Source of the DNA: Sphaerodactylus townsendi
Lineage: Eukaryota
DNA: 64,000 nt
Direction of reading: 5' to 3'
Assembly: GCF_021028975.2 (NCBI RefSeq)
Contig: NC_059435.1
Location: 78,616,001 to 78,680,000 of the forward strand
Part shown: positions 1 through 64,000 of the stretch, one piece after another
Numbering within the stretch: position 1 is the first letter of the stretch
Layout of the letters: every line of letters starts with the position of its first letter
The notes under the pieces: model-generated
Told to the model about the DNA's origin: nothing
Database searches by the model: none
The model's input: only the letters and a program-made list of their open reading frames with translations
Translations under genes and position numbers: made by a program

Positions 1-293
1 TTACAATCACCTTGCCCTTTGCCCCTCACAACAAACACCCTGTGAGGTAGGTGGGGCAGAGAGAGCTCCGAGAAGCTGTGACTAGCCCAAGGTCACCCAG
101 CTGGCATGTGTGGGAGTGCACAGGCTAATCTGAATTCCCCAGATAAGCCTCCACAACTCAAGCGGCAGAGCTGGGAATCAAACCCAGTTCCTCCAGATCA
201 GAGTGCACCTGCTCTTAGCCACTGCTCTTAGCCACTACACCACTGCAGCTCCTTATCCACTACGCCACTGCTCTTAGCCACTACACCACTGCA
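1..293 (-). mobile_element. Squam3-like tRNA-derived SINE (3' end cut by the window edge) with reiterated A-box
   Basis: The minus strand reads TGGTGTAGTGG (A box, repeated), then GGTTTGATTCCC (B box), then the GTGACCTTGGGCTAGTCACAG core shared with the other copies in this window. Confidence 0.8.
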
Positions 294-298
294 CGAGC

Positions 299-388
299 CA
301 GTGGCGTACCTAGGCACACAGTTTCGTCATGTGGAGGGGGGTGCCAATTGCTCCACGTGATGAAACTGCATGTGCCCAAGCCACGCTG
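299..388. mobile_element. Degenerate palindromic MITE-like element
   Basis: Starts with CAGTGGCGTACCTAGG. Inverted arms are CAGTTTCGTCATGTGGAG and CTCCACGTGATGAAACTG. Confidence 0.45.
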
Positions 389-1142
389 ATCCAGGCTTTT
401 GTAACCTCGTGGATGAGCTGCTGCCTCCTGCGTTATGATGGGTGGCCCTTGGAGGCAGAAGGTGGTACTGAATCCCTGCAAAGGGCAGCATCTCCGGCCC
501 ATCTGGCAGCAGCTCCCTCGGCTGACAGCAGGTCCCACCCCAGGTCTCCTGGCGCCCTTCACAGCTCACGTCTGAAGGACCAGCTTGGCTCCCCCCCCCC
601 CCATGTGCCAGGCTTGGACCTCCGGCTGTTTAAAGCCCCCCCCCCCCGGCACCACCCAGAGCCCCCGCCTTCTCTGCTGCACCCCCCAGTTTATGGAAGG
701 GGCTTTCCAGGGAGGGAGGGAGGGAGGGAGGGAGGGGCGCTGCCTCGAGGCAGTTCCTTTGCTGGGCTGTGCCATTTTACTATGGTGGGAAAGGGTTGGG
801 CCTAAACCAATGAATTGGGGCTGAGGAGAGGGCCCCCAGGGCGGCCACAGGGACCCTGCAGGCGCAGGTGGACTGAGTGGGTGGGCTTCTGCTCCCCTCA
901 GGCCTCGCTCAGCAAGGAACTGATGGGCAAAGTTGGGGCATGGGGCATGGGGGTACAAATTGGCTGTGGGTGGGCAGAGCAGCCTTGGTGGCACAAGGGG
1001 GGGGGGTTCCTTCGTGCAGGGAGGGGGGATGAAGGCCTGCCATCCGCTGACATTTCCCCTCCCCTGACCTCCCCCTCCCCTGCTGGGGGGGGCAGTTCAG
1101 ACCCTTACTGATTCAGCCCTCCTTCTGCTGCTGCTGTTGCAG

Positions 1143-3065
1143 GGGACATCGGGGGCCAGATGGGGCTGTTCATCGGGGCCAGCCTGCTCACCATCCTGGA
1201 GATCTTGGACTACCTGTATGAAGTGAGTAGGCCTGGCTGGCTGGCTGGGGCCACTGGAGTGGGCGGGGCCGGCGCCCCTCAGCCTGGCACCTGGGCTGCG
1301 GCAAGTAGGAGTAGCTGTTCTGCTAGGTGAGGCCCAGTCTGGGGGGGCAGGCGGCAGGTGAGAGGAGGGCCACAGTGGAAGCCGCTAGCCCCTCTCCCTA
1401 AACCCAAAGGAGAGGTGACCAGCCCAGGTCTTTGTCGGGCACACACTGCTTGAGCACGAGGGGGGGGGGCAGAAGAGCGCAGGTGGTTGGAAGGACTCGG
1501 GCCAGGCAGTGCTGGACTCCATCCGACGTGCCCCCTGCGGGCGGACCCCAAGAGGAGAGCTGCTGGGGCTCAAGGCAGCCAGGAAGTTGCCCTCGTCTCC
1601 CCCACCGTAGCTTGAGACACTGAAGGGCATCAAAGAAGCACTCTGGACATGGTCAGAGCACGGCTGAGCCCAGCCCTCGGCCCTCTTCTCTGCCCTCTGC
1701 CAGGTGCTGCGGGAGAAACTGCTCATCTTCTACCAGGGCAGGAAACAGGCGGGAAACGGCAATGAGGACGACCTGGTAAAGGGGGGGGGGGAGGGCCTCC
1801 CCACTGGTCCCGGCAGGGACTGGAAGCCTCTGGAGGAGAAGGTGGGAGAGGCAGGGGGCCACCCCCTTCACCTCCCCAGCGTGGCACAGTGGGAGGGAGG
1901 CACAAGCCGGCCCTCCGGCCTCAGCCAGACTGCAAGGGTCCTTCCTTCTCCCGCTGCTCTGGCTGGGGGTGGGAGGGGGGAGAGCCACCAGGCAGCTCGT
2001 TGCCCTCCCATTGCCTTCTCTTCCCTTGATGATGGGTGGCCTCCCCCCACCCTGCTCCGGCCCCACTGGGTTGGGACCATTTGCTGCCACATTCCCCACC
2101 TAATCTTTGTTTCTCTCTGCATCCCATCCTCCCCCACCCCCCCCTCTTGCATCTCATCTGCACCAGGAGTACCCGGACCTCCCATGCAGCCCGGGCAGGC
2201 CCCCGCCCCAGACTGCCAGGTAGCTCTTCTCCTGGAGGCATCTCCTGCTTCTCTGCAGCTGGGGGGGAGGGGGGGCTCCCAGGGCGATCAGGCTGTGTGG
2301 CTGAAGCCGCAGGGCACTCCAGTCTGGGTGGGCGGGTGCTGCCAAAAACTGAGAGCCAGTCCTGGTTGCCAGAGGGCGTGGAGGTGGGTGAACCCTGAAA
2401 GCCAAAGGTCAGCCCTTGGAGACAAGACATTCCTCAGGTGGGCTACAGAACCCCCCCCCCCACACACACGCCAATAGCCTAGACCAGTGGTTCTCAACCT
2501 TCCTAATGCCACGACCCTTTAATGCAATTCCTCATGTTGTGGTGACCCCCAACCCTAACATGTATCCATTTTACAGATGGAGAACACTGATGCAGAGAGT
2601 CTTAGGCGACCCCTGGGAAAGGGTCGTTCGACCCCCACGTTGAGAACCACTGGCCGAGACCTCCAGTCCAGGGGTCTTTGCTCTCCTGGCCTCTCTGCAC
2701 GAGCCCTGTTTCAGTGCTGGGCTTTGCAGCGGGGAACTGAAGCGCCCCCCCGGGGGGGTGGGGGGAGCTAGTTCTACTCCCAGGAATTTCCCCACTTTTA
2801 CCCCCGGACTCCAGCATGAACATTAGAGCCTAATTTGTGCCGGATCATCCGCACCCCCGCACCCCCGCACCCCCACTCACAACTGGCACTGCTGTGGAAC
2901 GTGGGGGTGGGACGAGCAGGGCGGGGAGGCTAAGCCAACATTCAAAATACCCCTCCTCCTTATTCATGCCTGCTCTTCTTCCCTAGGGCACCTGCCCCCA
3001 GCTGCGTAGCCACTCGGACACTGTCGGATCCACCCCGGACGCGCTACCTCATCACACGACTTTAA
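1143..3065 (+). CDS. ASIC3: Acid-sensing ion channel 3, last four coding exons (5' part lies outside the window)
   Basis: Exons 1143-1222 ([27 protein letters not shown]; TM2 with the GAS belt), 1704-1775 ([24 protein letters not shown]), 2167-2219 ([17 protein letters not shown]) and 2987-3065 ([26 protein letters not shown]). All introns are GT-AG with consistent phases. The C-terminus matches ASIC3 (mammalian ...SHRTCYLVTQL/VTRL PDZ ligand), and the gene lies tail-to-tail with CDK5 as in mammals. Confidence 0.93.
2485..2652 (-). mobile_element. SPIN/URR1-like non-autonomous hAT element
   Basis: TIRs CAGTGGTTCTCAAC...GTTGAGAACCACTG with an 8-bp TSD GCCTAGAC/GCCGAGAC. The subterminal CCTTCCTAATGCC.CGACCCTTTAAT...CCTCATGTTGTGGTGACCCCCAACC matches the SPIN/URR1 ends as recalled. 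Confidence 0.85.
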
Positions 3066-3617
3066 GCGACTTGGAGGAATGGCTTTCTGAAGGGGCATCC
3101 AGCCGCCCCCCCCCCCCCCCCCCCCCCCCCCACCCCCCCCCCCGGCATGCAGTCTCCTGTTTGGTGGGGGGGAGAGCAAGGAGAACAGTCACCCTTCTGT
3201 GCGATCACTGCCTGTGCAACAAAGAAACACCCCCGGATGCAGGGGCCGGATAGTCAAAGTTCAGGGCAAACAGCAGGGGGCTGGCAGAGGTCCAAGAAGC
3301 ATTTTATAGAATTCACAAATATTCACAACAATCCCAATCTGCGCCCCCACCCCCACCCCCCCACCGAGGCACAGCCAAATACTGAACATGCTTGGAAGAG
3401 GTGATTGCGGGGGAGGGGGGACCGGGAAGTAGAGCAACAGGGGAGGGGGAGGGGGCGAGCTGCCCCACCCACCCCGCCCCAGGCTCCATCAGGATATCCT
3501 TCCCGTTGGCCCCATCCCAGTGGCAGCTTCAGAGCCCCCCCTCCCCCGGTCCAATGAGTGACTTGGGGGGCTTCTGAGCCAGGCCAGCCCCAGGAATGCC
3601 TCTGGCATGGCGAGCGC

Positions 3618-12109
<8,492 letters not shown>

Positions 12110-14056
12110 GGCTGGCTGCGGGCGCAAAGCCCCCGCCGGACCCTGCGCGCCCGCCCGCCCGCCCGCCTCCCTCTCTCTGGCCGGGTTGGGACTACGAATC
12201 CCGGCATGCACCCCGCGCGCCCTCCCGAGAGGCGCTGCGCGGCCCCAGCGGCCGGGCGAGGACTACAACTCCCGGCATGCACCGCCCCCCCCCGCCCGCC
12301 CTGCGCCCGGAGAGGAAGCCCAGCCCCCAAAGACGGCGGTTTCCGGGCGGAGCCTTTGCGGGTTGCGGGCAGGTGGGAAGCGGAAGGAGTCGGGCGCCTT
12401 TCGAGGGTGGCTGCCAACCTCCAGGCGGTGGCTGGGGATATCCCGGGGTCCTCATGGATCCCTTTCCCTGGAAGGGGACAGGGCCGCTCTGGACGGCGGA
12501 GTCCTCCGCTCATCTCCCCTCCGGCAGGACCCCCCCTGGAACTGGCAGCCCCCCCCCCCCCCGCGACCAGCCCCTCTGTCCAGTGCAGCCGGCCCCTGAT
12601 GGCCTCTCTGCGCACAGGGGCCGGCGATCCCAAGGGGGCGCAGGAGGGCCAAGGGGGGGGGGGTCGAGGTCTGCTGCAGGGGCCGTCCTGCCCTGGGCTG
12701 CGGCTCCGTCGGAAGAGCAGCCATCTGAGTTTGGTTTCCTGCTTGTTACAACAACATTTGGTGTGACCCCCCTCCGCCCCCCCCAAGAATCGCCCGGTCC
12801 TTTCCGACTATGATGCCTGCCCAGTGAGGCAAAGGAGCAAATCAGCCAAGGGGGGCGGGCCCCCAGAGCCAGCCTGCTCCAAGGCAGACCCAGAGGAGGC
12901 AGTGACAGGAACCCCCCCCCCCGCCTCCCATCTGCAGCCCCCAGACTTGAGCCACTTCAACACGTCATCGTTGGGACAGTCCCCTTTCTGGAGCTGTGAG
13001 GGCAGGCCTTGCCTCCTCTTCCACCCTCCACTCTCCAGCACCTGTCTGTGCCTCAGGTGTGTCTCCTTCCGGGCACTTTTCACCCAGTGTGGCTTGACTT
13101 GCCTGACCCCAAAACAGCTCCCATCGTCCCTGCTGCCTGCCTGAGTGGCCAGCAGATCTCCCAGGATTCCAGCTGATCTCCAGAGGACACTGAGGCCCCA
13201 CGACCCCCCTCCCTCCCCGCAAACCCAGAGTTGGCAGCCAGATGGCTGGAGCCCGGCTACGGGTGGATGGGGGTGGTGGCTGCATGTGGAGGTGCCAGCC
13301 CGCTAGCCGTGGGGGGCGTTGGTTCTGCCAGCCTGGGCTCCTCAGAAAACAAGGTGAAGTAGATAGCTGGAGGGGCCGTTTATTCCAGAGTAAATGTCAG
13401 GAGCTGGAGCTGATAGCCGGTTGCGAGCGACAGAGAAGTGGCTCCAGAGAGAGGCCGGTTCTCAGGGCAGTCTGGAGGGCCCATTTGCAGGAGTCAGCTG
13501 TTGGTGCCCGGCATGCGTACGTACCACAGTCAGGAAAGAGGCATGTTGGGCCAGGCCCGTGGCCTCCTCCACCCACGCATTCCTGGTGGTTGCTTCCTGT
13601 ACACGAGGTCATGCAACCAAGGGCATGAACTCTCGCTCCACTGGAAGTCAAGAACTGTGTCAGAAGTACTTGGTGCCAGGCCGGAGGCGGCTACGCTTGG
13701 ATTGCAGGTTCACACCTTTGACAAATCTGGACTTTTGGCGCCAAGCCTGAGACCCAGTTTGAACATGATGCTGGTGAGCTCTGCCCTGGTGAGCTTTCGT
13801 GCACCTGTCGCCTGGGTCAACCTGGGCTTGCGCAGCTGCATGGGCCAGAGAGCCATCCGTCGCTGGTCAGGTGCAGTACGCAGGTGTGCCTCTCGCACAC
13901 AGGTGAATGCAATGCTGACAAGGCAGGCTTTTATTTATTATTTTATTCACATGATTTATGGGAGGCCTTTCTCACTCAGACTCAAGGCGGATTACGTGGA
14001 GTGAGTCAACCGAATCAACAAAATGGGACATTCAGTGAATAATGAAATAGGGTTTA

Positions 14057-14371
14057 GGAGAAGAGGAGGTTGCATTTATACCCTCCCCCTTTTCTGTTTT
14101 GCAAGGAGACTCAAGGCGGCTTACAAGCTCCTTTCCATTCCCCCCCTTGCCCCCTCCCACAAGTAACACCCTGCGAGGTGGGCGGGGCTGAGAGATGTCT
14201 GAAGAACCCTGACTAGCCCCAAGGCCACCAAGCAGGAATGCAAGGGTGCGGAAACACACCTGACTCACCAGATAAGACTCCACTGCTCCTGGGGACGAGT
14301 GGGGAATCAAACCCAGCTCTCCAGAGGAGAGTCCACCTGCTCTTCTTACCCACAACACCAGGCTGGCTCTC
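14057..14371 (-). mobile_element. Squam3-like SINE
   Basis: The minus strand starts GAGAGCCAGCCTGGTG and has the B box GGTTTGATTCCC and a CT-rich tail. Confidence 0.8.
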
Positions 14372-14739
14372 AAGGCTGTAGAACCAACCAGAAGTCTACA
14401 TACTTCTCAAAAATTAAGAACTGAAGAGAAGCATAAGTGACATGTCTAATGATGCAAAATAACAGGACCCCGGGGATCCACAGTCGGCTGGCCCCCCGCA
14501 GTTTCTCCTTGTGACGCTGCCTGCTGAGCGCTGCCAGTGCCTACCCTCCCGCCTGCCCAGAAAAGCCCCCTCCAGTCCTCCAGTGTGTAGAAAGCCAGGT
14601 GACCTCTTCAGGCCGGCTGGGGCCACAGCAGAGAAGGCCCCGGCGCCCGGTCTCATTTGCTCTGTACCATGATGTCAGGGGCAGTTTCCCCTCTGTTGAC
14701 CACATGAAGTGCCCCCCCCCCCTCAGCCTGGCCTGCAGC

Positions 14740-16760
14740 GGGAGTGACCGGCCGGGAGCTCGGCCCAGCCCCCAGGCCATGCTGCTGCTGCTGCCGGCCG
14801 GGCGGCCCCAGGCAGGGCGAGAGGGCGCGCAGCGAGGGCAGGAGCGGCCCTGGCCCTCTGGGCGATCTTGCTGGTCTCGCATCGGGCGCTGGGCCCGGCG
14901 GCACATCTGGCCGGAGCCTCTGGCTGCCTGGCGCTCCCAGCGAGTCCGGCTCGCTCGGCCTGCCCTTTGCTCGGGCGCCCCGGCGGAAGGAGAAGGGCGC
15001 TCGCCACGGGCCAGGCTCTGCAGGCAGCGCGGACGACGGCCGGCCGGCCGGCCAGCCCCTCCCCTCCCCTCCCCTCCTCCAGACTCGGGCTGGGCGGGGG
15101 TGGGGTGGGGGGGGCGTCTTTCTGAAGGAGCTGCATGGCTGGAGCCCCCCGGGCCTTCCAGAGCGGGCTTTGCACGGGACGAACCGGGGGGGGGGCTCAT
15201 TCCCACGCTCTTGGGGGCGCAGCCGGCTCGGGAAGCTGCCCCTCCGCACCCCAACGCAGGGCCGGCCGACGCCTCTGGGCGGGTGAGGAGAGCCCTGCCC
15301 TCTCGGAGGCCCCGGGGCCCCCACCCTCCACGCCTGGGCCGGCCGCCGGGGCGGGGCTTGCCGGCCCTGGGCTGGGCTGCCGTGCACGTGGCGGCGGCGC
15401 GCGGCACCCTGACGCATGCGCGCCCGGAGGAGCGGGGCTCGACCGGCGGCTCCCAAGTGCGCCCCCCGAGGTGCTGCGCTGCCCAGGGGTGAGTGCCGCG
15501 GGCGGGCATGTCGGGCGGGGAGGGGGCCGCCCTGCGTCCTCCTGGCCCGGCTGGCCGGGGCGCTCTGCGTGCGCTCAGAGGCACTCTGGGCCGCGGGACC
15601 TCCCCCTCAGCCTGGCCGTCGCCCGCTTGCTGCTGTCCCCCCCCCGGCGCTCCCAGCTCCAGCGGGCTGCTAGGCTCCTCCTAGCCGGAGCTGCTGCTGG
15701 GCGCCCGGGAGGGGTGGGAGCCGCCCCGGGGCTGCAGGCTTCCTCTGGCCGCCTGGCTCGCCGGGTCGGGACTAGGGCCGTTCGGACACTGGCCCTGCGC
15801 CCGCGGGAGGGGGAGGAGCGCCGGTCAGTGGCCCGGCTGGGGGGGGGGCGCCGGGCGGGGCTGGGCCTTCCTGGCCGCAGGCAGCGGCTGCTGAGGACGT
15901 GCCGATCAGCGGCGGGCGCACGGAGGCGGGCGGCCATCCGCAAGAAGCCGCCCGGCCGGTGGCGGAGGGAGGGAGGGAGGGAGGGAGGGAGGGGGCGCCC
16001 GCCGAGGAGCTGCAGCCACCCGTCGGCCGCCAGCGGCGCTGAGCGCCCCCCCCCCGCCCTCCCCCCCGGAGCTGGAGCGCGCCCGGGAAGGAGGGGGCCT
16101 CAACTCCTCCGGGGCGCAGGGTGGGTGGGCCGCCCGAGCCCCTCCCCTGGACCAGCCGCGCCCCCCGTCCGGCCAGCTGTGCTGCAGGTTCTTCTCTGGT
16201 CCTGCTGATGCAGATCTCCCCCGGACTGGGACCCCCCCCCCCGCTCTATTTCGGGCCCCGAAGAGGGCGGGCGGGACTCTTGCTGGCTTGACGCTTCCCG
16301 AAGTCCCGGTGAGCGCCGCCGCCACCTCTGCACGCGCCTTGGGGGGGAGGGGGGGTGCGGGAGGCGCAGTTTGCTGGGGCAGTGGCCCCCCACCCTCGGA
16401 GCGAGCCCAGGGGCCGACCGTGCCGCAGTGGTCATTCCACCTGTCGGTGAAAAAGGACCCTGGCGGGGCTCCTGGGGGTCTGGGAGGGGCTACTGCGCCC
16501 CCCCCCCAAGCGTCTCCAGTGGGCAGCCCCTCTTCCGATGCTTCCGGCTGCAGCCTTGGCCACTGGGCGTGCGGGGGGCGGGGCGGGTGCGAACCCCAGT
16601 CCAGCAGCACATGGGGGGGGAGGTCAACGACCTTGCCCGGCTTGACCGCCTGCTGATCCCTTTGATGGCTGCCCAAACGAGCCCCCCCCCCCCCGCAGGC
16701 ACCTCAGCCCAGAGCTTCCCAAGACTGCGGGGCACCCCGGGTGTCTGGGGGCGGGCACTG
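14740..16760. promoter_or_regulatory. Second large CpG island with no recognisable coding exon (possible distal SLC4A2 first exon or lncRNA promoter)
   Basis: About 2 kb of CpG-rich sequence with many GGGCGG boxes. The overlapping ORFs are Gly/Ala/Arg/Pro low-complexity. Confidence 0.6.
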
Positions 16761-17097
16761 CTTTTTGTGTTTCCTGTCTGTGGGCACTGACCCGCCCCCA
16801 GCTCGTTTCACCCTTAAAACTCATTGCTGCTGGAGGTGAGGGGGGGCTCAAGGCTCCCCCCCCAGTGCAGGGCTTGCTGCTGAAGGTGGAAGGGCTTCAG
16901 TGCGTGGCCTCTGCTCAAGGCCAGACTGGCCCGGCTTCCCACCCCCCACCCCCTTGAGATGGGCCTGGCTCCCGCTCGGTCTCATTGCCGGCAGGTCTTG
17001 TGCCGCCCCATCTGTTTACTGAGCCAGCCTCACCCTCTGGACCTGAGGGACAGACAGAGCCGCCATTCTGGCCCAGTTGGGTGGGGGGGGGGGTAAG

Positions 17098-17099
17098 GA

Positions 17100-17167
<68 letters not shown>

Positions 17168-17168
17168 A
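17098..17168. repeat. (GAAA)n microsatellite
   Basis: Read directly from the sequence. Confidence 0.97.
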
Positions 17169-17964
17169 CAGCTTTGCCAAGGGTGCCAGAGGACTGTGGG
17201 GGCAAGGGAGGGGGCGCGGTGCAACATTGCGTTTGGGGAGTGGGGATCTCTGGGCCCGGGGCCTCTTTCCCCAGGATGCCAGTTGCCTCTTTGGCTTCCT
17301 TGGCTGTGAATATCAAGGGGGGGGCACGTATTTCAGTGGACTCCCCCCCACCCTTCAGTCTCTCCAGGGCAAAACAGTGGAGAAATTGGGGAAACTATCA
17401 GAAAAAACCCTGTGAGACATTTTCCCTTTTAGAGAGGGTGGGATGCTTCTTAAGATAGGCTTCTTTCTCTCAAAATGACTACCATGAAAAAGGGCGGGGG
17501 CTGGTTCAGTTTTTCCTAGCGGGGGGGGGGGGGACATTTTAGTGACTGTTTTTCTCTCCTTTGGAATTAATGAAATGAAAGGCAAGGAGGTTTCATGTCA
17601 AACCCGTAGGAGGAATGTTTTAATGTAACAGTCTACAATATTAGATAATGACGGTACCCATGAATACTGTAAATATGAACATTTTCAAGATGTTTTTGTT
17701 TTAAGTGTAAATGTTTGAATTAATGCACCATGATGTGTTCAGATATTCTACATTATTAAAGAGTCCCGTGTGTTCAGTGCTAAAGTTTAACTTATTGTCC
17801 AAATGTGTTGTTACTTGTGACTGTCCAAGAGCATTGCTGTGCAAATGAATTATTTCTACCTTCAACCTTGGGTTTTTTCGCTACCTCTCAGTTGGCAAAA
17901 ATTAAAGGTGCGCCCATGCGCTGCTCTCATGCGGGGGGGTACAGCCATTTGCAACTGGGTATCC

Positions 17965-18130
17965 TTCTTTCTTTCTCTTTCCCTCCACCTTATTCTCACA
18001 ACAACTCTGAGAGGCGGGTGAAGCACAGAGCTCTCTATGACTGGCCCCGTGTGCCACCCCGTGGCCTTCCGTGGCAGAGGGGGGATTCGAATCTGGGTCT
18101 CCCCTCCCAGATCCTACATCACACTGGCTT
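17965..18130 (-). mobile_element. Degenerate Squam3/MIR-like SINE fragment
   Basis: TTATTCTCACAACAACTCTGAGAGG...GGGATTCGAATCTGGGTCTCCC. Confidence 0.6.
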
Positions 18131-18229
18131 TCTACAATGCTTGGAATTCCAGTTACCTATAGGTTTCTTATAGAAAATGAAGACCTCATAAACACCACAA
18201 TTACTATGCTGGTACAGATGGCTTCAGAA

Positions 18230-18545
18230 TTCCAGGGTTGGCTGCCAGGCTGTTTCCGGGCACAGTTCAGAGTGTGGGTTCTTACCTATATGGCCATCAG
18301 TGGCTTGGGGTTTGATGTACTTGCTGTTTGCCCCCCCGCCCCCCCCCCCATATTGTCGAGCTTGCTGGTGATGCTCCCTCGCAAGTCCTTCTCTCTGGGC
18401 GCCCACCTGCAGGGGTGGGGGAAGTGTGGCAGCAACGGGGCTTTTTTGGCAGTGGTGCCTCCACTTCAGAACCCCTTTCCCTTTGAGACTTGCCTGGTGC
18501 TTTCCTGACTGTCCTTCAGGTGCCAAAACCCAGCCCTGTGGCTGA
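18230..18545 (+). mobile_element. L2-like LINE fragment
   Basis: WLPGCFRAQFRVWVLTYMAISGLG...AFLAVVPPL resembles the L2 ORF2 C-terminus (HWLP...FK...YKAL.GL.P). Confidence 0.65.
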
Positions 18546-20829
18546 GGGCTTCCACCTGAGCCTGTCATGCCTCTAAAAGTGCCAACCACAGAAGCAGGTG
18601 AAATGTCAGGAGCAAAAGCCGCCAGACCACAGCCACACAGCTCAGAAAACTCGCCACAGCCAGTTGATTATTCTGGCCATGCGAGTGCATATGTGGCTTC
18701 CGTCGTCCGGGAGGAGCCGTCCTTATGGTCTGTTCCCAGCCCGAGGTCTGCGCTATGGACACGCGTTGAGATGGCTCTGTTTGTTTTCACAGAGATCAGG
18801 GCTGCAACGAGCAAAAAACAGTGGCTGGCGCTTGAGGGAAAGTACTTATTGTCTGTACACCCCTGAGAGTTTGGCATGAATTCCGCCAAGGCAGGGGTGT
18901 GCGTGTGCGTGTAACTGCAAAAACAGTCTGCGTGTTCTTTTTCCTTTCTGAAGGAGCGTGGCATCCCCCTGGTGATGTGCATTTGAAACACCCAGGGGTG
19001 TGCAGACAGACAGTCCACGTCCTCCCTCCAGCAGTGCTGTTCTGTTGAGTTTCCTCTGTTCTGAATGGACTTGGCTTATTTTCGTACGTTGATTTGTTCT
19101 CGTTGTCTGGACTGGTTTTGCGTTGCAGGATGAGCTGTGGGCTGCCTGGGGCAGTTTGGAGAGATGGCAAATAGATTTCCTGAAGAGAGAATGAGAAATG
19201 TGTAGGATATCTTGTCCACGTTGTTGCTTCTCTCCCTGTGTGTCGCATGGTGTGTGGTCTGGATTGCGTGATTCAGTCGGTGGTGGGTTGGTGGCCAGCC
19301 CCGTTCTCTCAGAGGTCTCTTTCCAGGGCCAGATGAAGGGACCTCAAGAGACCCTCCCCGGTGCTGATGTGGCCATTTTGAGGTGGGGACCAGAATCACC
19401 GCCCCTGAGCAGGAGCTTCCTTAGCTGGTGAGGAAACCCCAGCCGGGCTTTTCCATCTGCTGCGGTTCCCTGCCGGGGACGGGGGCTGAGGCCTGCTGCC
19501 TGCATCGCTGGCTGTGGGCAGGTCTTGTGGCTTGCCCTTCTGGCCTAGATAACTTCTTGACTTTGAGTTTCAGGAAGGACTTCTGGTTCCCACACCCAGT
19601 GGGAGGATCGTCTTGGAGGGTTTGTGGCGAAGGATTTCCTCTGCAGCTCCTTCCTTGATCCTTGCCTGTTCTGCTCTTTGTCTCAACTGAGGCTTTGGAG
19701 AGTTGAGAGGTGTGCGTGTGCGTGTGTAGGGGGGTTAACCTGGTCCAGCCCTCTCATCTAAGGGAGGAGGATGTGTCCTTAAAGCCAACACAACACCAAA
19801 GAAAAAGCCCCCACCTTGAAACCAGCATTTTTGTCCAGGTCTGTCTCTTCCCTTTTTTGAACATTCTGGTGGCTGTTCTAAAATCCCCCACAGTTCCGGT
19901 GAATCTGCTGAGAAGCTTGGACTGGACCACAATTCCGATTGCCACTAGACCGTTGTAGCACCCTGTTCGTGGGATTGCCCTTGACCACTGTTCTGGATGC
20001 AGCAGTGAAGACAGTGAGAGTGTCTAAGAGTGGGTGGCCAGCTGAGGGGGCCTTTTCAGGAGCGGGGGCTCCTCGTGCCCTTGGCTGCTCACCCTGATCT
20101 GGGGGCGGGGGGGGGGTGCTGACAGCAAGAGGGTGGCAGGAGACGAGCCCTTTCAACCACCTTGTTCTTTTATTTAGGATTGACCAGACTATGGCAGCAG
20201 GCTGGCAAAGGGCTCCCCAGTTTCTGCCTCTGAGGAGTGCTGAAATCTGGTGGAAACGATCGAAATGTTTAGCAAAGATGCCCCCCAAGTTCTAGTCAGA
20301 TCAGGATCCCGTGTTTTGAGAAGCCGTCTTGATCGCCACGCGTGCTTTATTGTCTCTGTCCTTTTCCAAGGTTTTGCTGGTAAGTCAGCATCATCGTGTT
20401 GAGGGTGGTCTTTATTTTCTGGTGTTCTTGGTTACTGAACCTCTGGCTTCTCAACTCAGCCCCACCAATATTGCTGTTTCCAGGTTGTTCATTCCAGGCA
20501 GTTTCACTTTGACCAAGGTCATGAACAGAACCACACAAGCAGGTAAAACAAATCCAGCCGGGGGCCGTGCCAGGACCCTTGTGGTTCTAGGGTGGATACC
20601 TGTCACCCTGTGGGTTTGGCCCTCCACCGGAGCTGGGGATGAAAGGAGGAGGGCATTTTGTCCCTGGGAAGGAGGGTTCTGAGGGGAGGAAAGGAGGCGG
20701 AAGCCATTTGGGCCGGGGGGGGGGGGGGGGAGAACGGGGGGGGGGGGGCTGAGGAGGAGCCTCTGGAGGGAGATCTGCAGTCTCACAAGAAGTCCAAACA
20801 AGCAGCAGCAGCAGCACGACCGCCTCCAC

Positions 20830-21030
20830 CTCAGAGAGCCACGATGTGGCTGGAAACGTGGACGGTGCTTTCTGCAACCTGCAAAGGACAACAGCAGAAT
20901 TTGCAGCACAGCTGGCTGAGCCACCTCTGAGAGGCCGCCAGTCTTGGCTTCTTGCTTATACAGGCTTTATAAAAGACAAAAGTTTGGCTCAAGAATTGTT
21001 GTTTGCAAGGCAAGGTCTCTCTCTGTGTGT

Positions 21031-21078
<48 letters not shown>

Positions 21079-22028
21079 GTATTATTGAGCAGTTCTTCCA
21101 AGACAAGGAAATTCTGCTTACCAGCATCCTTGCTTGTGCAACTGGTGGCACACCATCAGGGACTGGTCGCTACCATGGGTGTGTTGCTTACTTGAGAAGA
21201 GCAGTGCGAAAGTGTGTTTACCACACACTGCGTCATTCATCGCCAACTTCTGGTTGCGAAAACCTCAGCGATCGCCTGCACAAGTCATTACACACTGTCA
21301 TTACTGAACTGAATAAAATTAAAGCCCGTGTCCTAAGTGGTGGACTGTTTCAGGGGTTTCGCTGCCTCATACTGATTATAGGTTTTGGCCGGTGGAAGAG
21401 CCAGGGTGAGAGAGACGCTTTCAAGTCCTTCTTGACACTGATGTGGAGCTTTTTGAAGATTCAGATGCTGCCGAGATCAGGCCTGACATTGCTTGTTTAT
21501 CAGAACTGTTTACAACGTTCAGTGAAATTAATTTGCAGTTGCAAGGAAATAAGGTCAACCTTAATAAGGCCAAATCTATCATCCCTACTACATTTAACAC
21601 AAAGTTCATGCTGTCCAAGTGCAATATAGGCCGTTATGAGCTATGCCAGTTTCCAGGACAGAAGGTGGGATAAAATATCATGACCTGTAGTTTTCTGTGG
21701 CACTCGGATATGCTGCATGAGTATGTGTCTTAGCCAACTGAAGGATCTTCTTTTAATGGAAATTCCACATTGGGTGAAAAATCCATTTTCAGGTACTGGA
21801 GTCCATTGTTCTGTTGAATAAATAAAACAAAAAAGTTTTATTGGATTTGAAATAAATGAGCAATTGTTACTGTCTTGAATGTGATTATTATCTTCCCTAG
21901 TGGGTTGTGCAAACTTTCTGAATAACAGAAAGCTATTCTGAATAACACTTTTTGATGGGTAGGAGGGGGCTCCTGGGGGGGGGGGTGTTTATGGAACAAA
22001 AGGGGCAGTAGCCCTGAAAGGTTTGGTT
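20830..22028 (+). mobile_element. Fossil hAT-Charlie-type transposon with a pseudogenised transposase
   Basis: Frameshifted translations EFAAQLAEP...LLAYTGFIKD...QELLFAR, FFQDKEILLTSILACATGG, NLSDRLHKSLHTVITELNKIK and DIACLSELF...INLQLQGN match Charlie/ZBED5-like motifs (LQLDES, CATDG, LNLQLQG). A (GT)n expansion lies at 21026-21074 and a degenerate terminal repeat near 22020. Confidence 0.75.
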
Positions 22029-25000
22029 TAACATTTTCCTGAGTTCCCAGGTGGTTCCTGGGCAGGGCTGTCTTGTTTCAGTGGGTCTTTCTTTAGTTTC
22101 CGCACCATCTCCCCCTCCTAGAATCCAAGCTCTGTTCTTCTAGCTTTGGGGCTGTTTTCACCAGCGATGGACGTGGGCGTCTGCGTGGCTGCCTGCAGCC
22201 GCCAGGGCAAAACGGCCTGTGGGCCGAAGTCTCCAGAAGAGCCAGAGGAGAGTGGCGCGTTTCCCCCGTGTCTCTGCTCCTTTCTAGGCATCCCTTTTCT
22301 GCTCAGTGATCTTGATTCTCACCTGCGTGACCCACTCTTGGGCTAAAAAGAGCCTCTGCTCTTGTGAGGTTCTCCCCGTGTTGCATGGGTTTGCGTGGGC
22401 AGAGTGAGGCTTGTGCCCCTTGGTCAGTGTGCGCGTGGCTGAGCATTGAGGGTGAGGTACCATGGAAGTTCTGCCTGTGCCACTGGGTCTGTGGTGGTCT
22501 CTGTTTCACATGTGCTGACCGACTGCCGCTGCCGCGGCTGTCAGAGAACACTGAGCGAAGTCGTCCCCCCCCCCCATGCCCCCCTGGTCTGGTGCAGCTG
22601 CTCTCTGCACAAGCGGTGAAAACCTTGGGGACAACATTCGCATGAGCAGCCAGATTTTCTAGGGGGGGACTGCAGAATAGCTTCCTGGGGGTGGGGGTGG
22701 GGGGTGCTTTGCACATGCCTCAAACATCCAGCCAGGCCCCTCCCACCCTCGAAGGAGCCATCTTGTTCCAGGGGAGTCTTTCTCACCTTTTTCTGACAAT
22801 TCCCCCCCCCCCCCCCCGCCCCACAACCTGGCTGCTCCTTCCTGTGCCCACCCAGCGGGATCTCATTCCTGCTGCAGAGCCGTTTCCTCTCTGCCTGACA
22901 TTGAGGGACAAATCCCAGGCGGAACCCGATCCGGGCCAGGAGCTGCAGCGTCAGCGTTCCAGGCAGGGTCCTGGACAGCAGGATTGGGTTGCTGGTCGTT
23001 TTTCTTGACTGGTTTCCAGGGTTCCTCTCTCGGTTGGAGTTCTCTCCGTGTCCTCTCTGTGTTTATCTTCCGCAATATCCTTTTTATTATGAAGGGAGAG
23101 TCTCAGAATGTGCAGTTCACAATATTTTGCTGTGCGCAGCTCCGAAAACCCTCAGCTGCAGGACATGAGTGGGCAGGCGGAAGGGGGGCTCCACTCCTCC
23201 CAGGCAAAGCCCCCCCCCCTCTCCCGGGGCCCACCAGCTCCTGCTCCCATGGATTGCGCTGAATATCTGAGCTGCAACCCCTCTGGGTGGGCTGCTGTCT
23301 CTCGACTCTCTCCTCCCTGGAGTGGTGGTGGGGGGGTGGGGGGTGACCTGTGGCTGTCCCAGATGAGGGGTCTTTGGGGGCTGGAAATCCAGTTCTCCGG
23401 CTGGGTTCTGGCAAGCCCAGGATTGAGGGAGGGGCTGCTTGTGACTCCCTGCTGCCTCCGTGGGCCCTTGAATGACCCCTCTGGATCTCACACCATGGCC
23501 AGAACTATTAGAAGAGAAAACAACTCGTTTTTAATTGGAGGATCACAGCAGAAAATTAAACATTAATTGGACCTGGTGAATTGATAAAAGTGAGCAAATT
23601 AATCTTTGGAAGGACAGCCAGGAGACAGGGGAAGGGACGGCAGGGAGAAGGGGGTGGGGGGCGTCGCTTACGAGTGCCTCTGAATCCCCAGCTTTCCTCT
23701 TTAAACAGTCAGGCTCCAGCCCCCCTTGTGGTGGAGATATAAGGGCACAACTTTGCAACCATGTCAGTGTAACGAAAAGTGCTGGAACTGGTAAAAATGA
23801 AAGCTGGGAATGAGTGGATAGGTCTTTATAACCCCCTAGTGGGGCAGGGATAAAATGTACCTGCAAAAAGTGTGAGTCTTTCCACCCGCGCAGCTTCCCA
23901 AGACACTCTGACTGCCGCCTTTTTGGAAAGATTTGGGAAAGATGCCAACAAAGCAGGGGGATCCACGGAAAGTGAACCTGGGCCTGATGTTGTGTGGGTG
24001 CTCCAAGAACCCCCACTTTGGTTTGGAGCCAGATCGCTCTGTGGCAGAGCCGTCTGCGTGAGGACCTACTCTCTGTTGTCGGTTGGATGCTAAGGGCATT
24101 TCTGTTTTTGGAGCCCCCGCCAGCTCAGCTGCACTGCAAACGGGAGAGGGGTGTGTGTGTGTGTGTGCTGGTTGTCACCTCCCCCCCCCCCCCATGGCTC
24201 TGGTGGCCTGGACTTCTCCAAAGCACGCGGGGGTGGGACGCTCCCCAGCAGGGCTCCCATTTCTTGGGGAGAAAGACTCTGGCCTGAAGGCTGGGGCTGA
24301 GTCCTGGGCAGTGGCTGTGCTCTGCCTCCACCTGCCAGCACGGCCCCTCCCTTCCTCTCTGGGGGAGACCGGTTCCTCCTTGAGGCTCATTCCATGCATT
24401 GCGGGGGGGGGGGCGGGGGGGGAGTAATGGGGGCCCCTGGGAGGCCTCTGAGCCATGGCTGCCATGACCCTGCTCCCCAATTTCTCTCTCCCTGTAGCTC
24501 GTGGTGTGGTGGTGCGTGGGCCAGCCTCTTCTCCGCACTGTCCCTCGTGAGAACAGGACGCCGCGTGGAACTTTGCCAGGGGAGGTAAGGAGGCCCCAGG
24601 AGCCGTGGCGGGTTCTGCCCCCTGTGGACCCCTCTCAGTGGGGCCCTCAAGAGCAGCTGGATATGAGCCCCTTGGCAGAGGAGAGGGGACTCGATCTTCC
24701 CCCCTTGATCCCAGCAGGGCTTGGAAGGCTGCTGAACGGCCCCCCTGCCCCTCGGTATGGATGCTGTCGGCTGCCTGCAGTGGGGATTCTGGGGGTGAGC
24801 AGGACTGGGGCGGGGGTGCGTGGCAGAGTCAGGATCCGACCCTTGGCTGTGCTGGGGATAGAAAGCAAAGGATAGTGTCAGCAGTGGGTGTGTGTTGTCC
24901 TTTTCCCTGCAGAATGGTGTGGGGTTCCATTCCCTGGACCTCAAGGCGATTTTGAAGTGTGGGGTGGGGAGGCTGTGGGGCTGGCCCTTCTGGGAAGTGC

Positions 25001-26607
25001 GGGGAGAGGAGGGCGGGGAGGGGGGCTGGACTAGCCCGCAGGTGCCACATTTCCACTTCTTTTCCATCAAATGCATTCCAAATGGCGAGGCCAAGGCGAA
25101 TGAGCTCTTGGGGGGAGCAGGGTTTCAGGGGAGGGGTCTTGCCTGCTGCCCACTCCTGGGTGAACGGGCTGGGAGCGCCTCCCTGCTCTCACTCTGTGAA
25201 ACGGAGGGCCGAATGCAGGAGAACGGGGGTTGCCTGCAAGAAGATGTCCCAGGATGTTTTCCTGCATGAGTCCCTCCAAAGGGAAAAGGCCCTTCCTGAA
25301 CCAGAACACGGGAGCGTGCAGGGGGGCAGCCGTGCTGAAATCTGTGGGGCTTGCTCTTGCCAACCCCCTGCTGGATTGTGCCCAGTTAGTTTGCCAGCTG
25401 TTGGGGGACAGGCAGAAGGAGTGCCGGGGGAGAACCACCCGGCAGAGGTGGGGAGGTCTTGGCCATGTTTGCAGTCATGTAACCCTTCAAAAGCAAACAA
25501 CCCAGGAGAGGGGTCCCTGCCCATCGGCTGTTCCTGCCCTTCACACCCCCTTGCGCAGGCGGGGGCACTGCAGGGGCTCTGGAGCTGCTTGCCCCCTCTG
25601 ACCCCATCAGGGTGACCCCGAGGGGCAGCCGGGACAAACCTGCTGCACGCTCTCATTAGGCCAGGTTCCCGCCGTGCTGGGCTGTTTTCCTGGGCCGCCT
25701 TCCAGGCTTCTGCGCTGGCCAAGAACTGCGGGCTTCCCTGGGAAGGGTCTGCGGAGCGTGGCCTCGCCCTCACCTGCCCTCACCTGCCTTCTGCCTCCCG
25801 CTGTCCTCACAATTAACACAAGCAGAGCCCTGGCAGCAAGCGGCCCGGCCCACCTTCCAGGTGCTTTGGGGGGTCACTGGGAGGGCTTTTCGGGAGGGAG
25901 GCTCCCATCAGCCCCCAGATCTGGAGGCCTCTTCTCCTCCTTCTTCCACCATCAGGGTCTCTGGCTCCAGCCTCCCCCCTCTGCCCCAGGAATGGCCCGA
26001 CAGACCCCCCCCCCCCCCCGGAGTCCTTGGCACCTGGCTGGCAAAGACTGCTGAGGTCGAGAGCGGGGCTGGCTGCTTTCTCTCTCTCTCTCTCTCTCTC
26101 TCTCGGCTCTCCTTGTTCCTCCATTTCTTGTTTGGAACCGTTTGGGCCTACCTTGCAGGGGGCGGTGAAGGTGAGCAGGAAAGAGGGCTTGGAGTGAGTC
26201 TGCTGCCCAGTTGGCCCAGAGCCTGTATTGGGAAGGGAGCAGAGGGAAGCCTTCCTCACCTCCCCCCCCCTCCCCCATATGCCTAATGCTGCTAGGTGAG
26301 GGTGGGGAGGGCAAGAGCTGGACTCCCTGAGGGTCTTTAAAGGGAGTCACTTGCAGTGGTTCTGGGAGAATTGCCTCCTTGTGTGAGGTGGTGCCACAAC
26401 TGGGAGGGGTTGTTGGGCTCTGGGGAGCAAAGCTGGCAGGAGAGAATTTGCCCTCCCCCCCCCCCACTGGACTGCTGCTCGCTTACAGAGCATTAAGAGG
26501 GCTGGGCGGGGGTGGGGGTGGCTGGACCTTCCACACCACACACCCCCGTCCACTCAACCCCCCTGCTGTCATAGAATGGAGGGTCACCTGGTGTGTGCTG
26601 CCCATCA

Positions 26608-26658
<51 letters not shown>

Positions 26659-26671
26659 CAGAGACAGACAG

Positions 26672-26830
26672 ACCAGAATCCTGAAAGATCTCTGCTCCCC
26701 GACACCCCCACCTCACAAGGGGTCTGTTGTGGGGAGAGGCAGGGAAAGCAGTTTGTAGGTCTTTTTGAGTCTCCTTAAAAGTAGAGAAACCAACTCAGGG
26801 TATAAAACTAACTCACCCTCTTATTCTTCT
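26672..26830 (+). mobile_element. Squam3-like SINE 3' half, preceded by (GT)n(GA)n
   Basis: CACCTCACAAGGGGTCTGTTGTGGGGAGAGG...GAGTCTCCTT...GGTATAAAAC. Confidence 0.65.
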
Positions 26831-27814
26831 GTGTGTGTGAACGTGGCGCCTGTGCTCGTACGGAGGGCTGGCCGGGACACCGCCAGGACAGAGGGGGCAT
26901 CTGGCTGTCCGGCAGCCACACGCTGGCTGAGGAAGTGGAGTGCCCGTGGGGCAGGAACGCTGGTGGGGGTTGCTTGTGGCGGAGCACAGTGGGGCAGGTG
27001 GCATGACAAGTAGGCATGGTCATGTGCCCCTACCCCTATCCCCTGGTGTCCTGCCCCCCTCTCCTGGGAGGGCTGGGTCTCTCTGGAAGGGAAGACCTCT
27101 CTTGTGGGCGGGGGGAGGGTTCTGTGTTGAATGACAGTTCAGCCTAGGAATGGGGCAAGAGAGCGTCCTTGCATTGGAACTGGGAGCCGTTCCCTCCCCT
27201 CCAAGAGGAGATGCGTGGGGGGGGCCCTCTCCCCAGGCAAAAATGTGACCCCCCCCCCGCCTCCCTCCTGGTGCTTCCTCCTCCTTGGGGAGCTGGCTGG
27301 TTCCTGGCTGGCTCCTCCTCCTCGGGGAGCTGGCCTTGTGCCCAGCAGGGCAGCAGAGTCTGTTCCACCGTTCGGGGGGGTGGGGGGGGAGCCTCGTGGG
27401 GGGGGGGCCTGCCAGCTAAGTGGCACTTGCAGAGCTCTTGGCACTCCGCTCAGGTTGTTTGCAGAAAGCCGCCCGTCAGTCTGAGGCAGAGGTGCCAGAA
27501 CAAAGGCTGGGCCGCCACCCCTCGCCATTCCCTTCCTCCGGCTCAAGTTATCGGGGGGGGGGGGGGCCAGCAGAGGCAGGCCCTGGGGGGGGGCGCATCC
27601 CTTCTGTCTCCTGCTGGAGGGGAGTGGGGGCTGCAGGCCGAGCCGTGGGGGCATCTGCCCTGGCAGACGGCCCTTGGGGGAGCCGTGGAGGCTGCTGGGG
27701 GCCCTGGAAGAATCCCTAAGGAGCTCGGAGGCCACGGGGTGAGTGAGAGCGGGCATTGTGGGGGTGCCAGGGGAGGGTGGCTCCCGGGCACCCAGTAGGC
27801 TCTTCCCTGAGCTG

Positions 27815-27897
<83 letters not shown>
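27815..27897. repeat. (CCTG)n microsatellite
   Basis: About 20 units read directly from the sequence. Confidence 0.97.
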
Positions 27898-27899
<2 letters not shown>

Positions 27900-30800
27900 T
27901 GTCAAGAAGGGGAATCCCAGCGGGGCTTTGCTGGATCCCCCCTCCAACCTGGCAGGGTGGGTCGTGCGGTGGCTGCAGCCCTGACTGGGGCTTATGGGAA
28001 AGCAAGTGCTGGAGGGGATGGGTCTTGAACCTGGGCCTTCCAGGAAGAGACTGGGTGGGGGTGCTGAGGGGATCTCCTTCTCTGGATGCCTGTGGGAAAC
28101 CTTTTGCCAAACGCGGAGAGAGGAGGAGGAGGAGGAGGAGGAGACCCCGGAGGAGCCACAACCTGCTTCCCGCAGTGCTTGCTGTCTGTTCAGCTTATCC
28201 ATACTGAGGAAAATTCACTCTGTGTATGCTCAGGAGTACGACCCCCTAGCCACGAGTGTTTGGTAATCCTAATAGCTCCAGTTTTGGGGTTCTGTCCCGC
28301 CTGTTCTGCTCCGGCCGGGGGGGGGGGGGCTGTCCTGCCTGCCTATGCTCCCCTCCCCTCCAGGAGCTGGGAGTGCAACCCTGGCTCTTGCTGGTTAATC
28401 TCCAGTCTTCCCTCTGCTCTCATGGCCTACCTTCTAGGGTTCTTGTAAAATTATCTGACAAAGACATATGAAGAGTTTGGAATACTTTGGAAAAGCTCCT
28501 GGTCAATCCTGCTCAGAATTATGAGGAGAAAAGTGCAAGAGTGCCTCTGAACCCGCACAGAGTCCCTTTCCTTCCCATCTGAAGGAAGGTGGAGCATCAG
28601 GCCAGAGATGCCCTCAGACTCCTCCAGCTGGGAAGCAGCCGGGAGCCCTCCGCACGCCTCGCCTCGGTGCACGTGCAGAGGGGTCACCAGTGATTCATCC
28701 TCAGGATGTTCTGCAGAGGAGGAAGGGAGGGAGCTATTTTTAACGGAGGGCAGGCTGGGCGGGGCTCTGCAGTCTGTCTCGCTTCTTTGGAGAAACCCTG
28801 GATGGGGGGGGGGGGGCTGTTCACCTTCCCACCCTGAAGGGGCTGTGTGAGAGGCAGTGTGAGGTAGTGGTTAGTGCTCCTGGGGACACTGTCTGGTTTG
28901 AAACTCCCTAGATGACCTTGGACCGGACACCCTCTGCCTCCCCAGGGAAAGCGTGGTGCTGTCTCCGTGTTCTGGGTACTGAACTGCTGCCACCCCAAGC
29001 TCTTTGGTGGAAGGGGGGCTGAGACGCTGGCAAAGAGCTGCTCCCCCCCCCCTGCATTTCTGCTGCAGCAGACTCCTCCAGCCTGCCACTTTGTGGTGCC
29101 CACTGCGTGCCCCTCCCAGCTCCTCCCCTGGGGCAGCCCTGCTGGCATCAGAATTCTGCTGCCCTCCACTGCAGGGCGTGAGCGTGGATTCGACCCCTGC
29201 GCCGGCCGAGGGTCAGCCCTCCGAGAGCCCGGGCTCGGTTGTTGCTTCTTTTGGCCCTTGTGGCTGCAGCCATCTCTGACTCCTGGATGCCCAGGAAACT
29301 GCCCTCTGCCCACGTGTGTCACCGGTGTGGATTCCCCCGCAGGACGTCTCTTTCTGCCGATTGCTTAGAGTGCTCAGCCAGGCTGGCCGCTTGTGCCCGC
29401 AGCTGGGGCCCCTCCCAGCCAGTGGAGGCTCAGCACCAGACCTCGGCCTTCCTTTCCATATATCCTGCTCTTCTCAAAGCCGCTCCAGAAACGGTTCTCT
29501 CCCGCTCTGCTCTCTTGCTCCTCCAGCCCTTCGAGGTGGGCCAGGCTGAGTGGGAGACGGGGGAGGGCCAGGGCGGCTGAGGGCGCTGGTCGGCCACCCT
29601 GCGCGTTGGGGCCGGATTCTGGGCTACTTGAGTGGCAGGTGCTAGGAGAGGCTTCACCTGGTGCTTGGTGAGTGTGTGGGGGGGCTTTATCCTACAGCAC
29701 TGGGCCCCCAGCAGAGCCCAGCAGGCAACAGGTGGGTGGGTGTGGGGTAGTTGCTGTGGGGCAGGTATTGAGGGGAGCAAGACTCCCTCCCTCAGGTGTC
29801 TGCCAAAATACAAGTCCCCCTGCCCCCCCCCCCCGCCCTCAAGTGGTGTATGAAAAGAGAGGCGCATCCCAGCAAGTCCCAAATTGGGAACCTGGGGGGA
29901 GGGGGGGAGCTGCCTCTCCCACCTCTAGTTTATTTTGGCTGCCAGTTAGGGAGGGCTGTGCTGGAAGCCCCAGACAGCAGCAGATGGGGGGGCCGGGGGT
30001 GGGTGGCAAGGAGAGGGGCCCTGCTCTGCTTTCAGCCCCAGGATCCTTGGTCAGGGGCCCAACTCTGCCCCCCCCGTGGGGTGAAGCTGCAGGCAGACCT
30101 TTGCGGAGAAGCTCAGGCCAGGCAACGAAGGGTGGAAGAGGGCCGCCTCTGTGGTCCTTTCAGCCGCCTCATCCTCGGAACTGGAGGGTCTGCCTGCCGT
30201 GCTCTTGACCAATCACTCCCCCCATCCTGGGTCGGGGCGGGGGAGGGGCTCCGCAGAGGCCGGCGTGGTCCGTGGGGCAAGTGGGCCTGCGGTGACTTTG
30301 CCCTATAATCGCTTTAGCCGGATCAGGCGGGCCAGCCAGGGCTGGCCCCTGGAATGTGACATTGCTCCCCCCCCCCAGCACTGGCAGCCTGTAATTAATG
30401 CGGGGGGGGGGGTGCTGTGCCTCCTCTGACAAAGGTCTTTTGTCTGGTGGGAGGGGAGGGGCTCAGCCCCTCTCCTGGCTCTGAAGCGGCCGCCAGCCAA
30501 GGCAGGAGAGCCGAAGCGGCCTGGCGTGGGACGGGACGGAGGGCCACAGAGCGCGGGGGTGGGGTGGGGGGCGGGGGGCGCTGCTTTGGCCTGGCAAGGT
30601 AAGTCGGGGTTGCAGGAGGAGTGCGGGAGAGACACTGCAGGGCAGCCCCCGGCTGCAGTCTCTGCAGAGGGCATTCCAAATGCTCAATACTCCCAGCAGA
30701 GTGGAGCAGTGGTGCAGAGTGGTCAGAGCCCTGCTCAAATTGCTTGCTCTGTCAAGAAGCGCACTGGGTGACAACCATGGCTCAATTGCTTTTGAGTGTC

Positions 30801-31945
30801 CTACCTCACAGGGCTGGTAAGGAGATAAAATGGAGGAGGAAGAGCCATATATGCCAGCCTGAGGAAGGGGCAGGATACAGAAGGCCCCATGCTTCTCAAA
30901 GCAATCATGGTGGGGGGGGGGTCCTCAGGATGTGGCTTCTATATCATCCGAAGAGGCATTTGCCCGCTCTGGATCTTTTTTGGGGGGGGGGGTCTGCATA
31001 TGCTGCCTGCCCCCCCTGCATGACAGGAGACCCAATTATCTTCCTGTCATGGAGGCAGGGGTCGGCTTTGATGTGTAGCCCCTCCCCCGTCAGTGGATCT
31101 GTAAAGCCCACCGTATCCCTCTCTCTGTGTCTGTGTGATGAATGTTGATGTGTCAGGTGTATATTATGGGGCGGGGGGGGGGGGCGTTAGAGAACAGACT
31201 GGCTTCAGCAGAGGCTCTGTCCTTGATTGGCATCAATGAGCTAACAAGTGGTTTGTTTGAGTCACAGAACTCAACAGTATTTGCATGGGGGGAGGCGGGG
31301 GCTCTGAATAGAGCGCTTGGTGGCAGGGCCTGTGACTTGGACCTCTGTGTGTGCGTGTGCGTGTGCGTGTGCGTGCCTGCATGCACCTGGAAGCCCTTTT
31401 TCCTGTTCCCAGTGACTTCATATTGTGTGGAAGGAGTTTTGCACATGCCCAGAGCTTAGTGGGGGGCAGGTTGGCTCAGGCGAAGTGGGACCGCATTGCC
31501 TTGGGGGGAGGGCGCTGTAGCTTTCTGTTTTCCCTGCCTGCCCTTTAGCTGCCCGTTTGCTGGGCTGGGGGAGGCGGTGGTCCCTCTGCTTGTGAGAACT
31601 GGATGGGCACCCTCTCCTTGGCACGGCTTTCCCTGGAACAGTCTGCTGCGTGTTTATGACTCTCTAATCCCGCCCTTGCGTGGCAGGCTGGCTTAAGCCA
31701 AGGAAGCTGCTTATTCCGTGGGTGGGGGTGGGGGGGTGGGGGTCTGGGACCGGAATCCCTGCCCAGCAAGGGGATGCCTCTTCCAGCTGAGTTTCAGCCT
31801 CTTTCCGCCAACTCCAGGTCCTCCAAGAGTGGTTCTGGGGCTCCCACTGCTGCAAGGAGGTGGGGAAGCTTCAATTGATTTTGTTATCCAGCACTGACAG
31901 GGAATAGGCATTGCCAGTCAATCAAATGTGACATTCAAGGGTGGG

Positions 31946-32168
31946 GGAGGGGGCCCGGCATCTGGACATGGCCCACCCACCCTAGCGGAGGGGAGGGAGG
32001 GGGAAGGGTGCCATGCAAAGGAAGGGGAGTGAGTGAGGGGTGGCATGCAAGGGAGGGGTGGGAGCGGGAGGGGGCCCGGCATCTGGACATGGCCCACCCA
32101 CCCTAGTAGAGGGGAGGGAGGGGGAAGGGTGCCATGCAAGGGAAGGGGAGTGAGTGAGGGGTGGCATG
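31946..32168. repeat. Tandem duplication, about 120-bp unit x2
   Basis: GGGCCCGGCATCTGGACATGGCCCACCCACCCTAG...GAGTGAGTGAGGGGTGGCATGC occurs twice. Confidence 0.9.
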
Positions 32169-34319
32169 CCCCCTGCGTATTTGCTCCGTGGCCACTGCCT
32201 GGGCCTCCACGCCTGTGTGGGGAGCGGGGCAGGGGGTGGGGGTGGGTTGGCTCAAAAGCCATCTGGAGAGACCCTGGTTTGCAGGCGCTCCGTGGGCCTG
32301 ACCTTGGCTCTTGGCTGAGAACTGCCGTCTGGGATCCCGCACTGAAGGGCTTCCTGGTTTCCCTGCTCCTGCCCCCTGGCCAAACCTGGCACTCGCCACA
32401 GGTGCTGAGGCTACTGCCCGCCTCCTCCACACCTACCCCCCACCCCCCACCCCCCGGCCCCATGGAGCTCCTTGCAAATGCCCACAGACAGATTTGCAGA
32501 GTGGTGGGGTGGGGGGATGTGCTCAGTTGCTTTGCGTGGGGTGGGGCCAGGCAGGACCCCACGGCTGTTCGGTCTCTGACCTCTGAGGCTGCCCACAGAG
32601 ACCAGACTCATTAAGGGGTCCCACTGCGGCTGAGGAAGCCCCCTCGCTTGGAGCTGCAGCTGCCAGGACCCCTCCCTCCTGGGCGTGGTGCCTCAGGGCC
32701 TGCCTCCCACCTGCCCCAATTAAGGGAGGCTGGGGGGTGGGGTGTCTTAGCCCAAGGAGCAGCCCTTTGGGCTCACACCAGGAGGGGCCAACAATAGGAT
32801 GCCCCCCTGTTTGTGTGTGTGTGGGGGGACTGTATGTGCCCAGAAGGCTGTGGGGTGGTGGGTGACCACCTCTGAAAAGGGCGGGGGTCTGCTCTGTGAT
32901 GGCTCTGCTCCGTTTTGAGGCCAGCTGAACCATTTTGTGGCCATGAGTTCCAGGAGTTATTTTTTCTGCTGCCTATGAAGTGGTCTTGGTCCCTGTGTCC
33001 CCCCCCCCCCCCGTCCCCACCCCCTGCACACAGGTGTTTGGGGAACAGGGGAAGAAGTTCTGTTTCTGCACAGCTCCATCACCCGGTGTGAGAGGCGGCA
33101 GTGTGAAGCGGGGGTACATTTTGTACTAGGACCAGGGCAACCCAGATTCCAGACTGTGCTGTGGAGCTTTGCTGGGGCACCCAGGAACAGTCGCTTGCTT
33201 TCAGCCTTACCTACCTCCGAGGGTTGGTGTGAGGCTCAAACAGAGGAAGGTGCTGTTGTGGGGGCCAGCGGATGTGAACAGCCGAGCCCCGAGGGCGGCG
33301 GTGCTGTGGAGGGCCCCAGCCTTCCAGGGGAAAGGGCAGCCTTGTGGCCATTTTGAGCAGTTTGTTGCTTGCCAGCCACACGAGGTAGGCCAGGGAGAAG
33401 TGGCTGCAGTTGGAACCCTCTTGTGCCGGGCCCAGAGGCCCGCCCTGCTGGGGTGGTTTGGGCAAGTGGGAGAGGCCCGTTGCTGCTCCTGGGCCAGAAT
33501 GTGGGCCGGTGGATGAGTCCTTGGGGAGCCGTTGGTCTCCTGTGGGAATGCTGGGAGGCCGGTCAGCTTAATTGGTGCCTGGAATGTGGAAGTTCTGGCT
33601 TGGCAGAGCCGTGGGCAGCCCCTGCCGCCCGGAGCCGGAGCCGGACCCATAACCAGAGCAGCAGCCCGGCCTTCCGGACCAGGCAGTTGGACCTGGCTGG
33701 AGGCAGAGAGCATCCATCGGGGTGGGGGTGGGTGGGGGGCAGCGGACAGAAGAGGACTGGCCGGTCAGGTAGCCAGGGAGGTAGGTGACCTGTACCACTG
33801 GACCTGGAGCAGATGGGGCGATCCAGCCCAAACACCTGGAATTCTCAAGGGGGTGTATTCCGGAGGGTGGGGGCATTTCAGGCGCCCGCACCCCCCACCC
33901 CATTCCAAGACTGCTTGTTCTTGCCTCCTCCACAGTAATTATTTCTGGCCCCCTACCTGAGAAAAATCTTGGCTTTTGCCAGCATCCGGCAGGTGCCAGG
34001 CAGCGGGGGGGGGGGGGAGCACATTCCTCCCCTCCGACAGGATTGCCTCCCCTTCTTTCCCAACAGAGACAGCGGATGCTGCCGGGGCAAAAGAGCGTGT
34101 GTTGGGGGAGGGGGGTTCTCTTCCAGCCAGAGTTGTGCTAGAGGAGGAGGGGGGGTGTTGGGAGGGGCCCCCAGGCTGCGTGGCTGGTCTACTGCAGAGT
34201 GCTGATCCACGGGGGGGGGGGCACCCCACTTGTCCCCTTTGGCCTGCCTGGCTTGTGGGGGCTCCTGGGTGTCTGTGCCGGCCAGGGCACCTTCAAGGCC
34301 TTTGGGGGCCTGCTTCGGA

Positions 34320-35080
34320 GGGGGTGACGCAGACAGCCCGCCCTCCGGCCGGACAGCGCCGCCGAAAGCAGAGGGGGCGCAGGTGTGCCCCCCTCCCGCC
34401 CTCCCTCCCTCCCTCGCGGGCCGTGGCCCTGGTGGGAAGGGGGTTGCCGGGTCGCTCCGCGCCGCCCTCGGCCTACCTCGCTGGGTTGTCGCCTGCTCTC
34501 GTGTTCCGTCGGGCCGGCGACAGCCCGGTGAGGTAGGCCGAGGGCGGCGCGGAGGCGCCATGCGGACCGCCAGCCTGGGGGGAGAGGAGTGTGTGTGTGT
34601 GTGGGGGGGGGGGGGTGAGCGAGGGCCTTGTGAGGGCGAGTCACGGCCGGGCTTCCTCCTCGCCAGCCGGGCAGCATAAAGGCGGGTGGCGGCGGGGCCG
34701 GCGGGGCGGCGCGGCGGAGGTGAGCGGGGCGGGGGGCGCGTGTCCGGGCCGGCTGGGGCCGGAGCGGCGGCGGTGGCCGGGTCGGGTCCGGGCGCCTGTT
34801 GCTCTTGGGCGCCGGCTGGCCGTCGGCCGCCGCCAAGAGCAACAGGGCCTCGCCCGCCTCCGCCCGGCAGGACGCCGCCTCCGCCGCCCGCGAGGAGAGC
34901 AACGGGGCTGGGGGGGAGGGATTGGCTGAACGCCCCCCCCCCCCGCTTGGAAGATGCTTGGCAAAAGACCGGGAAGGACGTCCTGGCCGTCGGAGGCTTC
35001 CTGGGGAGGGTCGGGGGGGGGGGCTGGCAACGAGGGGCCGCCTGCCCGGATGCCCGCCCGACGCCACTTGGGGACCGGGA
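34320..35080 (+). promoter_or_regulatory. CpG island, likely SLC4A2 promoter and non-coding exon 1
   Basis: CpG-dense block just upstream of the ATG-bearing exon at 35301. Candidate donors are GAG|GTAGG (34533) and GAG|GTGAG (34720). Confidence 0.7.
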
Positions 35081-35399
35081 AGGAACCCCCCCTCCTCCTC
35101 CAGGTCGGATTGGCCCAAACTCCTGGAGGGTTACTTTTGGAGGGTTTTCCTGGGTTGTGCAGACTAGATGACCCTTGGAGATCCCGTCCAGCTCCGTTTC
35201 GATGTTTCTAGGCTTCTCCACCCTCACGCCCCCACCCCCCGCTGCCGCCCACGGGCACTGACTGGCGGCTGCCTCTTCTCTTCTCTGCCCCCGGTTCCAG
35301 GTTATGGTGCTCCCGTTCCACCCTCTGAGGCCCAGCGAGAAAGAGAAAGGCTGAGGAGGGATCACCCCCCCCCCCCGCCCCGCACGTCTCCTGTCCATC

Positions 35400-35450
35400 A
35401 TGAGTCGCTCCCAGGGCTCCTCCGAGCTCCACCGCATGGCCTTCAAGGGG
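35400..35450 (+). CDS. SLC4A2: SLC4A2 exon 2 coding part (AE2a N-terminus MSRSQGSSELHRMAFKG)
   Basis: Exon 35301-35450 has a polypyrimidine/CAG acceptor and a GTGAGT donor. It carries 17 codons in phase 0, as human AE2 exon 2 does, and resembles the chicken AE2 N-terminus MSRSPVSSELHH (recalled). Confidence 0.78.
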
Positions 35451-35771
35451 GTGAGTAGCATGGCTGGAGTGTCACCAGAACCAGACCCGCTGGGTGGGGC
35501 GGGGGGGGCACCTGCCAGAGGGTGAAGAGGTCTCTGCCACTCTAGGGCAGCGGCTTTGGGGGCAGGCCTTGGGGGGAGGGGGGGGCTGTCTGCCCCCCCC
35601 CCCCCGCTCGATCTGTGCTTGCTTGGGACAGTCAGGGTGGAACCTTATAGCCCATTTAGGGGGGGGGATGGTCTGGCTGTCCGTGGGGGTGGCCATTCTT
35701 GGGTTGGTTCCTCTTGGTGTGGGGTGAAGCAGGTAGGGGGACTCTTCCTTCTGGGCCTTGAACAGTTCGGG

Positions 35772-36390
35772 ATGTCAGAAGAGCCCTGCTGGGTCAGAGC
35801 AGTGAGGGGGGCCCATCTAGTCCAGCTTCCTGCCAAGTCATAGACCACTGGCTCCCTCTCCTGGGCCAACAGCACTGACAGAGAAGCCCCTCCTGGCCTG
35901 CTTCCTGGCTCTGGGGTCCAGAGGTTGACTGAAGGGGGAGGCTCCCATGGCTGGGAGGCCCTGTCAGACTCTCATCGGGGAATCTGTGGAGCTCCCTTGG
36001 AAAGCCGCCTCTACCTGTGCCCAGGAGCACCTCCCCCCACCCCCAGGCAGCGTCTGAATCCCTGGCTGTGTGAGGAAGCATTTCCTGGGGCCCTCCTGAA
36101 TTTGCTGCCCATCCTCTTCAAGACCTGGTATTGGGGGAGAGGGAGGAAAAACAGCCTTTCTCAACTGCCTCCACCGTGTGCCTAATGTTACGAGCCGGGA
36201 TCCCCTCTCCCCTTAGCTTTCCTGTTCTTAAAATGACAAACCCCAGACTCTCCAGCCTCTCCCCACAGAAAAGGGGTTCCAGCCCCCTCATAGTCTTGGC
36301 TGCCCCCGTCTGCACCTCTTCCAGCTCTGAAGTGCATTTGGAGATACGGGGACCAGAAGAAGCACACGGTATTCCAAACGGGGGCTGCAT
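35772..36390 (-). mobile_element. CR1-like LINE 3' fragment
   Basis: Minus ORF ...ELEEVQTGAAKTMRGLEPLFCGERLESLG resembles the CR1 ORF2 end, with a CCATCTAGTCCAGC 3' UTR motif. Confidence 0.75.
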
Positions 36391-38076
36391 TTCCCCTCCA
36401 TCTCCCCCGCTAAAATAAAGGAACTTGGGAAGACTCTGCTAGTTGAGTTTGGGCTCGGGGGTGGGGGTGGGGGTGTCCAAGGGAGTAGTGCATGCTGGGA
36501 TGTGTAATCCCTCCATACCTGAGCGGGAGGCGCCAGCGCATGTCCCTCGCAGGAGAGTGCTGGGACCGGAAAGCCCCTGGGAAGCTGCAGGAGGGCGCTC
36601 AGAGCCCCGTGTCCGTGGCGGCTGGTTGGCTGCAGTCTGGCCTTCCGTGGAGCCTCCCTGGGGCAGCCCCAGAACCAGTTCTCGGTTTCCTGCGTTCTGC
36701 CAGAAATGGACCAGTGCCTCTGAGCATGGGCCAGGTTTCTCCCCAGAGGCTAACAGGCTGCCACCACGCTTTGCATCTTGGGAATGACACTTCTTGGTTG
36801 CCTGCGGAGGCACCCCCTCGGGGACTTCTGTCCCATCTTGCCAGCCCCCCCCCCCCCCCTGAAGGCCCCATCCTGAGGTCTGAGCTGGAGGGAAGGCAAA
36901 AGGTTGGCATGGAGTTAGGGGGTCGGAACGCAGCACCCACGGGCAGATTCTGTGCTGAGCAGAAGAGTTGCCGGCTTCTAATTGCTGCCCGATCGCCCCT
37001 TTCGCCCCCTGCAAGGCGCCAGAGGTGGCCTCATCCGCACCCCACAGAGGCTGACTCCCAGACGGGCCCTCTGCTGCCCAGTGGGGGGGAGGGGCGCGCA
37101 CTTCGCGGGAGCATCCTGCCTGCCCCCGAAGCAGCTGCTGCTGAACAGCGTTTGCGGGCCTTGACGTGGGGCAGCTGGTGGCCGGGCGGGCGGGCTCTAC
37201 CTGCCGGGTCAGGGGTCGGCGAGCGGGCCTGTGGTGCCCAGGCAGGGTCTTGGCGAAAAGGGAGGGGCCGTCGGGGGCTGGCTTCGGTTCCGGAAATGCC
37301 CCCTGCTGCACACCTCTGGGGCCTCCTCCAGGTGGGCACTACATGGCACTGGATGGATGCCCTGGCCTTTTTTGGGAGGGGGGCTTCCTTGGAATGCTGC
37401 AGAGCCTGACCCTCTATGGAGCCTAGCCCCCCCCCCCCATACACACCTCTTGCCTCTCCCTCCTCCTCCTGTCTGGGCAGGGCCTGGGGGGGGGGGGTCC
37501 TTGCCTTTGGCCAGCCACTTTTGTGTGGAGGGGACAGCCCCCCCCCCGCATGCTGGTGTAGCGGATCCTGCTCCCAGGTGCAGCCAGTGGTGCTGCTGCG
37601 GCTGTGCTGTGTGAGCACGTGGCTCTTGTTTGCTAATAACACAGTGCCAGGCAGGCAGGCAGGCAGGCAATGCGGGGTGTGGGGAAGGGCGGGGGGAAGA
37701 GAGCTGGAGGTCTGAGTGAGGCTGCCCCCCCCCCCCCGGCCTCCTTCCTGTGATCGCCTGGGTGTGGCTGCCTTCGGACAGCATGCCCCAAGGTGGGCTG
37801 GCGGGCGCTTGCGCTTGGGTGGTGGCTCCGAATGCCAGCCCCCCCCCACCCCCATCTCAGCAGGCTGTAGTGGGTGACACAGTCTTCTTGAGCCGTGGTT
37901 CTGCCAAGGGGGGGGGCATCAGCTTCCACCTGTGTCCCAGCCCTGTTTTTAGCCGCCCCCCCTGACGATGGTGATGGGAGGGAAGCTGCAGGGATCTCTG
38001 GGCCTGAGCTGAGCAGCTTGACAGCTGGGGAGGGGAGGGGAGGGGGGGCTGTTTTGCCTTCTGAAATCTAGGCGTG

Positions 38077-38116
<40 letters not shown>

Positions 38117-38959
38117 AAGAGCTGCTGTCTTGTTTCTTCATTACAGCACTAAGATCCCAGCGTCCCTCTTGCTTCAGGGCTGCTGACCAGCGTAGCTAAA
38201 CATTCCAGCTAAAACCAAAGTTCAGACGGCCAGACCCGAAAGCCTTCCCCCCTGACAAGCTGCCGGCCATTTCATTTCGGAGCCCCTGAAGAGCCCTGGC
38301 AAACAGGCAGACTGTGCATCGCCCCTGAAGGCCTCCCCCCCTTTAGGGTGCCCCTGCCAGAGCTGGGGCTGGGATGGGAAAGGCCCGGGCTCCGGTCAAC
38401 AGCAGATGGGCCATCCCACGCGGCTGCCAGCGGAGGGCTGCCTGGTGACCGTAGTTGGCGCTCAGGGCCCCAGAGAAGGAGGGCAGGGGCTTCAAGATGG
38501 CAGCCAGCCCCTGGAACTGCTGAGCTGGCAAGCAGACTGGCAGCCGGCCAGGGGCTCCTCTGTGTGCAGAAGGCAGGCAGAGGTGGGAGCCGTGGCTGCT
38601 CCGGGGAGGCTTGTCTGGTAGCTGTTTGGCCCTTGCCCCTGCCAGGCAGGTGGCAGCACGGGGGGGGGCAACGGGGGGGGGGCTGGGAGGTCATGGCCAC
38701 CTGCCTCTGGCTGGTGATGAGCAGGCCTTGTGCTTGGCTCTGCCTCTGCGGCTGGCAGCCATGTTGTGAATGGACCCAAATGTGCAAAGTGGCCACAGGC
38801 CCCCAAAGGCTCCTGCCCTCTAGCCTTCAAGGAGGCACGAGGACCCCCTCCCCCTTTGAAAGGCTGGGGGTGTTGTCATGTGATGAGATGAGAGCACGTT
38901 TCCCCCTGGCCAGTCCGTTTTTTGACTGCACAGATGGAGGGGGGAGCCTTTTCCTCTCT

Positions 38960-39347
38960 GCCAGTGTTGTCAGTACTAGTCTGTATTTTTTATCTATGAC
39001 TTGAATGACGGCATAGAGGGCATGATCATCAAGTGTGCAGATGACACCAAATTAGGGGTGGTGGTGACAGGGTCAGGATTCAAAATGACCTGGACAGATT
39101 ATAGAGAGCGGGGCCAAAACTGACAAAATGAATTTCAACGGAGATAAATGTAAGATTCAACACTTAGGCAGAAAAAATGAAATGCACAGATATAGGATGG
39201 GTGACATCTGACTTGTGAACGGTGCACGTGAAAAGGATCCGGGAGTCTTAGCAGACCACAAACTGAACATGAGTCAGCAGTGTGATGCGACGGCCAAGAA
39301 AGCCAATGCGATTCTGGGATGCATCAATAAGAGTATAGTGTCTAGGT
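38960..39347 (+). mobile_element. CR1 fragment, abruptly truncated at a MITE
   Basis: KCADDTKLG...[30 protein letters not shown], colinear with the CR1 at 62665-63589 up to GTGTCTAG. Confidence 0.9.
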
Positions 39348-39495
39348 CAGGGGTAGGGAACCTGCGGCTCTCCAGATGTTCAGGAACTACAATTCCCATC
39401 AGCCCCTGCCAGCATGGCCAATTGGCCATGCTGACTGGGGCTGATGGGAATTGTAGTTCCTGAACATCTGGAGAGCCGCAGGTTCCCTACCCCTG
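39348..39495. mobile_element. Palindromic hAT MITE with discordant TSDs
   Basis: CAGGGGTAGGGAACCTGCGG...CCGCAGGTTCCCTACCCCTG forms a 148-bp hairpin. The flanks are GTCTAGGT and GGCTAGTC. Confidence 0.92.
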
Positions 39496-39932
39496 GGCTA
39501 GTCCCAGTTCTCTCAGAACTCTCTCAGACTCACCTGCCTCACGAGGTGTTTGTTGTGGGGAGAGGAAGAAAAGGAGCTCCTAAGCCACCTTGAGTCTCCT
39601 TGCAGGAGAGAAAAGGGGGGGGTATAGAAGAAGAAGAAGAAGAGTTTGGATTTATATCCCCCCTTTCTCTCCTGCAGGAGACTCAAAGGGGCTGACAATC
39701 TCCTTGCCCTTCCCCCCTCACAACAAACACCCTGTGAGTGGGGTGGGGCTGAGTAAACTCCGAGAAGCTGTGACCTTGCCCAAGGTCACCCAGCTGGCAT
39801 GTGTGGGAGTGTACAGGCTAATCTGATTTCCCCAGATCAGCCTCCACAGCTCAGGCGGCAGAGCGGGGAATCAAACCCGGTTCCTCCAGATTAGATACAC
39901 GAGCTCTTAACCTCCTACGCCACTGCTGCTCC
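39496..39932. mobile_element. Two tail-to-tail Squam3-like SINEs: 5'-truncated (+) 39496-39626 and near full-length (-) 39626-39932
   Basis: Both share the SINE core CACCTGCCTCAC..GGTGTTTGTTG. The (GAA)n tail of the minus copy abuts the plus copy. Confidence 0.82.
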
Positions 39933-40126
39933 TATAAATCCAAACCCTCCTTCTTCTCTGGGCATCGGCTCAGGTGAGGGTCAGGCAGGTGCTGGGATCT
40001 CTGCTTCAGGTCTCCCCCCCATCCACTGCTGAAATCGGACTCCGTTTGGCAAGGTTCCCACACTCTAGTGAAGGTGGGGGGCAGTGTTGCCTGCCCTGAT
40101 GCGGTTGGGGGGTCTCTGTCTTGCAG

Positions 40127-43100
40127 CTCAGAGGGGTCTGAGCGCAGCATCATGGAGGGGCCCTGTGTGGCCGAGGGGGGCTCTCCAGGGCGCTCCCTCA
40201 GCAAGTCCCAGCCAGGCCACCGCAGCTACAATCTGATCGGCAGCATGACTGGCGTGGAGCAGGCCCGCTACCAGAAAGTGCCCACCGACGAGTCCGAGGC
40301 TCAGACACTGGCCTCGGCTGACCTGGACTACATGAAGAGTGAGTGTGTGTGTGTGGGGGGGGGGGGGGGGGGGGGCACATGGACTTCCCCAGCCAGAGGC
40401 CTCCGCCCAAACCCTTTGAGAAGGGGGAGGTGGGCTTCCCCATGCAGGCCATTCCTCTCCCACTGGCTGGCCCTGACCCCTCCCTGTGCCGAAATGCGCC
40501 CAAGTGAATCACGTGGTGGGTTTGTGCACTTGACACTCTTTCTGCTTTGCTTCCGCTCTGTTGTCAAACTTCTGGTTGGTTGTGCCCCCCTGCGGTGTGG
40601 GCTCAGTTAATCCAAAGGCCCATCCGGTGACTCCTAGGGACTTTCTCCCCGTCGTCTGCCTCGTGTCCCGGTGGAGAAAGGCTGCAAGGAGCCCCTTCCG
40701 GACTCCTCCAGTGCACGACCGGCCTGGCTGCAGTGAGGCTGGCTGTCCGGCCTAGAGGGAGGGAGGGAGGAGCGGCCGCTGCCTTCCAAGGCTGCACTGG
40801 GGCAGGGGAGCCCTGGCTGAGCCTTCCCAGCATGGTGGCAGCGCCTGCAGGGTTTGCCCGCCTGGAGCTTTGCGAAGGGTGCCTGGCATCGGCTGGTGCA
40901 GGAAACCAAGAGAAGAGATCGGCGGCACTTTTGCTGGGAAAGAGGGCCGCTCCGAAGGCCTTTCCCCTTGCGGATCCCGGCCAGTTGCGAAATTAGAGGC
41001 CAGCGCTCCGAAGCCCACAGGTTCAGCTGCTGGGGGTAGCCAGACTTCGGCTGGGCAGATGGGCTGGGAAGCCCCCCCCCCCTTTGCCCTCTGGGAAGTG
41101 GAACTCAGAGCAGAGCCCCCACCTGGCACACAGGAAGCCAGCCTGACCCCATCTGGGTCTCTATGCTGAGCCGTGGGGGGGGGGCAGAAGATGGGGTGTG
41201 GGGGGGCGGAGCTGGCTTTCAGGCGGAACGTGGCATTGCAGGGCAGAGGGCACGGGGTTCTCCCTGCTCACAGAAGGAAGGGGGGCCGGGAACTCCCCAG
41301 TGTGAGTGGAAGCGGCTTGGCCCCTGTTATCTCACACACACACACCCCGCCCGCCCCCAGTCTCCTGAATTTAGGACCTGGCCCAAAGACGCAGTTGTTC
41401 AATGAAGGGGGACACGCGCGTGCGCGCACACACACACACGTGTGAATAACAGCCCCACCTTGGATGCCTGAGCCACCTCGGGGATCTCCTTAACAAGCCA
41501 GCCCTCCCCCCTCAAATGCCCACAGCTCTTTCTGCTCCATCGCTACAGGCCACCGGTTCGAGGACGTCCCCGGAGTGCGGAGGCACCTCTTTCGGAAAAG
41601 TGCCAAGGGACAGGTGGTGCACCTGGGCAAGGACCACAAAGAGCCCAGCGCACGGCAGCGCAAGCACGACCGGCAGCCCCACGAGGCGAGTGGCTGTGCT
41701 GGCGGGGGGGGGGGGGGCAAGCCTTCCACATTCAGAGACCGAGGACCTTTGTATGCCTTCTGCCGGGGGGGGGGGGCGCCAGGGGGAAGTCAGGTGTATC
41801 CACAGTGTGCTTTCCAGAACGCCCAGGTGTGGGGACAGGATACTGGGCTACAGGGACCTGCCCCACCCTGGGAGAAGTTGCCCCGTCTCAGATATCCTGG
41901 TCACATATGGATGGATGGATGGTCCTCTGCTTTTTTTGGGGGGGGGGACATCATTGTGGTGGGTGCAGCCCCAAGATGTACAAAGACGTGGACAAGAATT
42001 TGTGTGCTCTCAGGAAGAGGCCTACTGATGGCTATCTTTTGGGGGAGGGGCCAGGATTTGCCTTACAGGCTCTGCTAGGGAGCTGCCCCCCCCCCCAATG
42101 AGAGGCTTGGGGGTTCTCCCCTGCAGTTGACTCCTCTGGAGCAGTCTGGCCTGTCCACATTCTCCCTCCCTCCCTCCTCCAGCCTATGGAGGGAGAGGCA
42201 CGCACGGTGGGTCACCTGTAGAGGGTCACCTGTGGAAGGGCTCCGGGGGGGGGGGCTTTTTGCTCCATCCAGGGAGCTCTTCCAGGAGGGGCCCTTGCGC
42301 CCGCCTGCACACCCGAGGGTCTGATCTCTGGCGGATCTCTGGCTCAGGTGTTTGTGGAGCTGAACGAGCTGGTTCTGGACAAGAACCAGGAGATGCAGTG
42401 GAAGGAGACGGCGCGCTGGATCAAGTTTGAGGAGGATGTGGAGGAGGAAACGGACCGCTGGGGCAAGCCACACGTGGCCTCGCTCTCCTTCCGCAGCTTG
42501 CTTGAGCTGCGCAGAACCCTGTCGCACGGTAAGAGGAGGGGGGGGGTCTCCCGGGGTCAGCAGGCCCCCATCCCACTGTCCTTGCAAGGGGCAGGGAGGG
42601 GCTGCCCCCCAGAAGGCAGGTGGCTACAGCTGCTCCTCCTGCTCGTTCCAGGAGCCGTCCTTCTCGACCTGGACCAGAAGACGCTGCCGGGGGTGGCGCA
42701 CCAGGTGGTGGAGCAGATGATCATTTCCGACCAGATCCGTGCTGAGGATCGTGCCAACGTGCTGCGAGCCCTGCTCCTCAAGCACAGGTGAGACCCACGG
42801 GGGTGGACCCCCTGGCCCTCCTGCCTCCTAGGGGTCAAGGGGCATTCAGACCCCTGCTAAGCCACAGAGCACCAAGCCCGCAGAGGTGTGGTGGGTGGGC
42901 GGGCGGGCGGGCTCCTGCAGGGCCTGGCAGCAGGCGAGAGGAGGGGAAGGAAGGCCTGCTGCCACGGCCTTGGGAGGGCGAGCCACTACAGACTCGGGGC
43001 TTCCCTTGCAGCCACCCTTCGGACGAGAAGGACTTCTCCTTCCCCCGCAACATTTCAGCTGCTTCCCTCGGCTCGCTTCTGGGCCATCATCACAGCGCCA

Positions 43101-46100
43101 ACCATGTGGGGGAGGGGCCTGAGCCGGCCGTCACTGACCCCCTCATCGGAGGCCACTCCGGGGAGCACGAGACCCGGGTGGACATCGACAGGGAGGTGAG
43201 ATCCCCTCCCTGCACACCTTCTGGACCAGCGCCTGCCTGGCTCTCTTGAGGCCGGAGTGTAGCTGCCGCTGTTGGAAGAGAGGCAGGCTTTGGGGAGGTT
43301 CTGCCGGGACACTTGGGCTGGGAAGAGGTCACCATCCCCGCAGCCTATGTCCATGAGCGGCAGAACTGGGGCAGCCAAGAAGCTCTCTCCGTGTGGAGGT
43401 GGGATGTGGGTGAGGGCGGGGCTAAGAAGTCCCCCTGCCTGCAGGGTCCTCACACCCACGTCCTTCTGTGCAGAGGGAGGCCTTGTCCCCCACCCTCCCC
43501 GGCAGCATCACCAGGTCCAAGTCGAAGCACGAGCTGAAGTTACTGGAGAAGATCCCAGAAAATGCTGAGGCCACCGTGGTGCTTGTGGGTAAGGTGCTGC
43601 GAGGTCAGGGCACGCTGCCGTCCCCAGCTGAGTGGGGCAAGGGGGCACCAGTGCTCTCGAGGGGCTCGGGCGGAGTCTTGGGCTCCAGCCTCTCTCACCC
43701 GGATGCCCTCCGCTCGCTCGCAGGCTGCGTGGAGTTCCTGGACCAGCCCACGATGGCCTTTGTGCGGCTGCAGGAGGCCGTGCAGTTGGACGCTGTGCTG
43801 GAGGTGCCCATCCCGGTGCGGTTCCTCTTCGTGCTGCTGGGCCCGAGCAGCACCAACATGGACTACCATGAGATCGGCCGCTCCATCTCCACCCTCATGT
43901 CTGACAAGGTAGGCCCTGCCTGGTCCCCCACCGGCTCCCTGCCCTCCTGCGCGTGTCCCCTCGCCTCTCTGCTCAGCCTCCTCCCGTGTGCCCTCAGCAA
44001 TTCCACGAGGCTGCTTATCTGGCGGATGACCGGCACGACCTGCTCAACGCCATCAACGAGTTCCTGGACTGCAGCGTGGTCCTGCCGCCCTCTGAGGTGC
44101 AGGGCGAGGAGCTCCTCCGGAGCGTGGCCCACTTCCAGCGCGAAATGCTGCGGCGGAGGGAAGAGCAGGAGCGGCGCCTCCTCCTTGGGCTGGCTGCGGA
44201 GCCCAAGTCGCCAGAGGAGAAAGGTGGGTGGCAGAAGGGATGGCCCGCAGGGCAGGGCTGGCGCACAACTGGCCTGGCCTCTGCCTGCCTGCCCCCCCCC
44301 CCCCCCGCCGGGCTCCCCCTGTGGCTGATAAGTGGCTGGAGCATCTGAGGCTGCTTCTTAGGCTAGGAAAAAGAACTGGGGGGGGGGGACGAGGGTTTGC
44401 AACCACCTGCATTTTGTAAGAAAAACAGATGGGGAGCTCCCCCCCCCCCCGGTTTGTGTCCCGACTGTGGAGATCTTGGGAGCAGGGGGGTGGGGTGGGG
44501 GGCTGTCTGTGTGTCCTCTTGGGCAATTGTCAGGGTTCCACCAGAGAACTACTCAGTGTGGAGCCCACGCAGATCCATCCTGGGGAGGGACAAGGGTTGG
44601 GCTCTAGCACTTTCCCCCCACGCCACAGTCCTCTTTGTCTGCGAGGGGCGGGTGGGACACCCCCCCCCCCGCCTGCCTGCCTGCCAGCCATGCCTCCCTC
44701 CGCCTGCTTAGCGCTGCTGAAGCTGAAGATTGTGGAGGAGGAGGAAGACGACGATCCCCTACGACGCACCGGGCGCCTCTTTGGGGGCCTCATCCGGGAC
44801 GTCCGGCGCCGCTACCCCAAGTACCTGAGCGACTTCCGGGATGCGCTGAACCCGCAGTGCGTGGCTGCTGTGATCTTCATCTACTTTGCCGCGCTCTCTC
44901 CGGCCATCACCTTTGGAGGGCTGCTGGGTGAGCACACGGGAGAACGGGGGACACGAGCAGAGTGGCCCTTCGCAGCCTCCCCAGAGAAACATTGTCCCCG
45001 GCAGGAGAGGAAAATCACAGCAATGCAAGAAAGCGAAAACTGAGCAGCACCAACGACAGGGCTCAGTTCTGGCTGCCTCCACCCCTGAGTCCACACACGG
45101 GGGCTTCTCTGGAAGGACCCAGGCTGGGATATGGGGGCTCACTAGCCCTAAAGCCAGGCCTGGCCCCGCCCCACCAGCCTGGCCCATTTTCAGCCGGCAG
45201 AAAGCTGTTTTCTGCAGACTGGAAAAGGTAATGGGGCTGGGGCCGCAGGGGGGGTGGAATGCTGATAGGCCAAATGCCCAGCTGAGCATGGATCTGAGGG
45301 GAAGGGGAGGTACAGCAATCTAAGAAATGAAATGAAAGACGTTGCTGGCAGGAGCTGGAGTGCCACATGCCTCCAAACTCAAGAAGTTAGGTTTGCAACC
45401 GAGTAAACGAGGAGAACAGCAGCCAAAGAACCAGATCGACGCCCCAAGTCCAGCGTCACCCTCGGGTGCAGGCCAGGCCTAGGGCAGGAGTTGGAGCGGG
45501 AAGTCTCTCTCTCTCTCTCTCTCTCTCTGACCTCCAGGCAGATGTCTGTATTGACTGCTGGGTCAGATCCGTTGGGGCCCATCTAGTCTGGCAGACTTCT
45601 CACTGCTGCCGGGCGCAGTCTGCCTTCCTTGCTGGCACGCAGGGCGGATTGCAAAGTCCTCACAGCAGTGCAATAAACACGCCACAGCCCAGCACTGACC
45701 ATAAGCCAGGCAACAGAGCAGGATGGCAGAAACAAAGAACAAACTCAATGCATGAAAACGCTGCCAGGTCTCCAATAAGTGGGAGCAGCAGCAGCCTCCA
45801 GGCGAGGAACAAGGCAGCAGCGTGGAGGGAGAGGGCAAAGGGAGTGCTGGTGGGGGTGGGGGCTTGAACCAGAGCTAACCTGGCCTGCTCTGAGGAGTTG
45901 CTGGCGTAGGCTACGGGGCAGGTCACTACACATACCCAGTGGGGTCCCACTTTGTCCCTGACCACACAGAGGCTACGAGGCCAGTGCTCTCTGCCACGCC
46001 TGCAATGTCAGACGTGCAGTTCCTCATTCTGCCCCCCCCCTCCAGGCGAGAAGACTCAGGGGCTGATCGGGGTCTCAGAGCTGATCATCTCCACCTCCGT

Positions 46101-49100
46101 GCAGGGAATCGTCTTCTGCCTGCTGGGGGCTCAGCCCCTCCTCATCATCGGCTTCTCGGGGCCCCTGCTGGTCTTTGAGGAGGCCTTTTTCACAGTGAGT
46201 GGGGGGACGCCTGCCTGTCATTCCTGGGGGGGGGGGGTCTCCAAGGGCCTTGGGCTGCCAGAGAAATGTGTGTGTGTGTGTGTGTGTGTTGGGGGAGGGG
46301 GGGGGGGGTCTCCAAGGGCCTTGGGCTGCCAGAGAAATGTGTGTGTGTGTGTGTGTGTGTGTTGGGGGAGGGGGAGATGGCATGCCTGCCTTGTAGCTAC
46401 AATTGGGGAAACACAGTGGTTTGCAAAAGCTGTGCCCTGCGCACACACCGCCTCCCAGATTCCAGAGCCAGCGTGGCCACGTGGTCGAGAGGGGCAGGCT
46501 CTGATCCAAAGAGCTGGATTTGACTCCTTGCTCCCCCGCAACAAAATCTTATCAAGGCAGAGTGATAAAGGAGAAGGGGGAAGGGCTTTGATCCTACAGC
46601 AGCCCCCACCCACCCTGCAAAGGGGAGCAGAGTGGGAGGGCGGCCTGGCCTGGCCTGGGGGAGCAACAGCTGCCTGCCTGCCTGTCTGCCCTCAGTTCTG
46701 CAGATCGCAGGACCTGGACTACCTGGTGGGCCGCGTCTGGATCGGCTTCTGGCTGATCCTCATTGTGCTGGTGATGGTGGCCTCCGAAGGCAGCTTCCTG
46801 GTGCGCTTCGTCTCCCGCTTCACCCAAGAGATCTTCGCCTTCCTCATCTCCCTCATCTTCATCTACGAGACCTTTTCGAAGTTGGTCAAGGTGCTGGCAA
46901 GGGGCACAACACAAGGCACGGGTGGGGTGGGGGCTCTGTGGGCCGTGCAGAAGTCTGGTGGCTGCTGCTACGTGGGGCGGGGCGGGGCGTTCACTCGCGA
47001 GAGGAGGAGATTCCCCTTGGAGGAACTCCGCGGGCTCTTTCTTCCGGGCAGATCTTCCAGGAGCACCCCCTCCACGGCTGCATCAAGGCCAACGGCACCG
47101 AGGCGGGCCAGGAGGAGGACAGCCCAGTGGTCGTGGCGAACACGACGGCCAGCCGAGCCGCTTCCCAAGTGAGGGGGCAGCCCAACACGGCCCTGCTGTC
47201 CCTCGTCCTCATGGCCGGCACCTTCTTCATCGCTTTCTTCCTGCGCAAGTTCAAGAACAGCCGCTTCTTCCCGGGACGGGTGCGTCCGTCGGGGCTGCAG
47301 GCGGGTGGCCATAGAGCGGGGGATCCCAGCGTGGTGACCGTGGGGCCCAGGATGCCCCCAAGTGTTTTCAGAAAGTGGGGGGGGGGGGGCGGGGGCAAGT
47401 TGTGCTCGTGCACAAGATTTTGCAGGGTTGCTTCAGCAGCTGCTGCTGGCCCAGCACAAAGATCGCCACTGTCTGGTGAAGGCCAGAGCTGTGGAAATAC
47501 TTTCAAGCCACCTCTTCCACGTTCTGCCTGACACACTGAAGAGTGAGGCTCCTTCACGGACGTTGTGTGGTTGGCCCCGCCTCCCATGGCAGCCATTGTG
47601 TAGTTGGATCCACCAGAGGTGTCCACAGGTTGGGGCCCCCTGTCCTGGAGGCGAAGCGCTGCAGATTCTCTGTAGTGGCTTGGCCAGGGCAGGAGCACTC
47701 TGCACATACTCAGAGACTTCACTTCTTAGGCCAGCTGTACACGCTGGCGGGGGGCGAGGGCCCAGATCTCCTGGGCTGTCCTGGAGAGACAAGGAGGAGG
47801 CTGGCGGGGCTCTGTTGCTGAGGGGATGTCTCTGGACAGGTTCGCCGGGTGATTGGCGACTTTGGGGTCCCGATTGCCATCCTCATCATGGTCTTGGTGG
47901 ACTACAGCATCCAGGACACGTACACACAGGTCAGTGGGGCAGGTTTCCTTCTTCTGAGTGCCATCTTTGATTCTTCCGGAGGTTCGTGGAATGGGGGGGA
48001 CGGGACCAAAAGACTCCTGACATCCCACAAGGGAGGACTCACCGGCTGTCCCCTCTTGCCCTCAGCTGCCCAGAGAAGAGTGGAATGCCGGGGGGGGGGG
48101 GGGGGGAAATGTCTGTCAGGCGAACAGCTTCTTGTGCCTCCTGCAGAGGAATTGGGGGGGTGGGGAGCAGTTGCCACCTGTAGCCCTGGGCATCAGTTGT
48201 ACACACACACCCACCCACACGCCGAGTCCCCGGGCACTGCTGTGCTCTCAGCTCCTGCCCCCCTGGTCGCCCCTGCAGAAGCTTTCGGTGCCCCGAGGCT
48301 TCTCCGTCACGGACCCTGAACAGCGGAGCTGGGTCATCAACCCCCTCGGGGGGAAGGATCCCTTTCCCGTCTGGATGATGGTGGCCAGCGCCCTCCCCGC
48401 AGTCCTGGTCTTCATCCTCATCTTCATGGAGACCCAGATCACCACGTGAGTACAGGTCCCGCCCAGCCCACCGCTTGACAGGGTCGGCTGCAGCCCTCGG
48501 GGCCCTAACCTCCCCCTCCCCCCAGGCTGATCATCAGCAAGAAGGAGCGCAAGCTGCGGAAGGGCTCTGGCTTCCACCTGGACCTCCTGCTCATTGTAGC
48601 GCTGGGGGGCTTCTGTGCTCTCTTTGGGCTGCCCTGGCTGGCAGCGGCCACGGTGCGCTCCGTCACTCACGCCAACGCCCTCACCGTCATGAGCAAGTCC
48701 GTGGCCCCCGGAGACAAGCCCAAGATCCAGGAGGTGAAAGAGCAGCGCGTCACAGGCCTGCTGGTGGCCATTCTCGTGGGTGAGTCTTTACACCTTGGCC
48801 CGTTCCCCTTCCACTGGGGGCGTGGCTGGCTTTGCCAACAGACGGCCACTACCTTCGGCACAACTGAGAGGGGGTCAGAGGCCAGCCGGCCAGGCCTTCC
48901 CATGCGGCATCAAGCTCTGCTGGAAGGGCTTGCAGAGCCATGATCTCCCACTGGCTCAGCAAACAGGGGTGCAGAACTTGTCCGGGGGGAGCCCAGGGAA
49001 CCTGTTTCGTGGCCTGCTTGGGAAGCAGCCCCCTTCCTTGCTCCAAGCCCCCCCCCCCAATCAGCACTTCTGAGCAGATCCGCCCCTGCCGCAGGCTTAT

Positions 49101-49879
49101 CCATTGTGATCGGGGACCTCCTGCGCAAGATCCCCCTGGCAGTGCTCTTTGGGATCTTCCTCTACATGGGAGTCACCTCCCTGAACGGGATCCAGTTCTA
49201 CGAACGCCTCCACTTGCTGCTCATGCCTCCCAAGCACCACCCGGACGTGACCTATGTCAAAAAGGTCAGCTGCTGGGCCTCCGCGGGCAGGGAGGGTCGT
49301 CTCCACGAAGCGGGCCCTGGGGACCCTGCTCTGGAGCAGCAGGCCCCTGTGGAAGGGGGGGGGGGGGAGGACCGGGCATGTGCCTCCTGCTGCAAACGGG
49401 GGCCCACGCTCCACCACAGTATCCAGGAGTCCAGCGGGGGGAAGGGGGCAGCCCCAAAACTGTCTGGCCCACACGTGCCCCCTCCCTCTGCCCCCACAGG
49501 TGCGGACGCTGCGCATGCACCTCTTCACGGGCTTGCAGCTGGCATGCCTGGCTGTGCTGTGGGCCGTCATGTCCACGGTGGCCTCCTTGGCCTTCCCCTT
49601 CATCCTCATCCTCACGGTGCCCCTTCGCATGTGCCTGCTCAGTCGCATCTTCACGGAACGAGAGATGAAATGTGTAAGTTGTGATTGCGGGGTGGGGTGG
49701 GGGGGAGGCCACCAACTCAACCAGCTGGGCCGAGTAAGCCAAAGCATCCCCCCCCCCCTCCTCCTCCTGCTGGACTAAGCCCTCTCTCTCCTGGCCAGCT
49801 GGATGCAAATGAGGCAGAGCCTATCCTGGACGAAAGAGAAGGTGTGGACGAATACAACGAGATGCCCATGCCCGTGTGA
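40127..49879 (+). CDS. SLC4A2: Anion exchanger 2 (AE2), exons 6-23
   Basis: Exons 40127-40338, 41549-41685, 42348-42528, 42652-42787, 43012-43195, 43474-43588, 43724-43908, 43998-44223, 44712-44927, 46046-46194, 46696-46890, 47052-47279, 47840-47929, 48279-48445, 48526-48779, 49095-49264, 49500-49673 and 49799-49879 are all phase-consistent. Motifs include [26 protein letters not shown] and METQIT, ending [10 protein letters not shown]. The product is 1024 aa from ATG 40152. Confidence 0.97.
41686..42347 (+). other. SLC4A2: GC-AG intron of SLC4A2
   Basis: The exon ends ...CAGCCCCACGAG|GCGAGT. This donor gives the conserved ...PHE|VFVELNEL junction. Confidence 0.85.
46226..46375. repeat. Tandem duplication of about 72 bp containing (GT)n
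   Basis: GGTCTCCAAGGGCCTTGGGCTGCCAGAGAAAT(GT)nTGGGGGAGGGG occurs twice. Confidence 0.88.
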
Positions 49880-50229
49880 GGAGGAGGAGGAGGAGCTCCT
49901 TCTGTGCCTTCACTCTCTCAGCCTGGGGGAAACAGGCCCTGGCCAAAGCTGCACCCACGGACCGTTGCCACTGAACAGCCGGGCGGCTGGGGGCTACCCT
50001 TCTGCTTCCACGCACCAGCCGTGTGGGCCAGGGAGGGCCACGCCTGCCTCTTCCAAGAGGACAATCAGTACTCCCTGCACACCATGATCTTATTTAAGAG
50101 ACTAATTTAAAACTTCAACAAGCAGCACTGTCATGAGCGGGGGGGGGGGGGGGGGGGGCGGCGGGGGGCGGGGGTTGCCTTTGCAAGTCCCAGGGCAGAC
50201 CTTGAACAGCCCAGGAGCCGGGCCTTGCG

Positions 50230-50235
50230 AATAAA
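50230..50235 (+). terminator. SLC4A2 poly(A) signal AATAAA
   Basis: First AATAAA downstream of the stop codon at 49879. Confidence 0.75.
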
Positions 50236-50271
50236 ACCAATGAGGCTGGTGTGAGTTTCCCCACTTTCCAC

Positions 50272-50277
50272 TTTATT
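50272..50277 (-). terminator. FASTK poly(A) signal AATAAA
   Basis: TTTATT on the plus strand, about 155 nt after the FASTK stop. Confidence 0.75.
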
Positions 50278-50431
50278 GCACATTTCCTTCTCTCCCCTTG
50301 ACCTGTTCTGGCCTCCTTGCCCACCAGGGAGGGAGGTGCCCCCCTGCATGAACTGTGGCCGCTGAGCCTTCTGCTGTCCAGCCATCCCTCCATCCCCTTC
50401 TGCAACAGTAGCCTCCTCCTCCTCCACAAGT

Positions 50432-53400
50432 TCATGCCTGGATCCACAGGCCTCTTAGCTTCTGGCTCAGGTACCGCTTGACCCCCTCCACGCCGCTCAC
50501 CCGCTGCAGGTCCATGTAGGGTAACTGCATTGAAGGAGAAGGCCGAGGCCGGCAGTGAAGTTTCCTCTCCTCCAGAACAATTCTCAGAACTAAGCCTACC
50601 TCAGCCTGCTCAAAACAAAGAAAGGGCGTGGGGTCCCCCCTGCAGGAAGGGGGCAGTCTCCTGTGATCACTCAGCAGGGGCTCCAGCAGGGAAGACAGCC
50701 TAGCAGCCTCCCCCGGAAACACCTTCCCTTCAGGAGGGAGGGAGGGAGGGGAAGTCCCCCTTACCTGCACCAGGTTGTAGCCTAACAGGCGGAGGTGCCG
50801 ATCACGCATCGCTCGAGAGCCCACCAGCACAGCTGAGTTCTGGCAATAATGCCATTCGTCGTTAACAGACAGCACCACTCTGGGAGAGGAGATGAAAGAT
50901 GGGGAGGGCGGCCACCGGCATCTGATCCTCCCCCAAGAGTCCCCGCCCCCACCACAGAGGGTTCTGAGGCAGGGGGGGGGGGGCTTCATGCTCCCAATTG
51001 CTTCAGCCAGGGAGTGGGGGGTTGGTGTGAGGTGGCAGCAGGTGAAGGCGACTCCTCAAGCCAGACGTCCTTGGGCAAGGATACAGGTGCAGCAGGCGAG
51101 GGGGTGGGTGGGGCTAAAACAGCCAATAATTCCCTGCTCCTTTCTGGAATGCCTAAGAATTGTTTGCCCAACAGGCCCAGCAGAAACTCCCTTGCGCGGC
51201 CCCACATACCAGCGCCGCCTCCTCATGGCGCCAGGCACGGAGCCCCCTTTCCCAGGCAGCAGCAGCAGCAGCTGAGGCAAGCTGACTGCTTCTCCTCGGG
51301 AACTGTGAACACAGCATCACGGCCACCCAAGCAATCCCCGCCCCCGCCCTTTTCTCCTTCTGTGAGATGGGCAGCAATTATTTGATCCAAAGAGAAGTGT
51401 AACAGAGGTGACTGAAGCGAAGGTGAAACTGAGACGCTCCAAGCCCCGAAGCTGGAAAACCGCCCCCCACCCCACGACCCTTGGCCAAAAGATCCCAGCA
51501 ACTACCTGTGGATCGCCTCAGCCTTCTGCGTCCCGTCCGGCGCTGCTTCTGGGGAGGTTGCTGGTGCTGGCAGGGGCTGCTGGGGCTCCGTGCCCAGGGT
51601 GGGGGGACGGAAGCGGGTGGCTGATTCTGCTGTGCCACACAGAGACGCAGCCAGAGAACTGTTCAGAACAGCTGTGTGGGGCTCCTCCCCCTGACTCCAC
51701 CCACCACCCTGGGGGGCCCATGAGTGCAAGCTCTCCTCTGGCAAAAAGCGTCTTCCTGCCAAGGGACGGCTGTCCAGCCCCTGCGGCCTGGAGAGCGGCT
51801 CCCTCCGTGTTTCCAGCACAGGGCGTCCAGTCAGGGTCTGGAGGGCTTCAAGGGGGGCTCCAGCCCAGGACGATCGTGGGAGTAGAGCACCGGAATGAGA
51901 GAACTGGAGCAAGAAATCTAGTGAGAGAGAAGGACAGGGCCAGACAGGCCAGAGGAGGACCAAGGAGAAAGTCAGGCCGGAGAAGGACTCGGTCCCTCCA
52001 AATACTGACTTTCAAGCCCCTGCCCCCCTTCCCCCCGCCCCGTCCCTTCATGGGAAGGACGTAATGATAACATCAGGAAAGTTGTGAGGCAGGGGGAGGG
52101 GACTGCATCTTATTCCTAGCAAAAATAAACGACCAGAACTCTTCTTTCAAAACAATGCGCTACAAGCAACAGTGTGGTGGACGATATCTGGGGACAGAAG
52201 GGAAGCAAAGGCTAACCCCCTCCTATTTCCTGGCCCACCCTCATCCCACAGACTATGCAACCCACGAGTAAAGACACACAAATTCCTCATACAGCAAGGC
52301 TGGGGACTGGGAGATATTATGCAACTGAGCTGCTGCAGATATTTGGATGCAGGAAAGATCACAAGCAGGCTGTTTAAGCCTTTGAAGCGGAGTTAAAAGT
52401 AAAAGAAAGCCTTGAAAACCTTAACTCTCTGCCTGGCTCATCTAACTAATTTTCTGGACAAAGAACCTGATGAGAAACTGCAGAGTTCTTGACGAATGTT
52501 CTGCCGCCAAAGACAAATCACCTCCAAAGAGGGATCAAAGAGTATGCTGTCGAAATAAGGAACTGGGGGTGTTAATCTAATAGTCATAATAACAAAGAGG
52601 CCTTTGGAAAGCTCAGGGGCTGGCAGACCTGGGCACATCCAACGGAGCCACACCCACAAGCGCCAGCCAGGGCTTCCAAGCAGCACTTCTGGCTACACAA
52701 GGCTTGGGTAGGGAAGCCCTATTCCCTTCCTGGTCTGTTAACAAGCTGCCAGAGAAGTCTACCTGGCCAACTCAGAGGCGTGCTTCGGCCTGGTTTTAAA
52801 AATGTTTCGGAGGCAAATGGAGCTACCTTCCTGTCCTCTTCTGCGCCTAAGTGCTGCTGCTCCCTGCCCACAGGATCGAGAAACTCCCGGCCCTTTTCAA
52901 GATGGCTCTCACCTGTGCAATACCCCGGGGGCAGCACTTCATCCTGCCGATAGCCTTCTTCTCCCACAAGCTGCCACAGAGCCTCTGCTACCAGGCCTTT
53001 ACAGCTAGGGAAGTAAAGGGGCAGAGGGGAGTCAGCACAGCAGAGACACAGAAGGACACAAGCCGGGGGAGGGGGGTACTTCACAACAAAACATGTAAGA
53101 GGGAGGAACAGTCAACGAGAATCAGCAAGGGAGCAGCCAGCAAAAACGGTGGCAGAAGATAATGCAGAGAAGGAGAGACAAATCTCCCTCAGTGGCACAA
53201 CTAAGGGGGCTTCTCTTCGGTTGTTCCCATTCAGCCTCCAATGGCAGTGGAGGCAACCAAAGCAGGACTTCTTGAGACAAGAGGAGAGGATGGGTGGGTT
53301 CATATGGGAGGACACAGAACCTGCGTGGCATAGTGCACTCTAACCTGGGGAACTGGGTTTGATTCCACACTCCGCCAATTTTGCTGTGGAGGCTTATCTG

Positions 53401-56400
53401 GTGAACTAGGTCAGCTTGTGCACTCCAACACAACTGGGTGACCTTGGGCGAGTCACAGTTCTGAGCACTCTCAGTCCCACTTACCTCACAGGGTGTTTGT
53501 TGTGAGGGAGGGAGGGCAAGGAGATTGTAAGCCCCTTTGAGTCTCCTTGCAGGAGAGAAAGGGGGGAGATATAAATCCAAACTCTTCTTCTTCTTCTTGA
53601 CCTCTGGATCGTACAACCATGCTTAGTGTTCTCTTTCAGCCGCCACTCACAGAAGTGGCCTTCCAGATCAAGAGGATCTGAGCCTCTTTCCATTCCTACT
53701 TGTGTCTGACGAAAAGAGCTTTAGCTCTTGAATGCTTATACCCAAAAAATCTGGGTGGTTTCTATGGTACTACTGGATTCAAATCTAGCTGTGCTTCTGC
53801 AAAATAACACCAGGACTCTCTGAAGATATCTGCAATCTTCTCACAAAAAGGTCATGACCACACCCTCTCTTGGATCGCCCCCTTTTACCTGTACTTGTTG
53901 TTGACCTTGTCTGCAGTAAGAGCACCATCAAACATGCAGACACGGAATCGGGGATCAAGGCGGGGCCCATCATATTCATGGACCTCCAAGGCCACGGCCA
54001 CATCCAGAAGGGAAAGGTAGCGGCGCACAATCAACCCACAGGGGCTACCTGGGAAGGAACAGCGCGTGAGAAGTTAGCCCGTCTGCCACATCAAACCTGA
54101 AAAAAGTAGATACATGTAAATTCTCCTCTGCCAACCCCCCCCCCGCCCCGAATATATTTCTTCTCAAAGGACCCCCCCCCCCCCCATTTTTCGGTTTGGA
54201 AACATTAAAACATTTGGAGCACTGGAAAAAAATATCCTGTGAAATATTTTTTTCTTTTAGAAGTAAAACGCTCAAGGCAATTGTTTTCATATCTGCTGAG
54301 GATGTTTTCAACTTTTCCAGTGAAAAATTCCAAATTTTGGTGAACATTAGGGAAAAAACCCTTTAGTTAACGATCATAAAATTAAAGAACTCAATTTTCA
54401 AAGTTATTAAGTTTAGCTTAATATCCCAACTTGTTAGTACCCAAGTACCCTCCCCCCTTCCCTTCACAGCTGCCTTTTTAATTCCGAAAGGTGTGCCCAT
54501 CCATCGGCTCCGGGTTGATGGTGGCCGCCCAGCCCCTGCCCTTTGGAGCAGAGCCCCACCTGAGACCGGCTGGAGTCCCAGATGTTTAACCCACATGTCT
54601 CCCCACGGCGGCCACCTCAGAGTCTCAGGGCCCCGGGGCAGCCTGGGCAGAGTCTTCCTCTTTGTGCTAGAACAGGGGTAGGGAACCTGCGGCTCTCCAG
54701 ATGTTCAGGAACTACAATTCCCATCAGCCTCTGTCAGCATGGCCAAAAGGTTCCCTACCCCTGTGCTAGAAAGAGCCCCCTCCTGCAGGCTGGCACATGG
54801 CTGCATGAGAAAGGTTTTGTTCAAATAACACTTTCTTAGAGACATGGTTTACAACTCCTGGGTATACTAGCAACATTTGTACTTCTGAATTCCATTAAGT
54901 ATGCCAAGCAGCACCGTTTTATAGGCTAAGTTATAAGCAACACAATTCATGCTGCTCGAGGGCCAGCCTGCGGAGGTCAAAAAGGCTCCCCTGGCGCTGG
55001 CAGCCAACAAAAGTAACGCAAAACTGAATTCTGCAGGAAAATATTGTATAAGACCAGTAGGGTTATTTTATAGTGCAAGAGTTCAGGAAAGCGCTTAAAT
55101 AAAGAAAAAGGGTCCGAGGACTCTGCTGCTGTGTGTCGCGCACACTGTCTGTTGCATTCTACTCTCTGTTACTTTCATTTAACATGTCATATTAATACTG
55201 ATGCTTTATCTCAGCTTTCTGCAGTCCTAATCCACTCAAGTTGCTTACGACTGATTGATTTATACAATGTAATTTGCCTTGGGACTTAGGTAGAAAGATG
55301 GATTATAAGTAATGCAAATTTTAAAGAAGAGTTTAGGTTTGACACAAAGATATTTAAAACATTTCAGTCCCTCCACCTCCACCCACAGAATTTGGCTTCA
55401 ACATTTCTGGACATTTCACACCAGCAGGGAGCCCCCTCCCTCCCCCTTACTGGTGACGTTGTCAAGGAAGCCTGGAGAGAAGACCTGGTGTAGGACTGCC
55501 AGGGGGAAGTGGCGCAGCTGGAACAGAGACATGAGGATGTTGGTGGTGGCCAGGGGCGAGGTGGCCGCCTTCTGCAGCAGCACCGACTCCAGCTGAGGGA
55601 AGAGCTCCGCGTGGTTGCAGGGCCGGTAGTTTGTGCGGCTGAAGGGGAAGACCAGCTTCTGGATCACCTGCGGCACAAAACCAAGAGGGAGCCGGCCCCC
55701 ACTTATCCCCACGGCCTCCTTGGTTATCCCCCAGCGGGCTTGGACAATTTGCCATTCAGTTCTGCATTCCCAGCCCTACTGCCTTGTCTGTGGCTGCATG
55801 CCCCCCTCTGTATGTGTGTACACACACACAGGCACTCTGCAAGCACACACGTGAAAACTCTGTTGAGCCCTCATCCTCCGGGCCTTCTCCGCTCCGCTGA
55901 AGTTGCTTCCGGCCATTAACTGACAGCCAGATCCGCCCTGAAAGGGCAAGGCGCGGGGGGGGGGGGAGGTCTGCAGGGTCCTCCCTGCAGGGGCTGCCGG
56001 TTCTGGCGGGGGGGGGGGTGCAGGCGGGGGGGCTCCTCCATGGGGGGGGGCAGGCGCACCTTGGGGTGGAGCCGGGGGGCCCTGGGCAGCAAGAAGGCGG
56101 CGATGGCGTCGAGCAGGGGCGGCTGGCGGAGGCGGTGGCGCGCCACGTACTGGGCGATCAGGGCCAGGGTGGCCGGGCTCAGGCCCTCGACCGCGCCGGG
56201 CAGCCAGCCTGCGGGGAGGCGAGCGGCACTCAGCACCCGGCCGGCGGGACCCCGGAGCCCCTCCCTTCCTCCTTCCCCCCCCCTTCCCTCCCTCCCTCCC
56301 ACCCACCCACCGGCCAAGGCGCGGGCGAAGCGGGCCGGGCGGCGGTGGCAGAAGGGCGGCGAGCTGAAGAGGGCCTGCAGGGCGGCGTCGCCGGGCGGGC

Positions 56401-56581
56401 CGGCTCTCCTCGGGGCCGCCGCCGCCGCCGCCGCCGCCACACCGGGCGAGGGAGCAGGACGCCGCGCCCGCCAGCGCTCCAGCAGCGCCCGCAGGCCCGG
56501 GCCGTGGAGGGCGGCGGCGGCGGCAGGAGGGCGCGCGGGGAGGCGGCCCGGGGCTGGCCCCAGCCGCCGGAGGGCCAGCAT
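50432..56581 (-). CDS. FASTK: Fas-activated serine/threonine kinase (FAST/RAP-domain mitochondrial RNA-binding protein), 8 coding exons, about 502 aa
   Basis: Exons 56311-56581, 56060-56208, 55451-55667, 53889-54048, 52913-53004, 51506-51917, 50765-50879 and 50432-50524 total 1509 nt. Motifs are LIAQYVARHRLRQPPLLDAIA, VIQKLVFPFSRTNY, LIVRRYLSLLD, PPGYCTDFLL and the RAP domain HYCQNSAVLVGSRAMRDRHLRLLGY. It sits between SLC4A2 and TMUB1 as in mammals. The start codon is less certain than the internal exons. Confidence 0.9.
53315..53598 (+). mobile_element. Squam3-like SINE with (CTT)n tail
   Basis: B box GGTTTGATTCC, the core sequence, and the tail ATAAATCCAAACTCTTCTTCTTCTTCTT. Confidence 0.85.
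53700..53795 (+). mobile_element. Penelope-like element terminal fragment with a degenerate hammerhead ribozyme core
   Basis: TCTGACGA-AAAGAGC-TTTA-GCTCTT-GAATGCTTATACCC...GGTACTACTGGATTC, the layout typical of PLE termini. Confidence 0.55.
54461..54795 (-). repeat. Diverged duplicate of the TMUB1 3' UTR (56866-57075) inside FASTK intron 3
   Basis: CCTTCACAGC.GCCTTTTTAATTCCGAAAGGTGTG.CCATCCATC...GAGCCCCACCTGAGACCGGCTGGAGTCCC...CCCCTCCTGCAGGC is shared between the two locations. Confidence 0.88.
54673..54763. mobile_element. Internally deleted hAT MITE (same family as 39348-39495)
   Basis: Same TIRs, with an exact 8-bp TSD TGCTAGAA (54665-54672 and 54764-54771). Confidence 0.9.
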
Positions 56582-57080
56582 GGCGGAGGGGCCCGCGGCG
56601 ACTCAGGCGCCGGCAGCTGGCCTGCAGGCCGCCATCTTGCTTCCCGGCAGGCCGCGCGCGCGCGAGAAGGGCAGGAAGGAAGGAAGGAAGGCGGCCGCTT
56701 CCGCTCCTCGGCCCCGGGTGGGAGAAGCGCGCCCCGCAGAGGAGCCCCCCGGAACTGCACCCCACGGGGCGCCTGGGCGGGGCTGCAGCCAGCCCCCTCC
56801 CCGCCTGCAGACACCGCCCCGCCTTGCGCCCCCCCCCCCACAAACCCACACGAGCCGCGTCTTTGCCTTCACAGCCGCCTTTTTAATTCCGAAAGGTGTG
56901 TCCATCCATCAGCTGACGGCGGCCGCCCCGCCCCGCCCCCGCCCTTTGGAGCGGAGCCCCACCTGAGACCGGCTGGAGTCCCGGACGTCTCCCCCACAGG
57001 TCCCCCCACGGCGGCCGGCCGCCTCAGAGTCCCAGGCCCCGGGGCAGCGCGGGCGCCCCTCCTGCAGGCAGGCAGGCAGG
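55950..57080 (-). promoter_or_regulatory. FASTK CpG island/promoter overlapping the TMUB1 3' end
   Basis: CpG-rich, with the YY1-type motif CAAGATGGCGGC (minus, 56628-56639) and ETS-like CTTCCG sites near 56640-56703. Confidence 0.7.
56882..56887 (-). terminator. TMUB1 poly(A) signal ATTAAA
   Basis: TTTAAT on the plus strand about 200 nt after the TMUB1 stop, followed on the minus strand by GT-rich sequence. Confidence 0.6.
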
Positions 57081-57082
57081 CA

Positions 57083-58863
57083 CTATCTTCGGTACACGGC
57101 GAAGGCCACGAGGCTGAAGACCAGGGTGAGCCCTGCCAGGCAGGTGGTGGCCGTTGCCGTGAAGACGTGGCGGTACTGCATCTGGAAGTACCAGAGTGCC
57201 CCCAGCATCAGCACAAAGAGGGGCACCATCAGGCTGCCCACGTTGAGGGCAGCGTGCGCAGTGTCTGCCTGGGTGGCGTTCCCGTGGGCCCCGGCAGGCG
57301 CGGTTGGCGATTGGTGCTGCAGGATGTGGCAGTGGAGCACGCTGTTGTGGGTGAGGTGCAGCGCGCTCAGGGTCTGCGAATCGTCCCGAAGCAATTGTCC
57401 CTGGTAGATCAGGCGCACCAGCTGCTCCTGGCCTGGGAAGTGGGCCCTGGACAGAGCGGGAGAGAAGGAGGCGCCCGGTGAAGCCCACAGCACAGGCAAA
57501 ACAGGAAACCCTTCTTGACCCCAGCAGCCGGGGAGCTCACGGGCAGCCATGGGCAGCCAGGATGGAGGGGGGAGATGCCCATCAGTGGCTCCCAACCAAG
57601 AGAATTTCCCCTCTCAGGGGCAGTCAGCGCCAGGAGGCGACACCAGGAGAGGTCTGAGCCTCCTTGCCCTGTTTGTAAGCCTTCTACGGCTGTTGACTGG
57701 GACCACGGTGTGATCAGGTGGCTTCAGGGGTTCTTATTCGGAAGTGCCTTCAGCTGGGGCCCGAAACAGACCTCCAGACCCCGTCACGTCAGAGCCTCCA
57801 GGCAGCACACTGCCGATGCACAACAGGGGGGCTGCGGGCATGACGTTGCAAGAGGGCCAGGCTACAATGACCCTAGGACCCACAATCAACCTTTCAATGG
57901 GCTGCAGGTGACTTCCTGGGTTTGCTGTATGTATTTATCTGCATTTAGGACATTTTTGTGTATTTAGGACATATTTGTGTCCTCTGCAAAGCCAAAGGGC
58001 AGCATGGTGACCCCTGTGCGACCCCAGTCTTCTCGCCAGTCTCCTGCCCGCCGGTCTGTTCATGCAAAGGGGCCGGGGCACTCAGCGCCAGTCCCTCCAG
58101 CGACAGCACCTGACCTTGAGCAGGAAATGCCACAGGCTCCGGAGGCTCTGGAATCTCCAGGCAACTCTGGTCAAACGGCTCCGCTACAGCAGAAGCTTTT
58201 CTAGGTCTGAATACCCTGAAGCTGGAAGTGGCCCACCCAATGGCCGGAATGCCGTCCTTTGCAACTGGACAGACAGGTGGGCAAGCCCCTCACCCCAGGC
58301 AGGAGGGAGCAGAAGGCACAGCAAAGTCTGGGTGAGACGGGGGGGGGGGGGGGGGCTGTTGTGCACAGGCGGCAGGCAGCAATGCTGCAAGGACCCCGCT
58401 GCCAGCCAAGGACGCCTCACCTTTTGAGGGCTCCCACCGTGTCGTGGGGGCGCACCCGGGCCAGGCGCTCCGTGTCATTCAAGAACTTCAGCCTCAAGAG
58501 GATGGTGTTGTCGGCGGCGGCGGGGGGGCTCCCAGGGCTGGCGGCTCCCGTGGGGGGCGGGGCGCGCTCTGGGCCCCCCGGGTCCGTCCTGTGTCGCGGG
58601 TCTCCCCAACGGCTGCCCGGCCTGCCCGGGGCAGCCCCCTCCGGGGGGTCTCCCTCCTTGGGCGGCCGCGCCCCGGCCCCCTGCCCGCTCGGCCCGTCCT
58701 CCTGCGGGGCCTCCTGCGGGGCCACGAGCGGGGCGGAGGCGAAGGCGGGCTCCCCTCGCTCCGCGGTGTGCGTGGACGCCCAGGCCAGCACCAGCACCAG
58801 CACCGCCGACAGCAGCCCGAAGAGCACCGTCACCTCGTCGCCCACGCCCTCGATCAGAGCCAT
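57083..58863 (-). CDS. TMUB1: Transmembrane and ubiquitin-like domain-containing protein 1, 2 coding exons, 268 aa
   Basis: Exons 58421-58863 and 57083-57446. Translation MALIEGVGDEVTVLF...AWASTH, then the UBL domain LRLKFLNDTER...VRLIYQGQLLRDD...LHCHI, then C-terminal TM helices ending FAVYRR*. Confidence 0.97.
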
Positions 58864-59740
58864 GGCTGGCCTGGCAGGGAGGGAGGGAGGGAGGGAGGGA
58901 AGAAAGGGCCGTCAGGCAGCGCAGGGCTTCGTCCGCCGCCCAGTCTCGGCGCCCGCGTCCAGCCGGGCTCGGTCCGGGTCTCCCTCGGCCCACCGGTCGC
59001 TCCCCCACACCGGACGGCGCCGTCGAGAGGCCCGGACTCAAGCCCCGCCGCTCGCCACGCTCGGTCTCCGCCCACCTCGCAGGGTTGTTGTGAGCGCCGC
59101 GCCCGACCTGAACCGGCTCCGGCAGTCCCGCTCTCCTGCTCCCCGAAGCGGGCGGGAGTTCGGGAGGGGCCTGGGCGGTGTGTGGGGGGGGGGCGGGGGG
59201 CTCCGCCGGTCGGCTGGCCTCGGGTCCGGCTGCCCCCTCCGCGGCGCCCTCCCTCACTTCCGGGCACGCCCCCTCCGCCACTGCCCCTTGCAGGGGGCGC
59301 GCGGCATTGTGGGCGCTGTAGTCTTCGGCCGCGGGGCTTGCTGGTAGGGGGCGGGGCCGGACGAGAGGGGAGGGGAGGAGCAGCTGCCTGACCCCGCCTC
59401 CTTCCCCAGCGCCGGCGGAGTGGGCGGGGCTGCGCGGCCGGGTCTTGTGGCGGGCTCCGTTGGCCCCGCCCCGCCCGTGGAGGAGGAGGAGCCCGTGGGG
59501 GGGGGGGTCGTCTCTTAGCCCCGAAGGCGGCCCGGGTCACCCCCCTATGAGACGACCGGTGAATCCCGGCGGCGCCTGAGGCGGGTCCTGCTGCGATCGC
59601 CGCCGTTTCTCTCGCGCTCGGTGTCGCGACTCTGGCCCGTCCTCCTGCGTGGGGCATCGGGTGCCCCCCCCCCCCAGACCCCCGTCACGCAAGATGATTG
59701 GCTCCCTCTGTGCAGCCCGCCTTCAGGTCACGCGCGAAAA
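58450..59740 (-). promoter_or_regulatory. TMUB1 CpG-island promoter
   Basis: ETS/GABP site CACTTCCGG at 59255-59263, ZNF143/THAP11-type GGCATTGTGGGCGCTGTAGTC at 59303-59323, GC boxes, and a candidate non-coding exon 1 donor near 58993. Confidence 0.75.
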
Positions 59741-59747
59741 ATGGACA

Positions 59748-59873
59748 CACAGGTCAATACGTATAGTCAAACTCGCGGCCCTCCAGATGTTATGGACTAC
59801 AGTTTCCATCATCCCCTGCCAGCATGGGACTGTAGTCCATGACATCTGGAGGGCCGCGAGTTTGAAACCTGTG
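59748..59873. mobile_element. Palindromic hAT-like MITE upstream of TMUB1
   Basis: Arms TCAAACTCGCGGCCCTCCAGATGTTATGGACTACAGT and ACTGTAGTCCATGACATCTGGAGGGCCGCGAGTTTGA. No clear TSD. Confidence 0.78.
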
Positions 59874-60178
59874 GATAGGAGAAAGGCACTTTAATCACGT
59901 GGTGTGAAGAAACCAGCCATTCTCTTATAATCCCACCTGTAGGGTGTTTGAACCTGTCCTTTTCAGCCACCAACAGGTGCCACCCAAGCAGCACCACTCC
60001 GACACACGCACACACGCACACACACACAGATGGTTCCAAGGCCGCACACCAGTTCTGTTGATTCGCTCACTGGTTTCAATTGGACTGAGATGGGAGGGGG
60101 GCAGTTTTCTCATCCTCCAGAAGGCTCGTTGAAGATGGTGTGCTGATGGGCTCCAAGAGGTCAGGTCAGGGGCCTCAT

Positions 60179-60513
60179 GAGAGCCAGCCTGGTGTTGTGG
60201 ACTCTAATTTGGAGAGCTGGGTTTGATTCCCCCCTCCTCCCACGCCACGAAGCCTGCCAGGTGACCTTGGGCCAGTCATAGTTCTCTCTTTCATGCTGGC
60301 CATTTCTGGTGCACAAGGGCAGTGCTGCAGCTGTCCTGTGCTCATCCAGATGTTCCCTCATAAGGGCTCAGGAGCAGCAGCAGCAGCAGAAGGCCCTTGC
60401 TTTCACCTCCTGCCTGTGAGCTCCCAAAGGCACCTGGGGGGCCACTGCGAGTAGCAGAGTGCAGGACTAGATGGACTCTGGTCTGATCCAGCAGGCTAGT
60501 TCTTATGTTCTTA
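60179..60513 (+). mobile_element. Squam3-like SINE 5' half (60179-60290) followed by a CR1-like 3' UTR ending TTCTTATGTTCTTA
   Basis: GAGAGCCAGCCTGGTG...GGTTTGATTCCCC, then GGACTAGATGGAC...CTGATCCAGCAGG. Confidence 0.7.
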
Positions 60514-62664
60514 AAAAGCTGGAGGAACTTGCCAGTGCATTTCCAGCTACAAACTCGATCACTGCCGCCAGGGCGTAACCAGTGCTGACGTGGCATCAAA
60601 GGCACTTCTTCCCCAGACCCCTTCTCTGGTTTTCAGTCTGGTGTTCCCCTTCTGTTCTGTTTGAGGCTTATAAAGAAGTCATGTGGGGGGGGGGGGGCGA
60701 TGACAAAGATCAGCATCAGCCTTGATTGCTCGCCCCCCCCCCCCCCCGTGGCCCTGCTCTGCCATCGTTTGCCCCCCAGGTCAAGAAAAGCACCTTTACC
60801 AGCAGCACAGTTGCATCCAAGGCCGTGGGTGCTGGACTTTTTGGAGCACGGGTGGAACGCTTGCTTGCTAAGAGACCTCGTGAGCCCCCGGGGGGAAGGC
60901 TTCTTTCCAAATTTGCCAGCAGCTTTACCTCTCCCAGCTCTGGTCTCTCCAGCGTCCCTTTGGAGGCAGATCAGAAACTATGCAACAGAAGGGAGTAAAG
61001 TGGCGCAAAGGTCCAGTGGCACCTTGAAGGGGATGCCCTCCCCCCCCCCCCACACACACACACACATGGAGTGAGGAGAGTGTGTGGTTTTAGCAGGCCA
61101 GCCAGGAAATGCTGGGGTTGCTGTATAGGGCCACACTGCAAAAGCCTTCTATGATGGTGGCTTGGGGTGATTAATGCCCAGCTGTTCAGGCAGCTGGCTT
61201 CAATTAACTCCAGGACCTGAGGAGGTAAATTATCCCTCTGGGCCGGAAGGAAGACGACACTTAATGGAGTGGGGAGCATTGTAAGGAAAACCCTCCAAAG
61301 CAAAGGCTAGGGGGCAACGTGACACTCCCCACCGGATTAGGAGATACAGAAACCTCTCTGGAATTGCTTGCTGAGGAGCTGAACACGGGAGCATCACAAG
61401 GAGACCTCAAAAGTCAGGAAATAGTCAAGCATCATCGCTGTCAAATTCTGGACTAGCCTCTTTGAAACCATTTATTTCTTTCTAAATCTTGTTATTCACT
61501 GTCCCTACTAATGAGGGTTTCCAAGGCAGTTTGTAATTTATGCATCAAACCATAAAGCAATTAAGCCAAAAACTTGAAACCAAGCCACAGAAATTAAAAA
61601 AAAAACCAAAATCCTCAGGAACAGCCTGCATTCAAATGAAATGTCAGCTCCCAGATCAGCCTGTCTCTCTTGACAGCAAAAACAAGAGGAGTCTTGGAAA
61701 GAGCTGCCCGCTTGCTTCTCTCCATTTCCTGTCCTATAACGGGTTCCCACCCGTGTCAAGACACATCCCCCCTCCCTCCAGGGCCTTTGGGGATGCCTTT
61801 CGGAAGCCACGGAGCGAGCAGCACCACTCACCTCTCAGAGAAGGATGAGGCTTTTCTTTTTTACGATTTGAACGCCATTTACTTATTAGCAGCTGTTGTA
61901 AATAATAAAAGCAATGAATAGTAAGTATGAGCTGCAATGGAAGTATCAGGATATATGGAAATTATTGGTAAAAAGGCAATTGAACAAACAACAAATAATC
62001 ACAGTAGCAATTAGTGTTCCATAGAGAGTCCTAATTCAATCAGTGAGCAATTACCGTACGTGACATCACAGAGCTTTTGAGCTAATAACAAAGTATGTAG
62101 CGTTGCTCCTGTGACTGGGCCGGCTGATCCCACAGTGCCAGGAGGCTGGAGTCCCTAGCCCCAGTCGTGCTGCTGCTGCCAGACCAGGATCCTGCTAGGA
62201 AGTGTTCTTCTGGGCAGACCTCCCGTGGTGCCAGACCCACACAGGGTCACGCTCCTTGGACATTCTTCCATGGCTGATCCTGCCGTGCTAGAGTGGGAGT
62301 CGGGGCTGTGGGCCTGGCTCCCTGTCCTGCCCAGCAGAGGCCTGGAGACTCTTCCAACGGCTGGCTGCTCAGGCTGGCTGCCCCCTTCTGCTGCTGGACA
62401 CCTTTACAGCCCTTCCTGACCCCCCCCCCCAAGTCCTCTTCAGTCCCCTCCACTGAGGACCCTGAATCCCAGACACTGAACTGGCCGGAGGGCGTCATCA
62501 TGACACACACCCATACTGAAGGGGTGGCTGAGTTGGACTCCCCCTCCACAGTTTCCAACAACCAGGACCCTGCGCCCGTTGCATGGGTGCCGAGGAGGGG
62601 AGAAGGGCCTCTGGGAGGAGCGCAGGAACAGTTGGCTGTGGGTGGCCTGGGGGCTGGAGAGGAG

Positions 62665-63589
62665 TGAGTAGTGGGAGCCACGTGGTTCTGTCGTGGGCCC
62701 AGGGCTATTCAATATTTTTATCAATGACTGGGATGATGGAATAGAGGGCATCCTAATCAAATGTGCAGAAGACACCAAATTGGGAGGGGTAGCTAATACC
62801 CCAGAGGACAGATTAGAGAGCTGGGCCAAAGCAAACACAATGAATTTAAACAGTGATAAATGTAAGATTCTACACTGAGGCAGAAAAAACGAAATGCAGA
62901 TATAGGACGGGTGACATCTGGTTTGGCAACACTACACGCAAAAGGGATCTGGGAGTCTTAGCAGACCACAAACTGAACATGAGTCAGCAGTGTGATGTGG
63001 CAGCCAAGAAAGCCAATGCAATTCTGGGCTGTATCAATAAGAGTATAGTGTCTAGACTGAGGGATGTATTTGTACCTCTCTATTCTGCATTGGCCAGACC
63101 TCACCTGGAATATAGTGTACAGTTCTGGGCACTGCAATTCAAGACGGATATTGACAAGCTGGAACGGGTCCAGAGGAGGCCAACCAAAATGTCAAAGGTC
63201 TGGAATCCATGCCCTGCGAGGAGAGACTTAGGGAGCTGGGGATGTTTAGTCTGGAGAAGCGAAGGTTAAGAGGTGACATGGTAGCCATGTTGAGATATTT
63301 GAAGGGATATTATGTTGAAGAGCCAGCGAGCTTGTTTTCTGCTGCTCCGGAGACTAGGACACGGAGTAATGAGTGAAGGAAAAGAGATTTAACCTAAACT
63401 TCAGGAAAAACTTCCTGACTGTCAGGGCTGTTCGATAGTGGAAGTGTGGTGGAGTTTCCTTCTTTGGAGGTTTTTAAGCAGAGGCTGGATGGCCATCTGA
63501 TAGGAGTGCTTTGATTGTGTGTTTCTGCAGTGCAGGGGGTTGGACTTGATGGCCCTTCTTGGGGTCTCTTCCAACTCTATGATTCTATG
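62665..63589 (+). mobile_element. 5'-truncated CR1 LINE
   Basis: GPGLFNIFINDWDDGIEGILIKCAEDTKLGG (RT core) and LYSALARPHLEYSVQFW, ending CTCTATGATTCTATG. Confidence 0.92.
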
Positions 63590-64000
63590 CCCATGACTTT
63601 AAATAGTGTATCAGATTCCAGCAAGCAAGATCCAGAGCACAGTGGTTCCAAGTACAGAAAGAAGTAACTTACAATCTGCCCACCTGATCCAAATGAGATA
63701 AAGAACAATCAAGACACTGAGGAGATATTAGATTAGTCAAAAGAGGTATAAAGAAGAATTTGGGTCATTCACCAGGGATAAGTCTAAGCTACAATGCAAT
63801 GCAAACTGCAAGAGATTAATTTCCACAAGTAGAACACTGATTTATTGCAGTGTTTCTTAACAGGTACAGAGGGAGGAGCAACTGAAGATCACTGAATGGC
63901 ACTAATCAAGCACTTCTTTGTTTTAATTTATTTAAATGAAGTAACAGCAAAAAAAAACTAACTTCAGGAAAAGAGACTTTACACATTAAATAGGAATTTG

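What the first reader, a model, noticed from the sequence alone, without database searches (positions are those of the whole stretch)
35301..40338. SLC4A2 appears to lack exons 3-5, leaving an AE2c-like truncated exchanger behind a uORF
Seen: exon 2 (ATG 35400, 17 codons, phase 0) is followed by exon 6 (acceptor at 40127, phase 2). Nowhere in 12500-40126 could I find the conserved exon 3-5 peptides (ERFEEIL, YHRQSSxHIHHPLS, VQFFLQED). Splicing exon 2 to exon 6 gives MSRSQGSSELHRMAFKGLRGV*, with the stop at 40139-40141. Ten nt later lies a strong-context ATG (atcATGg, 40152) that opens a 1024-aa frame through exon 23. Established: rodents make an N-terminally truncated AE2c1 isoform initiating in exon 6. 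Inference: either this lineage converted its AE2a start into a uORF and makes only an AE2c-like protein, or the assembly collapsed here.
Basis: partly seen in the sequence, partly recalled or inferred. Interest (0 to 1): 0.8.

Follow-up and report, generated by a model that had tools for sequence, protein, structure and literature searches.

The report
Assembly hole inside the SLC4A2 gene
The anion exchanger gene SLC4A2 looks as if it had lost three coding exons in this assembly, but sequencing-read contigs of the same species disagree with the assembly at two places inside the gene, so the loss is most likely an assembly omission and not biology.

Summary
Exon 2 (35301-35450, ATG 35400) and exon 6 (40127-40338) of SLC4A2/AE2 are present. 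Nothing like exons 3-5 occurs anywhere in the 64 kb. Joining exon 2 to exon 6 shifts the frame (stop at 40139-40141), and an ATG follows at 40152.

The assembly is not faithful here. Contigs of three DNA runs from two samples of the same species differ from it in two ways:
- All carry 15 extra bases after 40235. These restore the conserved NERRR motif that the window's exon 6 lacks.
- All break at 37118/37150. They continue from both sides for 397 and 392-537 bases of unique, full-depth sequence that the window does not contain.

Exon 2's acceptor, a 16-codon uORF, the AE2a start codon and the donor all align with a distant sauropsid. Exon 6 keeps the acceptor phase that needs exon 5. Exons 6-23 are intact.

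Best reading: sequence carrying exons 3-5 was dropped from the assembly in this GC-rich intron. I could not fetch the overhanging letters, so the exons themselves were not seen. A real AE2c-only lineage is not supported. Interest is low.

The parts
35301..35450 (+). SLC4A2 exon 2 (AE2a first coding exon); coding part 35400-35450, 17 codons, ends in phase 0
   Evidence: Sequence. Aligns with L001 exon 2, including acceptor, ATG and donor. P0007 N-terminus MSRSQ.SS..H.
35304..35354 (+). Conserved 16-codon uORF in the 5'UTR part of exon 2 (MVLPFHPLRPSEKEKG stop)
   Evidence: Same length, and SEKEKG plus stop aligned, in L001.
35451..37118 (+). Start of the intron after exon 2; colinear with read contigs
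   Evidence: X1 record 1 (34600-36856) and X2 record 10 (35365-37118).
37119..37149 (.). 31-nt block covered by no listed read contig; the break where assembly and reads part
   Evidence: table 8. Left contigs (X1 rec 2, X2 rec 10) end their match at 37118 and run on 397 nt unlike the window. Right contigs (X1 rec 3, X2 rec 11, X3 rec 20) start their match at 37150 with 392, 537 and 408 unmatched nt before it. The contigs' depths equal those of neighbouring single-copy contigs. The block is unique in the window.
37150..39095 (+). Intron sequence colinear with read contigs, except for the (GT)18 repeat at 38079-38115
   Evidence: table 8 (37150-38068, 38124-39095).
39096..39909 (.). Transposon block (CR1 fragment, palindromic MITE 39341-39497, two inverted SINE pieces) not bridged by any read contig; a second place where sequence could be missing
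   Evidence: Contigs stop at 39095 and restart at 39910, and depth runs into the millions. The CR1 piece also hits L001.
40127..40338 (+). SLC4A2 exon 6; starts with one base of a split codon (needs two bases from exon 5)
   Evidence: PDB match to human AE2 215-274. Same phase and same first base as L001 exon 6.
40235..40236 (+). Site where the window lacks 15 nt (AACGAGCGCAGGCGC = NERRR) that all three DNA runs carry
   Evidence: table 4: depth_with equals depth in X1, X2 and X3. All relatives have (N/H/Q)ERRR here.
40152..40154 (+).
   Evidence: Sequence. No evidence of use.
41548..49876 (+). Exons 7 to last of SLC4A2 (tblastn match limits, splice sites not refined); Band_3_cyto and HCO3_cotransp domains; no stops
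50435..50989 (-). RAP-domain exon of the downstream, tail-to-tail neighbour (FASTK-like)
   Evidence: Pfam RAP at E 6.9e-9. L001 has FAST_1/FAST_2 in the same position.

Best explanation
This is an ordinary, intact SLC4A2 (AE2) gene whose exons 3-5 are absent from the assembled sequence, not from the animal. Part of the GC-rich, homopolymer-rich region between exon 2 and exon 6 was dropped when the genome was assembled.

Shown:
- The demonstrated break is at 37119-37149.
- The assembly also dropped 15 nt inside exon 6.

Inferred:
- The missing piece carries the rest of intron 2, exons 3, 4 and 5, and the start of intron 5.
- The real gene encodes a normal AE2a N-terminus (exon 2 to 3 to 4 to 5 to 6).
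- The transposon block 39096-39909, which no contig bridges, is a second possible place for missing sequence.
For: (contigs of three DNA runs, two samples, same species, 0-2 base differences per kb of unique sequence):
1. After 40235 every run has 15 extra nt encoding NERRR, at full depth. The window's exon 6 is the only sequence seen that lacks this motif.
2. Contigs match up to 37118 and from 37150. They continue for 397 nt (left; same length in X1 and X2) and 392/537/408 nt (right) of sequence that fits nothing in 34600-40450.
3. These contigs' mean depths (22.8, 24.7; 54.2, 62.6; 106.6) equal those of neighbouring single-copy contigs. The longer form is therefore homozygous in both samples.
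4. The overhangs are unique sequence. Contigs that run into transposons stop at once, as at 39095 and 39910.
5. Several homopolymer lengths also differ, which points to an error-prone consensus.

Constraint on the gene:
- Exon 2's acceptor, uORF, ATG and donor align with a distant sauropsid.
- Exon 6's acceptor phase and first base are as in L001.
- Exons 6-23 carry no stop.
- Exons 3-4 are strongly conserved in fish, mammals and three other sauropsid sequences.
- The neighbouring FASTK-like gene matches the L001 arrangement.

Another sauropsid assembly (L001) also has a gap and lacks exons 8-23 of this gene, so this locus is hard to assemble. Missing GC-rich genes are a known problem in bird assemblies (titles and abstracts listed, e.g. 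PMC5550943, PMC5632298, PMC9021737).
Against: - The overhanging letters were not shown by the tool and could not be fetched. Exons 3-5 of this species were therefore never seen, and that they lie in the hole is inference.
- The runs are coded, so I cannot tell whether either sample is the assembled individual. A private deletion allele in the assembled animal is not excluded.
- In two relatives (L001, L007) exons 4-5 lie within about 0.7 kb of exon 6. Here read contigs confirm about 1.9 kb before the transposon block (37150-39095) and 217 nt next to exon 6 (39910-40126) without those exons. Either intron 5 is about 3 kb long in this species or more sequence is missing in the transposon block.
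- No RNA run was on record.
Confidence: 0.8

Rival explanations
1. A real deletion allele in the assembled individual. That animal, or one of its haplotypes, carries a deletion of several kb that removes exons 3-5. The sequenced samples carry the intact form, and the assembly picked the deleted haplotype.
For: The window's junction is clean sequence with no N. The identity of the assembled individual relative to samples S1 and S2 is unknown. Sample S1 appears heterozygous at 36972, with the window's base as one allele (table 3: the contigs of X1 and X3, runs of one sample, disagree there), so haplotype differences do exist.
Against: Both samples are homozygous for the long form by depth. The same window also lacks 15 conserved nt in exon 6 that both samples have. 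Two independent damaging deletions in one gene on one haplotype are less likely than assembly error. Homopolymer disagreements point to consensus errors.
Confidence: 0.09
2. Lineage-wide loss. The species has lost exons 3-5, AE2a translation ends after 21 codons as a uORF, and the protein starts at ATG 40152, like rodent AE2c1.
For: No exon 3-5 similarity in 64 kb. An ATG with a purine at -3 and G at +4 lies at 40152. Some sauropsid ORFs also read ME(G/E) at this point (P0001, P0004). AE2c1 is a working exchanger in the mouse (PMC4664831).
Against: Two samples of the species carry extra unique sequence in the intron and the NERRR codons. Exon 2's start and donor are conserved. Exon 6 keeps eight open codons upstream of the ATG and the exon-5-dependent phase.
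Confidence: 0.04
3. Exons 3-5 are in the window but have diverged beyond recognition, lying somewhere in 35451-40126.
For: Exon 5 is poorly conserved and would be hard to detect. Long open frames exist in the GC-rich intron, e.g. 36492-37409.
Against: Exons 3 and 4 hold some of the most conserved AE2 N-terminal motifs, and a fish query finds them in L001. Nothing is found here even with a sauropsid query at E<0.5. The 305-aa intron ORF looks nothing like AE2. Exons 2 and 6 are only moderately diverged.
Confidence: 0.02

Closest known systems
Rodent AE2c1 / AE2c2 isoforms of Slc4a2 (promoter c in intron 5; AE2c1 lacks the first 198 residues of AE2a)
   Same: A protein starting at ATG 40152 would lack the same N-terminal part, including the Glu-rich stretch that sets the pH sensitivity of AE2a against AE2c1 (PMC4664831).
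   Different: In rodents AE2c is an extra isoform from its own promoter, beside intact AE2a/b. Here the truncation would come from missing exons. The reads indicate that sequence is missing from the assembly, and no promoter or transcript evidence exists.
'Missing' GC-rich genes and exons in sauropsid genome assemblies
   Same: The window is 60% GC overall, and about 60-68% around the break. It is full of long G and C runs. Read contigs disagree with it in homopolymer lengths, in a 15-nt piece and at a break point. A second sauropsid assembly has a gap in the same gene. Papers listed describe the phenomenon in birds (titles and abstracts only were read).
   Different: Here there is no N gap. 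The assembly is joined seamlessly across the omission, so it mimics a clean deletion.
Canonical vertebrate SLC4A2 (AE2a) gene structure
   Same: Exon 2 with 17-20 codons ends in phase 0. Exon 6 starts with one base of a split codon. Band_3_cyto and HCO3_cotransp domains are present, with a FASTK-like gene downstream tail to tail.
   Different: Exons 3-5 and five codons of exon 6 are absent from the assembled letters.

Membership tests
SLC4A2 / AE2 (SLC4 anion exchanger) | Band 3 cytoplasmic domain (PF07565) | tested here: met
   window:42345-42533 scores E 1.1e-31.
SLC4A2 / AE2 (SLC4 anion exchanger) | HCO3- transporter membrane domain (PF00955) | tested here: met
   Four exons score E 1e-25 to 1e-37 and cover profile positions 1-490. 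tblastn covers P0049 to its last residue.
SLC4A2 / AE2 (SLC4 anion exchanger) | AE2-type N-terminal region rather than AE1 or AE3 | tested here: met
   Exon 6 matches human AE2 at E 1.8e-16 against 0.0046 for AE3. Exon 2 matches the sauropsid AE2a start.
SLC4A2 / AE2 (SLC4 anion exchanger) | Conserved neighbourhood (FASTK downstream, opposite strand) | tested here: met
   RAP domain on the minus strand at 50435-50989. L001 has FAST_1/FAST_2 in the same place.
SLC4A2 / AE2 (SLC4 anion exchanger) | Exons 3-5 (ERFEEIL, YHRQSSHHIHHPLS and FFLQED motifs) | tested here: not met
   Absent from the window. The assembly is shown to be incomplete here, so this says nothing certain about the animal.
AE2c-type N-terminally truncated isoform | Own promoter and first exon in intron 5, with a transcript starting there | not testable with these tools
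   No run on record as RNA. X4 may be RNA but gives nothing at exon 6.
AE2c-type N-terminally truncated isoform | Translation start at a Met in exon 6 | tested here: inconclusive
   An ATG at 40152 exists. The frame is also open upstream to the acceptor, as in an internal coding exon.
Assembly omission (artefact) | Independent reads of the same species contradict the assembled join | tested here: met
   Break at 37118/37150 with unique overhangs at full depth in three runs from two samples, plus 15 nt missing at 40235.
Assembly omission (artefact) | The missing exons are present in the reads | not testable with these tools
   The overhang letters were not printed. This species' contigs are not in the protein collection.

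The most novel reading that the evidence does not exclude
The assembled individual, or the whole species, really carries a SLC4A2 allele without exons 3-5. The conserved AE2a start then acts only as an upstream ORF, and the cell makes an AE2c1-like exchanger from ATG 40152. This would be a natural equivalent of the rodent AE2c-only state, with altered pH set-point.
Probability: 0.08. Interest if true: 0.55.

Novelty: not a real feature. Interest (0 to 1): 0.1.

Why it matters
If the loss were real, it would be a natural experiment on the AE2 N-terminus, which sets the pH sensitivity of the exchanger. As it stands, it is a warning. This assembly contains seamless omissions, without N, in GC-rich genes. 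These can imitate exon loss, in-frame deletions of conserved motifs and new uORFs. Other 'gene damage' findings in this genome should be checked against reads before they are believed.

Tried and rejected
1. Extended exon 2. Read past the donor, the frame gives ...VSSMAGVSPEPDPLG, which resembles the start of exon 3 (SPEADALGPG in P0007). A donor-like GT at 35522 would join exon 6 in frame. I rejected this: the base-level alignment with L001 puts the true donor at 35451, and the resemblance lies in the intron.

2. The long intron ORF 36492-37409 (305 aa) has no AE2 likeness.

3. Fetching the overhang letters through proteins called on the runs' contigs failed:
- A word search with the ORF window:37151-37855(-) found nothing.
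- An exact look-up of ten ATG-ORFs from verified parts found none in the collection.
- A word search with the exon-6 ORF found only other species, at most 86% identity.
So this species' contigs are not in that collection.

4. A word search with exon 4 of L001 gave two mammalian proteins and one other sauropsid:
- The contigs L003-L005 were fetched for one mammalian protein. They were recognised as mammalian and left aside; nothing was compared or searched with them.
- L006, the other sauropsid, has exons 3 and 4 about 400 nt apart and does not overlap the window.

5. blastn of the window's intron against L001 introns aligned only exons 6 and 7 and a CR1 piece. The relatives are too distant to place the break by homology.

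6. No repeat or microhomology explains the 37119-37149 block.

The N run in L001 was left as it is.

8. The nature of run X4 stays open. It may be RNA: one contig matches only from the exon-2 acceptor onward.
Full report
**What is in the window**

The window has no N and is 60% GC, with many long G or C runs. SLC4A2 lies on the + strand.

Exon 2 runs from 35301 to 35450:
- The acceptor AG is at 35299-35300.
- A 16-codon uORF occupies 35304-35354.
- The main ATG is at 35400, followed by 17 codons (MSRSQGSSELHRMAFKG).
- The donor GT is at 35451.

Exon 6 runs from 40127 to 40338. Its translation from the ATG at 40152 matches human AE2 residues 215-274 (E 1.8e-16; AE3 only 0.0046).

Downstream, tblastn with a full-length fish AE2 (P0049) finds every part from residue 150 to the last residue, between 40050 and 49876, with no stop. 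Single exons hit Pfam Band_3_cyto and HCO3_cotransp. A RAP-domain exon on the minus strand at 50435-50989 marks the FASTK-like neighbour, as in the related locus L001. This is the orthologous AE2 locus.

**Checking the observation**

An exhaustive profile search with exon 6 returned P0007, a 327-residue sauropsid AE2 N-terminus. Its genomic locus L001 (GCA_045781085.1) gives the reference structure:

| Exon | L001 coordinates | Phase |
|---|---|---|
| 2 | 10001-10060 | ends in 0 |
| 3 | 15954-16119 | 0 to 1 |
| 4 | 26157-26374 | 1 to 0 |
| 5 | about 26578-26701 | 0 to 2 |
| 6 | starts with one base, C | 2 at its start |

The window's exon 2 aligns with L001's in acceptor, uORF, ATG and donor. 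The window's exon 6 starts in the same phase with the same base.

Exons 3-5 are not in the window:
- No conserved peptide turns up in any of the six frames.
- tblastn finds nothing for P0007 or P0049 residues about 18-150 at E<0.5.
- The same queries detect exons 3 and 4 in L001 and exon 4 in L007, so the search had the power to find them.

I did not build or search a joined model; exons were searched one at a time by reference.

**What the reads say**

The look-up of sequencing runs found four runs of one organism in one study, none on record as RNA. I laid their contigs on 34600-40450. The three deep runs (X1 and X3 from one sample, X2 from another) match unique parts of the window with 0-2 base differences per kb, so they are the same species. 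They contradict the window in three ways.

1. After 40235 each run has AACGAGCGCAGGCGC at full depth (21.9 of 21.9, 56.1 of 56.1, 83 of 83).
   - The insertion reads N-E-R-R-R between ...HRSYNL and IGSMTG...
   - Every relative has (N/H/Q)ERRR there.
   - The window is the only sequence without it.

2. The contigs break at 37118/37150.
   - From the left, X1 record 2 (670 nt) and X2 record 10 (2151 nt) match up to 37118, then run on for 397 nt that fit nothing in the stretch.
   - From the right, X1 record 3, X2 record 11 and X3 record 20 match from 37150 and carry 392, 537 and 408 unmatched nt before it.
   - I checked the orientation of minus-strand records on the exon-6 contigs (X1 record 8 against X2 record 16).
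   - The 31 nt at 37119-37149 are covered by no listed contig and are unique in the window.
   - The mean depths of these contigs equal those of neighbouring single-copy contigs, so the longer form is homozygous in both samples.
   - The overhangs are unique sequence, not a young transposon. Contigs that enter transposons stop at once, as at 39095 and 39910.

3. Homopolymer lengths differ at 34932, 35012/13, 37426, 37485, 37537 and 38659.

The rest of the intron (34600-37118, 37150-38068, 38124-39095, 39910-40329) is colinear with the contigs. The transposon block 39096-39909 is bridged by no contig.

**Interpretation**

At least about 0.9 kb of unique sequence that both sampled animals carry is absent from the window between 37118 and 37150. 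The same gene has a second, 15-nt omission that removes a conserved motif.

The gene otherwise shows every sign of constraint on a normal AE2a protein:
- a conserved exon 2 with its uORF, start codon and donor;
- an exon 6 acceptor phase that needs exon 5;
- eight open codons upstream of ATG 40152;
- intact exons 6-23.

The simplest account is that the assembler dropped the piece with exons 3-5. The exons' presence in the hole is inference, because I could not read the overhangs. The one read-laying run did not print them, and this species' contigs are not in the protein collection.

One point does not fit neatly. In L001 and L007 exons 4-5 lie within about 0.7 kb of exon 6. Here, contigs confirm 37150-39095 and 39910-40126 without those exons. 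Either intron 5 is about 3 kb long in this species or further sequence is missing inside the unbridged transposon block. An earlier first-stage note on this window (s1-743328) suspected that block as a breakpoint.

**Rivals**

- *Private or heterozygous deletion allele in the assembled animal.* This cannot be excluded because the runs are coded. It would need two independent damaging deletions on one haplotype, while two other animals are homozygous intact.
- *Lineage-wide loss with an AE2c-like protein.* This is contradicted by the reads and by the conservation of exon 2.
- *Diverged exons hidden in the intron.* This is contradicted by the positive controls.

**Comparison with what is known**

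Mouse has AE2a, b1, b2, c1 and c2. AE2c1 lacks 198 N-terminal residues and needs a more alkaline pH for activation. Humans lack the c forms (PMC4664831). A protein starting at 40152 would resemble AE2c1, but nothing here shows that it is made.

The pattern matches the known difficulty of assembling GC-rich sauropsid loci (papers listed; only titles and abstracts were read). L001, another sauropsid assembly, has an N gap after exon 7 and lacks exons 8-23 of this very gene. I left that gap unfilled.

**Housekeeping**

Contigs L003-L005 were fetched for a protein that turned out to be mammalian. They were set aside and not used.

**Verdict**

The feature is most likely an assembly omission (confidence about 0.8), and interest is low.

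Noticed in passing
window 35304-35354; L001 about 9918-9968: A 16-codon uORF in the 5'UTR part of SLC4A2 exon 2 is conserved in length and in its C-terminal SEKEKG-stop between the window and a distant sauropsid. It may be a conserved translational control element of AE2a.
   Followed up: partly
L001 28260-36747 (N run 29253-29452): The GCA_045781085.1 assembly has a gap after SLC4A2 exon 7 and shows no exons 8-23 before FASTK. The same GC-rich gene is incomplete in a second sauropsid assembly. The gap was not filled.
   Followed up: partly
window 34932, 35012-35013, 37426, 37485, 37537, 38659: Homopolymer run lengths differ between the window and read contigs, which suggests consensus errors of the assembly in G/C runs.
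   Followed up: no
window 35299-35375 (run X4, record 28): A 297-nt contig of the small run X4 (depth 62) matches the window only from the exon-2 acceptor onward. Its first 220 nt fit nothing in 34600-35298. It looks like a spliced exon 1-exon 2 RNA contig, which would put exon 1 upstream of 34600 and make X4 an RNA library.
   Followed up: no
window 38980-39940: A transposon cluster lies directly upstream of exon 6: a CR1 reverse-transcriptase fragment, a perfect palindromic MITE (39341-39497), and two inverted pieces of a tRNA-derived SINE around a (GAA)n tract. The elements are extremely abundant in the genome, with contig depths in the millions.
   Followed up: partly
L001 26575-26590: The gene model behind P0007 uses the acceptor TTGCAG|GAGGAC and so skips the conserved FFLQ codons. 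The upstream acceptor CTCAG|TTCTTCTTGCAG would give the canonical IQFFLQEDE.
   Followed up: no
L006 80-885: In another sauropsid (Logan contig of SRR31860999), SLC4A2 exons 3 and 4 are only about 400 nt apart, separated by a repetitive GC-rich intron, against about 10 kb in L001. Intron 3 size is therefore very variable.
   Followed up: no

Follow-up and report, generated by a model that had tools for sequence, protein, structure and literature searches.

The locus studied here raises the question whether a gecko has lost a piece of the anion exchanger gene SLC4A2 (AE2), whose exons 3-5 cannot be found in the assembled sequence, or whether the piece has been lost from the assembly only. As set out below, the early exons are likely missing through an error of assembly, the gene itself having kept them.

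SLC4A2 exons in the window

The window, i.e., the whole stretch of 64,000 bp that was analysed (G000:C11:78616001-78680000), belongs to a 1.81-Gb assembly in 1742 contigs and contains no N gaps. The GC content of the region amounts to 60-74%, a repeat block excepted. The exons on both sides of the missing part are:

35400-35450, plus strand: coding part of SLC4A2 (AE2a) exon 2, 17 codons with a phase-0 donor, resembling the N-terminus of gecko AE2 P0001
40127-40338, plus strand: SLC4A2 exon 6, requiring a phase-2 upstream exon and lacking 15 nt (NERRR) after 40235
41549-41685, plus strand: SLC4A2 exon 7, which a contig of the public run X5 joins to exon 6

Among the protein matches of exon 6, the named ones are anion exchange protein 2, the best being that of a gecko (84% identity), and the exons downstream of exon 6 are stop-free and align with P0001 at 84-98% in single-exon alignments. 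Exon 6 contains an in-frame Met. If exon 2 were spliced directly to exon 6, its phase-0 donor would meet an exon in need of phase 2, and a stop would follow after 21 codons. An alternative first exon of AE2b was not found by motif in 30000-41000. The minus-strand exon at around 12139 is presumably the start of CDK5, which we take to be the usual neighbour of SLC4A2.

The first-pass annotation had reported exons 3-5 as missing, and this is borne out: no credible match to gecko AE2 residues ~22-210 exists in the window, and a search of the assembly with the full-length AE2 protein, performed as a stricter first look, yielded nothing before residue 211. With a probe of 69 aa from exons 3-4, just two weak matches (51-63% identity) were obtained, both on contig C2 at the site of a paralogous anion-exchanger gene; since the probe picked up paralogue matches of this quality, a match of about 90% would be expected to show. 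A 24-nt piece of exon 5 taken from run X5 remained without a match in G000 even when one mismatch was allowed. Exons 3-5 mapping elsewhere, which would have spoken against a chimeric origin of the locus, were thus searched for in the assembly and not found, the exon searches in these 1742 contigs giving lower bounds. In three other geckos, exons 3-5 have a length of about 572-578 nt.

The MITE between exons 2 and 6

Within the repeat block upstream of exon 6 lies a MITE, for which two related elements in the window serve as comparators:

39348-39495, no strand: MITE of 148 nt, a hairpin whose terminal inverted repeats match perfectly over 15 nt; letter-identical copies occur at 13 other loci
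7195-7342, no strand: comparator MITE of a related subfamily, 82% alike, with intact 8-bp duplication (ACTTAGGG twice)
54673-54763, no strand: comparator MITE of the same family, internally shortened to 91 nt, with intact duplication (TGCTAGAA twice)

The element at 39348-39495 folds into a single hairpin (-94.2 kcal/mol, z -25), none of 200 shuffled sequences reaching an equally low energy, and its self-complementarity is 95%. It is a member of a repeat family, for which the genome search gave 1589 first-look candidates, 40 of them being scored. In its terminal inverted repeats, its shortness and its non-coding sequence the element conforms to the hAT type, and the 8-bp target duplication typical of that type is present across the family (exact in 41 of 49 other copies), but not at the copy itself, where 3 of 8 positions differ. 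The CTAG targets of the family presumably resemble those of Charlie/Buster-type hAT elements. A literature search for gecko hAT MITEs with target site duplication found no paper. Another related hairpin, the ends of which differ, is situated at 59767-59865 of the window.

The perfect 8-bp duplications noted earlier around the two comparators (ACTTAGGG around 7195-7342, TGCTAGAA around 54673-54763) were found again, as were the unlike flanks of the copy at 39348-39495 (GTCTAGGT on the left vs GGCTAGTC on the right):

39340-39347, plus strand: left 8-mer GTCTAGGT, a CR1 target site; the same 8-mer is duplicated at the CR1-site MITE of locus L024
39496-39503, plus strand: right 8-mer GGCTAGTC, a SINE target site, with exact duplication in loci L002, L013, L015 and L020

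Concerning the frequency of such flanks, 63 loci were scanned, 51 of which contained the full element, 50 of these being distinct, such that 49 copies besides that at 39348-39495 could be compared. Their flanks were identical in 41 copies and differed at one position in five, at two positions in one, at four positions in one, and at six positions in one. The loci had been chosen as best matches to a flanked query or by one fixed flank, and the counts therefore mark unequal flanks as a minority and do not give a genome-wide rate. CTAG was present on both sides in 48 of the 50 parsed copies.

The copy with four differences of eight (locus L014, 1499-1662; G000:C11, around 69.48 Mb) is a second MITE with unequal flanks; on one side it borders a minus-strand SINE cut at the same site, and on the other side unrelated DNA. 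In locus L043 (1227-1515), a 289-nt element with MITE ends has flanks that differ at 6 of 8 positions; it may be a further chimera or a mis-paired end.

Broken repeats on both sides of the MITE

Both neighbours of the MITE are incomplete repeats:

38987-39347, plus strand: CR1 fragment ending at the MITE, 81% identical to 62715-63055; its 3' part of around 540 nt is missing (comparator 63049-63590)
39496-39626, minus strand: 5' body of an older SINE that breaks off at the MITE and is without its 3' part (alignment to the plus-strand SINE)
39627-39932, plus strand: full SINE inserted into the head of the older minus-strand SINE, with TATA on both sides
39933-39957, minus strand: kept head of the minus-strand SINE, 92% identical to 39656-39632

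The left CR1 stops at the MITE, as had been described, and the copies at 62715-63590 and from 9629 onward continue. A deletion of the SINE head, which had been proposed together with it, is not confirmed: being a minus-strand element, the SINE keeps its head (39933-39957) and the first around 130 nt of its body (39626 down to 39496), and around 155 nt of its 3' part are missing. The full SINE at 39627-39932 sits in the opposite orientation to its older host, with a TATA duplication.

That both flanks of the MITE are plausible CTAG-centred targets can be maintained, and intact MITE copies use the same CR1 site and the same SINE site. At the CR1 position, a MITE with exact duplication, behind which the CR1 resumes, is found in loci L003, L007, L009, L022 and L024; at the SINE position, a MITE with both SINE halves present is found in L002, L013, L015 and L020, the numbers of loci at both fixed sites being inflated because the query contained the flanks. 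The two flanks are hence halves of separate target sites. On its left the copy resembles a MITE inserted in CR1 and on its right a MITE inserted in the SINE, as if one side of each insertion had been brought together.

A decayed target site duplication was considered as the source of the flank mismatch and ruled out, since 13 other loci share the MITE letter by letter and its flanks stem from different repeats. In both CR1 and the SINE, a single fixed CTAG site recurs as a MITE target, the repeats supplying many target sites.

The MITE end followed by the left 8-mer GTCTAGGT occurs at 87 places in the assembly. Three of these lie off C1-C17, on unplaced contigs, and show neither AE2 exons nor, at the MITE end in question, a continuation of the CR1; these three contigs did not yield the second MITE copy of the locus. 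Thirty of the other 84 places were examined, nine of them being without the full element, and none of the flank-parsed ones continues as this CR1 site.

RNA and DNA reads of the species

Seven of the 16 public runs listed, none of which was labelled as RNA, were compared with the window, three of them (X4, X6, X9) over 39962-41720 only. Run X5, which covers exons and bears the same organism label as the runs of the best DNA match (organism A), is taken as RNA because exons 6 and 7 are spliced in its contig. This contig has a length of 930 nt at a depth of 213; letters 1-30 correspond to exon 7 and letters 42-261 to exon 6, and a further 669 letters lie upstream, which is long enough for exons 3-5. 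The 30 loose and 4 aligned letters next to exon 6 read SPAARRAKTG-S by hand translation, in the phase needed by exon 6, the comparator being the end of exon 5 in Gekko (P0019), SPAARRAKAG-S. With exon 5 spliced to exon 6, the species has and splices exon 5, of which the final 34 nt were read, and it probably has and splices exons 3-4 as well, their presence in the RNA resting on the length of the contig.

Run X5 stems from a different sample (S4), with a difference to the window at 40295, such that it establishes an intact allele for the species, not for the assembled animal. A second contig of X5, which is identical to 40385-41578 of the window (intron 6 and the start of exon 7) at a depth of 14 vs 213 for the spliced contig, represents either unspliced RNA or DNA carry-over. 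Its identity over 1194 nt argues against a mislabelling of X5.

A second defect is situated 740 bp from the MITE junction, where 15 nt (five codons) are absent from exon 6 after 40235. The five residues are present in 120 of 120 homologues, and the 15 nt are present in six of the seven read sets (X1, X2, X3, X5, X4 and X6), the exception being X9, which has no listed match to precisely these 15 letters and 19 gap letters in its piece. Over about 1.4 kb, the long single-copy contigs of X1-X3 are free of substitutions against the window, for which reason a real decayed haplotype is unlikely, and the gap in exon 6 is likely an assembly error. Two deletions 740 bp apart on a background free of substitutions would be easier to explain by assembly error than by mutation.

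Across the MITE itself, the contigs of the public runs break within the repeats, at 39095 and at 39910, and none bridges the block between them, so that the DNA shows neither the joined form nor a pair of MITE copies. Variants are dropped from contigs, which could therefore conceal heterozygosity for a deletion or for the 15-nt allele. Depth over repeats was not taken as copy number.

Origin of the junction

The first-pass annotation had left open whether two MITE insertions had recombined or had been merged by the assembler. The chimeric nature of the junction stands, and of its two explanations the merge is favoured: we consider it probable that the assembler passed directly from one MITE copy to a second, near-identical one and left out the DNA in between. 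In the true locus, the CR1 and the SINE would then each carry a MITE copy, with exons 3-5 between the two, at what is now the MITE junction. On passing from one near-identical copy to the other, the assembler would have dropped the intervening DNA, and the loss would concern the assembly, not the sequenced animal. With a MITE that is 95% self-complementary, a merge would be possible between copies in either orientation. The amount lost would be at least around 1.4 kb (exons, CR1 end, SINE end, and one MITE), plus introns. What favours such a collapse over a biological event is the splicing of exon 5 to exon 6 in X5 together with the second defect in exon 6.

Concerning the deletion that had also been proposed, a form fixed in the whole species is refuted by the RNA of X5; as an allele of the single sequenced animal, whether arisen by recombination or by transposase, it is on the whole unlikely.

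Recombination of two MITE copies could have produced a real, probably heterozygous, deletion allele that was then kept by the haploid assembly. The clean junction without N would agree with this, and so would the 13 other loci with identical copies, the second, shortened copy 15 kb away (the family hence being locally dense), and the junction of the same kind in L014. However, the 15-nt defect 740 bp off would then have to be a separate error or mutation on a substitution-free haplotype, the frame of AE2a would break, and loss of Slc4a2 or of AE2a/b is harmful in mice (PMC2809306), though a heterozygote could be healthy. We regard this origin as decidedly improbable.

Still less probability, and indeed very little, is assigned to a real deletion made by transposase, in which one end of the element would have reacted with a target close by, as in alternative or adjacent transposition, so that a single intact MITE was left beside a new flank of the target type. 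The CTAG-centred flanks on both sides, CTAG being found on both sides in nearly all parsed copies, fit such an event, and maize hAT elements produce deletions in this way (PMC3744419); however, the objections to a recombination allele apply here equally, and the sequence cannot separate the two mechanisms.

It is just as improbable that the junction, real or artefactual, is small and that exons 3-5 were dropped elsewhere in 35451-40126. The part at 35451-38150, which lies outside the read comparison, is rich in G/C runs and contains a GT repeat, but the MITE is the sole visible discontinuity and cuts two different repeats at once. Finally, a species-wide loss of exons 3-5, with only an N-terminally short AE2 being made, would agree with the absence of the exons from the assembly and with the in-frame Met of exon 6, but can hardly be upheld, being contradicted by same-species RNA with the splice of exon 5 to exon 6 at a depth of 213, unless X5 were mislabelled.

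Comparison with known systems

Missing exons belong to the commonest kinds of false gene loss (PMC9516821). With such cases, the gecko locus shares 5' exons that lack a match in the assembly though the species has them (one independent run of the species contains the end of exon 5, and exons 3-4 are indicated by length), the GC-rich and repeat-rich setting, and an accompanying false indel; it differs from them in having no N gap and a seamless join at the MITE.

With non-autonomous hAT MITEs, the family shares the short terminal inverted repeats, the 8-bp duplications in 41 of 49 other copies, and the lack of coding capacity, the copy at 39348-39495 differing by its unequal flanks. For Ac/Ds of maize, alternative transposition with reciprocal deletions is described in PMC3744419, and a deletion that ends exactly at the element end beside a target-type 8-mer is common to both systems; it was demonstrated there in the presence of active transposase, whereas the joined allele of the gecko is known from the assembly alone.

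The mouse variant AE2c1 is 198 N-terminal residues shorter and has a separate promoter (PMC4664831). The assembled gecko gene could at most give rise to a similarly short AE2, starting from the Met in exon 6; unlike it, AE2c1 as presented there is a promoter variant of an intact gene. Mice without Slc4a2 are toothless, and loss of AE2a/b harms enamel (PMC2809306). A literature search for an SLC4A2 deletion in geckos found no paper, and the main text of PMC13005343 does not mention SLC4A2.

The locus calls for caution, as conserved exons lost seamlessly, with no N gap, and a hole of five codons that keeps the frame would both be called real by a screen for gene losses; unequal flanks on a young MITE constitute a cheap marker of such joins. 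If the deletion were a real allele, it would be a naturally occurring partial knockout of this important acid-base transporter and would directly document deletions driven by MITEs in a reptile, both mechanisms being of already known kinds. It is conceivable, if doubtful, that the young MITE family makes real deletion alleles, one of which would remove the AE2a/b exons of SLC4A2, segregate, and leave an AE2c-like short exchanger only; copies like that in L014 would then mark more of them.

At around 31950-32170, upstream of SLC4A2, two near-identical tandem copies of around 125 nt each were seen by eye, which represent either a real duplication or an assembly stutter.
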